Assembly: GCA_965214775.1 (NCBI GenBank)
Contig: OZ243974.1
Span: 32,001-96,000, forward strand
DNA length: 64,000 nt
DNA from: Nitrosopumilus sp.
Lineage (GTDB): Archaea > Thermoproteota > Nitrososphaeria > Nitrososphaerales > Nitrosopumilaceae
Reading direction: 5' to 3'
The notes beneath the pieces were generated by a model. That model made no database searches, was not told the origin of the DNA, and saw nothing but the letters and a program-made list of their open reading frames with translations. Shown here in pieces: positions 1 through 64,000 of the stretch (its first letter is position 1; every line of letters starts with the position of its first letter). The position numbers and the translations under genes were made by a program.

Positions 1-433
1 ATTCTGCTTCGGCAGAAATCTTTTTTGCAGTTTTCTGGCGATTCCTGATTTCCAATTCAAGTTCTGCCACATGATTGCCAAGTGAACGTAATCTGGCCTC
101 GGCATTCTGTTTTTCTTCTGGAGAATCGGCAAATTCAATCTCCTGTCGGGCTTGTTCCATGGCATCTTTTTCCCTCCCCAGCCTCTCCTGGGCTGCTGCA
201 ACAAGTCTTTTGATGCTTTCAAGCTGAGAGGTTTTTTGAGTCAGAACTGCCAAGATATCAGAGATGTTTTCACGTTCAGATTCAATTTTTCTATCAATAG
301 TGACTAGGCCTGATGAAGAACGTCTTTGAGCAGAACGGGCCTCCTTTAGCTGCTTTTCAGCCTTTTTTCGCAATTTTGTAGATTCTTGCTTTTTTTGTCG
401 CAGTTGGACTACCAGTTTTTCCAGGGATGCCAC
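1..433 (-). CDS. Coiled-coil hypothetical protein, N-terminal part (runs off the window start)
   Basis: Manual translation from GTG at 433: MASLEKLVVQLRQKKQESTKLRKKAEKQLKEARSAQRRSSSGL..., open to position 1 and rich in heptad-like K/E/Q/A. Confidence 0.75.
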   Translation of the reverse strand, partial: MASLEKLVVQLRQKKQESTKLRKKAEKQLKEARSAQRRSSSGLVTIDRKIESERENISDILAVLTQKTSQLESIKRLVAAAQERLGREKDAMEQARQEIEFADSPEEKQNAEARLRSLGNHVAELELEIRNRQKTAKKISAEAE

Positions 434-568
434 AATTAAATCAAAGCAGGGACTCGGTTAAGTTGTTAACATAATAAGGATTTGACTTACCAGTTAACAA
501 AATTAACCAATTTTGATCGCAAAATCCCATTTTTTAAAAAATATTAGCAGACACATCCCACAAACAGC

Positions 569-883
569 ATGGAAGAGTTCCATCCCAAAGACTTGCCAGT
601 TTCAAGAACCTATGATCTCAAGGACGAAAAGGATGCCAGTGATGCGGTTGCCGACATGGTAAAACTTGGCTTCAAAAACAGAAAAGACGGGTTTAGAGTC
701 CTAATGCCAAAAGAGGCAAAGCTTGCAAAGAGAATGGGGTATGTAGTGACCACCGGAGTAACACACGGGCTAAGACAGGTAAACGAAGAAAGAGACATCA
801 GATACTGGACGTATCATCATGATGACGATCATTATGCAATTGTGCTGATCAGCAACTCAGTGCTGGCTGGGCTAGGTTTTTGA
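569..883 (+). CDS. Hypothetical protein (104 aa)
   Basis: ORF with normal composition; AT-rich TATA-like tract ~30 nt upstream; converges on the PAP2 gene. Confidence 0.75.
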   Translation: MEEFHPKDLPVSRTYDLKDEKDASDAVADMVKLGFKNRKDGFRVLMPKEAKLAKRMGYVVTTGVTHGLRQVNEERDIRYWTYHHDDDHYAIVLISNSVLAGLGF

Positions 884-1540
884 TTTGTCAAGAATTTTGT
901 AAAGTCTCGTCCTTTTTGCCATTACCCCTGCAAGCATTGCCCCAACTACCGTACCTCCGATTACGTCCATCGGATAGTGCTCCAGAACATAGAGTCTGCT
1001 CGTCGAGATCAGCAAGGGATACAGGAACATCAGATATGCCCCATTGGGAAACCTTTGGGAAAGCGCATATCCCAGGATTATTGCAAATATCATAGACCGT
1101 GCTGCATGGCCTGAAGGATAGGATGCGTCAAATCCGCCCTCACAAAAAAGAGCAAAGGTATCCTTGCTCAAAGGCACCGGAAACGGTACAACCTCATAGT
1201 CAAGTCCTGGACGGTCACGGTCAACCCCGCATTTGATGTAGCCTGTCAGCAGCGTCGAGAGAACTATCAGGATCATCAGGGTAATTCCCACCCTGCGTGT
1301 CTTAGGGATGATCAACGTCAAAATGCCAAAACCGAGCATCCACAAAGCCTCGCCACTTTCGGTGATTGATTGCATCATCAGATCAGCTGCAGGATTGCCA
1401 GAAACGCCAGAAAAGAACCGCACCACACTTTGATCAAAACTTTCAGTCACTTGATAGTACACAAGCCCGGTCAAAACTAAAAACAGAATCGTCAGCAAAA
1501 CAAACGGACGCGACCTTAAATCAAAAATCCAGTTTTGCAA
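872..1540 (-). CDS. PAP2-family membrane phosphatase
   Basis: Motifs K-x6-RP (KCGVDRDRP), SYPSGH and SRLYVLEHYPMDV; multiple TM segments. Confidence 0.92.
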   Translation of the reverse strand: MQNWIFDLRSRPFVLLTILFLVLTGLVYYQVTESFDQSVVRFFSGVSGNPAADLMMQSITESGEALWMLGFGILTLIIPKTRRVGITLMILIVLSTLLTGYIKCGVDRDRPGLDYEVVPFPVPLSKDTFALFCEGGFDASYPSGHAARSMIFAIILGYALSQRFPNGAYLMFLYPLLISTSRLYVLEHYPMDVIGGTVVGAMLAGVMAKRTRLYKILDKSKT

Positions 1541-1682
1541 TCAACCAAACCCCAAGTACGTGTCATTTAATTTTATCAGTAGATAAATTTTCAGATATTT
1601 GCTGCCCGCCGGCTGGTTTGCCGGCTGTCTCAAATTCATTTTCACAGAACGGTTCTGATCGGCTCAAAAGAATATTAACCAA

Positions 1683-2912
1683 GTGTACGATAGAAAAGGC
1701 GTGAAGGTGCTCACACTAGACGACTTTGACCTAAAAGGCAAGACTGTTTTTTTGAGAGTGGACATGAATTGTCCGATTGACCAAGAGACAAAGGAGATAT
1801 CAGGAACCAAGCGAATCGAGGAGGCAATTGAGACATTAAAAGCATTGGAGAAGGCCAGAGTTGTGGTGGCTTCCCACCAGGGAAGAGTCGGAAACAACGA
1901 GTATACGGGAATGGACAAGCATGCAAAAGTCCTAGAGAAGCTGATGAATAAAAAGATAAAATATGTCGAAGACGTAATCGGAGAAGCCGCACAAAACGCA
2001 ATCAAAAATTTAAAAGACGGAGACATCCTGCTGTTGGACAATCTCCGGCTATGCGCTGAGGAAAATTACGAGTTTGCGCCAGAGAACGCTACAAAGACAA
2101 TGATGGTCTCACGGCTGTTCAAACTGTTTGATCTTTGCGTGCTGGATTCGTTTCCCAGTGCGCACAGATCGCATCCGTCAATAGTTGGATTTGCCCAGGT
2201 TCTTCCGGCCTGTGCGGGACGAATCGTGGAAAGGGAAGTCAGGAATCTTGACGAGATAATGACAGTTGCCAAAGCACCGCACGTAATTGTCCTTGGAGGC
2301 TCCAAGGTATCTGACAGGCTAGAGTCCATAAAACTGCTCATTGAAAATGGGCGCGCCGACCACGTTTTGCTTACAGGGCTGATAGGAAACGTCTTCATGC
2401 GTGCCCAAGCAAGAATAAAGTCGCCTTTGGGAATCAAAAGAGAGGAGGAAGTAGTTGCCAAAGCACATGCCCTGATCGGCGAATACCCGGATGTTTTTGC
2501 AGCTCCAGTCGACATTGCAATTGACAAGGATGGAGAGAGGATCGAGATGGACGTCAGGGAGATGGGCAAGGAGGACAAGATATATGATCTGGGACCTAAA
2601 ACCGTAGAATACTATTCAAGACTGATTGCCGGCGCCGGTACCGTCTTTATCAGCGGGCCGGCAGGATTCTTTGAGAAGGAAAACTTTAGCTATGGAACAA
2701 AAGAGCTGCTTTGCTCTGTTGCAAATTCAATGGCAACAACGATTGTGAGCGGCGGACATTTAACGACTGCGTTAAAACAGCAGGGCCTGGCAGGCAAGAT
2801 CGACCACATCAGTACTGCGGGAGGAGCCCTGGTTTTGTATCTTACCGGAGAAAAGCTGCCGATGATAAAGGCCTTGGAGGATGCGGCGGCCAGATACAGA
2901 TCTAGAGAGTAG
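1683..2912 (+). CDS. pgk: Phosphoglycerate kinase
   Basis: LRVDMNCP, SHQGR, LDNLR, LGGSKVSD and HISTAGGA motifs. Confidence 0.97.
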   Translation: MYDRKGVKVLTLDDFDLKGKTVFLRVDMNCPIDQETKEISGTKRIEEAIETLKALEKARVVVASHQGRVGNNEYTGMDKHAKVLEKLMNKKIKYVEDVIGEAAQNAIKNLKDGDILLLDNLRLCAEENYEFAPENATKTMMVSRLFKLFDLCVLDSFPSAHRSHPSIVGFAQVLPACAGRIVEREVRNLDEIMTVAKAPHVIVLGGSKVSDRLESIKLLIENGRADHVLLTGLIGNVFMRAQARIKSPLGIKREEEVVAKAHALIGEYPDVFAAPVDIAIDKDGERIEMDVREMGKEDKIYDLGPKTVEYYSRLIAGAGTVFISGPAGFFEKENFSYGTKELLCSVANSMATTIVSGGHLTTALKQQGLAGKIDHISTAGGALVLYLTGEKLPMIKALEDAAARYRSRE

Positions 2913-3255
2913 ACTTGCACGACGGATGCGGACATACTCTTTCTTCAAAAGCCCCCAGATGGACGTCATTCCCACAGGCATCACAGTGCAGTTGTTCCAC
3001 GGGATCAAAGAGTTTCAGCCAGATGGTGGTAAAGTTCTGGGCGATGTTTCTTGCCAGACCAGAGTCGCAGATTTCATTGATGAAAGGTTCGGTGTCATCA
3101 ATTGTCCAGGAGGGATCAACGTCGCCGTTGGATTTTAAAATTTCAAAGATCTCATCATTTGTGAATTTTGCATCAACGTCATTGAATTTTTCAAAGATTA
3201 TTCTTCTGATTTGAAGCGCAATGGGTGTCAGAGGAGCAAAATTATCCGCCGTCAT
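2902..3255 (-). CDS. Hypothetical protein, wHTH-like N-terminus and C-terminal CxxC...CxxxxC zinc ribbon
   Basis: Co-oriented directly behind sufU; CDAC...CPHPSC. Confidence 0.7.
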   Translation of the reverse strand: MTADNFAPLTPIALQIRRIIFEKFNDVDAKFTNDEIFEILKSNGDVDPSWTIDDTEPFINEICDSGLARNIAQNFTTIWLKLFDPVEQLHCDACGNDVHLGAFEERVCPHPSCKSTL

Positions 3256-3256
3256 G

Positions 3257-3700
3257 TCAGTACATGTTTTTCGCTTCTTCTTTTAGCTTGTCTATATCCC
3301 CTGCGTCCCTGAGATGCTTGGCCAGATAGGTATACAGTGCGGATTTCAGGACCTTCAAAGAGAGCAGGGCGCATTTGATTCGGACTGCCTGAAGATGCTC
3401 CAAGCCCAGCTCGCCTAGAATGTCGTTCTTTTCAATATTTCTGACCTCGTCAAGACTCTTGCCCTTGGCAATTTCGGTCAGGACAGAGGAGCATGCCATG
3501 CAGATTGCGCAGCCCTTTCCATGGAACTTGATGTCAGAGACCCTGTTCCCGTCAATTTTCATATCAATGTCAATGCTGTCTCCGCATAACGGATTTGCGT
3601 CATGAAAGGTTACGTCGCAGTCCTCGATTTGTCCATAGTTGGCAGGGTTTCTCGAATAGTCAATTATCATCTCATGATAAATGTCTGCATTGCCAGTCAT
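3257..3700 (-). CDS. sufU: SUF system Fe-S scaffold/sulfur-transfer protein (NifU/SufU type)
   Basis: NPLCGD, GCAICMACSS and RIKCALL motifs; follows the cysteine desulfurase. Confidence 0.93.
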   Translation of the reverse strand: MTGNADIYHEMIIDYSRNPANYGQIEDCDVTFHDANPLCGDSIDIDMKIDGNRVSDIKFHGKGCAICMACSSVLTEIAKGKSLDEVRNIEKNDILGELGLEHLQAVRIKCALLSLKVLKSALYTYLAKHLRDAGDIDKLKEEAKNMY

Positions 3701-4941
3701 AACTTGAACACCCTTGCCACCTTATTTAGCGAGTCAACCAGCATGTCAACGTCTTTTCTTGTGTTGTAGATGTAAAAGCTGGCCCTCGATGTGGCTGCAA
3801 TGTTCAGTCTTTCCATCAGCACCTGTGCGCAGTGATGACCGGATCTGACTGCAATGCCGTCCTCATCGATAATTTGTGCAACGTCGTGAGGATGGACGTC
3901 TGCAAAATTAAACGAGATCACCCCGCCTCTCTTGGAAATGTCCTTTGTTCCGTAGATATGAAGCCCCTTGACTTGAGACAGCTTCTCGATTGCATACCTT
4001 GTTAGCTCGACTTCGTGCTGCCTTACATTCTCCATTCCGATTTTTGCAAGATAGTCAACGGCGGCCCCAAACCCCACAACATCGGCAATGTTGGGGGTTC
4101 CTGCCTCAAACTTGTATGGCAGGTCATTCCACGTAGTTTCATACTTGTGAACTTCCCTGATCATGTCCCCTCCCCCGTGAAACGGACCCATTGTTTCAAG
4201 GATTGGCCTTCGAGCCCACAAAACGCCGATTCCGGTGGGGCCCAGCATCTTGTGGCCTGAGAACGCAAAAAAGTCACAGTCAAGCTCCTCGATGTCAACT
4301 TTCATATGAGGTACTGCCTGCGCGCCGTCAATCAGGGTAGGCACGCCTGCGGCCTTGCATTTTTCAACAATTTTTTGAGCATCAGTGATTGTCCCCAATA
4401 CGTTGGACATCAGGCTGAATGCAACAAGCCTGACTCTTCCCGTTGCAAGGAATCCATCCAAATCATCAAGAATCAGCTCGCCATCATCATCCATTCGGAT
4501 ATACTCAATTTTGGCGCCCTTTTCTTGCGTCAGCAGCTGCCATGGAACGATATTGCTGTGATGCTCGTATTCAGTCGTAAGTATGATGTCGTCTTCCCTG
4601 ACATGAGGCCGTCCCCATGCATAGGCAACCAGATTAATTGCCTCAGTGGTGCCTCGAACGAAGATTATTTCTTGACGATTTTTGATGTTGACAAAACTTG
4701 CAATTTTGTCCCTGGCTGACTCGTATGCCTCTGTTGCCTCCTCGGCCAATGCGTAAACTGCCCTGTGAATGTTCGCATTGTGGTTTCTGTAATAGTCATT
4801 TATCGAGTCAATCACCTGGTCTGGCTTTTGCGTAGTTGACGCGTTGTCAAGATAGACAAGCGGCTTGTTTTCCCTGACGGTTCTTTGAAGAATTGGAAAG
4901 TCTTTTCTCAGGTTTTCAAACAATGATTCGGTGCTTTGCAA
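3697..4941 (-). CDS. sufS: Cysteine desulfurase, SufS type
   Basis: YLDNASTTQKP, EHHSN, SGHKM (PLP lysine) and RSGHHCAQ motifs. Confidence 0.97.
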   Translation of the reverse strand: MQSTESLFENLRKDFPILQRTVRENKPLVYLDNASTTQKPDQVIDSINDYYRNHNANIHRAVYALAEEATEAYESARDKIASFVNIKNRQEIIFVRGTTEAINLVAYAWGRPHVREDDIILTTEYEHHSNIVPWQLLTQEKGAKIEYIRMDDDGELILDDLDGFLATGRVRLVAFSLMSNVLGTITDAQKIVEKCKAAGVPTLIDGAQAVPHMKVDIEELDCDFFAFSGHKMLGPTGIGVLWARRPILETMGPFHGGGDMIREVHKYETTWNDLPYKFEAGTPNIADVVGFGAAVDYLAKIGMENVRQHEVELTRYAIEKLSQVKGLHIYGTKDISKRGGVISFNFADVHPHDVAQIIDEDGIAVRSGHHCAQVLMERLNIAATSRASFYIYNTRKDVDMLVDSLNKVARVFKL

Positions 4942-4957
4942 GATTTTTCAACTCCAA

Positions 4958-6355
4958 TTACCGGTACTTGTAGTGCTGTTCGATTTCAGCATCCTCGTTG
5001 TATCGAGTTTCCTCAACTTCAACAAACTTTGCTAATTCCTCATCCGTATTAATTGTAAGTTCGCGGTTTTCCCACTTGGATTCAACAAGGTAGGCAATCC
5101 AGGCGCGCACCTGAAACGACATTTTTCTTGACAGGGGTTCCAGGAATCCCTCTACGATGGTCCGTTCAGCCTCCTGATGGCTCAGACATCTTGATTTCAG
5201 ATAAAATATTTGCTCTTCGTCAATTTGTGCAACGGATGCAGAGTGAGTGGCCTTTACATCATTTGTCAGAATCTCAAGGCCGGGAATGGCGTCAGATTTT
5301 GCATTCTTGTCCAGCAGTATCGAGCGCCCGGACAGGAAAGAGTTTGATTTTGCGGCGTTTTCCCTGATTCTGATCATGCCCTTGAAGAGAGATTTTGAGC
5401 GATTTCGCAGGATGGATTTTTCTACGACCCTTCCTTCAGTGGCAGGGCTTTGGTGATTCATATTTGTTTGAATGTCAAAGTGCTGGTCATTGTTTCCAAA
5501 AACAACCTCGGATTCGTTAGATGATGCGCCTGCCCCGTTCAAAAAGTAGTCGATTTTGTACCTGGACAGGACTGAGCCAAACAGGCCAGAATACCAGTTT
5601 ACCTTTGCATCCTGTGCCATGTCAGTTCTTCTGGTTGAAAAGTTGACCGAACTTTGATCCATCATCTGAAGGGTAGTTATGTCAAGCTGTGCGTTTGCCG
5701 CAACGTTTGTGTTGAGAAGTTCAAGATATGCCTGCTGCAAATCAGTCTTCGGGGAATACAGCTCTTGAACGACAGATGCCCTGCTGCCTTCGTCTGCAAA
5801 GATGATGTTTCTTGAGATTGTGGACAGTCCGTCATCAGACAGGCATGACAAGAAATGAATCGGTTTTTCCAAAGCAAGGTTCTTTGGAACGTGGATAATT
5901 ACGCCGGAGTTAAAGGCCGCGTTGTTCAGGGCGGTGAATTTATCATCATTGGAGTTTGAGGCCTCTAATGCCTTTCTTACGAGTTCCGGATTGTCCCGTA
6001 TTGCATCATAGACAGATGAGATCACCAGTCCTTTTGATTTCAAGTCGTCAGGAAGGTTGATTTTGTGAACGTTGGTTCCGATTTGGACGATACAGACCTC
6101 GTTTTCCAGCTCGCCGAGTCTTTTTTGAAGAAATTCAGGAACAGAGTCCCTTGTGGAATGTGCAATTGAGATTTTTTCAGGGTTGAGTCTTTTTGCATCA
6201 GTGTATTTGTTGTATAGTGGAGACATCTCAATTGGAAGGCGGTCATAAACAGAAAGCGAGCTCTTTCTGTAATCCTTTAGCCAGTCAGGCTCGTTTTTTG
6301 ATGAAGAGATTTCATCGATATGTCCTGTGTTGATTTGGGAAAGAGTTTGTGGCAT
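4958..6355 (-). CDS. sufD: Fe-S cluster assembly protein SufD
   Basis: SufBD beta-helix features; PGLEILTNDVKATHSASV and FYLKSR motifs; located between sufB and sufS. Confidence 0.93.
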   Translation of the reverse strand: MPQTLSQINTGHIDEISSSKNEPDWLKDYRKSSLSVYDRLPIEMSPLYNKYTDAKRLNPEKISIAHSTRDSVPEFLQKRLGELENEVCIVQIGTNVHKINLPDDLKSKGLVISSVYDAIRDNPELVRKALEASNSNDDKFTALNNAAFNSGVIIHVPKNLALEKPIHFLSCLSDDGLSTISRNIIFADEGSRASVVQELYSPKTDLQQAYLELLNTNVAANAQLDITTLQMMDQSSVNFSTRRTDMAQDAKVNWYSGLFGSVLSRYKIDYFLNGAGASSNESEVVFGNNDQHFDIQTNMNHQSPATEGRVVEKSILRNRSKSLFKGMIRIRENAAKSNSFLSGRSILLDKNAKSDAIPGLEILTNDVKATHSASVAQIDEEQIFYLKSRCLSHQEAERTIVEGFLEPLSRKMSFQVRAWIAYLVESKWENRELTINTDEELAKFVEVEETRYNEDAEIEQHYKYR

Positions 6356-6378
6356 GTATAATCAAATTGCAAAGCGGG

Positions 6379-7779
6379 CTATCCTACCGAATCATCCATC
6401 TCTAGTTTGATGAGCCTGTTTAGTTCGACTGCATACTCCATTGGCAACTCTTTTGTGAATGGCTCCATGAATCCGTTGACAATCAGCGACAGGGCGTCTT
6501 CCTCAGAGAATCCCCTGCTCATAAGATAAAAGATCTGCTCATCCCCAATCTTGCCGACTGTGGCCTCGTGGGTGATTGTTGCGTCTTCCTGGTTGATCTC
6601 CATGTACGGGTATGTATCAGTTTTTGACGTATCATCCAAGAGTAAGGCGTCGCATCGTATGGTGGATTTTACGTTTTTGGCGCCTTTTGCCACATTGAGC
6701 AGTCCGCGATATGTAGAACGCCCATCCAGCCTGCTTACAGATTTTGACGTGATTTTGGACGTGGTGTTTGGCGCCAGGTGAACCATTTTTGCGCCTGTGT
6801 CCTGATGCTGCCCTTTTCCTGCAAACGCAATGGAAAGAGTCTCGCCGTAAGCGCGTTCGCCCATCAGGTAGATGCCCGGATATTTCATGGTCAGCCTGCT
6901 TCCAATGTTCCCGTCAATCCATTCAACGGTTGCGCCTTCATATGCATATGCCCTCTTTGTAACAAGATTGTAAACGTCGTTGCTCCAATTCTGAATTGTG
7001 GTGTATCTTAGATGTGCGTCCTTGTGTGCAACAAGTTCCACGACTGCAGAGTGAAGGGATTCAGACGAGTAAACTGGGGCAGTGCATCCTTCTATATAAT
7101 GCACGTCTGCACCCTCGTCTACAACGATTAGAGTTCTTTCGAACTGGCCGATGTTTTCTGCGTTAATCCTAAAGTATGCCTGCAATGGCATATCAACTTT
7201 GACGCCGGGTGGAACGTAGATAAAAGAGCCGCCACTCCACACCGCGCTGTTAAGTGCCGCAAACTTGTTGTCCTCAGGAGGGATTATTTTGCCAAAGTAT
7301 TTCTTGAAAATTTCAGGATGTTCTTTTAGTGCAGAGTCAGTATCCAAAAAGAGGACGCCCTGTTTTTGCAGATCCTCTCTCAAGTTGTGATATACGACCT
7401 CGGATTCATACTGTGCGCCGACGCCTGCAAGGAACTTCTTTTCGGCTTCGGGAATTCCCAATTTATCAAACGTGTTTTTGACATCCTCAGGGACGTCATC
7501 CCAGTTCTTTTCTGTTTTTTCAGATGCCTTTGCGTAATAGTAGATGTTTTGAAAGTCAATAACGCCAAGATTCCCTCCCCAGGTTGGCATCGGTTTTTTC
7601 ATAAAAATTTCATACGAACGCAATCTAAAATCAAGCATCCATTGCGGCTCTTCTTTCATTTTGCTGATGCCAATTACCGTGTCCCTGGTCAGGCCCTTCT
7701 TGCTGAGGTGGACATACATTTCTGTAGAGTCCTTAAAGTCATATTTTGAATAATCCATGTCCAGATTTTCAGTTGCCAT
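6379..7779 (-). CDS. sufB: Fe-S cluster assembly protein SufB
   Basis: [24 protein letters not shown] and FYLMSRG motifs. Confidence 0.97.
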
Positions 7780-7818
7780 GAGTAAAATAACTCCGTTATA
7801 TTATAAATACATGAGGAA

Positions 7819-7850
7819 AAATAGGCATAGCTAAATAGGGAAAGCTAAAT
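7819..7850. promoter_or_regulatory. Candidate tandem operator upstream of the suf operon
   Basis: Two TAG-N6-CTA units at 14-bp period (aaaTAGgcatagCTAaaTAGggaaagCTAaat), just upstream of the sufB TATA-like box at ~7798-7807. Confidence 0.4.
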
Positions 7851-8528
7851 TTTAGAAAAGGTTGTCATCAGGACAAGACAGGATCAGGATCACTGTTTTC
7901 TTTTCTGCAATCTGCCTTGCTCTAAAATTGGAAAAGCAAAAACAGCAAGAACGGCAAAGAACACCGGGGCATGTCAAAGGAATTGCCGGTGCGGACAGTA
8001 CACCATTTCTCAGGAAAGATCCCACAGGCGTTTCTGAGAGATTAGCGGCATGTCAAAGGAATTGCCGGTGGCAGTATCGGCACTGTTGCCGGTGGCACAG
8101 TGACGATTAAAAGTTCTCAAATGCATGAGGCAAACTGCGCAGGAGACCTTTTTATTATCAAAGGCTTTCAATCTGAACCACAGTAGCAGCAGTAGCAATA
8201 GTATTAGCAGTAGTTTGTTGTTGTTTGTTGCTACAGGAGCAGGCGTATGGGCATGTAAACGCCCGGAGTTATACCTTAATTTTATCTCAAATCCAATCAT
8301 ACACTCAGACCAACCAAAGTCGGTAATTTCAGAGTCATCTCAAAAACAAGGATTCCAAACTCAGAAAACGTGATTTGATTTGGCAAAGATACAGGATGTG
8401 TATCGTCCAGATCTCAGTTCGAATAACTGCAAAATACAAGATAAGAAAATAATTGCACAGCTAGATGAATTATGCACAAGTCAAAGGGAGTTAAAAAGAT
8501 TTTTTAGTACAAAGTTAGTTAAAAAATC

Positions 8529-8873
8529 ATGTCCACAGCAACATTTGAACAATTAAAAAAGCAAGAGGCATCTAAAATCAGAGAAGCGGCAAAAAAAATA
8601 CAAGCTGCAAAGACGGAATTAAAAAAACTCAAAAAGGAATCTCAAAAGAAAATAAAGACTGCCAAAGTGGCAGAGCAAAAGCGGCGTAAGGAAGAAAAAA
8701 TCAGAGCAAAAGAAACGGCAAAAAAGCAGAAACTAGAAAAAAAGAACAAGATCAAACTGGCAAAAAAGCAGATGAGAGAGGCAAAGACCGCGGCAAAAAA
8801 AGAGGCAAAGACAAAAATCAAAAATGCAAAAAGAGTCCTAAAAGAAACCAAAAAGGGCAAGAAAAAGAACTGA
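8529..8873 (+). CDS. Small lysine-rich basic protein
   Basis: 114 aa, about one-third Lys; T-run terminator directly after the stop. Confidence 0.75.
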   Translation: MSTATFEQLKKQEASKIREAAKKIQAAKTELKKLKKESQKKIKTAKVAEQKRRKEEKIRAKETAKKQKLEKKNKIKLAKKQMREAKTAAKKEAKTKIKNAKRVLKETKKGKKKN

Positions 8874-9284
8874 GTTTTTTTAAACGGCATGGAAGAAAAT
8901 CCAAGGTTTTCATAAATTTCATGTCGCCTTATTTTTTCAGAAATTACGAGTCCAAATCAGAGTCAGGGATCTTTTCAACATGCCGAATAAAAATACCAGT
9001 CACGGACTTGTCACAAATATTGTAAGAGTTGTTTCGCATTCAAAACCAGGCTTGAGAAAATCGTCTGATTTTAACCCCAATGCACGCTTTGATTTTTTGG
9101 GTTTTTTTTCTCTCTCTCTCAAGACAAAAAAAGAGGTTACTTTACGTTTGATTCGTCTCCAGTAACAGCATTTCGAAGAAATCTTTTGAAATCAGAGATC
9201 AAAGACAAGACAACCTCATCAGGTTTTTTTTGGGATTTTTTCATCTCTCATCGTAATGGGTTAGCCCCTGCCTAGGCGGCAATC

Positions 9285-9375
9285 GTACGAGTTTACCCCT
9301 TAGGCTACACTGGTGTATGGAGCGTTCATGATCACGCCTGCCACGCCGTATCTCAGGTGAGGGGTAAACTCGTAC
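9285..9375. mobile_element. IS66-derived MITE (family 66a)
   Basis: TIRs GTACGAGTTTACCCCT...AGGGGTAAACTCGTAC match the ends of the IS66 at 17908-19451; inverted copy at 60273-60365. Confidence 0.85.
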
Positions 9376-9529
9376 CTATGCTGCTGCTGTGCAGGACTGC
9401 GTCTAGGAATTTCATAGTATTCATATGCCCTTTTACCTATCATTTGTCCTCCGTCAAAACAGGTCGCAGCTGTCACTGCATATCGTTTGGCCAGATCCTG
9501 TATTTTCGTCAAAAATTGATTCGGAAACA

Positions 9530-9778
9530 CTATTCGTCCAGGTCTACGTAAATTCCCGAGATTTCATTGTTGATTCTGTCCCAGTATTTTTCACAGCCAT
9601 CGGCTTTGAAGTCATTTGCTTTGCACTCATTAAAGTGAATGGTCGCATCTCTTTGCAAATTATCTGCATACAACACATCATCGGCCAAGAATATTGCAAG
9701 AATTCCAATTGCAGCCAAACTTCCTGCAACCACAATCATCGAATAGCCTACTTGCGCATGATTGTGAGGGTCCTTCAT
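9530..9778 (-). CDS. Small membrane protein, one TM helix and a Cys pair
   Basis: Hydrophobic segment YSMIVVAGSLAAIGILAIFL; TATA-like TTAAAT ~25 nt upstream. Confidence 0.75.
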   Translation of the reverse strand: MKDPHNHAQVGYSMIVVAGSLAAIGILAIFLADDVLYADNLQRDATIHFNECKANDFKADGCEKYWDRINNEISGIYVDLDE

Positions 9779-10004
9779 TTACATGCAATCCATTGTCCTT
9801 GAATTTAATCTTTTCACGAAACTGTGAAGTTAACGGGCGCTAATTCTCCTTGGGGAACATCGGGTGCAGGAGTCTGACTTTGCCGCACTCAGAATTATCG
9901 TCTTCTACTTGTTGTCCCCTTGAATCCTGATCCCTGCCCTGTAGGCAGGTGTGTCGCCGTCAAGGCCATAATGTGGGCATATGTAGTTGTGGCGGAGCTG
10001 CATT

Positions 10005-10145
10005 CCCCTAGAATTGATTCGAAATTAGCAGACGGATTATTTGTCAACGAATTTGCAGAACTGCTCAAAACACCGACAAAATACAAACTATCTGTGAAAT
10101 TACTTGAAAAATTCGCACGGTTTCTAATTTCGGATCATCTCTCAG
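10005..10145. mobile_element. MITE family C (TIR CCTGAGAGRTGATYCGAAAT), degenerate copy
   Basis: Internal sequence and right TIR are shared with 58994-59138, 50886-51109 and 16577-16720. Confidence 0.75.
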
Positions 10146-10212
10146 AGACGACACATGGTGCAGGAGATAAGACATTACACTGCTGCTGGTCGCATGCACG
10201 CTTGTCATGGCA

Positions 10213-10300
10213 TAGCACGTACAGTTGAAAATCAGACATTTTTGTGCCAAAATAGGCACAACATGCCAAAATTATGTACCAATTTTTGATGTGTGTACTA
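10213..10300. mobile_element. MITE family A (TA-flanked, possibly IS630-derived)
   Basis: TAGCACGTACA...TGTGTGTACTA termini; homologous to copies at 16919, 37569 and 50631. Confidence 0.75.
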
Positions 10301-10429
10301 TGGCCAGGAGAAATCTTGCAGGATACGGATTTGCCGACCCGCCGCCGTAGGATCTGGGTGATCTCTGGGGGCTTACATTTCCATCTACTGATAACGAACT
10401 TTTTATAATTCACTGCCGTAATTTGAACA

Positions 10430-11137
10430 ATGCTTGATAAAAAATTCCTGATGTGTCTAGTCGCGCTGGTTTTGATTCCGGTGCTTGTTGTTGATGTTTT
10501 GGGGCATGGACTTGGCGTAGACAGAGCCCCCCATATTGATTTTGAAAACAGAGACGTTACCGTAATTACCAAAATGAATCCGTCAGATATGACAGTGGGG
10601 GATTTCTCAAACGCGTTTATGGAGGTAAGATTTGTCGAGGTGTTTGAAATTTTTTCAGACAAGAAGATCAAAGGCCACATATGTGTTGAAAAGATCGGAG
10701 GTTATTCGTGCAAATATGACGTTCCAATCAAACAAACAACATTTGCCGTTGAAGTGTTCAAGGAGGAAGCGTTGCTTGCACGGCAGAATTTCTATGCCGA
10801 AGACGGGATCTTGACAGTCGATATCAGGCCAAACAACAGTTGCAGCATCAAAGAAGAGAACCCATGGATGTGTACAAAGTATTTTGGCACTGAGCATCCC
10901 CTAGTCGTTAATGCCCTTTACACGTTTGGTCAAAACAACCCCGTAATTGACGGGGCCATCTTCACGGAGGGCGGCATGTACGAAATCACAGTAAAGGTTC
11001 TCGGTGCAGAAAGTCCAAGATCCAACTTGAAGGATCCCCTGGTGTTTGATTTGTATATTTCCATTGCCCAAGAGCAGTTATTTTGGCTGAACCCCGAGAC
11101 GGGCCAAGTTTTTGACAGCCCAAAAGCCGTTTTTTGA
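10430..11137 (+). CDS. Exported hypothetical protein resembling the N-terminal domain of thaumarchaeal HGLG-starting surface proteins
   Basis: Signal peptide followed by HGLGVDRAP; two Cys pairs; no C-terminal anchor. Confidence 0.75.
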   Translation: MLDKKFLMCLVALVLIPVLVVDVLGHGLGVDRAPHIDFENRDVTVITKMNPSDMTVGDFSNAFMEVRFVEVFEIFSDKKIKGHICVEKIGGYSCKYDVPIKQTTFAVEVFKEEALLARQNFYAEDGILTVDIRPNNSCSIKEENPWMCTKYFGTEHPLVVNALYTFGQNNPVIDGAIFTEGGMYEITVKVLGAESPRSNLKDPLVFDLYISIAQEQLFWLNPETGQVFDSPKAVF

Positions 11138-11172
11138 GAAAAAAAGAAAAGGCAGAGGATGAAAACAGTATT

Positions 11173-11676
11173 GTGAGCATCCAGATTCTCCAATACGAGT
11201 TCATGGGGCCCATCCCTTTGGACGAGTGGGGCCCGCCTATGGAAAGACTCGTCTATTTGATCCTGGCACGGGAGAAGGACAAATTCAGCATCGTGTATGC
11301 AGGCGACTGCCAGAAAACCGAAGACAGGGCCTTTTTTGTCCAGCATCCCCAATTCAAATGCTGGGCAGACCACCGCCAAACCGGTTCTGAAAAATCATTG
11401 CACCTTGCAATACTGCCAATGTTTGATTCAACGCCAGAATACAGGCAAAACGTATTGCAGAGAATCATCGCCCACTACAGGCCAAAATGCAACGCATCAG
11501 AAATCAAGGAAGAAATGCCAAGCTATGCCGTAAGAAAGGCCAAGGCCCCCCCTGAAACTCAAAAGTTTAGCTGCCCCTGTTGCGGCTCGGAGATGAATCC
11601 CGAGCAAATTTTAGAAAAGTCCACGGTATACAGGTGCAGCAGTTGCGGGATAAGCGACACCCGACTCAACTCCTGA
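11173..11676 (+). CDS. Hypothetical protein with C-terminal zinc ribbon
   Basis: Probable GTG start (VSIQILQYEF); CPCCGS...CSSCG. Confidence 0.75.
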   Translation: MSIQILQYEFMGPIPLDEWGPPMERLVYLILAREKDKFSIVYAGDCQKTEDRAFFVQHPQFKCWADHRQTGSEKSLHLAILPMFDSTPEYRQNVLQRIIAHYRPKCNASEIKEEMPSYAVRKAKAPPETQKFSCPCCGSEMNPEQILEKSTVYRCSSCGISDTRLNS

Positions 11677-11899
11677 CCTTGTTTTGAACGTCAAACAGCT
11701 GCAAAGTCAGCAAGTCGATCGCCTTTTTCAAATGTTGAAACTCATTGACCGAATGGATTTGTCCCTCCACCAGAGATCTCATGACTTTGATGGAGTTTTT
11801 TTGAAAGTCGTCTGATGCTACTATCTCCATTGCGTTAATCTTAGATAGCATGTTGTCCAACTCCCTTATCATTTCCTCAGAAGGCTTGTGCTTGTCCAT
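11666..11899 (-). CDS. Small helical hypothetical protein
   Basis: 77-aa ORF with TATA-like element upstream; converges on the previous gene. Confidence 0.75.
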   Translation of the reverse strand: MDKHKPSEEMIRELDNMLSKINAMEIVASDDFQKNSIKVMRSLVEGQIHSVNEFQHLKKAIDLLTLQLFDVQNKVRS

Positions 11900-11931
11900 G
11901 ATCTTTGAAGGTTGTTTTGATATATGAACTG

Positions 11932-12084
11932 TTATAGCAGATCCTCGTCAATTTCCATAATGGGATCGACGTATTGCTGACAGGTACACGTGGGAATTTG
12001 ACACCTTCCAGCCCTGATCAACGAGTTGCTTTGAGGGTTTTCTGCGTGCGCCTCGTCAGTATGATGACATCTTTTGCAGTTCAT
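11932..12084 (-). CDS. Small Cys/His-rich protein (50 aa; not in the ORF track)
   Basis: MNCKRCHHTDEAH...GRCQIPTCTCQQY...LL*; TATA-like TTAAATAA ~25 nt upstream. Confidence 0.7.
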   Translation of the reverse strand: MNCKRCHHTDEAHAENPQSNSLIRAGRCQIPTCTCQQYVDPIMEIDEDLL

Positions 12085-12119
12085 GTTTGAAATCTGCCTG
12101 CCTGTTATTTAATCCAAGG

Positions 12120-13169
12120 TCAAGGCATCAAAACTGCCCTGGCTTCTATTTCTGAATCTTTCAGGCTCTTTAGAACCTTGTTTGCCTGCTCCAGCGGAAA
12201 CGCCTGTGATACCACCTCGATGTTTTTCTCGTCGCAGATTCGGATTACCTGCTCCATGTCTTTTGTCGAGCCAATCAGGGTTCCCCTGATCGTCTTTTCT
12301 TCAAAGGCCATGAACCGTGGATTCTTCCCAACCGTGGCAATTACGATCAGGCCTCCTTTTTTTACCGATTTTATCGCAGTGTCCGTAACGATGTCTGCAG
12401 GTGCAAACACGATTGCCGCATCTAGCAATCCGTGCCTTTCTTTGAGCCGGCCCAAAAACCCCTCCTGATCCTCAGAAAACTCCATCGCATCAATTGCTCC
12501 GAGCCTCCTTGCAACCTCAAGATGACTTTGAGCCCTTGAAAATGCAACTACTCTGCACTTTTCTATTCTGGCAAATTGAACTGCCATATGGCCCACTCCC
12601 CCGATTCCAAAGATTCCCATCTTTTTTCCCGACTCGGGTTCGGCGGCCCTTACTGCCTTGTATGCAGTAATTCCTGCACAAAACAACGGTGCTGCATATT
12701 CTGGTTTCATTGTTTCTGGAACTTTGGTTGCAAAGTCTTCTATCACGGTAATGTATTCAGTGTACCCTCCCTTGAAAGATTCGCCTGTAATTGTTGATGA
12801 CTCACAGAGGTATTCCTTTCCTTCCTTGCAGTACTGGCATTCTTTGCATGCCTCCAAAAGCGGGGTAATCCCTGCCCTGTCTCCTACTTTGAACTTGGTG
12901 ACGTCATCTCCGACCTCGACTACTTTTCCGACTATCTCGTGACCCGGGACGGTTGGAAGAGAGGGGGGTATTCCGATGTCCCTCCAATCCCCCTCTATTC
13001 CGTGCAACTGCGAATGGCAGACACCGCAAGCCTCAATCTGAATTAGAATTTCATTTGGTCTTTGAATTTCATGCCTGTCAATCTCCGATAGCTTGAGCGG
13101 ATTTGATTCGATTGGGGCACAGTTCTCAAGAACCATTGCCCTCATTTTCGCCATGACTTGGTAAGACAT
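12120..13169 (-). CDS. Zinc-dependent alcohol dehydrogenase family protein
   Basis: CGVCHS, GHEIVG, structural CxxCxxCx7C and GIGGVG motifs. Confidence 0.95.
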   Translation of the reverse strand: MSYQVMAKMRAMVLENCAPIESNPLKLSEIDRHEIQRPNEILIQIEACGVCHSQLHGIEGDWRDIGIPPSLPTVPGHEIVGKVVEVGDDVTKFKVGDRAGITPLLEACKECQYCKEGKEYLCESSTITGESFKGGYTEYITVIEDFATKVPETMKPEYAAPLFCAGITAYKAVRAAEPESGKKMGIFGIGGVGHMAVQFARIEKCRVVAFSRAQSHLEVARRLGAIDAMEFSEDQEGFLGRLKERHGLLDAAIVFAPADIVTDTAIKSVKKGGLIVIATVGKNPRFMAFEEKTIRGTLIGSTKDMEQVIRICDEKNIEVVSQAFPLEQANKVLKSLKDSEIEARAVLMP

Positions 13170-13252
13170 GCAAGGGAATTTTAAGATATGCCAGGAACGC
13201 CTAAAATCAACCGGACGTATGAAGATGCTCGGACTTTGAGATGCTGCTTACC

Positions 13253-13382
13253 GGGGTTGTCGCCTAATTCATCAGAATTTCTGAAAAACATACGATGTCA
13301 TCCGAACCTAGGAGTGCAGGAGGAGTGGAGGTTCAGGAAAACGTGTAGATTGATCCAAGCAGGTGAATTAGGCGGCAACCCC
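13253..13382. mobile_element. MITE family B (TIR GGGGTTGTCGCCTAATTC, 9-bp TSD)
   Basis: 18-bp TIRs; flanks ctgcttacc / ctgcctacc. Confidence 0.85.
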
Positions 13383-13620
13383 CTGCCTACCACCACTGCG
13401 GCCTCCTAGCATGAGGATGGTGGTGGTGTATGTATGTATGTGCGGCGTCAGTCTTCCAAACAACAGGCCGCCTCATACGCAGAGTGAATTCTTCTTCCTC
13501 TTTGCGTCATGCCACAATATACGTTAAAATCACGTTTAATCATGACCTTCATAGTTTGCATCCGGTGATGACAATTCACATACACATTAGAAAGATAAAG
13601 GGCCTCTGCAAACTCTGACT

Positions 13621-13854
13621 GTGGTCAAAATTACCGACGAAGACAGGGAACGAGTCGAACTGCTTGCCCGGGTTTCAAGCTCAAAAAACGAGTTCAAAAA
13701 AATGACTGTGGCCGAGCTCAAACGACTTGTGGATCTAGTTGAAAAGAAGGATTACAGTCATGACAAAAAGGCACGCAGATCCAAAGTCAAGCTGCTGGGA
13801 AGGATCAATGTCAGAATTTATGAACTAGAAGAGGGAAAGGGAATCTGGAGTTAG
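13621..13854 (+). CDS. Small basic hypothetical protein
   Basis: 77-aa ORF ending 2 bp before the USP gene. Confidence 0.7.
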   Translation: MVKITDEDRERVELLARVSSSKNEFKKMTVAELKRLVDLVEKKDYSHDKKARRSKVKLLGRINVRIYELEEGKGIWS

Positions 13855-13856
13855 AC

Positions 13857-14297
13857 ATGGCCGGAGCAGTCTTTGAACACATTTTGGTTCCCCATAACGG
13901 AACAGATGGCAGTGAAAAGTCCTTCAAAAAGGCAATTTCTTTGGCATCCTCAATGGACTGCAAGATAACCGTTCTAACGTGCATAGAAGAACGCCAGACT
14001 TTTGGCTTTTTCAAGACAAAAGCAGACAGGCAAGAGTTTGAAAAAGAACGCAAACTAGTTGAAAAACAGCATCAAAGACTGGAGAAAATCTGCAAGGACA
14101 GGGAGATTCAATTTACCTCAGCAATTACAAAAAACGGGCTTGCATCAGAGAGAATCATCGATTATGCAAAGAAGCATCATGTTGATCTGATCATAACAAA
14201 AAGAACCAAAATGACATCATCATATGAAAAACATGCATACCACAGTACCGTAGAGAACATGTTCAGGCTTGCATCTTGCCCGATTCTGATTTTGTAG
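13857..14297 (+). CDS. Universal stress protein
   Basis: HILVPHNGT N-terminus, IIDYAKKHHVDLII, ASCPILIL C-terminus. Confidence 0.9.
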   Translation: MAGAVFEHILVPHNGTDGSEKSFKKAISLASSMDCKITVLTCIEERQTFGFFKTKADRQEFEKERKLVEKQHQRLEKICKDREIQFTSAITKNGLASERIIDYAKKHHVDLIITKRTKMTSSYEKHAYHSTVENMFRLASCPILIL

Positions 14298-14549
14298 TAT
14301 GTCTGAGCTTGCTCAAAATGCAAAGACGGCGGAATCTTACGGGGCAGCAGCAGCAGCCTGTGAATTCGGATTTATCCTGATGATCAGTCTTTCCAGAAGT
14401 AACCAGATTAATGGCCGTGCAGACGGTGACGTACGGATCTGCAGGCAGCCCAGCCTGAATTGTTTCGAGTTTGGAGCCGTCTTGTGGGGAACTTCTGGGA
14501 AGACTGATGGTGGATAAAAGAAGAAATATCCGAGAGTTTTAGCACACAC

Positions 14550-14846
14550 ATGGCATCGCCAATAATAATTCCAATTGTAATTGTTGCGATTGTGGGACTG
14601 TCCGGGTACCTGGTTTACAAATTTGTAATTTATGACCTGATGTGCAAAAAGGCAGTAAACCGGGCATTAAAAAAATACAACATCAAAAAATCCCCCTCGG
14701 AGATCATTCGAGAATACCACCAAAGCAAGGGAAGCAGCATCTCCCATAAGGAGGTAAGAACCCTGGAAAAAACCTACAGGCAAAACGGCCCAGACGAGTT
14801 TCTCAGCATGTATGATGCGATACGCGACTCTGAACACAAAAAATAG
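14550..14846 (+). CDS. Small membrane-anchored hypothetical protein
   Basis: N-terminal TM helix. Confidence 0.75.
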   Translation: MASPIIIPIVIVAIVGLSGYLVYKFVIYDLMCKKAVNRALKKYNIKKSPSEIIREYHQSKGSSISHKEVRTLEKTYRQNGPDEFLSMYDAIRDSEHKK

Positions 14847-14847
14847 C

Positions 14848-15717
14848 CTACTGGCCGGTGGTCGGAATCTGAATGAACGGCGTTCCGCCATCTCCCCCTA
14901 CCACCAGCGGGAGCTTTCCGTCCCAGGCCTGGGTTTTAAGCCATTCAAGGTAGTTCGGATTCTCTGCTAGTGCCTTGTTGATGATGGCAATGGCCTCTGC
15001 CTCGCCTTTTGCCTCTGCAATGTTTGCGTTTGCAACGCCTATTGCGTTTGCCTCCCTCTGTTTGGCCTCAACTTCAATCCTGAGCAGATCGTTTTCTGCC
15101 TTGAGGGCTTTTTGTTCTGCCTCCACCTTGGCCTCGATTGCCTGTGCAAACAATGGCGAGAACTCAAAATCTGTAATGGAGATGACTTCGGTGACCACTT
15201 CAAACTGATTAAGCCTTTCGCGAATCGACGACTCGATGTCTTGCTTTACCAGCGGCCGCTTTGTGATCAGCTCTTCGGCGTTATAGTTTGCAGTTACCTG
15301 CTTTACTGTCTCCTCAATTGCAGGCTGAATAACCCTGTTCTCGTAATCCAGTCCCAGGTTCTTGTATAGTCTGTGGACTGATTCCTTGTCCGGGTGGTAG
15401 TTTACTGTCACAGTCGTCTCTACGGTTTGCAGGTCTTTGGATGCACTCCTAGTATTTTTCTCGTATTTCAGAGTGCGGACTTCAATGTCCACCACTTCGT
15501 CCTGGAATGGAACCACAAAGTGCAGGCCTTCATCTAGTGGCGGCTGGGTCAAATCAACTGCGTTCCAATGAAGCAGAACGCCTCTGTGGCCTGCATCTAC
15601 AATTTTTACAGACGCAAAAGCAACAACGCCAATAATGATTAAAACGATGATTCCTATTGCAACCCCTTTTGCGGCATTCATGTTAACGCTGACTTTGGGC
15701 GACTGGTATTTTGACAA
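14848..15717 (-). CDS. Prohibitin/SPFH (band 7) protein
   Basis: TM anchor, GLHFVVPF, SKDLQ and AIEAKVEAEQ motifs. Confidence 0.95.
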   Translation of the reverse strand: MSKYQSPKVSVNMNAAKGVAIGIIVLIIIGVVAFASVKIVDAGHRGVLLHWNAVDLTQPPLDEGLHFVVPFQDEVVDIEVRTLKYEKNTRSASKDLQTVETTVTVNYHPDKESVHRLYKNLGLDYENRVIQPAIEETVKQVTANYNAEELITKRPLVKQDIESSIRERLNQFEVVTEVISITDFEFSPLFAQAIEAKVEAEQKALKAENDLLRIEVEAKQREANAIGVANANIAEAKGEAEAIAIINKALAENPNYLEWLKTQAWDGKLPLVVGGDGGTPFIQIPTTGQ

Positions 15718-15766
15718 CTGTTTCTGATTCGTACACCTTATTATTATACCATTGCAAGGCTTCGGC

Positions 15767-15903
15767 GCAAGAGTTTACCCCTCAGGCGGCACCACTGACT
15801 GGAGTCTCCCACATCAAACCGTTCCCTGCACGGGCCGCTGCGAGTGTGCGTTGTTCAGTCAGACGCAGTATTCACTAGGCGTCACATCGCTTTATACTCT
15901 TAC
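15767..15903. mobile_element. IS66-derived MITE (family 66b)
   Basis: Termini GCAAGAGTTTACCCCTC...TTTATACTCTTAC; partial inverted copy at 58213-58312. Confidence 0.8.
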
Positions 15904-15964
15904 GCCTAGAGTGGTTTTGGGCATACTGAAGAGATTTATTTTGTACCAGTACACGTAATGTAGT

Positions 15965-16420
15965 ATGACTGATCCGAATTTTTCTTGGATTTACTTGCTG
16001 ATCTTCCTTGCCATTCCTTTAGCTAGAATAATCCCCCGGATTCTTGCAAGATACAGGGGAGAGGAACGCCGCTCTCCGGATCAGCATGCAAGACGTTTTG
16101 GCGAGTCTGGACAAACTGAATCCGTCCAGTCCTTTACAAAAAGAGAACCTCAAGAACATCCTTCTTCTTCTCATTCTTCTTCTCATTCTTCTTCTCCCCC
16201 TCCTACCAGAGAGAAACAGGTTCTAGGGAAACTGCATCAGGGCATAAACACCTTTGAGAAACTCCAGAAAAACACGGGTTTTGACTCGCATATGCTAGAT
16301 TCAATCTTGGAAGATCTGGAAAAAAAGGGTCTGATGAAGATAGTGGAAAAACGCGGGATGTTCGGTCCCAGAGTGGAACTGTATTCGACTGACAAGGGAT
16401 TCAGGGAGTACTATTCGTAA
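15965..16420 (+). CDS. Membrane-anchored winged-helix protein
   Basis: N-terminal TM; C-terminal LEDLEKKGLMK...YSTDKG wHTH pattern; Ser-rich linker. Confidence 0.8.
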   Translation: MTDPNFSWIYLLIFLAIPLARIIPRILARYRGEERRSPDQHARRFGESGQTESVQSFTKREPQEHPSSSHSSSHSSSPPPTREKQVLGKLHQGINTFEKLQKNTGFDSHMLDSILEDLEKKGLMKIVEKRGMFGPRVELYSTDKGFREYYS

Positions 16421-16576
16421 TCGGCGACTGCCTATTTCAAACAAAGTATCTCTCAGCCCAAAGTTTGATTTTTGCAGTATATCGCGTATGCAAGGCGGTT
16501 TGTGACATCATTCTAGATGCAGTTTGCATCCAAGTCATCCTGTTTGAAACCAAGACCGGGCCTGAGTCTCAATCCA

Positions 16577-16720
16577 CTTAGAGATGATCCGAAATTAGAA
16601 GCCATGTAAATTTTTCAAGTAATTTCACAGATAACTTGCATTTTGTTGATGTATTGAGATGCTTTATGCAGATTCCTTCACAAATAATCGGAATCTGCCA
16701 ATTAAGAATCGCTTCTCATC
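16577..16720. mobile_element. MITE family C copy
   Basis: Reverse-complement homolog of 58994-59138. Confidence 0.75.
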
Positions 16721-16918
16721 CCCTGGATGCGATATGGGGACATGATCATCAGGATCCCGGCAGGCAGTGCCGCCCGGGGGCAATCTCCCATCATCAATGA
16801 TCCTTGGCCCTCTTGGCCGGGGATCCGCTGATCACCCTGGTGATTTTTTGTCAAATTTCAAATTTCAGGCAGGATTATGCAGCAAGACAGAATGCCTGAA
16901 GGATGGCCGGTCAGACCG

Positions 16919-16995
16919 TAGTGCGCACAGTTGAAAATCAAACACTTGTGTCAAAACAGGCACGATGTGGCAAAATCATGTTTGATTTTCCAGTC
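16919..16995. mobile_element. MITE family A copy, right end decayed
   Basis: TAGTGCGCACAGTTGAAAAT...CAGGCACGATGTG. Confidence 0.7.
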
Positions 16996-17235
16996 ACTTT
17001 CCTAGATCTTGCTCTGGGGACTCGTCTGGATCCTGAGCTTGGTTTGTCAGATTTTGAAGGCTTTGAAGACTTTTGGCACGATTACACATAAGGTCTTCTA
17101 TTCTCGAAGGTTATCTACTGCCGGTAGGAATATCTGATCATGAAATACTTCAGGAACTTTTTGCCCGTCAGTATGGGCGATCACAGAAACCTACCATTTT
17201 GCTGTATTCTCAGGCCGCAATCGGAATTGCTGACC

Positions 17236-17507
17236 TTACTCAATCTCCAAATACATCCTTATCTGATCAATCATCCTGGGGTTCAAGCTCACCTCTAGTC
17301 CATATCCGGTTGGTTTTGAGAGAATCAGACCCTCTTTAATCAACTCCTCGCCCATCTTGCCTACACCCTCTTTGAGCCCTGTTTTCCCATATCCCTTTGT
17401 GTGAATCCTTTTTTGAGATTTTCAAACGAGGTGTGGCTTGCACCCCACTTTCCATGTCTGTAGAGCTTGCGAATGATTCTAGGCTTGATCCCTTCGTTTG
17501 ATAACAT
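17236..17507 (-). pseudogene. Frameshifted small wHTH-like protein
   Basis: MLSNEGIKPRIIRKLYRHGKWGASHTSFENLKKG...RV* continues in a shifted frame as GKMGEELIKEGLILSKPTGYGLEVSLNPR...E*; one frameshift near 17362. Confidence 0.65.
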
Positions 17508-17569
17508 ATGTACACTTATAGTACCTTTGGTAGCTTATATTTAAATACGTTTGAGGTACCAGTAATTCC

Positions 17570-17902
17570 ATGCAAGACAGATCGTTGCTCCTACAGTACA
17601 TGGGTGACACGCCAAAACTCAGAATCATAGACTTTTTTCTGGATAACGCAGGCAGTGACTATTCTAAAAAGGAGATAATAGAGTATACGGGCATCTCAAA
17701 GACTACGCTCTACAAGATCTGGGATGAAGTCATGCAGTTTGGGTTTCTAAAGGCCACAAGAAAGTTCGGCAAGGCACAGCTGTATTCTCTAAACAGTGAA
17801 AGCGAGCTAATCCTAAAATTCAAGGCACTAGACGGCGAGCTGGCTAGGCAAGCCATGCAAAAGGCGCTAGGGCCAATTCCTGCTCGGGAACCGCTACACT
17901 AA
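17570..17902 (+). CDS. Winged helix-turn-helix protein
   Basis: YSKKEIIEYTGISKTTLYKIW HTH followed by the wing GKAQLYSLN. Confidence 0.85.
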   Translation: MQDRSLLLQYMGDTPKLRIIDFFLDNAGSDYSKKEIIEYTGISKTTLYKIWDEVMQFGFLKATRKFGKAQLYSLNSESELILKFKALDGELARQAMQKALGPIPAREPLH

Positions 17903-17907
17903 CGGCT

Positions 17908-19451
17908 GTAAGAGTTTACCCCTCCTCCGCATAATTTAGATTGAGCACAAGGCCCATTTTTGATCACCATCTGGATCCATATGCGTCTAGACCACACCTG
18001 TATTCATGCCTGATTCAGAGACCAAGATATTGCGCGACGAGCTGGCCCGCATCATAGTCGAATTAGGCAGGAAGGATAGAACCATCGCAGACAAGGATCT
18101 GACAATAGTCAGGCTTACCGAACAGCTGGCCGAGGTCACGGCAGAAAAGACGATGCTGACAGCAGAAAACCAGCAGCTCAAACAGCACATCAAATACTAC
18201 GAAAATCCGCACACCCCCTCATCGCAGAACTCGATTCCGACCAGGCAGAAAAAGACTGCTGCTGCAAAGGCATCAGGCAACGTACCGGCATCTGCAAAGG
18301 CAAAGCCGGGCCGCAGGCAGGGACACAAGGGAGTATCACACAAGAGAAAGCCGACTGAGTTTGTAAAGCACTGCCCCAAAAAGTGCGACAAGTGCAACAG
18401 CACCAACATGAAGAAACCCGAAAAGTTGTTCTCAAAGACCGTGACTGAGATCCCCAAGAAGCCCAAACCGGTCACGACAGAGCAGTACACCGCATACAAA
18501 CGCGAATGCGCCGACTGCGGCCACGTGTGTATGGAGGATGACAGGGACTGGAACGTGCCTGAAACCGAGTTTGGACCAAACATTACGGGGATGATAACTT
18601 CAATGCACATGGCACCTGCCTCCATACAGGCCACGGCCACACTGTGCTCAGAAATCCTGGACATGGACGTCTCAGAGGCAGGCGTGCTGCAGTGCCTGAG
18701 GGCCTGCACCAAGGCAATAAAGCCCAGCGTAGAGGGCATCAAGCAGGCCATCCGAGATTCTGATTATCTGCATATTGACGAGACTGCCATGCCATACAAC
18801 GGCAGGACGGCCCGCATATGGGTAATAGTGGGCAAGAACAAGGACGGCTCCACGACCGGCGTCCACACGCTGGCCGCACCCAGCAGGGCCAGGGTCGTAG
18901 TGGATACGAACTTTCCGTATTATGATAAACCAGTTACAGTTGATGGGTACGGCGTATATGTCGTATTCAAGATCAGGCAGTGGTGCTGGGCACACATACT
19001 CCGGGAGGCCAAGGACGCCAGCAAGACTTCCCGGCAGGCCCACGCGCTGTATACGGCCCTCAAGAAAAAGTTCCTCTTTGCCAAGGGGCTGGGGCCGCCG
19101 GAGGGCGCCGCCCAGCACGACATGCTGGTAGTCGAGACACGCGCGCTGGCCGTAGCATTCAGGGAGGCAGGTTGCAAAAAATTTGCCACAAAGCTTGAGA
19201 ACGCCTCAGAATACCTGTACACGTTCGTGCTGTATCCGGGCATGGAGCCCACCAACAACCTGGCCGAGCGCATGCTGAGGCCGTCCGTAATTGCGCGCAA
19301 GATATTCCAGGGACTCCGTACCATGGAGGGCATGGAGATGTTCACCGTGCTGATGACGTGCACGATGAACTGGCGCGCCCAGGGTTGCAACGTGAGTGAG
19401 ATGGTCGCCAAGACCCTGACTGGAAACGTCGCCTGAGGGGTAAACTCTTAC
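17908..19451 (+). mobile_element. IS66-family element (single-ORF, ISBst12-like organisation)
   Basis: Perfect 17-bp TIRs GTAAGAGTTTACCCCTC; no clear TSD. Confidence 0.92.
18006..19436 (+). CDS. IS66-family transposase
   Basis: Leucine zipper, PGRRQGHKG, Zn finger, HIDET, DGYGVY, CWAHILR and PTNNLAERMLR motifs. Confidence 0.95.
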   Translation: MPDSETKILRDELARIIVELGRKDRTIADKDLTIVRLTEQLAEVTAEKTMLTAENQQLKQHIKYYENPHTPSSQNSIPTRQKKTAAAKASGNVPASAKAKPGRRQGHKGVSHKRKPTEFVKHCPKKCDKCNSTNMKKPEKLFSKTVTEIPKKPKPVTTEQYTAYKRECADCGHVCMEDDRDWNVPETEFGPNITGMITSMHMAPASIQATATLCSEILDMDVSEAGVLQCLRACTKAIKPSVEGIKQAIRDSDYLHIDETAMPYNGRTARIWVIVGKNKDGSTTGVHTLAAPSRARVVVDTNFPYYDKPVTVDGYGVYVVFKIRQWCWAHILREAKDASKTSRQAHALYTALKKKFLFAKGLGPPEGAAQHDMLVVETRALAVAFREAGCKKFATKLENASEYLYTFVLYPGMEPTNNLAERMLRPSVIARKIFQGLRTMEGMEMFTVLMTCTMNWRAQGCNVSEMVAKTLTGNVA

Positions 19452-19691
19452 TACTGAATAATATAGAAAATATATAATCGGGCAGGTGCAAAAAAAAGAA
19501 TAAGAGAGACTGAAAAAACATGGCATTACAAAAGTCAGGAGCAAAGACGTTGTACTTGGCTGAAAACACCGTCCGGATTAACACCGGAAAACCGTTTGCA
19601 AAAGATTGTGATCTTCCTTTCAAAAAAGGCGCGCAGGGGACAATGACAGTGATCATTGAAAAAAAGGATTGAAAACCGGAAAAATTCAAAG

Positions 19692-21032
19692 ATGAACGGC
19701 AGGAAAAAATTCTTAATTGTGGGAAGCGGCGGCCGCGAAAGTGCGTTTGCGACCAGGCTTGCAGAAGACACGGTACTTTATGCCGTAACAGGACATGAAA
19801 ACAAGACCATAGTTGATTGCGTAAACAGCACGGGCGGAAGATACATGATTGGAAACACAAGCAGTCCCGAACTTATTGCAGACTTTGCAAAGAGACACCA
19901 GATCGACTATGCCTTTGTAAGTGCCGACGAGCCACTGGCCAACGGAGTCATCGACATGCTGCTAGAAAACGACATCAAGGCAATCGGCGGCACAAAAGAG
20001 GCCGCGCGCATCGAGTGGGACAAGGTATACTCGATTAAGATGATGAAAAGGCTGTGCCCCGAGTTTACGCCGTTTTTTATGGTTGTCAAGAATCCAGAGA
20101 TGATAAGTGACGCAATACGCGAGTTTGAATCACGGAACTTGCAAATAGTCGTAAAGCCGCAGGGGCTGACAGGCGGAAAGGGTGTAAAGGTGATGCCCGA
20201 GCATCTAAAGTCATACCGGGACTGTCATGATTATTCCATGAGGCTCTTTGAGAAGAATCCCGATGAAAGCATCCTTCTAGTTGAAAGGCTGAAAGGAATA
20301 GAATTTACAATAATGGGAATCACCGACGGCAAAAACCTGGTACTGGCTCCTGCAAGCTACGACTATCCGTTCAGGTACGAGGACGACGTCGGTGCAGGGA
20401 CAGGCGGAATGGGATGTTTTACCAACTCAGAGGAGAGGCTTCCGTTTATGAGCAGGCAGGATCTGAGCGACTGCAAGTCGGTCATGCAGAGGATCATCGA
20501 CGAGATGCGCTGCAATGGACTCTTTTTTAACGGGGTGCTAAACGGGGGGTTTTTCAAGACAAGGGACGGCATCAGGTTCATGGAGTTTAACGGGCGTTTT
20601 GGTGATCCGGAAGGTCTCAACGTACTCAGCGTTTTGCAGGGATCGTTCTCTGAGCTTCTCATACACATCTGGAACAGGACGCTATCAGAGGACGCCGTAA
20701 GATTTGTCCGAAAGGCCAGCGTGACAAAATACCTGGTTGCAAAAGAGTATCCCGACAAAAGCAGGGAGCCAAGTGTCTTTTGCATAGAGGAAGACAGGGT
20801 TGCAGAGATGGGCATAAGGATCTATTTTGCCTCCTGCATCCAGACAGGCAAAAACCAGTATCAGACACTGAGAAGATCAAGGGTCGTTGCATTTGGCATG
20901 GTTTCAGACAAGATAAGCGATGCCTGTAATGCAATAAACCGCGCAATTGACGACTTTGTTTCCGGCCCGCTGGAATACAGGCGCGACATCGGCTCGTTAA
21001 AAAGCCTGGAGAGGCTAAAAAACGCACTCTGA
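19692..21032 (+). CDS. purD: Phosphoribosylamine-glycine ligase
   Basis: GSGGRE, GLTGGKGV, TGGMG and EFNGRFGDPE motifs; start codon uncertain (19656 or 19692). Confidence 0.9.
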   Translation: MNGRKKFLIVGSGGRESAFATRLAEDTVLYAVTGHENKTIVDCVNSTGGRYMIGNTSSPELIADFAKRHQIDYAFVSADEPLANGVIDMLLENDIKAIGGTKEAARIEWDKVYSIKMMKRLCPEFTPFFMVVKNPEMISDAIREFESRNLQIVVKPQGLTGGKGVKVMPEHLKSYRDCHDYSMRLFEKNPDESILLVERLKGIEFTIMGITDGKNLVLAPASYDYPFRYEDDVGAGTGGMGCFTNSEERLPFMSRQDLSDCKSVMQRIIDEMRCNGLFFNGVLNGGFFKTRDGIRFMEFNGRFGDPEGLNVLSVLQGSFSELLIHIWNRTLSEDAVRFVRKASVTKYLVAKEYPDKSREPSVFCIEEDRVAEMGIRIYFASCIQTGKNQYQTLRRSRVVAFGMVSDKISDACNAINRAIDDFVSGPLEYRRDIGSLKSLERLKNAL

Positions 21033-21494
21033 CTGCCGTCAAAACATCCAGAGAAAGCAAGACGTTTTTTTTTTGTTTTTCAAATCCAACATATCAGCTG
21101 ATATGCAAAGAAGGCACAAAGTTTTCCCATGGTAGGGCAGAACGGCAGGTACAGGACGTGGGGATCCGCATAGATAGGCGCATGGCATGACGCTACGGTG
21201 AAAGTGGACAACTGCGGGCGTGCCGGTGAATCGTTCATCAGAGATACAGTAGTGCGTAATTCTGTGTTTTAGTTGAGAAACGATTACTGTTATTATTGTT
21301 TTTTTTTTTTGTTAAATGGCCGGCATGTCAAAAATATGATCCGTCTTTTTTTTTTTGTTTGTTTGGCGTGCGCACTGCAAGGAAGGTCTTCGATACGTTT
21401 GAGAACAGGGATAGATCCGTAGAAAGGCTTTGATGAAAAGGATGTCGTACCTGTGAAAATATCCCGATACTTGGTGTGCCAACTGCGCCACGTG

Positions 21495-35501
<14,007 letters not shown>

Positions 35502-35815
35502 ATGCCGTCTAGCTGCGTACCGGCCCCCATACAGTAAGGAACCGGACTAGGCCGTCCTGCCTCCCCGACGGTGGGGCTCGGGTCGGCCCCCCCCCCAGTC
35601 CAATGATCGCCATATGCTTGACAGGAAAAAGGCAAGATGGACATGGTCAAGTCAGGTGGGTCTACCCACCACCCCCCCCCCCAAAAAAACAAGGATTGTT
35701 GGGGCGTCGACAGAGACACACATCATCATACCTCATGACAGCGTGTAAAACGTTCATTATGATATCATGATTAAATTGGGTGCAGTTATTAAATATGACG
35801 TAGGTGCGCAGGCAA

Positions 35816-36880
35816 TGTATTATATGAAAATTATGTCGCACCATCACCAATGTCCTCCTCCATCCATCTTGGGTTGCTTTTCCTGATCGCTTCTGTGGCC
35901 TCCCTGTCGGAGAATGCCCGCAGCGGCGTCTCGTAGTTGTCGATGTCAAGCGACCAGTGCAGCCTGTCCTCGTTATAGTAGTCGATGTATGCAGACAGAC
36001 TCTTGTGGTTCCATATCTCCTCCTCGATGCTCCTGTGGAATCTCTCCAGTTTGCCATTGGTCTGCGGGTGATACGGCCTGGAGTTTATCAGCCCGATTTC
36101 GCAGTTGAGCAGCTCCTCCTCAAAGGCAGTGGGCCTCCATCCGCCCTTGGGCGGACTCTTCTTCTTCTTCGGATCCGAGCGCGCCCCGACAAAGCACTTG
36201 CCGTTGTCTGAGAGTATGGTGGCAGGCGCGCCGAACTGGGCCACGGCCTGCCGCAGGACCGCCACGACGTTTTCCGAGGTGGCCTCCCTGAACAGGCCCG
36301 CACCAGTCACGCACCTGGACGAGTCGTCTAGGAACGTGACCAAATTGAGCCCTGCAAAGCGCGGATCCTTCATGGTATGCCAGTCCACGTGCCACATGGC
36401 ATTGGAGTATTTGCGCTCAAAACGGACGTATTTTCTGGGCATTGATTTTGCAGCCGATGGCGTCACCAGCCCGTTTTCTTTCATTATCCTGTATACCTCG
36501 TAGTAGCTTATATCGAGTTGCCTTCGCAGCCTCTTGGCCGTATGAACCACCCCTGCTGCACTGTGTTTGTACTCCTCCAGGACTGTGCGCACGTCCCCGT
36601 CGGGAACCGGGGCGCTCTTTTTCCTTCCCGGCTTGAGCGGCACGTGGTGCGTGTCGCCTGTCTTCCTGAACCGGGCATACATCCGCTGGACGTGCCTTGT
36701 CGTGACGCCTATCTCCGGGGCCACCTCCGAGGGCTTTCGTCCCCCTGCACATTGCGTCACTGCGTATCTGATCTGCTTTGCCTCGAGCCTTACAACCATC
36801 GGTTTTCTTGATCGGTAAAGCCTAAAGTAATCCTTTGCAATCCTCCTCAAATTAGTGCGACCTAATTTTCGTACAATAGA
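35816..36880 (-). mobile_element. IS481-family element with 15-bp target duplication
   Basis: Imperfect 26-bp TIRs; TAGGTGCGCAGGCAA at 35801-35815 and 36881-36895. Confidence 0.92.
35831..36799 (-). CDS. IS481-family transposase
   Basis: WHVDW, LDDSSR, LSDNG and PQTNGKLERFHRS motifs; start placed at the ATG inside the element. Confidence 0.93.
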   Translation of the reverse strand: MVVRLEAKQIRYAVTQCAGGRKPSEVAPEIGVTTRHVQRMYARFRKTGDTHHVPLKPGRKKSAPVPDGDVRTVLEEYKHSAAGVVHTAKRLRRQLDISYYEVYRIMKENGLVTPSAAKSMPRKYVRFERKYSNAMWHVDWHTMKDPRFAGLNLVTFLDDSSRCVTGAGLFREATSENVVAVLRQAVAQFGAPATILSDNGKCFVGARSDPKKKKSPPKGGWRPTAFEEELLNCEIGLINSRPYHPQTNGKLERFHRSIEEEIWNHKSLSAYIDYYNEDRLHWSLDIDNYETPLRAFSDREATEAIRKSNPRWMEEDIGDGAT

Positions 36881-37096
36881 TAGGTGCGCAGGCAAGGACA
36901 CTTCCATGTCGGGTTTCAAACACAACATTTCGATCCGAGTAACTACACAAAGTCTAGCAAAGTCTGATGATTATCCGTCCTGAGAGGTGATCCGAAATCA
37001 GAAACCAAGCGGCCCGTCCGCAGCTGTCCTACTACCTCCCTTCATTAGGACGTAACAGCAGCAGCAGCAGCAGCACCGATGCTGGCCGGCGGCCCT

Positions 37097-37270
37097 TCAT
37101 TGAGCGGCCCGGACACGATACCGCAGACAAGGTCGTACTTTGAGCTGGTTCCAAACCGGTCTCCCATGATCCTGTATATTTTGATCATGCGCATGGCGTC
37201 CTCCACGTACACTCGTATCTTTGAGTGAGTGATACTGTATCTTTTTGCGCATCGGCGAACTTGTCGCAGT
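37097..37270 (-). pseudogene. Degraded IS5-like transposase C-terminal remnant
   Basis: Frame fragments HSKIRVYVEDAMRMIKIYRIMGDRF and KYDLVCGIVSG resemble SRVRVRVEHHIGRLKRY of the 47141 transposase. Confidence 0.6.
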
Positions 37271-37568
37271 CACGTTGTGATAAGGCATAGGACATCATTC
37301 GTAACTGCAGAATGGTTCTGACAAATGGATGAAGAATGGTGCTGAGGGAGATCCTCACATAGATAAATGTCCGACCTTCATTTTTGGATTGTCAGGAAGA
37401 GACCCCCAGCCAATGCTATGCCTCACAACACCGTTGCGCGTGGAATTCTTATAAACACGACACATAGATAAGCTCAGGTTCTGGAAGTTCAGGCAGAAAT
37501 TTTGCCATCAAAAAGGACTGTTCAAACAGAATTTGTGCATAAAATCAGAAACAGCTTCCAGGGCCCGA

Positions 37569-37641
37569 TCAGTTACATTTTTTATCAAAATAGGCACGAT
37601 GTGTCAAAATTACGGTCCGTTTTTTTTTGATGTGCGCACTA
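37569..37641. mobile_element. MITE family A copy, left end decayed
   Basis: AAAATAGGCACGATGTGTCAAAAT...TGATGTGCGCACTA. Confidence 0.7.
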
Positions 37642-37919
37642 CAGATCAAAGTCACGTCCCTTTGCCGAACAGGCATGAAAACACAACTGCAAACAAACGT
37701 GCGTCCCTGATTGTTGCCTAGGCATGGGCCATCCTGTTGCTCTGTTATGTGTGGAATTGGCGCAATTGCGGCCCCAAGTTTACGATGTGTGAGTCGGCGG
37801 CCTTTGATGATGATGATGCTATGCAGGCATCACACTTGATCAACGTGATTGTGGCAGGTCAAACCGGCGGTTTGCCAAAGCATGGACAGTCACACATACA
37901 TGCACATGCACATACATGC

Positions 37920-39190
37920 TGGAGTGGACCCCTGTAAATAGGAACGATTTTGGCAACATTTTATGCACACATTGATCGCTCATTTTTGCGGCACCTCCTC
38001 CTGTCTTTTCTGGGTTTTTCGGACAAACTCGTCTGGTGTCAGGTATCCCAGCGCCGAGTGGATCCTGTCCTGGTTGTAGTCCGCAAACGCCTTTGCCAGA
38101 ACAACCTCGGCATCCTGGAATCTGGCAAAGTCATGCGGCCAGACGTACTCCTTTTTTAGGGTCTTGTGGAAGGACTCGACATGTCCGTTCTGCTCGGGCG
38201 TGTTGTGCCAGATATACTCACACCTTACCCCAAGCGCCTTCATGCTCTCCTTGAATTCGCGGCTCGTATACTGGACGCCGTTGTCGCTTCTGACCAGCAG
38301 GCCGCGCGCCTCGTCTGCCGAAATCGTGGAGACTGCCCTTGTCAACGATTCGACTGCTACCTGTGCGGTGGCCTGCGTGTCAAAGACGTATGTTATCCAC
38401 TTCCTGGTGAACGTATCAATTACGTTAAAGCAGTAGCACCACCCGTCAACGCCGCACCAGACGTACGTGATGTCAGTCTCCCACAGCTGGTTTGATCCTG
38501 TGGGCTTGAACCTGTCCCTTTTTCCGGCTCGTATTATGTCGTTTTTGGTCTTTTTAGGCGTGATCCAGCCTATCTTGCGGTATATCTGCTGTATCTTCTT
38601 GCGGTTTGTCGGCACGCCGGTCTGGCGTCTTATCTGGGCTGCCATGCGGCGCGTGCCGTATGTGGGCCTTTTGTTGCCGATCTCCCTGACAAGCGAGACC
38701 GTCTGCGGATCCGGTTCTGTCAGCTTTTGTGGCTTTTTTACGTGGTACCACACAGTTCTAGAGGCACCGCTGTACTGCAGTGTCTTGTTCATGCTCCAGC
38801 CCCTCTCCCTTAGCAGTATTGCAATGTTCACCTTTTGCCTGCCTCCAAGGTTTTTTTTAAAAGCGCGTTGGCCACGGCATACTCGCCGATGATGTTTTTG
38901 AGCGACTCGTTCTCCTTTTGGAGCTTGTCTTCGGCCGTTGCAGGGCCCCTGCCTGACAGCGATGCGCGTCCTGCCTGCAAAAAGCGTTTCCTCCACTGGT
39001 AAAACGTCCTGGGGGAGAGATTGTGGCGACGGCACAGCTCTGCCGTCTCGATGTTGGTATTGAGATGCTCCATGACTATCCCTATCTTGTCCTGTACACT
39101 CCATATTTTCTTACTCATATTTGTGATTCGACCTCCTGACTCAAAAAGTGTGCGAAAAAAAGTGTTCCTATTCTAGCGGGGTCCTCACCA
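37920..39190 (-). mobile_element. IS3-family element
   Basis: TG...CA termini with imperfect TIRs (TGGAGTGGACCCC / TGGTGAGGACCCC); overlapping orfA and orfB. Confidence 0.9.
37980..39118 (-). CDS. IS3-family transposase OrfA/OrfB joined by programmed -1 frameshift
   Basis: OrfA HTH at 38828-39118; slippery TTTAAAAAAAAC near 38850-38861; OrfB motifs WETDITY, SDNGVQY and NGHVESFHKTLKKE. Confidence 0.92.
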
Positions 39191-39238
39191 ACATACATGC
39201 ACATGCACATACAGCTTTCAGTTGTTGTTTGCGCACTG

Positions 39239-39580
39239 CTATCTAACAGGGCTTCCCAGAGGAATGTCCCCAGATACCGTCAGCCAAAACGGCTTGTCAT
39301 CGACGTCTGCGGCCAGCAGCATTGCGTCTGATTCCACGCCTGCCATTTTCTTGGGCTCCAGATTCGCAACAACGATCACGGTCTTTCCGACAATGTCTTC
39401 TGGCCGATAGTATTGCGCACCGCCAATAATGACATCGCGCTGATCGTCCTGACCCAGATCAACCCTGCCCTTGATTATTCTAGACTTGCCTTCAATTGAC
39501 TCTGTTGCAGTAATTTTTGCAACGCGAAGATCCAATTTTGCAAAGTCGTCATAAGATACCGTTGTTGTACTCCTTGTCAT
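39239..39580 (-). CDS. tRNA-binding domain protein (CsaA/Trbp111-like)
   Basis: DFAKLDLRVAKI and VANLEPKKMAGVESDAMLLA motifs. Confidence 0.92.
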   Translation of the reverse strand: MTRSTTTVSYDDFAKLDLRVAKITATESIEGKSRIIKGRVDLGQDDQRDVIIGGAQYYRPEDIVGKTVIVVANLEPKKMAGVESDAMLLAADVDDKPFWLTVSGDIPLGSPVR

Positions 39581-40000
39581 ACCACTAACCCCCAGACTTG
39601 CAGCTTAAAATGGATTTCGAATTATCAAGGATCTTTTTTGCCAATGCCACTGGTTCCAATCCGGTATTTCAGAAAGACGGGAGTCTCAACATATTTTTTG
39701 TTTGCAAGAGTGATTGTTTGATCATCAGGAATATTGGTTTTCATGGCAGCCTTCCATGCCGGTGCACACGGACGTTTTTCCAAAAAAAAGCCTGCGCCAT
39801 CAAGTGTCCAAATTTTTGGCATCATGCATTTTTAGGGCTTTTATTTTTTTTCTTTCAAAGTGTAATTGACTGTGACGGAAGAATGGCAAATGCCATTAGA
39901 ACTGGAGTTACTGTTCTGGATTTTAGGCATGTTGCCCATCACAGTCAAATAGAGACAATCGGAATCCAATATATGTAGTACGGATCCACAGTAGTATGTT

Positions 40001-40420
40001 ATGGCCACCATCGAGGCAGAAGTCAAGATCAACGCCCCGGCAGACAGGGTCTGGGATATAGTGGCAGATCTTGACAATGAACCAAGATTTTGGAAGGGGA
40101 CTAAAAAAGTCCGCAACATCTCAAAGGAAGGAAACAAGATCAACAGGGAGATCACCATTGCATTCAGGGATCAAAAGTGCCTTCAGGAAGTCATAATAAC
40201 GCCCAAAGAGAAGATCGAGGCAAGATTCACAAAGGGAATCATCAACGGGGAGAAAATTTTGACAGTAATCCCAAATGATGAGACCAGCACAGTATTAAAA
40301 ACACGCTGGGACATCAAGATGACAGGAATGATGGGAATGTTTACTGGAATGATAAAAAAACACATCAAAAACGGCACCGAGCAAGCAATGCATGCCATAA
40401 AAACCGAAGTCGAGGGTTAG
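40001..40420 (+). CDS. SRPBCC/START (polyketide cyclase-like) protein
   Basis: INAPADRVWDIVADLDNEPRFW motif. Confidence 0.88.
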   Translation: MATIEAEVKINAPADRVWDIVADLDNEPRFWKGTKKVRNISKEGNKINREITIAFRDQKCLQEVIITPKEKIEARFTKGIINGEKILTVIPNDETSTVLKTRWDIKMTGMMGMFTGMIKKHIKNGTEQAMHAIKTEVEG

Positions 40421-40421
40421 A

Positions 40422-41726
40422 TTGACAGAAACTACCATCCTCACGATTACGATTACCGCCATTGCAGATGCTTTTAACTATTCGTTGGCAGCTGTTCTCA
40501 TAGGAGTCTCAGGAGCTTGGGTCTTTCTAATAAAGTCCATGATAGACACGTTCCGACTGACCCCGTTTTTGGACGGATTTGAGGAGACAAAGCCGGCAAG
40601 GCATCCAAGTGTCTCAGTCATCCTGCCTGCAAGAAACGAAGAAGAGTTCCTGGGCAGATGCCTTGACTCCTTGGAAAACCAGGACTATAACAACTATGAA
40701 ATCATAGTCGTTGACGACTCCTCAGAGGACAGGACATGGGACATCATTCAGGAGCATGCAGAAAAACCATCCGGGAAAAAGATAGTTCCAGTCTCAGCAA
40801 AGGCAAAGCCGGACGGATGGACGGGGAAGAACTGGGCATGCATGCAGGGGTACGGGCATGCAACCGGAGAACTGCTGCTGTTCACCGATGCAGACACGGC
40901 CCATGCAAAAAACGTCATAACGCTGGCAGTGGAGCATCTAAACTCGTTTGAATTAGACGCCTTATCAGTTGTTCCAAAAATGCTGACGTTTGATTTTTGG
41001 ACACGGGTCACACTGCCGATGATTTCAACGTTCCTGCACACCAGGTTTTCCCCCCTAAACGTCAACGACCCAAAAAAGAAGACGGGCTATTTCTTTGGAA
41101 GCTTCTTTATTTTAAAAAGGGACACATACAGAGACGTAGGAATGCACGAGGGAGTCAGGCACGAAATCATCGAAGACGGGGCCTTGGGAAGAAAAGTCAA
41201 GGAGTCAGGACACAGGATGAGGATGGTCCGGGGAGAGCACCTAGTCCAGGCAGTCTGGGCCAGAGACAGGGCCACCCTTTGGAACGCCCTGAAAAGATTG
41301 ATGATTCCGCTGTATCTGCAAAGCGGGAACGTCGCAGTCGGGGTTTTTATTGCAGTCGTATTCCTGCTGTTTGTTCCGTTTCCAACCTTGCTAGTAGCCA
41401 CATCTGCATTTCTTGTAGGTGATCCTGTTGTTGTTGCTGCTGCTGCTGATAATGGTGCCATGTCATGGATGATTCTGTGCGTGACGGCGGCAGCCGCATC
41501 GATCTTGATCTACGCCGGAGCGGCCATCGATGCCAGGATGGGATTGGGATTGGGGCTTGCTCATGCTGCCTTTGCGCCATTAGGCGGACTGGTCGTAGTG
41601 ATGGGATTCCTAAGCGGGCTGCTCCAGGCCAAAGGCAGATCTTCAGTTGTTACTTGGAGAGGAAGAAATTACTCTATGAAAGATGATCATCATCGTATGC
41701 AGGGTTTTCTGGGTGGCGGCGTATAG
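40422..41726 (+). CDS. Membrane glycosyltransferase family 2 (HpnB/CrtQ-like)
   Basis: PARNEE, VDDSSED, GWTGKNWAC, FTDAD, IIEDGAL and WRGR motifs. Confidence 0.9.
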   Translation: MTETTILTITITAIADAFNYSLAAVLIGVSGAWVFLIKSMIDTFRLTPFLDGFEETKPARHPSVSVILPARNEEEFLGRCLDSLENQDYNNYEIIVVDDSSEDRTWDIIQEHAEKPSGKKIVPVSAKAKPDGWTGKNWACMQGYGHATGELLLFTDADTAHAKNVITLAVEHLNSFELDALSVVPKMLTFDFWTRVTLPMISTFLHTRFSPLNVNDPKKKTGYFFGSFFILKRDTYRDVGMHEGVRHEIIEDGALGRKVKESGHRMRMVRGEHLVQAVWARDRATLWNALKRLMIPLYLQSGNVAVGVFIAVVFLLFVPFPTLLVATSAFLVGDPVVVAAAADNGAMSWMILCVTAAAASILIYAGAAIDARMGLGLGLAHAAFAPLGGLVVVMGFLSGLLQAKGRSSVVTWRGRNYSMKDDHHRMQGFLGGGV

Positions 41727-41764
41727 CAATCCTTTTAGATAGAAAATGAAAAAGATAGATCCTC

Positions 41765-43069
41765 TTGGATAAATCAGGAATTGTCATCGGGGCTGCAATC
41801 GGGGCAGGTATTGCGGCTGTGATTTTTGCAGTACTGTTTGTGGTTCCTCCTCCTGCTCCTGCTCTTATTCCCCCTCCTCCTGCTCCTGCTACTGCTATTC
41901 CTTCCTCTTCTTCTTCCATTCCTTCTTCTTCTTCTATTCCTCCCATTCCTTCTTCTTCCATTCCTTCTTCTTCTTCTTCTTCTCTTCCCACCGAATCAAC
42001 CAAGCCAGACATTGTTGCTGCAAGTAACGACAGGGGGCAGCATTTGCCAGGCACCGTTGTTGACGAGACGGCACCGCTCCTTTACATGACAAAGCTTTCA
42101 CTGACAGACATCTTTGAGAAATCCGAGCCAGGGGTGGTCAGGGTAAATGTTCAGAGATCAGAGTCCGTCGAGGCCATCATGGGAGGGGTCGGCTCGGGAT
42201 TTGTTTTTGACAAGAACGGCCACATCATAACAAACGAGCACGTAGTCAGCAATGCCAGGAAAGTCGTGATTACGTTTTTGGACGGAAGATCCTACAATGC
42301 AGAAATTGTCGGGTCGGACAAATTTACAGACATTGCAGTAGTCAGGGTGAATGCAGACATGGCATTGCTCAATCCGCTGTCGCTTGGAAATTCCTCAAAT
42401 CTCAAGGTAGGCGAGCAGATTGCAGCCATAGGAAATCCGTTTGGATTGTCAGGCTCCATGACTTCGGGAATCGTCAGCCAGTTAGGAAGGCTGCTTCCGT
42501 CAGGAGAGGGGTATTCCATTCCAGACATCATTCAGACAGATGCGGCAATCAATCCGGGAAACTCCGGGGGGCCCCTGTTGAACATGCGCGGAGAGATCAT
42601 CGGGATCAACACTGCGATTCAATCTGCAACAGGAGAATTTACCGGGATAGGGTTTGCAGTTCCATCGCAGACGGTCGCAAAAATTGTTCCAACGCTCATT
42701 GAGGAGGGAAGATACATGCACCCATGGATCGGCATATCCGGCAGAGACATTGATCCGGACATGGCAAAGGCGCTAGGACTGAAGGATGCCGTGGGATTTC
42801 TGGTAGTCACGGTCGTAGAGGACAGTCCGGCAGCCGAGGCAGGACTGGCAGGTTCTGAGAAGACAGTTGATGTCGAGGGGACGACATATCCGATTGGTGG
42901 GGATGTGATTTTGGCAGTTGACGGAATCGAAGTCAGGAAGATCGATGACATTTTGATTCACCTTCAAAGAGCAAAGTCAGTAGGGGATGAAATGGTATTG
43001 GACGTATTAAGAGACGGTAGGACGACCAGTGTCACAATAGTCCTTCAGGAGAGGCCAAACGGCAGCTAG
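41765..43069 (+). CDS. HtrA/DegP-like serine protease with PDZ domain
   Basis: GSGF, TNEHVV, TDIAV and INPGNSGGPL motifs; N-terminal TM and Pro/Ser linker. Confidence 0.95.
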   Translation: MDKSGIVIGAAIGAGIAAVIFAVLFVVPPPAPALIPPPPAPATAIPSSSSSIPSSSSIPPIPSSSIPSSSSSSLPTESTKPDIVAASNDRGQHLPGTVVDETAPLLYMTKLSLTDIFEKSEPGVVRVNVQRSESVEAIMGGVGSGFVFDKNGHIITNEHVVSNARKVVITFLDGRSYNAEIVGSDKFTDIAVVRVNADMALLNPLSLGNSSNLKVGEQIAAIGNPFGLSGSMTSGIVSQLGRLLPSGEGYSIPDIIQTDAAINPGNSGGPLLNMRGEIIGINTAIQSATGEFTGIGFAVPSQTVAKIVPTLIEEGRYMHPWIGISGRDIDPDMAKALGLKDAVGFLVVTVVEDSPAAEAGLAGSEKTVDVEGTTYPIGGDVILAVDGIEVRKIDDILIHLQRAKSVGDEMVLDVLRDGRTTSVTIVLQERPNGS

Positions 43070-43090
43070 TTGGCAGCGTGGTGGCAGCGG

Positions 43091-43141
43091 TAACAACAGC
43101 AACAACAGCAACAACAGCAACAACAGCAACAACAACAGCAG
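43091..43141. repeat. Intergenic (AAC/AGC)n simple repeat
   Basis: aacaacagc units seen directly. Confidence 0.85.
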
Positions 43142-43183
43142 TCCAGCACAAGCATAAATAGTCGTATTCAAGAATCCTTTCTG

Positions 43184-44356
43184 TTGGCCAAGCTTGTCTT
43201 AAACTCCGAGATACTAATCAAGGTTTTAGAGGACAGGGAAATTTCAAGGGAAGGCATTTTGGAGGTTTATCGAAAATCCCAAAACGACCAGAGCGAACTT
43301 TTTGCAGCTGCGCAAGAACTGCGAAAAAAACACAAGAGAAACACGGTTACTTTTTCAAAAAAGGCGTTTTTTAACATGGCCAACCTCTGCAGAGACACGT
43401 GCTCTTATTGCACGTACAAGGCAGAGCCAAAAGAAGAAGAAAAGCTGTCACTGATGTCAAAACAGCAGATCAAGGACGTCCTGAGACTGGCAAAAAGGTA
43501 CAGGTGCGTCGAGGCGTTGTTTGTTACAGGAGAAAGGCCAGAGCAGAGATACCAGGAGGCAAGAGACTGGCTTGAAGAAAACGGGTTCGAGTCGACTGCC
43601 CAATACCTTGCCTATGCATCAGAGGCGGCCTTGGAGGCAGGGCTATTCCCGCATACAAACGCAGGAAACTTGGAGATTGAGGAGCTAAGGGAGCTAAGAA
43701 AGACCAATGTGTCCACGGGAATAATGCTTGAGAACATCAGCGACAGACTTGCAGAAGAAGGAATGCCGCACCATCAGGCTGCAAGCAAAAGGCCAAAAGC
43801 AAGGCTAGAGGCACTGGAGAACTCGGGAAGGCTGGGAATTCCAACGACTACTGGAATCCTAGTCGGAATCGGGGAAACCATCGAGGAGATCACGGATTCG
43901 CTTTTAGCAATCAAGGAACTGCACAAGAAATTTGGAAACATTCAAGAAGTGATAATCCAAAACTTTCAGCCAAAGCAAGACACGGATATGAGATACAGCC
44001 CTTCAGCAGACCAGACATACTTTAAAACAATTGTCGCGCTATCAAGAGTCATCATGCCAGAAATGAACATACAGGTTCCGCCAAACCTGTCCCCGGATTC
44101 GTATCAGGACTTTTTGCAGCTGGGAATCAACGACTGGGGGGGAATTTCGCCGCTGACGCCGGATTTTGTAAACCCGGAATTTTCCTGGCCAAAAATAAGC
44201 AGGGTTGACAGGCATACAAGGGATGCGGGATTTGAGTTGGGATGCAGGTTCCCCGTATACCCGGAATTCTTTCCGTCTGTAAGCAAGGAGCTAAGAGACA
44301 GGATGAGGGCCATCGAAGACGAGAACGGGCTGGTAAGAGAGGAATACTGGAGATGA
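43184..44356 (+). CDS. cofG: FO synthase subunit CofG
   Basis: CRDTCSYC radical SAM motif; PHTNAG, QNFQPK and INDWGGISP. Confidence 0.95.
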   Translation: MAKLVLNSEILIKVLEDREISREGILEVYRKSQNDQSELFAAAQELRKKHKRNTVTFSKKAFFNMANLCRDTCSYCTYKAEPKEEEKLSLMSKQQIKDVLRLAKRYRCVEALFVTGERPEQRYQEARDWLEENGFESTAQYLAYASEAALEAGLFPHTNAGNLEIEELRELRKTNVSTGIMLENISDRLAEEGMPHHQAASKRPKARLEALENSGRLGIPTTTGILVGIGETIEEITDSLLAIKELHKKFGNIQEVIIQNFQPKQDTDMRYSPSADQTYFKTIVALSRVIMPEMNIQVPPNLSPDSYQDFLQLGINDWGGISPLTPDFVNPEFSWPKISRVDRHTRDAGFELGCRFPVYPEFFPSVSKELRDRMRAIEDENGLVREEYWR

Positions 44357-45624
44357 TGATCTCAGAGAGGCTTTTCAGGGATGCGGATCCTGTAATTGTC
44401 GGGATTTTAGATGACGCCCTGTCAGAAAAGGAGATCTCTGCAAAGCAGGGGGCAGAACTGTACGGGGCAACGGGGGGGCCTGACCTTCATCTCGTGGGAC
44501 TGGTTGCAGACGAGCTTCGGAGAAGAAGGGTCGGAGATGTCGTGACTTATGTGGTGAATAGAAACATCAATTTTACAAATGTCTGCATAAGACAGTGCGG
44601 GTTTTGCGCGTTTAGCAGGGATTTTCGAGAGGATGAAGGGTATCTTCTTCCAAACGAGGAGATCGTCCGAAGGGCAAAAGAGGCGCACCAGATAGGGGCC
44701 ACCGAAGTATGCATCCAGGCAGGACTGCCTCCGGACATGGAAGGGGGGTTGTACGAAAGCATCTGCAGGGACATCAAAAAGGAGATCCCAGAGATTCACA
44801 TTCACGGGTTCTCTCCTGAAGAGATTCTTTATGGCGCATCAAGATCAGGCGTGTCTGTCGAGGAGTTCCTGGGCAGGATGAAGGATGCAGGAGTGGATAC
44901 TTTGCCTGGAACGTCAGCCGAGATTCTGGATCAGGGGCTAAGAGACAAGATTTCCCCTGGAAGGATCAGTGTCAAGGACTGGGAGCGGGTAATCAGAGGA
45001 GCCCACAAAATCGGCATAAACACAACGTCTACAATGATGTTTGGACATTTAGAAACGATCAAGGACAGGACAAGCCACATTGCCAGACTCAGAGACATTC
45101 AAAAGGAGACCGGGGGGTTTACGGAGTTTGTGCCACTGGACTTTGTTCCGTCAGAGGCCCCAATGTACAAGCACCAGCTGCACGAGGGGATCAGAGGGGG
45201 TGCAGACGGCAATGACGTGCTGCTGACCCATGCAGTTGCAAGAATCATGCTAAACAACTTTATTGACAACATACAGATGTCCTGGGTCAAAGAGGGCCAG
45301 AAAATCTCGCAGCTGTTGCTGATGTGGGGGGCAAACGACTTTGGCGGCACCCTGATCAACGAGAGCATATCCACGTCTGCCGGCTCAGACCACGGGCAGC
45401 TGCTCAGGCCAAAGGAGATAAGGAGGATGGCAAGAGAGATCAGAAGAACGCCGGCTCAAAGAGACACAGAGTACGGCATCATTAAAAAATTCGACGCAGA
45501 TGATAAAGTCAAGGAAGGAGAAGAGAAGGGACTAGACAAGGTCACAGACACGTCACGGTTTGGATCTTATGCAGAGCTGATAAAGATCAACAGATTCAAC
45601 TACAGCAATCCCAGGAGAAGGTAG
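44353..45624 (+). CDS. cofH: FO synthase subunit CofH
   Basis: NINFTNVCIRQCGFCAF, PGTSAEIL and GANDFGGTL motifs; ATGA overlap with cofG. Confidence 0.95.
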   Translation: MMISERLFRDADPVIVGILDDALSEKEISAKQGAELYGATGGPDLHLVGLVADELRRRRVGDVVTYVVNRNINFTNVCIRQCGFCAFSRDFREDEGYLLPNEEIVRRAKEAHQIGATEVCIQAGLPPDMEGGLYESICRDIKKEIPEIHIHGFSPEEILYGASRSGVSVEEFLGRMKDAGVDTLPGTSAEILDQGLRDKISPGRISVKDWERVIRGAHKIGINTTSTMMFGHLETIKDRTSHIARLRDIQKETGGFTEFVPLDFVPSEAPMYKHQLHEGIRGGADGNDVLLTHAVARIMLNNFIDNIQMSWVKEGQKISQLLLMWGANDFGGTLINESISTSAGSDHGQLLRPKEIRRMAREIRRTPAQRDTEYGIIKKFDADDKVKEGEEKGLDKVTDTSRFGSYAELIKINRFNYSNPRRR

Positions 45625-46936
45625 ATGCATGCCTCAGAAAAGTGCTTAAACCATTCAAAAAAGCTGGGAGTTGACGAGTGTGAAATTGTCGAGCTGAAAA
45701 AGAACATCACAACTGTAAGAATAACGGATTCGGAGATTGCCGAAGTCAAGCAGAATTTTGATGTGAGTTACGGAATAAGAATCATTCATGAGAAAAAAAT
45801 CGCGTCAATAAAGACAGCAGACCAAGATAATATTCCAAACGCGATCAGCAATTCGATGAGGAGTATGAACTGCATGAAGAAAAGGGAGTTTTGGAAAGGA
45901 CTGCCATCAAAATCCAGTTTTGGCAAAATTCATGGAACGTTTGATGGGAGACTAGACGAAATTTCAGGAACAAAGGCAGCAGACATTGCTCAAAACATGA
46001 TAAATTCTACACTCGATCAAAAAATCACGTCAGTTACGGGTTCGCTAAACGTTGTCTCTGAGAGTTTTGAGCTGTCAAATTCGTGCGGATTGCGCCTGGA
46101 TGAAAGATCAACGTACATCTCGGCAATAATCAATGCAGAGTCAGAGAGAGGCAGTACAGTTCCGGTTTCAGGAATGGGTCATGCAAGCGGCAGGACGCTT
46201 GATGGTTTTTGTCCGGAGCAGGTGGGAGAGGATGCCAAAGCCATGTGTCTGGAATCCATAAATCCTCAAATGGTGGATTCTGGAGAATATTCGATAATCT
46301 TTGAGCCGTATTCGGCAGGAGAACTGCTGGCCTTTGTTGTTGCGCCGAATTTTAGCTTCAAGACATTTTCAGAGAAGAGGAGCTGTTTTGCAGATGATCT
46401 CCAAAAAGAGATTGCGATAGACGGCTTTAGCTTGACTGATGATCCCCACATTCCAGGAGGAGTCGGCTCAAGGGCCTTTGATGATGAGGGGGTCAGAACA
46501 AAACCGCAGAAACTGATTGAGTGCGGAATCTTCAGGAACACCTACGCAAATTTGTATGACGGCTACAAGGGAGGTTTTACGTCTACTGGAAACGGGTCAA
46601 GGGCAGGCTCGCCGATGGGCAGAAGTTCAGAGCCAATACCTGTCTCGGCTCCGCATAATTTGAAAATAGAGGGCAGCGACGGATCATCATCATCATCATC
46701 ACAAGAGGAGATGATAAAAGACACAAAGAAGGGAATCCTTGTAAGCAGGCTATGGTATACCTATCCGGTAAATCCGATCAGGGGAGACTTTTCATGCACT
46801 GCAAGAAGCGGGGTCAGAATCATCAGGGACGGGAAAGTTGCAGGCCCAGGAAAGTCAGTCAGAATCATCCACAATCTTCGAACAATGCTCAAAAACATCT
46901 CGTCAATAGGCGGCAATCAGCAAAACGTGATCCAGT

Positions 46937-48492
46937 AGACTTTATGCGTAATCGACCGTGATTAAAAATTCCGTAGGCTTTTCCAAACGCAAATGCGCTG
47001 ATCGGATCAAATTACCGCATGCATCTCGTGTCATGACGCACGTAAAAGTCAGTTGCGCCAAAAGAACGTGCGCAACCATGCAGCACGGCAATGTGCCCCG
47101 CTGACAAGTCAGAAAGAATGGCGGTCCGTACCGCCGTATGTCATGTGTCTGGCAGCAGATGCAGCTGCTGCAGCAGCCGGCCGTAGTGTTTTTTCCTTTT
47201 CAACATCGTCTTGAGGTTCTCAAGACCCGTGATTATCTGCATGAAATAGTTTAGATCCTTGGCAGTTCCGCCAAACGGCATGGTAAGAATGCCATATCTT
47301 TTGAGCCGCCCTATGTGGTGCTCCACCCTGACGCGAACCCTGCTTATCTGCTTGCGGCGCCTCTTTTGCGTTGCAGTAAGATCCCCGTCCCTGGGCTTCT
47401 TTGGGGGCTGCCTGTGTATGGCGCCCGGAAGCATCTTTTGAATGCCCTCAAATCCCAGGTCGCTGTAAATCACAAACGCCTCTTCCGGATCGTCTGCGTT
47501 TTTTGCATTCCTCATTGATCCGGTGTGCCTTCCAAAGTCCGGGCCGCCCCCTGCGTTCATCACGCCCTTGTCGTTGACGCTTCCGTCCACAGTCTTGCCG
47601 CAGTGCAGTATGAGGCCGTCCAGGTTCGAGGTAATTATTGTGTTGAACATGTGCCGCTTTTTTCTTCCCGAGTATCTGGTCTTTCTTGCGGTCCTGTCCC
47701 CGGGCCTGTCTACCGGAGTCAGGGTGCCGTCAATCAGGAGCGTCTTTTTTGGGATCAGCACCTCCTCCAGCTTGCCTGCCGGGGTCTTGCAGATGATGCT
47801 TGTTAGCTTTTCGGAGGCAGGCAGGAGCCGGCGCAGTAACACGGCACCGTACCGGAGGTACCTGGACATTGTGGACTGGTCGACGTCAAATGTCGCGGCC
47901 AGATGATGCTGCGTTGCCTTGGTCCTTATGCTCATGAGTACTGCAAGCAGCGCGTGCCTGATGTACAGCTTGCACCGGTTTCCGGCATCGCCGCCTCTTA
48001 CGTCGTCCTCCCAGAACAGGGGTCTGTCCTCGTCGTCCATGACTTCTTCCGTAAAGCGCTCCAGTATGATCGTAAATGACTCCTTTGTGCATCCCGTGAC
48101 GTTGCAAAGGCGCACCGGATCGCCGATTATGCCGTCTGCAACCTCGATTGCGTGCATCCGCAGAGGCGTCCCGCCGCGCACGACTCTTTTTGTCTTGTTT
48201 TCTTCGGACTGCCACAGCGAGTCCTCAAACGCAAGCTGCTTCCTCATACGCTCGTTTTGCTTGGACATCTGTTTGTTTTGCTTGGATACCTGCTCGTGTT
48301 GCTCGACTAGCATCTCGTGTTGCTCGACTAGCATCTCGTGTTGCGCTTGTAACGCTTGAAATGCTTGGAGAGTCTTGTCATTTGAGCCCATACAGTTAGG
48401 GAATCATACAGATCTTTAGGGTTGTTGGTGTGCAAATAATGATCTATTGTGTCGTATTTTTAGATCAGATGGGCCGATTACGCATAAAGTCT
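46937..48492 (-). mobile_element. IS5-family (ISL2/Harbinger-like) element
   Basis: TIRs AGACTTTATGCGTAATCG; 3-bp TSD AGT. Confidence 0.92.
47141..48391 (-). CDS. IS5-like DDE transposase
   Basis: HTH LAATFDVDQSTMSR; LIDGT, YSGRKKRH, SDLGFEG and RVRVEHHIGRLK motifs. Confidence 0.93.
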   Translation of the reverse strand: MGSNDKTLQAFQALQAQHEMLVEQHEMLVEQHEQVSKQNKQMSKQNERMRKQLAFEDSLWQSEENKTKRVVRGGTPLRMHAIEVADGIIGDPVRLCNVTGCTKESFTIILERFTEEVMDDEDRPLFWEDDVRGGDAGNRCKLYIRHALLAVLMSIRTKATQHHLAATFDVDQSTMSRYLRYGAVLLRRLLPASEKLTSIICKTPAGKLEEVLIPKKTLLIDGTLTPVDRPGDRTARKTRYSGRKKRHMFNTIITSNLDGLILHCGKTVDGSVNDKGVMNAGGGPDFGRHTGSMRNAKNADDPEEAFVIYSDLGFEGIQKMLPGAIHRQPPKKPRDGDLTATQKRRRKQISRVRVRVEHHIGRLKRYGILTMPFGGTAKDLNYFMQIITGLENLKTMLKRKKHYGRLLQQLHLLPDT

Positions 48493-48619
48493 AGTGGGCA
48501 TCCCTGCCTTCAGTTACCCCCTCAATAAAGGCAGAAAAAATCTTTGTAAATCCAATATGACAGGCACAGACTATCAGTCTTTGCAGACATGCGTCACGGC
48601 AGCACCAAAGGAGCGGTTT

Positions 48620-48870
48620 GTAGGAGTCAAGCGTCGATTCAAAGTTGGCAGATTTGGATCATGCATAAACTAACTTGCACCAAACAGATCAATTCCTGTA
48701 AAACGCATGTTGTCTGTGAGATTATAGTAATGAGCAGAAATAATCAAGGTTTTTTACGTGTAGTTATGACCTGTTTTGACTCAAAGACTTCTGCCCGCTG
48801 CTATACTTTACAAACGTATCAAAAAAACCGGGTATTTTTTGCACGGTCTCCAATTTCGGATCACCTCTGC
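48620..48870. mobile_element. MITE family C, long degenerate copy
   Basis: Shares TGTTTTGACTCAAAGACTTCTGCCCG with 50886-51109 and has the right TIR AATTTCGGATCACCTCT. Confidence 0.6.
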
Positions 48871-49121
48871 AGTATATGGGACAAACGCCGCAGCTCGTGC
48901 GCCCGGCACAGTCGGCACTTGTCCCCGGATCGAGTCACCATCACCGTCACCATCACTACTCCCCGCCTCCTCATTCTCCTCACCCTCACCCTCACCCTCA
49001 CCCTCATCCTCCACTCCGCCACCCAAGCACAACATCTGTCTGAGGCGACAAAAGACAAGCAGCCTCGCACTAGCAGTAGCCATGTTAAATGTTAATATGT
49101 AAACGCCAAACCACATCAGTC

Positions 49122-49538
49122 ATGGATATGAATAAAATTCTCGTGCCCGTGGATGGTTCAAAAAAGTCCTTTGAGGCCCTGGATCGCGCACTGACCCTGG
49201 CTGGATTCACCCACGGCCAGGTTACTGCAATACATATAATCCCACACGTTCTTGCAGGCGGCTCTAGAACCAAAGACTTTGACAGGAACGTTCGTCAGGA
49301 TGCCGAAATCATTCTAAAAAAGGCAGAAAAAAGGGCAGGAAACAAGGATGTAAAATTCAAAACCAAGATTCTAAGGGGATCCCCCGGATACGAGGCAGTG
49401 GCCCTGGCCAGAAAGGGACATTTTGATCACATTGTAATGAGTACGACCGGCAGTGGCTCTGCCACCGGAGACATGCTGGGAAGCGTCTCTAACTTTATAC
49501 TGCACAAATCAAAAATCCCGGTATACCTTATCAAGTAA
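49122..49538 (+). CDS. Universal stress protein
   Basis: KILVPVDGS and LGSVSNFILHKSKIPVYLIK motifs. Confidence 0.93.
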   Translation: MDMNKILVPVDGSKKSFEALDRALTLAGFTHGQVTAIHIIPHVLAGGSRTKDFDRNVRQDAEIILKKAEKRAGNKDVKFKTKILRGSPGYEAVALARKGHFDHIVMSTTGSGSATGDMLGSVSNFILHKSKIPVYLIK

Positions 49539-49556
49539 CCAAGGAATGGAAAAGAA

Positions 49557-50408
49557 ATGACAGAAATCTCCTCTCTAATGAACGGGCCAGTAACAATAGA
49601 AGGCGGGGCGTCGCTTTCAAACGCCATAACCAGACTGCTGAGCAGGCAGATCAGCCGCTTGCTTGTAACTGAGGACGGCTCCCACGCAGGCATCATCACC
49701 GAAAAGGACATCGGAGGCTTCCTACTGAACGATGATTCTGAGAAAAACCTGGATGACATTCCGGTTTCAAAGATAATGAAAAAAACTGTCTTGGTTCCTG
49801 CCTCCTCTACTGTCCCGGAATGTGCAAAAACCATGCTGGAAAAAAACATCGGATCCCTGGGAGTATCTGCAGACAACAGGCAGGTAGCCGGAATAGTGAC
49901 AAAGACCGATCTTGTGCGCCATTATGCAGAAAATTATTCTGGCAGGCACAGAGTAGGCGACGTAATGACGGCCTCTTACATACGGCAAAATTCCAGTGAC
50001 TCCCTAAAGAACGTCGTATCTGCCATGGTTGAAAACAGGATATCTAGGATTTTCATACAGAACAACGGCAGCATCGAGGGAATCATCACGTTTCGTGACT
50101 TGTTCAACATCGCACTAGAGCAGGGTAACACCGATTCTGTGTTGGATGACTCTGATCCTGCAATATCCGTAGTCTTTACACGGAAAGGGTTTCTTTCGGA
50201 ATCCGGCTTTGGCAGCACCATGCGTGCAAGTGACGTCATGACCAGAAACGTAGAATCCGTCGGTTTTGAAGTGGATCTGGCAGCTGCATGCAAGGCCATG
50301 ATCCGGGAAAAAATTAATGGCATGGGAGTCATAATAGAAGGCAAGTTGGGCGGAACGGTGAGCAAAACCGACGTGTTAAAGGCAATCTACATGGACGGCA
50401 GCTTCTGA
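49557..50408 (+). CDS. CBS-domain protein (four CBS repeats)
   Basis: GIITEKDI, GIVTKTDL, GIITFRDL and GTVSKTDV repeats. Confidence 0.92.
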   Translation: MTEISSLMNGPVTIEGGASLSNAITRLLSRQISRLLVTEDGSHAGIITEKDIGGFLLNDDSEKNLDDIPVSKIMKKTVLVPASSTVPECAKTMLEKNIGSLGVSADNRQVAGIVTKTDLVRHYAENYSGRHRVGDVMTASYIRQNSSDSLKNVVSAMVENRISRIFIQNNGSIEGIITFRDLFNIALEQGNTDSVLDDSDPAISVVFTRKGFLSESGFGSTMRASDVMTRNVESVGFEVDLAAACKAMIREKINGMGVIIEGKLGGTVSKTDVLKAIYMDGSF

Positions 50409-50518
50409 TAGATGAGACCTGCGTTTGATCACTTGTCAGATACGGATTTTTTTCATGCATGGCAAAATTTGAAAGGGTTCCTCCCGGCGGCCCTGCAAGC
50501 TTGTAAGGGGGTTGGATG

Positions 50519-50736
50519 GGGATTGTTTCCTAATTTGCCAGAATTCCTGAAAACCGCTGGGATGCCACATGGATCAGGCGTGCAAAAGGGCGAAAATTCA
50601 GAAAAACATGCAGACAGAGTCAGGCAGGTGTAGTGCGTGCAGTTGAAAATGGAATGTTTTTTTGGCAAAACAGGCACGATGTGTCAAAATCATATTCCAT
50701 TTTTTGATGTTGGCACTGGGATTAGGAAACAACCCC
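50519..50736. mobile_element. MITE family B containing a nested family A MITE (50631-50718)
   Basis: B termini with flanks ggttggatg / ggctggatg; A element inserted just before the right TIR. Confidence 0.82.
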
Positions 50737-50885
50737 GGCTGGATGAGGCCATCCCAACTGCAAGAGCCGCCGGCGCAGGAATTACAGGATGTTGCTCTTT
50801 TCACCTTCCAAAACTGACAGGCACCGTATTCAAGGGTGGCCGGATTCGTGACGATGCAGTAGGTGACGTGCGGGAGCTGCAGGCC

Positions 50886-51109
50886 CCTGAGAGATGATTC
50901 GAAATCAAAAGCCGTACGAATTTTTCAGGTGACTTTACAAACACAGCAACGCTCACAATTAATCGAGGTCTTTCACGGGCAATCTGACCATGTTTTGACT
51001 CAAAGACTTCTGCCCGTTGCCATAACTTGCATTTTGTTGGTGTTTTGAGCCGTTTCATGCAAATTCGTTCACAAATAATGAGTTTGCCGATTTCGAATCA
51101 TCTCTCAGG
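50886..51109. mobile_element. MITE family C, long form
   Basis: TIRs CCTGAGAGATGATTCGAAATC...GATTTCGAATCATCTCTCAGG. Confidence 0.85.
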
Positions 51110-51139
51110 TTGTATGTTTTTCAACTGCTCCAATCATCA

Positions 51140-52111
51140 TCAGCGGAAAAATGTTACTGCCAAGTAGGCCACGTAGCCTATTGCCATACATGCGCCCGTG
51201 GCACGTCCTATCATTCCTCCCGTCTTTATTGCAATCAAGATGGACATTCCAAACAGAATCATGATTGTATAATCCACATAGACATCAGCAGAGATCACCA
51301 CTCCTCCCAACACTGCACCGACTCCCATGATCATCAAAACGTTGTAGATATTGCTTCCGATGATGTTTCCAATTCCGATGTCGGTGTGGCCTTTTCGAAT
51401 GGCCATGATTGACGTGATTAATTCAGGAAGGGAAGTTCCGATTGCAATCACGGTAAGGCCGATAATTTTTTCAGACAGGCCGAATTCTTTTGCCAAAACC
51501 ACCGCATTGTCCACAGTCAAAAATGCGCCAACGTAAAGAAAGCCCATTCCAAGTCCAATCAAACCAATCGATTTTAGGTAAAGATTGTTTTTTTCAGGCG
51601 CGGACGGCTCGTCTTCAGGTTTGCTCTCTCGCCGTCTCATTGCATGTCTGAAAGTGTAAGCAGCAAAGACTCCCAGCCCTGCAAGGAGTAAGAATCCGTC
51701 ATATTGGGTCAGATGACCGTCAACAGAAATTGCAACAAGCAGCAAAGAGACTCCCAGCATTATAGGAATCTCTTTTCTTAGAACGGATTTTTGGACTGCA
51801 AGCGGGGCCAAAATGGCTGCAATTCCAATCACCATTCCGACATTTGCAATGTTGCTGCCCACAATATTTCCCAAGATAATTGCACTATGCTCGCCTGCAG
51901 CAGCTATGCTTGCTGCAAGCTCCGGAGTTGATGTGCCATATGCCACTATGGTCATGCCGATTACCAGATTGCTGATTCTGAATCTTCTTGCAATTGATGC
52001 ACCACCGCCAACCAGCCAGTTGCCTCCAAAGCACAGCATTGCCAATCCGACTGCCGTCAGGGCAGCACTTGCTGCTATTGCCGATACTGCTGCTGCTGGT
52101 TCCACAAGCAA
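51140..52111 (-). CDS. Calcium/sodium antiporter (CaCA, YrbG-like)
   Basis: Two alpha-repeats: GTSTPEL...GNIVGSNIAN and GTSLPEL...GNIIGSNIYN. Confidence 0.93.
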   Translation of the reverse strand: MLVEPAAAVSAIAASAALTAVGLAMLCFGGNWLVGGGASIARRFRISNLVIGMTIVAYGTSTPELAASIAAAGEHSAIILGNIVGSNIANVGMVIGIAAILAPLAVQKSVLRKEIPIMLGVSLLLVAISVDGHLTQYDGFLLLAGLGVFAAYTFRHAMRRRESKPEDEPSAPEKNNLYLKSIGLIGLGMGFLYVGAFLTVDNAVVLAKEFGLSEKIIGLTVIAIGTSLPELITSIMAIRKGHTDIGIGNIIGSNIYNVLMIMGVGAVLGGVVISADVYVDYTIMILFGMSILIAIKTGGMIGRATGACMAIGYVAYLAVTFFR

Positions 52112-52297
52112 ATTTGAGAGATTGCCAGTTTAAAGGAGACGATATGCTATAATTTCACAATTATGACAAGTCAAGCTCATTTGGAGCCGGGTTTCAGGCA
52201 CAAGACCGACAGGTGATTTCCACCAAACTGTCTTGTTGTGATTCTTCTGAGGAATAAAATGAACGGGTAAAATCAGCGACTTTTAACCAGTCAGAAT

Positions 52298-52376
52298 GGA
52301 TCTTGTGCGTATTTGCCAAAAATGACGTAAAAACTGCCTGATTTTTTTTTTGATCTGTGCCGATTACGCAAAGTCT
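52298..52376. mobile_element. IS5-derived MITE
   Basis: Right end CGATTACGCAAAGTCT resembles the IS5 TIR; AAT duplicated on both sides; homolog at 60262-60442. Confidence 0.8.
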
Positions 52377-52641
52377 AATGGGTTGCGTGCTAATGAAGAA
52401 TAGTTTGCCAGAGCTCGTTTATCAGAATGGCAATCAATGATTATGTCATGTTCGGCAGCAGGGGGTTTTTCAGGAGCGATCTTGCATGTTAAATTTGCGC
52501 AAAATTCCCGTTTTTGCAAGGCATGACGGCAAACAGATGTTTTAATGTCATCGCCCAAAAACAGTGTTGGTTCCACGCCGTCTTTTTGCCCTCTTTTGCC
52601 ATTATTTGCAACACCTGCAAAACAGACATCAGAATCCAAAT

Positions 52642-53955
52642 CTAAGACTTCTTCTTCTTTCTAAAGATTTCATCGCTTTCTTGAAGGTCGTCTGTGTACT
52701 CGTCCATGTCAAGCATGAACTCTTCCTCCTCGGAGTACGCCGACTCGGCATGCTCGCTGATATCCAATCCCATATCCTCGACTTCCGGCGAGACCCTGAT
52801 TCCGATCAGGTGTTTGATCACCTGCATCAGAATCCACGTTCCCCCAAACCCAATTGCGGCAGCCACACCGACGCCGACGGCCTGGATCCACAGCTGGTCA
52901 GGATTGCCAAACAAAAGGCCGTCAACGCCATCAGAATTAATCATGGTGCTTGCAAATATGCCGATTGCAAGAGAGCCTACAATTCCGGCAACGCCGTGGA
53001 CGGAGCTGACATCAAGTGCATCATCAATCCTTAGCTTCTCTTTGAACAATACAACACCAGAGTATGAGATTACGCCTATTGCAATTCCGATAACAAATGC
53101 GTGTTCGGCACTGACAAACCCAGATGCGGGGGTAATTCCGGCAAGTCCGGCAATTGCGCCGTTGATTGTTGCAACAACAGACGGCTTTCCGGTCCTTATC
53201 CACGAGAGTCCCGCCCAGATCAGGGCAGAGACAGACGAGGCCATATGAGTGACAATTACGGTGTTGCCTGCAACGCCGCCGGATGCTGCCAAGGCACTTC
53301 CGGCGTTAAAGCCAAACCAGCCCAGCCAGAGCAGGGAAGAGCCAAGCACTGCAAGCGGTATGCTGTGAGGAATCATTATGGCAGGGCCATAGTTTCTTCT
53401 TCTGCCCAATACAAGTGCGGCTGCCAACGCGGACATGCCGACGCTGGTGTGAATGACTATGCCGCCGGCAAAGTCCACCACTCCCATTTGGGCCAACCAG
53501 CCACCGCCCCATACCCAGTGTACGAGCGGATAGTAGATCAGGATGGACCATGCAGATATGAATATGATAAAGGAGCTGAACTTCATCCTTTCGGCAATGG
53601 TTCCTGTGAGAAGCAGCGGAGTAATGCACGCAAACATCAACTGGAATTTTACAAACAACACCCCGGGAATTGTCGGGGCAAAGTCCAGGGAATCATCAGA
53701 GGGAACGCCCTTGAGAAATGTCCATCGCATGTCTCCAACCAAGCCGTGTTCTGAAGGGCTAAACGACAGGCTAAATCCAAAGACAAACCACATCACGCTA
53801 AGCAATGCCAGGCCAAAGAAGATCTGCATGAAGATTGATGCGGCGTTCTTTTTTCGCAAAAGTCCTGATTCAAAGAGGCCCAATGCAGGGATCATTAGCA
53901 GCACAAGGCTTCCGGCAACCAGCATCCATGCTGTATCCCCGGAATCAAGAACCAT
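52642..53955 (-). CDS. amt: Ammonium transporter (Amt family)
   Basis: DSGDTAW, FQLMFA, DFAGGIVIH, WLGWFGFNAGS and DDALDVSSVHG motifs. Confidence 0.97.
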   Translation of the reverse strand: MVLDSGDTAWMLVAGSLVLLMIPALGLFESGLLRKKNAASIFMQIFFGLALLSVMWFVFGFSLSFSPSEHGLVGDMRWTFLKGVPSDDSLDFAPTIPGVLFVKFQLMFACITPLLLTGTIAERMKFSSFIIFISAWSILIYYPLVHWVWGGGWLAQMGVVDFAGGIVIHTSVGMSALAAALVLGRRRNYGPAIMIPHSIPLAVLGSSLLWLGWFGFNAGSALAASGGVAGNTVIVTHMASSVSALIWAGLSWIRTGKPSVVATINGAIAGLAGITPASGFVSAEHAFVIGIAIGVISYSGVVLFKEKLRIDDALDVSSVHGVAGIVGSLAIGIFASTMINSDGVDGLLFGNPDQLWIQAVGVGVAAAIGFGGTWILMQVIKHLIGIRVSPEVEDMGLDISEHAESAYSEEEEFMLDMDEYTDDLQESDEIFRKKKKS

Positions 53956-54072
53956 TGAAAAAAACAGATCATCCCAAATTAATAATGGTGACTGAATTTG
54001 ATTAGCAAATGACCACCATTTGAACATCAAAATCAGAAATTATATTTGTAAAGGGGATACAGTGAAAATCAA

Positions 54073-54402
54073 ATGTTAAAGTTCGAAGTAATTCTTGGCA
54101 ACAACGATGTCATGTCAATTAGCGAGGCATTAAAGAATATAGGAATAGGCGGCCTCACAGTATCAAAAGTAAGAGGAAGGGGCAGAAATCCAGGTCCGGA
54201 GATTCACGCCTCAAAAGGCAGTGAGATTTTTGTCCCTCAATTCAGCGACAAATACAAGATGGAGGCAATTGTTTCTGAAGAAAAAGAGGACAAGGTGATT
54301 TCAATCATAAAGGAAAACGGAAGGGTGGGGAAGATCTTTGTTTCACAGATTTTACGTGCAGTAGACATCGCAACAGGACGCGAAGGCGACGAGACAATCT
54401 AA
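54073..54402 (+). CDS. PII-family nitrogen regulatory protein
   Basis: GLTVSKVRGRG and GKIFVS motifs; divergent from amt. Confidence 0.92.
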   Translation: MLKFEVILGNNDVMSISEALKNIGIGGLTVSKVRGRGRNPGPEIHASKGSEIFVPQFSDKYKMEAIVSEEKEDKVISIIKENGRVGKIFVSQILRAVDIATGREGDETI

Positions 54403-54562
54403 GGAAGAGGAATGGGAGGCATCACATCACCATCATCATGAACCTGCGAAAAAGCAAACTGTTTCACAGAGAAAAGATGCAGCCCATCAGGCCCAGAGAT
54501 TACCCAAAAATCGCCGCGATTTGCGCAATAACTGTTATACCGCCCGTTCTCCTGCTTTTGTT

Positions 54563-54658
54563 ATGAAAGTTTCCAAAATATCAATTGCCAAATTGATTAT
54601 GGCTGCAGTCGGCCTGACATTGGTTGGAGTGTGGTTGTTTTCAGATTATCTTTTCTAG
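54563..54658 (+). CDS. Putative 31-aa single-TM peptide (not in the ORF track)
   Basis: MKVSKISIAKLIMAAVGLTLVGVWLFSDYLF*; TTATA-like element ~25 nt upstream. Confidence 0.5.
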   Translation: MKVSKISIAKLIMAAVGLTLVGVWLFSDYLF

Positions 54659-54667
54659 AGATTAGAG

Positions 54668-54760
54668 GTACGAGGTCACCTACCATCATCAGTTAGGCAT
54701 GAATTAGCATGAATGATTGTGATCCTTGTGCCTAGCTAGCAAGGGGACGTGACCACATAC
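54668..54760. mobile_element. IS66-type MITE (family 66c)
   Basis: GTA...TAC termini; exact 8-bp TSD GATTAGAG at 54660-54667 and 54761-54768. Confidence 0.8.
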
Positions 54761-54762
54761 GA

Positions 54763-55353
54763 TTAGAGATATTCGCCAAAGTTGTTTTCATAAACGACTG
54801 TGGGACTCTTCAGCTGCTTTTCCAAAGTCGGAATTGATTTCATTATGCAGTAATTTACAAAATCACTAAACGACTTTATCCTGTAGTCACTTTTCAGGAT
54901 CTCTTTGTTTTTTTCATAAATTACCTGCAGTTTGTGCAGTGTGAATTTTTGCAGCGGAACAAATCTGCTTCTTTTTGGCAACGGTTTTGAATCAAGTTTT
55001 TCCTCAGAATCAATCTCAAGATCTTGATCTACATCAAGAGTTCCCATATCGACTACCTCTTCCACTTCAGAGACAAAGATTTTGCCACCGTGTGCAAAAG
55101 TCAGTCCCGAATTTTCAGAGACCGTCTTCACTACCTGTCTTGCATCTTTGTCAGGAACCACCATCTCAATTTTTGCAAGTGGAATGAATTTGATGCCTGT
55201 CGAGCCTGTCTTTGAGCCTTTTAATCCCTCATAGATATGGCCATCATCAAGATTTCGCTTGTCAATGATGTAAGTGCCAACCTTGTTTAGTTTCATTTTA
55301 ATGGCAGGAAAATTTTTTCGTTTGATGACTGCCTCTATCTTCTTCACAAGCAT
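54763..55353 (-). CDS. Degenerate PII domain fused to a ribbon-helix-helix-like C-terminal domain
   Basis: KKIEAVIK, KIEMVV and GGKIFVSEVEEVV (PII), acidic linker, then RFVPLQKFTLHKLQ...SFSDFVNYCI. Confidence 0.8.
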   Translation of the reverse strand: MLVKKIEAVIKRKNFPAIKMKLNKVGTYIIDKRNLDDGHIYEGLKGSKTGSTGIKFIPLAKIEMVVPDKDARQVVKTVSENSGLTFAHGGKIFVSEVEEVVDMGTLDVDQDLEIDSEEKLDSKPLPKRSRFVPLQKFTLHKLQVIYEKNKEILKSDYRIKSFSDFVNYCIMKSIPTLEKQLKSPTVVYENNFGEYL

Positions 55354-55390
55354 TTTCCAAGGAACGTCTTATTTATGCCGTGGTTTTGTC

Positions 55391-55519
55391 GGGGTTGTCG
55401 CCTAATTCCACTTGTTTGGCTCAATCTGCACGTTTTTCTGAATTTCCGCCATTTTTCACGCCTGATCCACTGACATCTCAGCGGTTTTCAGGAATTCTAA
55501 TGAATTAGGCGACAACCCC
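55391..55519. mobile_element. MITE family B copy
   Basis: Perfect 18-bp TIRs; flanks ggttttgtc / gattttgtc. Confidence 0.88.
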
Positions 55520-55643
55520 GATTTTGTCATCAAAACCAGGAGGACATCTGGCAGTACTTTACAAAGGCTGCAGGCGCAAGCAGGTGTAAAAAAACCACCC
55601 AAAGGGATCAACAAAGCTCAAGTTAAAGATTAATAAGGTAAAG

Positions 55644-55660
55644 TACCGTACCATACGGTA
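55644..55660. promoter_or_regulatory. Palindromic operator candidate TACCGTA-N3-TACGGTA
   Basis: Perfect 7-3-7 inverted repeat between the TATA-like TTAATAA (~55630) and the ATG of the wHTH gene. Confidence 0.55.
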
Positions 55661-55662
55661 TC

Positions 55663-56010
55663 ATGATACGAGCAAGACTGACATATGTGCCGCTTGAAGT
55701 GGCCGAGCAATTCGAAGATTTCATAATAAAAAGAGACGAGCAGGTTCTAGATGCAGTAAAAGCAAGGACAAAAGACTATAGCACCTTGTCATTGTTGAAA
55801 CTGTTGTATCAGCTCAAAGGAAATCCAATGACGTTTTCAGAACTGTATTCAAAATCAAAGATCAGGATGAAGAAGTCATTTCTAAACTATCTTCATTTGT
55901 GTGTAAATTACAACTTTGTGCAAAAAGAAGCAGTTGGACCCAATATGATCTATTCGATTACAGACAAGGGACGTACTATGCTGAGTCTCTTTATGCAGAA
56001 GAACAGCTGA
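55663..56010 (+). CDS. Winged-helix transcriptional regulator
   Basis: MTFSELYSKS...FLNYLHLC...YSITDKGR pattern. Confidence 0.85.
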   Translation: MIRARLTYVPLEVAEQFEDFIIKRDEQVLDAVKARTKDYSTLSLLKLLYQLKGNPMTFSELYSKSKIRMKKSFLNYLHLCVNYNFVQKEAVGPNMIYSITDKGRTMLSLFMQKNS

Positions 56011-56187
56011 CAAAAAGGGTACAAAACATCTACAGCCAAGTGAAAAGTAAATGAGGTCTGTTGTTTTGCCCTGATATTCAGGCATCGTACCTTCTGCCCA
56101 TCTTCTGTTTTTGCTAGATTTTTTAGTACTTTTCACTTAGCTGATCTAGTGAATATAGTAATTAAAGAGAGCAGGCTCACGATAAAC

Positions 56188-56913
56188 GTGCAGCAAGAAT
56201 TTCCAGATGCCGAGGTATTTGAGACAAAGAAGGCAGAACTGAAGAATCCGATAATTTTTGCAGGGTTTGTAGGGGCAGGCCTAGTGGGCCCTGTTGCAAT
56301 AAACCACATCATAGAGAAGCTAGGAATGGAGGAAATTGGCGTAATGAGATCAAAGTATCTGCCGCCATCAACTGTATTTATGAGAGGCAGGCTTCGTCAT
56401 CCGTTTAGATTCTATGCAAATCAAGAGGGAACTGTTTGTGCAATAATATGCGAAATTACGTTAAGAATGGAAGGACTGTATTTGCTGGTATCTGCAATTT
56501 TAGATTGGGCAGAAGAAAAGGGCTCAAAGGAAATTGTCATTTTGGACGGAGTTGCAAGTGACGAACACGATGACAAAGCATACTGTGCAGCAGAAGAAGA
56601 TCTGGTAAGAACGATGGCAGACAAAGACATAAGCATGATTCCGCAAGGATTCATCACTGGAATTCCCGGCGGCATACTAAATGAGTGCCTAGTAAGAAAA
56701 ATCCAGGGCATGACACTGCTGGCAAAGGCAAGCAAAGTGGCCCCGGATTCAGGCGCGGCTGCCACCCTAATTGAGGCCCTAAACCGCTTCTATGAGACAG
56801 ATATTGACATCACGGAACTCCAAGAAGAAAAAGACAGAATTCATTCAGAATTCAGCGAGCTGTCTCAAAAGTACATGGAACACAGAGAAGAGATAGATGA
56901 CATGTACATGTGA
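56188..56913 (+). CDS. Proteasome assembly chaperone (PAC2) family protein
   Basis: GFVGAGLVG, ITGIPGGIL and PDSGAAATLIEAL motifs; probable GTG start. Confidence 0.9.
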   Translation: MQQEFPDAEVFETKKAELKNPIIFAGFVGAGLVGPVAINHIIEKLGMEEIGVMRSKYLPPSTVFMRGRLRHPFRFYANQEGTVCAIICEITLRMEGLYLLVSAILDWAEEKGSKEIVILDGVASDEHDDKAYCAAEEDLVRTMADKDISMIPQGFITGIPGGILNECLVRKIQGMTLLAKASKVAPDSGAAATLIEALNRFYETDIDITELQEEKDRIHSEFSELSQKYMEHREEIDDMYM

Positions 56914-56974
56914 TTGAACAGACACGCAGGCGAGCATCCAAATTCTTTTATTCAAAGCAAATACGCATCAAACT

Positions 56975-57997
56975 ATGGCCCTGACATACAAAAAAGCAGG
57001 AGTGGATATTTCAAAGATCAAGCAGAGTCAGCTGGCAATCGGAAAACTGATTACATCAACTCACAAAATTCAGAAAAAAGCAAAGATTGCACATGGTTTT
57101 GGACATTATGCCGGAATAGTAGAGATTCCAGGAGGAAAACTTTTGGCAACACATGCAGACGGAGTTGGAACCAAAGTAGTAATTGCAAACATGATGAAAA
57201 AATACAGTACGATAGGAATTGACTGTGTCGCAATGAATGTAAACGACATTATTTGTATCGGGGCAACGCCAATATCATTTGTAGATTATATTGCAGCAAA
57301 CAAAAACGATCAACGGATTTTCAAAAGAATTGTAGGGGGGCTGGTGGCAGGCGCAAAAAAATCAGCAGTGCCGATTGTGGGAGGAGAGACTGCAATAATG
57401 CCCGATGTGATTGAGGGAAAGGGATTTGCATTTGACTTGGCAGGAATGGTTGTAGGGCTAGTTGAAAAGAAAAAGATTGTGCTAGGAGATAAGATCAGGC
57501 CAGGAGACGTAATCATCGGTGCAGAAAGTACAGGAATGCATTCAAACGGGTATTCATTGGCAAGAAAGGCAATACTTGGAAGATATTCTCTCAAGGACAA
57601 AGCAAAGGGAGTAGGCAGGATTGGAGATGCGTTGCTAAAGCCAACCCAAATCTACACAAGTCCAGTTTTAGAAATAACTGACAAATGCAAAGTAAATGGT
57701 TTGGCACACATTACAGGCGGGGCATTTACCAAACTTTTACGCCTAAAAAAGACGGGATACGAGATAGACTCACTGCCAAAAATCCCGCCAATAATGGGCC
57801 TTGTAGAAGAGCAGGGGGTAAAGCCAGAAGAGATGTACAAGACATTTAACATGGGCATAGGATTCTGTGTTGTGGCACCAAAAGATCAAGCGGTACGCAT
57901 CAAGACAATTTTCAAAAGACACAAGATAGCAAGCCAGGAGATAGGGCAGATCATATCCAAAAAGGGCGTTTTTGTAAACTCTGCAAAGATAGCCTGA
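56975..57997 (+). CDS. purM: Phosphoribosylformylglycinamidine cyclo-ligase
   Basis: YKKAGVDI, DGVGTK, GGETAIMP, HSNGYSL, AHITGG and TFNMGIG motifs. Confidence 0.97.
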   Translation: MALTYKKAGVDISKIKQSQLAIGKLITSTHKIQKKAKIAHGFGHYAGIVEIPGGKLLATHADGVGTKVVIANMMKKYSTIGIDCVAMNVNDIICIGATPISFVDYIAANKNDQRIFKRIVGGLVAGAKKSAVPIVGGETAIMPDVIEGKGFAFDLAGMVVGLVEKKKIVLGDKIRPGDVIIGAESTGMHSNGYSLARKAILGRYSLKDKAKGVGRIGDALLKPTQIYTSPVLEITDKCKVNGLAHITGGAFTKLLRLKKTGYEIDSLPKIPPIMGLVEEQGVKPEEMYKTFNMGIGFCVVAPKDQAVRIKTIFKRHKIASQEIGQIISKKGVFVNSAKIA

Positions 57998-58079
57998 CGG
58001 CATTAAAGAAGAGATCACACTATGAGCAAAAACAGTTTGCCAGTCAAGCTTGGAATGACAGCAACGTTGTCATAATGTG

Positions 58080-58211
58080 GGGGTTGTCTCCTAATTCCCC
58101 GGAATTCCTGAAAGCTGTTGGGATGCCACATGGATCAGGCGTGCAAGATGACGAAAATTCAGAAAAACATGCAGGTTGAGTCACAGGCAGATGGAATTAG
58201 GAAACAACCCC
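58080..58211. mobile_element. MITE family B copy, abutted by a truncated 66b MITE (58213-58312) and a 66c MITE (~58305-58400)
   Basis: TIRs and internal homology to the other copies of each family. Confidence 0.8.
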
Positions 58212-58400
58212 GGTAAGAGTATAAAGCGATGGAATACCTAGTGAATGCGTCTGACTGAACAACGCACACTCGCAGCGTCTCGTGCAGGGAACCAGAATAA
58301 TTTGATATGGGAAGTCACGTCCCTTGCTGGCCAAGCATGGAAATCATAATTGTACATACCAATTCGCGTCTGATTGGTGGGGGGGTGGGCGACCACATAC

Positions 58401-58515
58401 CTTCAAAGTCTTCAAAGTCTTCAAAGTCTTCAAAATATACAAAACAGGGCCTTCAGGTGCCAAAAGTCTTCAAAGTCTTCAAAGTCTTCAAAATATACAA
58501 AACAGGGCCTTCAGG
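58401..58515. repeat. Two direct repeats of ~57 bp, each containing three AAAGTCTTC 9-mers
   Basis: Seen directly; related inverted copy at ~17030-17078. Confidence 0.85.
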
Positions 58516-58701
58516 CCCGCCCGATACGTGATGTTCAAGACATTTGCGGTGGGATCTGGGTTGGTTTCAGGTTTCCCTCCGGGGGCCTGATGTGCATCTA
58601 TGTGTCGTGTTTATAGGGATTCCACGCGTAACGGTGTTGTGAGGGTAACAGGATGGCCTCTGCCTAGGTTAATTTTTTGCAATCCTTTGATCCACTGGTT
58701 G

Positions 58702-58865
58702 GTATGGGGTCGTATCTCTCTCTTGCTGGCCCGGCGTGAAGACCGTGCATACTGATGCAACCATAGATACGGTATGGGGTCGTATCTCTCTCTTGCTGGC
58801 CCGGCGTGAAGACCACATCTCCGTGCAATTCGTGCCTAACTAGTCAGGGGGAAGCAAACTTGTAC
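58702..58865. mobile_element. IS66-type 66c MITE with duplicated left end (44-bp direct repeats at 58701 and 58771)
   Basis: GTATGGGGTC...CTTGTAC termini; flanks actggttg / actgattg. Confidence 0.65.
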
Positions 58866-58993
58866 ACTGATTGCCGCGCAATACCTAAATCAGGCGTAAC
58901 AGATCGATTATTGGAACACAAAAAGGATCAAATATGATAGCGGTACCCAAAAGTTCCAGAAGCTACTTTAGTCTCAAAGGTAATACGATAGCC

Positions 58994-59138
58994 CCTGAGA
59001 GTTGATTCAAAATTAGCAAATTCTAATTATTTGTGAACGGATTTGCATAGAACGGCTCAAAACACCAACAAAATGCAAGTTATCTGTGAAATCACTTGAA
59101 AAATTCATACGTCTTCTAATTTCGGATCACCTCTCAGG
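58994..59138. mobile_element. MITE family C, followed by a solo family B end and a solo IS5 end (to ~59236)
   Basis: CCTGAGAG...CTCTCAGG TIRs; 59170-59236 matches 48428-48492. Confidence 0.82.
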
Positions 59139-59264
59139 TAGGCGGAATTACGCGACAACCCCGGTTGCAGGTATGCAAATCATGATCTATTGTATTATAT
59201 TTTTAGATCAGACGGGTTAATTACGCATAAAGTTTATTTTGCCGGTGTTTTGAGCTCTTACGTT

Positions 59265-59693
59265 TTATGGATCAGTCTTTTCTATCATGTTGATCGAGTT
59301 TTTGTGTTTATAGTGTAGTACTGGCTCTCCCATATTGTTTACTCGGTCTGTGCCGTACACTTTGATCAGTTTGATTCCTATCACTATGATGAACTTTTTT
59401 GTCTCATAGATGTTGAAGGCCTTCTTAACCAGTTTAAAGGCAAGCTCGTGTGTTTCATCTGCCTTGGTTGTGGAGCCCGTACGCTCTTTTAGGCCAGATC
59501 TGTCAAAGTCCTGAGGTGCTACTACCGCTGCTACAGTTACAGCCGTTACCTTACTTTTCCCTACCTCATTTGCACCGTCCTCATTGACTATGTGGGTAAC
59601 TGTCGGCATCACCTTTATCCTCAGGCCGTTCTCAGTTTCATACTCGCTGTATTCCTGTCTTATGGTGTTGAATTCTACTGGATCGTGCTTCAT
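59265..59693 (-). CDS. Hypothetical protein with an internal two-fold repeat
   Basis: VEFNTIRQEYSEYETENG aligns with LAFKLVKKAFNIYETKKF. Confidence 0.75.
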   Translation of the reverse strand: MKHDPVEFNTIRQEYSEYETENGLRIKVMPTVTHIVNEDGANEVGKSKVTAVTVAAVVAPQDFDRSGLKERTGSTTKADETHELAFKLVKKAFNIYETKKFIIVIGIKLIKVYGTDRVNNMGEPVLHYKHKNSINMIEKTDP

Positions 59694-59911
59694 TTCAACT
59701 TCCTAATGTCGGGCTCTCCGTCTTTCTTGTAGTGAATCAACCATATCTGCTCCCTGCTCCAAAAGTGTGGCTTGTGTGGTATTTTTTTTGGGGTACATAT
59801 CTTAAAATCATCACTTCTGATTTCCGTAATCAGATGTTTTTTCTTGTTAGAGTACTCATAATTTATGTTGATTCTTGCCCCTATGCCTGCCGGCAGATCA
59901 TCTGATTACAC
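59690..59911 (-). pseudogene. Small hypothetical gene with a stop at codon 2
   Basis: GTG-TAA, then ~71 open codons ending WLIHYKKDGEPDIRKLK*; overlaps both neighbours like an operon member. Confidence 0.5.
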
Positions 59912-60219
59912 TAGTCCCTCAACTCGTAAAGATTCACACTTCCATCTTTTTTGGAAATCATATAATCCCTGCCCTGATAACTGAACGCGTAGGGCTGGCC
60001 GTCCTGCATCAACTGTTCCCTGACACGTATTGTGTCTCCCCTGACCTGTACAGGGTGGGATCCCTGGTCAGAGTCCTCAAAAAATCCGTCGCATATGAAC
60101 TCCTGCAAAGAGTCTCCGGTAGTCACACCTTCTTCAACAAACGTTGTCGCAGATCCACTAAGCACCTTGGAAATGTATGGCTTTTTTGGTTCTACGGATA
60201 CAAAATTTGGATGTGACAT
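59911..60219 (-). CDS. Hypothetical protein
   Basis: Probable start MSHPNF; TATA-like element upstream. Confidence 0.7.
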   Translation of the reverse strand: MSHPNFVSVEPKKPYISKVLSGSATTFVEEGVTTGDSLQEFICDGFFEDSDQGSHPVQVRGDTIRVREQLMQDGQPYAFSYQGRDYMISKKDGSVNLYELRD

Positions 60220-60261
60220 TTCTAGCTCTAATGGCACTGTACTGATTAAAAACTTTATCTT

Positions 60262-60442
60262 AGACTTTATGGGTAAGAGTTTACCCCTCATCTGAGATAC
60301 GGCGTGGTATAGGCGTGATCATGAAGACTCCGGCCGGTAGGGTCGCTTGAGGGATAAACTCTTGCGACTTTATGCGTATTTGTCAAAAATGACGTAAAAA
60401 CTGCCTGATTTTTTTGATCTGTACCGATTACGCATAAGGTCT
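60262..60442. mobile_element. IS5-derived MITE with an IS66 66a MITE (60273-60365) nested in its left TIR
   Basis: GACTTTATG is duplicated either side of the IS66 MITE; right end CGATTACGCATAAGGTCT. Confidence 0.82.
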
Positions 60443-60483
60443 ATCACCTTATATGACATATTTTAACAGCCATAGTAGGCAAA

Positions 60484-61737
60484 ATGGCAGCAGAGGCGCA
60501 TTTCATTGAGACAATTATCGGGGTAGGAATCCTGTTGTTTGCCGCCAAACTGATGGCAGAACTCTTCCTCAGACTGAAGCTTCCAATCGTTTTGGGCGAA
60601 TTGTTAGCAGGTATGATTGTAGGGCCATTTGCACTTGGACAGTTCTTTGTAATTGACGGAAGACACTTGTTACAAATCAACGACGAAATAAGAATTCTAG
60701 GAGAGATGGGGGCAATTGTAATTTTGTTTATGGCAGGATTGGAAATGACTCCAAAAGAATTTCTCAAGGGAGGAAAGGCATCATTTACAGTCGGAACCCT
60801 AGGAGTGGTGATTCCGTTTTTTGCAGGACTTGGTGTGTTTGGCATATTTGGATTTGAGGCATTAGAATCAATGTTAATTGCTACAGCGCTGACGGCTACA
60901 AGTATAGCGATTTCAATTCAAGTGTTAAACGAATTTGGAAAAATCAAGACACCTGAGGCCAGATTGATTATCGGGGCAGCAGTGGTAGACGACATTTTAG
61001 CAATTGCAGTATTATCAGTTGTAATTTCAATTACAGGCTCAGATGCAGGAATTGAAAGTATTGAAATCACAGATGTCACGATTACAATTCTCCAAGTTCT
61101 CGGATTCTTTGCAGTCATGCTGATTGTTGCAGTCATAGTCATACCCAGAGTCATCACCACACGTTTGTGGAAGGCAAAAGGCAGTGTAGAGGGAATTGCA
61201 ACTGCGGCGTTCTTTGGGGCAGCCGCACTAGCAGGATCAATTGGACTATCGCCGATTGTCGGTGCATTTGCAGTTGGAATGGCACTGTCAACTACCAAAG
61301 TCTTTGAGAAGGTAGAGAATTTCATAGAAAAGATCGGTCTGATATTTGCGCCGTTATTCTTTGCAATAATTGGGGCACAGGTAGATCTTAGGGCAGTAGA
61401 CATTAACATTCTGATGTTAAGCGGGGCAGTGATTGCAGTAGCTGTTGCAACCAAACTCTTTGGATGCGGATTGCCAGCAATGCTGTTCTTGAAAAACAAG
61501 GCTCAAGGACTGAGAGTGGGAATCGGAATGATTTCCAGAGGAGAGGTAGGGTTGATTGTAGCAGGGGTAGGAGTTACAGCAGGGGTTCTGACCTCCGAGG
61601 TATATTCTACAATTGTCATCATGGTGGCAGTGACTACCATTATCACGCCAATATGGCTGAAGATGGAATACAGAAAAGAACAGCAGAGAGAAGGAGGCAA
61701 TGCGCCAAGTGAAGAAATACAGCAAAAACCAGAATAG
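60484..61737 (+). CDS. Cation:proton antiporter (CPA2, KefB/NapA-like)
   Basis: LFMAGLE, TATSIAI, AAVVDDI and MISRGEVGLI motifs. Confidence 0.93.
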   Translation: MAAEAHFIETIIGVGILLFAAKLMAELFLRLKLPIVLGELLAGMIVGPFALGQFFVIDGRHLLQINDEIRILGEMGAIVILFMAGLEMTPKEFLKGGKASFTVGTLGVVIPFFAGLGVFGIFGFEALESMLIATALTATSIAISIQVLNEFGKIKTPEARLIIGAAVVDDILAIAVLSVVISITGSDAGIESIEITDVTITILQVLGFFAVMLIVAVIVIPRVITTRLWKAKGSVEGIATAAFFGAAALAGSIGLSPIVGAFAVGMALSTTKVFEKVENFIEKIGLIFAPLFFAIIGAQVDLRAVDINILMLSGAVIAVAVATKLFGCGLPAMLFLKNKAQGLRVGIGMISRGEVGLIVAGVGVTAGVLTSEVYSTIVIMVAVTTIITPIWLKMEYRKEQQREGGNAPSEEIQQKPE

Positions 61738-61785
61738 TCCATCATAAAGTCTTAAATTGATCAGAGACGGTCATCAAATTGTTAC

Positions 61786-62400
61786 ATGTCATCAGAAACA
61801 GCTTCCGAAGAATTTAGAGCAAACATGTTAGCAGAGATCAAAAATATCATAACTGATCTTAGTCAATTAAAAGAAATGACCGTAGCAAGTACCGCAGCTG
61901 CAAGAAGGCCAGCAAGGAAGACTGCTGTAAAGAAAAAGGCTGTAAAGAAAAAGGCCGCAGCTGCAAGAAGGCCAGCAAGGAAGACTGCTGCAAAGAAAAA
62001 GGCTGTAAAGAAAAAGGCCGCAGCTGCAAGAAGGCCAGCAAGGAAGACTGCTGTAAAGAAAAAGGCTGTAAAGAAAAAGGCCGCAGCTGCAAGAAGGCCA
62101 GCAAGGAAGACTGCTGTAAAGAAAAAGGCTGTAAAGAAAAAGGCCGCAGCTGCAAGAAGGCCAGCAAGGAAGACTGCTGTAAAGAAAAAGGCCGCAGCTG
62201 CAAGAAGGCCAGCAAGGAAGACTGCTGCAAAGAAAAAGGCCGCAGCTGCAAGAAGGCCAGCAAGGAAGACTGCTGCAAAGAAAAAGGCCGCAGCTGCAAG
62301 AAGGCCAGCAAGGAAGACTGCTGCAAAGAAAAAGGCCGCAGCTGCAAGAAGGCCGGCCAGAAGAGCACCAAAAACAAAACGCACTTCCAGGCGACGTTAG
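61786..62400 (+). CDS. Histone-H1/Hc2-like basic repeat protein
   Basis: Short helical N-terminus, then AAARRPARKTA(V/A)KKK repeats. Confidence 0.8.
   Translation: MSSETASEEFRANMLAEIKNIITDLSQLKEMTVASTAAARRPARKTAVKKKAVKKKAAAARRPARKTAAKKKAVKKKAAAARRPARKTAVKKKAVKKKAAAARRPARKTAVKKKAVKKKAAAARRPARKTAVKKKAAAARRPARKTAAKKKAAAARRPARKTAAKKKAAAARRPARKTAAKKKAAAARRPARRAPKTKRTSRRR
61892..62361. repeat. Coding tandem repeat: four 63-bp units, four 48-bp units and a partial unit
   Basis: Near-identical DNA units. Confidence 0.9.
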
Positions 62401-62456
62401 ACACAAAAAAAGCCAAATTATTTAACGAATTTATGTCCAGATTGAATTGAGCATTC

Positions 62457-64000
62457 ATGAGCAAGCTGGATACCGGACTTTACAAAGCATGCAGTGAAAT
62501 TACTCAGAATTTGCTAACATTCTCAAAACCCAGCAGAAGGCAGGTAAAAGAAGAGATCAAAAAGATATGTGCAAAATACTCCCTAGAAAGAATTCCCAGA
62601 AACCACGAGATTTTATCAGTTGCAAAAGATTCAGACTTTGAACAGCTGCGCAAGGTATTGCTCAAAAAGCCTGCAAAAACCGCGTCAGGTGTTGCAGTAG
62701 TCGCATTAATGCCAAAACCATATGCGTGCCCGCATGGAAGATGCTCATATTGCCCCGGAGGAATTGAGTTTAACTCTCCAAACAGCTATACGGGAAACGA
62801 GCCATCTACAATAAACGCAATAGAAAACAAATACGATCCCAAATTACAAATCACGACAAAAATTGACAAGCTAGTTGCATTTGGCCATGACACATCAAAA
62901 ATGGAAATCGTCATTGTTGGTGGAACGTTTTTGTTTATGCCAAAAAGTTATCAAGAGAACTTTATCAAATCTTGCTATGACGCATTAAACGGAACAGGTT
63001 CAAGAACACTTCAAGAGGCAAAACAAAACAACGAGAGCGCTTCCATTAGAAATGTGGGGTTTACAATCGAGACCAAGCCGGACTATTGTAAAAAAAAGCA
63101 TGTTGACTGGATGCTAGATTATGGAATTACCCGAATTGAGATTGGAGTCCAGTCACTCCAAGAAAGAGTGTATGAAATTGTAAACAGAGGCCACAACTAC
63201 CAAGACGTGGTGGAATCATTTCAGATTTCAAAGGATGCAGGATACAAACTAGTGGCACATATGATGCCAGGGCTTCCCACGGTCACTCCCCAGGGCGACA
63301 TTGCAGATTTTAAGAAGCTGTTTTCTGATTCAGACCTCCGCCCAGACATGCTAAAGATCTATCCATCACTAGTAATTGAAAACACTCCGCTGTATGAAGA
63401 ATACAAACTTGGAAAGTACGTTCCGTATTCCAATGAAGACATGATCAAGGTTTTGACCCAGGTCAAAAAAGACATTCCAAAGTGGGTCAGAATCATGCGC
63501 GTTCAGCGTGAAATTTCCCCAAACGAAATCATTGCAGGACCCAAGGCAGGAAATCTCAGGCAAATTATACATCAAAATCTAGCAAAGCAGGGCCTGGCTT
63601 GCAAGTGCATCAGATGCAGAGAGGCAGGATTGGCCAAATCCAATCTAGAAGAAAAAGACATCAGGCTAACGCGAATCGGGTATGACTCATCAGGAGGAAA
63701 AGAGGTATTCCTGTCATTTGAGGATGACGATGAGTCAGTTTACGGGTTTTTGAGATTAAGAAAACCAGGCGCCGATGCACACAGAGATGAAGTCCAGGAC
63801 GCATGCATTGTAAGGGAGCTTCACGTTTATGGAAAGTCTCTGAGGATCGGAGAGAAGAACAAAGAGAATGAAATCCAACATTCAGGATTTGGCAAAAGAC
63901 TGATGAGCGAAGCTGAAAGGATTTCAAAAGAAGAGTTTGACGCAAAGAGGATTTTGGTGATTAGCGCAGTTGGAACAAGGAGATACTATCAGAAACTAGG
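62457..64000 (+). CDS. elp3: Elp3 radical SAM/GNAT tRNA uridine(34) acetyltransferase (runs off the window end)
   Basis: CPHGRCSYCPGG, ETKPDYC, IEIGVQS, LKIYP, VRELHVYG and ISAVGTRRYY motifs; missing from the ORF track because it has no stop in the window. Confidence 0.95.
   Translation, partial: MSKLDTGLYKACSEITQNLLTFSKPSRRQVKEEIKKICAKYSLERIPRNHEILSVAKDSDFEQLRKVLLKKPAKTASGVAVVALMPKPYACPHGRCSYCPGGIEFNSPNSYTGNEPSTINAIENKYDPKLQITTKIDKLVAFGHDTSKMEIVIVGGTFLFMPKSYQENFIKSCYDALNGTGSRTLQEAKQNNESASIRNVGFTIETKPDYCKKKHVDWMLDYGITRIEIGVQSLQERVYEIVNRGHNYQDVVESFQISKDAGYKLVAHMMPGLPTVTPQGDIADFKKLFSDSDLRPDMLKIYPSLVIENTPLYEEYKLGKYVPYSNEDMIKVLTQVKKDIPKWVRIMRVQREISPNEIIAGPKAGNLRQIIHQNLAKQGLACKCIRCREAGLAKSNLEEKDIRLTRIGYDSSGGKEVFLSFEDDDESVYGFLRLRKPGADAHRDEVQDACIVRELHVYGKSLRIGEKNKENEIQHSGFGKRLMSEAERISKEEFDAKRILVISAVGTRRYYQKL

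Follow-up and report, generated by a model that had tools for sequence, protein, structure and literature searches.

A PII Domain Fused to a Conserved Basic Tail Beside an Ammonium Transporter Gene of Nitrosopumilus: A Candidate One-Component Regulator and a Candidate Operator

Genes and Features of the Locus

We analyzed a stretch of 64,000 nucleotides from a Nitrosopumilus sp. genome (contig OZ243974.1, positions 32,001 to 96,000 of the forward strand), which is called the window hereafter; all coordinates refer to it unless another locus is named. The locus comprises an ammonium transporter gene (amt), a short PII gene, and a gene encoding a PII domain that continues through a linker into a basic tail, which we call the PII-tail gene (Table 1). 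The first-pass annotation had placed the PII-tail gene beside amt and a second PII gene, and this was confirmed by the Pfam matches of both neighbors and by the synteny described below.

Table 1. Coordinates of the genes and features at the locus (window positions).
Feature	Position	Strand	Basis or description
PII-tail gene	54763..55353	-	196-aa open reading frame, frame intact
PII domain, aa 3-103	55045..55347	-	Pfam match, alignment with 3ncp and 7p4v, AlphaFold model
Acidic linker, aa 104-124	54982..55044	-	Homolog alignment; pLDDT 36-42
Conserved basic tail, aa 125-196; candidate DNA-binding, RHH-like module	54766..54981	-	Conservation, AlphaFold model
Ammonium transporter gene	52642..53955 (ORF finder: 52642..54030)	-	PF00909, E 4e-114
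Short PII gene, 109 aa	54073..54402	+	PF00543, E 1.3e-15; divergent from amt, convergent with the PII-tail gene
Candidate operator, three 9-bp units, 11-bp period (TGATTAGCAAATGACCACCATTTGAACATCA)	53999..54029	.	Eroded version of the TGATWATCA array of relatives
TATA-like TTATATTT	54040..54047	+	26-33 nt upstream of the short-PII start codon; position beside the array conserved; putative
A+T-rich TATA-like element, amt side of the array	53976..53988	-	Conserved alignment columns; putative

Transporter homologs open at MxxDSGDTAW, which corresponds to the ATG at 53955. We therefore take this ATG to be the true amt start and the TTG at 54030 given by the ORF finder to be over-extended, so that the divergent amt/PII spacer is 117 bp long (53956-54072). 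The transporter is probably the "Amt1" of the literature, a type absent from many relatives, and its C-terminus carries a strongly acidic stretch. The homologs of the PII-tail protein open at (M/V/L)KKIEA; thus, judging from their alignment, its true start may be the GTG at 55347 and not the ATG at 55353. An ATAAATA(A/G) box lies at 55368-55375, 15-25 nt upstream of the PII-tail start codon. The box was seen in 11 of 21 loci, and its recurrence suggests that the PII-tail gene is transcribed from a promoter of its own, as a nearly leaderless transcript.

In the window genome, PII domains occur in five genes, and there are two copies of amt. The short PII is nearer to canonical PII than the fused protein and keeps more of the canonical residues; the fused PII domain and the short PII share 33% identity over 45 residues. 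We compared 20 loci and found that the order amt (leftward), PII (rightward), PII-tail (leftward) was kept in 14 of them. The tail gene lay tail-to-tail with a short PII gene in 19, including those of a genus in which the PII paralog is a different one and amt is elsewhere. Only amt, the short PII gene and the PII-tail gene were conserved around the array, and no other candidate DNA-binding gene was syntenic across genera in these 20 loci.

Some further observations were made around the locus. A 115-aa protein with weak winged-helix matches is encoded at 55663-56010 on the forward strand, divergent from the PII-tail gene, and was found in the window's own genus only. An ACCGTA...TACGGT inverted repeat is conserved in the same-genus loci, in the spacer 55354-55662 by the start of this 115-aa gene. 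A tandem repeat at 58401-58515 has a 9-nt unit, CTTCAAAGT, in about 10 copies, as well as a perfect 58-nt period in 1.9 copies, and encodes repetitive KSS/FKV peptides in several frames. No Rfam family matched in 48000-61000.

Two loci of other genomes depart from this picture. At about 6400-9000 of locus L032 (genome G038, same genus), amt1, the short PII gene and the PII-tail gene each fall into two tblastn pieces, as if frameshifted, and the flanking genes (PurM, PAC2, winged-helix and Ca/cation-antiporter genes) are whole. Either the module is decaying as a whole, or the assembly contains indels here. At L029 (contig 70 of genome G091, 3932-6520), a divergent PII-tail paralog with the strand motif KRNRMVSLQQ is convergent with a 604-aa ORF, which from its translation alone looks like a nitrite/sulfite reductase. 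No amt, short PII gene or TGATWATCA array was found near this paralog.

The PII Domain Is Recognizable and Degenerate

The open reading frame contains every string that the first-pass annotation had quoted from it (KKIEAVIK, KIEMVV, GKIFVS, VVDMGT, SRFVPLQ, KFTLHKLQVIYEK and SFSDFVNYCIMK). The build that the annotation had proposed, with a PII domain, a flexible acidic linker and a conserved basic tail, was borne out by the Pfam match and by the variable linker and conserved tail of 33 homologs. The Pfam P-II family (PF00543) matched aa 4-101 with an E-value of 6.3e-11 (43 bits against a cut-off of 25). Solved PII proteins were aligned to aa 3-107 with a best E-value of 9.4e-08, and 37 of them were matched at E up to 10.

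In the AlphaFold model, the PII part has strands at 3-11, 29-35, 59-67 and 92-97, helices at 12-25 and 68-81, and a low-confidence loop at 44-51. The model thus predicts the ferredoxin-like PII fold, a doubled beta-alpha-beta unit in which strands 2 and 3 are joined by a T-loop. One member of the family, P0134 (153 aa), lacks the T-loop wholly.

The effector-binding positions are different. In the alignment with 3ncp, a solved archaeal PII, the T-loop base reads LDDGHI against KGRGQQ, LPKVK corresponds to IPLAK, and the C-terminal VVRIRTGE corresponds to VVDMGTLD, while the B-loop GKIF is retained. The missing GxGxQ T-loop base and C-loop RxR had been pointed out in the first reading, correctly. 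In E. coli GlnB numbering, we take the canonical contacts for ATP/ADP and 2-oxoglutarate to be R38, Q39, K58, K90, R101 and R103. Only the GKIF lysine is kept in the PII-tail protein, the others being H, I, L, D and G in the alignment with 3ncp and 7p4v; L59 is nearly invariant in the 33 homologs. Because the replaced positions, R38/Q39, K58 and R101/R103, are presumably those that contact 2-oxoglutarate and the phosphates of ATP, the fused PII domain is, on the evidence of the alignment, unlikely to bind the canonical effectors.

Conservation and Distribution of the Tail

The tail is the best-conserved part of the PII-tail protein, above the PII part, in the 33 homologs. Seven of the nine invariant columns of the family lie in it (R130, L134, T138, Y146, I159, F165 and C169), and its core motif is KRSR(L/F)VPLQKxTL ... 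YRIKSFSDFVNxCI. The linker varies in both length and sequence across the same homologs, with insertions of up to about 40 residues. The tail is basic, with 14 K/R against 8 D/E in 77 aa.

We searched for the tail alone (aa 105-196) in 121 family genomes. It turned up in 30 of them, spread over 8 of 27 genera, and the open frames that carry it were almost always about 190-230 aa long. The PII-tail arrangement is more than chance, since the intact frame is conserved in these 30 genomes and conservation within the protein is highest in the tail.

The first-pass annotation had supposed that homologs may be common in ammonia-oxidizing archaea, and they are: 1259 near-length homologs were found, those listed being 189-197 aa long. 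All named homologs among the 120 listed of these 1259 belong to Nitrosopumilus, Nitrosarchaeum or Thaumarchaeota, that is, to marine ammonia oxidizers. Their database names are generic, either "P-II family nitrogen regulator" or "transcriptional regulator".

No family of Pfam or NCBIfam covers aa 105-196. When the tail was compared with 1.84 billion cluster representatives, there were 14 matches at E ≤ 0.001, all of them members of the PII-tail family or fragments. With the tail profile, the near-length class gave 113 proteins, which were fragments of the PII-tail family only; in the longer class, PF00543 was present in all 120 matches listed of 1391. Since only the PII-tail family was matched among the representatives and only PII fusions among the matches listed, the tail is, as far as these searches reach, a lineage-specific domain known in one architecture among the matches listed.

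Fold of the Tail

The tail had been described in the first reading as resembling a ribbon-helix-helix (RHH) domain. In the AlphaFold model of the whole protein (mean pLDDT 73.6, pTM 0.44), the linker is disordered, and the tail consists of an extended basic segment, KRSRFVPLQ, followed by helices at 133-148, 150-156 and 162-182 (pLDDT 83-93), with the first tail helix, 133-156, kinked. The same elements were predicted when the tail was modelled alone (pLDDT 81, pTM 0.60); across the two models, the pLDDT of these elements ranges over 83-96. A strand was not predicted in the monomer model of the tail, in which the segment is extended only; the polar/hydrophobic alternation of the putative strand, R-S-R-F/L-V-P, is not clean, and the first helix exceeds that of typical RHH domains by about 10 residues.

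Sequence and profile comparisons gave nothing significant. There was no RHH family among the Pfam matches of 26 tail sequences at E up to 10, and the tail profile had no match among PDB sequences. In a scan of 41 family genomes with PF01402, the tail was never matched; the sole match was a NikR-like protein of about 137 aa, present in 37 of the 41 genomes. The hhalign probability of the tail profile was 0.2% against 23 NikR-type RHH_1 N-termini and 0.7% against a more inclusive set, 26 RHH_1 domains of the phylum. In the latter comparison, the register was the one that RHH helix B would have, with SFSDFVNYCI facing the RSE-I-R-A helix, but P was 0.076.

Structural comparisons were similar. A Foldseek search of the PDB with the tail gave six matches up to E 10, of which none reached E ≤ 0.001. 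The second and fourth of these were the RHH centromere binder ParB of pCXC100 (E 4.9 and 8.2), the better of the two, 3no7, being the best RHH entry; all are at noise level. With VIA-align, 548 of 48,161 chains reached Z ≥ 2 and none reached Z ≥ 5, the best being 3.9. Six RHH entries were found at Z 2.9-3.6, within the noise band: ParB 3no7, TraM 3on0 and 3omy, Rv0298 8u12, TacA1 7zg6 and ParD2 7b22. Unrelated helical hairpins, e.g., Tim8-Tim13 and the PKA docking domain, were found at the same Z as these RHH entries.

The only positive pointer to RHH came from a protein-language-model atlas, whose neighbors are leads and not proof by the calibration of the atlas itself. The nearest named neighbors of the window tail were the Met repressor (11 matches), ParB_C, DUF3950 and RHH_1, at 0.91-0.94; those of a family member 27% identical to it were DUF3950, ParB_C, Tra_M, RHH_1 and RHH_6, at 0.84-0.87. 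RHH thus stays a candidate fold for the tail. The extended basic segment and the two helices are present in the AlphaFold model, while nothing significant was obtained from Pfam, PDB sequences, hhalign, Foldseek or VIA-align. The modelled fold is compatible with RHH.

A Candidate Operator in the amt/PII Spacer

The stretch 53956-54072 had been proposed for binding tests, and a conserved operator-like array was found inside it. In relatives, TGATWATCA, a 9-bp palindrome, occurs two or three times in the amt/PII spacer with a period of exactly 11 bp. From the end of this array to the PII start codon there are 40-45 nt, and a TATA-like box follows the array immediately; a further A+T-rich box is located toward amt. 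The units of the window array have 1, 3 and 2 mismatches to TGATWATCA, and 43-44 nt separate the window array from either of the divergent start codons. The relaxed triple pattern TGA-N4-CA is unique to this array in the 2.83-Mb genome. The exact palindrome is not enriched in the window genome (33 found against 28.5 expected), and no tandem pairs of it were found there. The window genome, at 2.83 Mb and 47% G+C, is larger than the same-genus genomes of the sample (1.4-1.9 Mb), and its A+T-rich operator is eroded.

Variants of the array were noted at other loci. At L023 (G084), a changed basic segment, TRNRLVSLQ, occurs together with a variant array, TGTTATACA-N2-TGACATACA, in the amt/PII spacer; as a single case, this is possibly co-variation of the protein and its putative site. 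At L022 (G086, 5800-10000), two PII-tail paralogs flank an amt-PII operon whose amt is 46% identical to that of the window, and a perfect TGATAATCA-N2-TGATTATCA pair lies 55-75 nt upstream of each tail paralog.

Intergenic tandem copies of the motif also occur at L070/L071 (genus g4) around 3250 and at L080 (contig 17 of G086) around 3282. One of these copies is just downstream of another 115-aa PII-like gene, and one is about 40 nt upstream of a gene for a 78-aa small ligand-domain-like protein next to a glnA-like gene. These copies may mark extra members of a regulon. Most other sites that recurred in the genomes fall within coding genes, one of them transketolase-like and the other about 335 aa in length, and were discounted as coding conservation.

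Association between the Array and the Tail Gene

We explored whether the array goes with the tail gene. The tandem TGATWATCA pair (≤ 2 mismatches) was present in the amt/PII spacer of 17 of 19 loci from tail-bearing genomes, the two exceptions being the window and L023. In genomes without a detected tail, the pair was absent from 10 of 10 orthologous spacers, even at ≤ 4 mismatches; a similar pair, spaced 13 bp, occurs in one genus where no tail was detected. At the genome level, 55 of the 121 genomes matched the pair pattern (≤ 2 mismatches), among them all 29 other tail-bearing ones, and the reversed control matched 11 of 121. Five genomes of a single genus have the tail gene away from amt, beside another PII paralog; in these five too, the amt/PII spacer is the best genome-wide match to the pair (0-1 mismatch).

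The transporter was compared in the same way. The Amt type of the window (E ≤ 1e-120) was found in 38 of 120 other genomes, including 28 of the 29 tail-bearing ones. Same-genus genomes without the tail miss this type altogether, one of them keeping broken pieces only.

A maximum likelihood tree of 30 Amt sequences left out the loci without Amt and L032, in which Amt is split, and took in L022 and L150, which are long-branch paralogs. The tail-less rows of this tree form two groups divided by well-supported branches, one of them nested within the tail-bearing clade, and the array is missing from both. At least two changes are needed among the Amt orthologs, and the array tracks the gene in both. 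Co-distribution thus supports a link between gene and array, short of proof, as the comparison of sequences amounts to about two transitions among related genomes.

A Proposed Mechanism and Its Alternatives

The first-pass annotation had offered two readings, a one-component regulator and a pseudo-PII that forms heterotrimers with its neighbor. We regard it as an even call whether the PII-tail protein is a one-component PII transcription regulator of the amt1 module. The support for this was observed: the domain build, the conservation, the restricted architecture, the synteny, and an operator-like array that is co-distributed with the gene. DNA binding, an RHH dimer, the signal sensed and the direction of regulation are what we infer for the PII-tail protein.

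The N-terminal PII domain would serve for oligomerization and perhaps for sensing, its canonical ATP/2-oxoglutarate contacts having been lost. The flexible acidic linker would tether the basic tail, and tails would pair, most likely as an RHH-like dimer that binds DNA. Each dimer would take one palindrome, with adjacent dimers aligned along one face of the DNA. RHH dimers use sites of this type, in which a 9-bp palindrome is read in one major groove and recurs with each helical turn. The target would be the array of TGATWATCA palindromes, two or three in number and one helical turn apart, that lies between the amt1 and short-PII TATA boxes; in some lineages, an array upstream of the PII-tail gene itself would be a target as well. 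Because the array is upstream of both TATA boxes, its occupancy would affect both divergent genes, and it would set the transcription of the low-affinity-type ammonium transporter module by nitrogen status. This status may be read by the fused PII domain, or via the neighboring canonical-like PII; the short PII, which keeps more canonical residues, may supply the signal. In its fullest form, with PII trimers acting as the transcription factor and their three flexible tails pairing in RHH-like fashion within or between trimers on the one-turn-spaced palindromes between the amt1 and PII TATA boxes, the mechanism is tentative, and we would put its chance somewhat below even.

The association with the transporter may be explained differently. 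The protein could be a post-translational regulator of the GlnK type, whose tail is a protein-binding or oligomerization hairpin that docks on Amt1, the short PII or an enzyme and tunes ammonium uptake directly. The presence of an Amt1-type transporter in 28 of the 29 tail-bearing genomes would be expected from this, as would the lack of the tail gene in same-genus genomes without Amt1 and the apparent joint frameshifting of all three genes in one same-genus genome (L032). Hairpins such as Tim8-Tim13 and the PKA docking domain resemble the tail at the same Z as RHH entries do, and the acidic C-terminus of Amt1 could meet the basic tail. However, docking leaves unexplained the palindrome array and its absence from the tail-less amt/PII loci, the array upstream of the tail genes in some genomes, and the RHH-type neighbors in the language-model atlas, and the tail gene persists away from amt in one genus. 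We consider docking unlikely.

The pseudo-PII reading, in which the PII-tail protein enters heterotrimers with the short PII and its tail gives the mixed trimer a new output on DNA or elsewhere, is compatible with the one-component regulator and not opposed to it. It agrees with the tail-to-tail arrangement of the two genes in 19 of 20 loci, although this adjacency may reflect an origin by tandem duplication, and with the loss of effector contacts from the fused domain when the neighbor keeps more of them. The two PII domains are, however, only 33% identical over 45 residues, the T-loop is missing from P0134, and the array and its co-distribution with the gene are left unexplained. We think it rather improbable.

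Finally, the array could belong to an unrelated transcription factor, with another role for the tail, e.g., in RNA binding or membrane association; this seems to us very improbable. In its favor, the evidence that links tail and array is indirect, a similar pair at 13-bp spacing occurs in a genus without a detected tail, and the window array is eroded while its tail is intact. Against it, only amt, the short PII gene and the PII-tail gene are conserved around the array, and no other DNA-binding candidate is syntenic across genera, the 115-aa winged-helix-like gene being limited to the window's genus.

Comparison with Known Systems

The PII-tail protein, read as a one-component regulator, can be set beside several known systems. 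It shares with canonical GlnB/GlnK and with GlnK-AmtB the Pfam PII domain, the predicted fold with its T-loop, and the linkage of amt and PII. It differs from canonical PII in an extra conserved domain of about 72 aa beyond the flexible linker and in having H/I, L and D/G at the R38/Q39, K58 and R101/R103 positions. Canonical PII affects transcription only via separate partner proteins. In PipX-NtcA, TnrA-GlnK and AmtR-GlnK, nitrogen status is passed from PII to the promoters of uptake genes, as is proposed here; however, the DNA-binding proteins of those systems are separate, whereas in the PII-tail protein the candidate output domain is in the same chain.

NikR resembles the proposal in that a small beta-alpha-beta sensor and a small dimeric DNA-binding module are joined in one chain, and its oligomer sets how many operator half-sites are read. 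Unlike the PII-tail protein, NikR has the reverse domain order and an ACT-like tetramerization domain in place of PII, which belongs to a trimer-forming family; its RHH domain has no sequence-profile similarity to the tail by hhalign.

The RHH repressors MetJ, Arc and CopG and the plasmid centromere binders of the ParB/ParG type are similar to the tail in size, in the basic N-terminal segment and in the two helices. Among RHH repressors, the nearest language-model clusters are Met repressor, ParB_C, RHH_1 and Tra_M, and the weak structural matches are to ParB of pCXC100, TraM and RHH antitoxins. These repressors bind tandem short repeats, and the candidate operator likewise consists of short palindromes, one per helical turn. 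Against these likenesses, the tail has no significant sequence, profile or fold match to RHH repressors, its first helix is longer and kinked, and the strand is not predicted in the monomer.

What is new here is the fused output domain together with the proposed operator; the PII part is an ordinary member of its family with degenerate ligand sites. No PII protein fused to a DNA-binding domain was found in the literature, judged by titles, and the first reading had likewise known of no characterized example. Table S4 of PMC7490402 and Table S7 of PMC11812461, which give PII gene sets, may already list the gene.

Biological Implications

Marine ammonia-oxidizing archaea carry out much of the nitrification in the ocean. 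We know of no transcription factor for nitrogen uptake in them, and to our knowledge the regulator of their amt genes is unnamed. One study reports that the low-affinity amt is depressed when ammonia is low and that deep-sea lineages do not have it (PMC7490402), and another reports that sponge symbionts lack both amt1 and the extra PII genes (PMC11812461). These observations fit a dispensable and regulated amt1 module.

A protein and a DNA site are put forward here as a pair, each of a length suited to direct binding tests. If this is true, the PII-tail protein would be an ammonium-responsive switch of the low-affinity transporter module in marine ammonia-oxidizing archaea, and the first nitrogen regulator with a defined operator in these globally abundant organisms. 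It would also represent a mode of PII output not previously described, with sensor and DNA reader in one chain. The unit of amt1, PII and PII-tail could then mark ammonium-responsive lifestyles in metagenomes.
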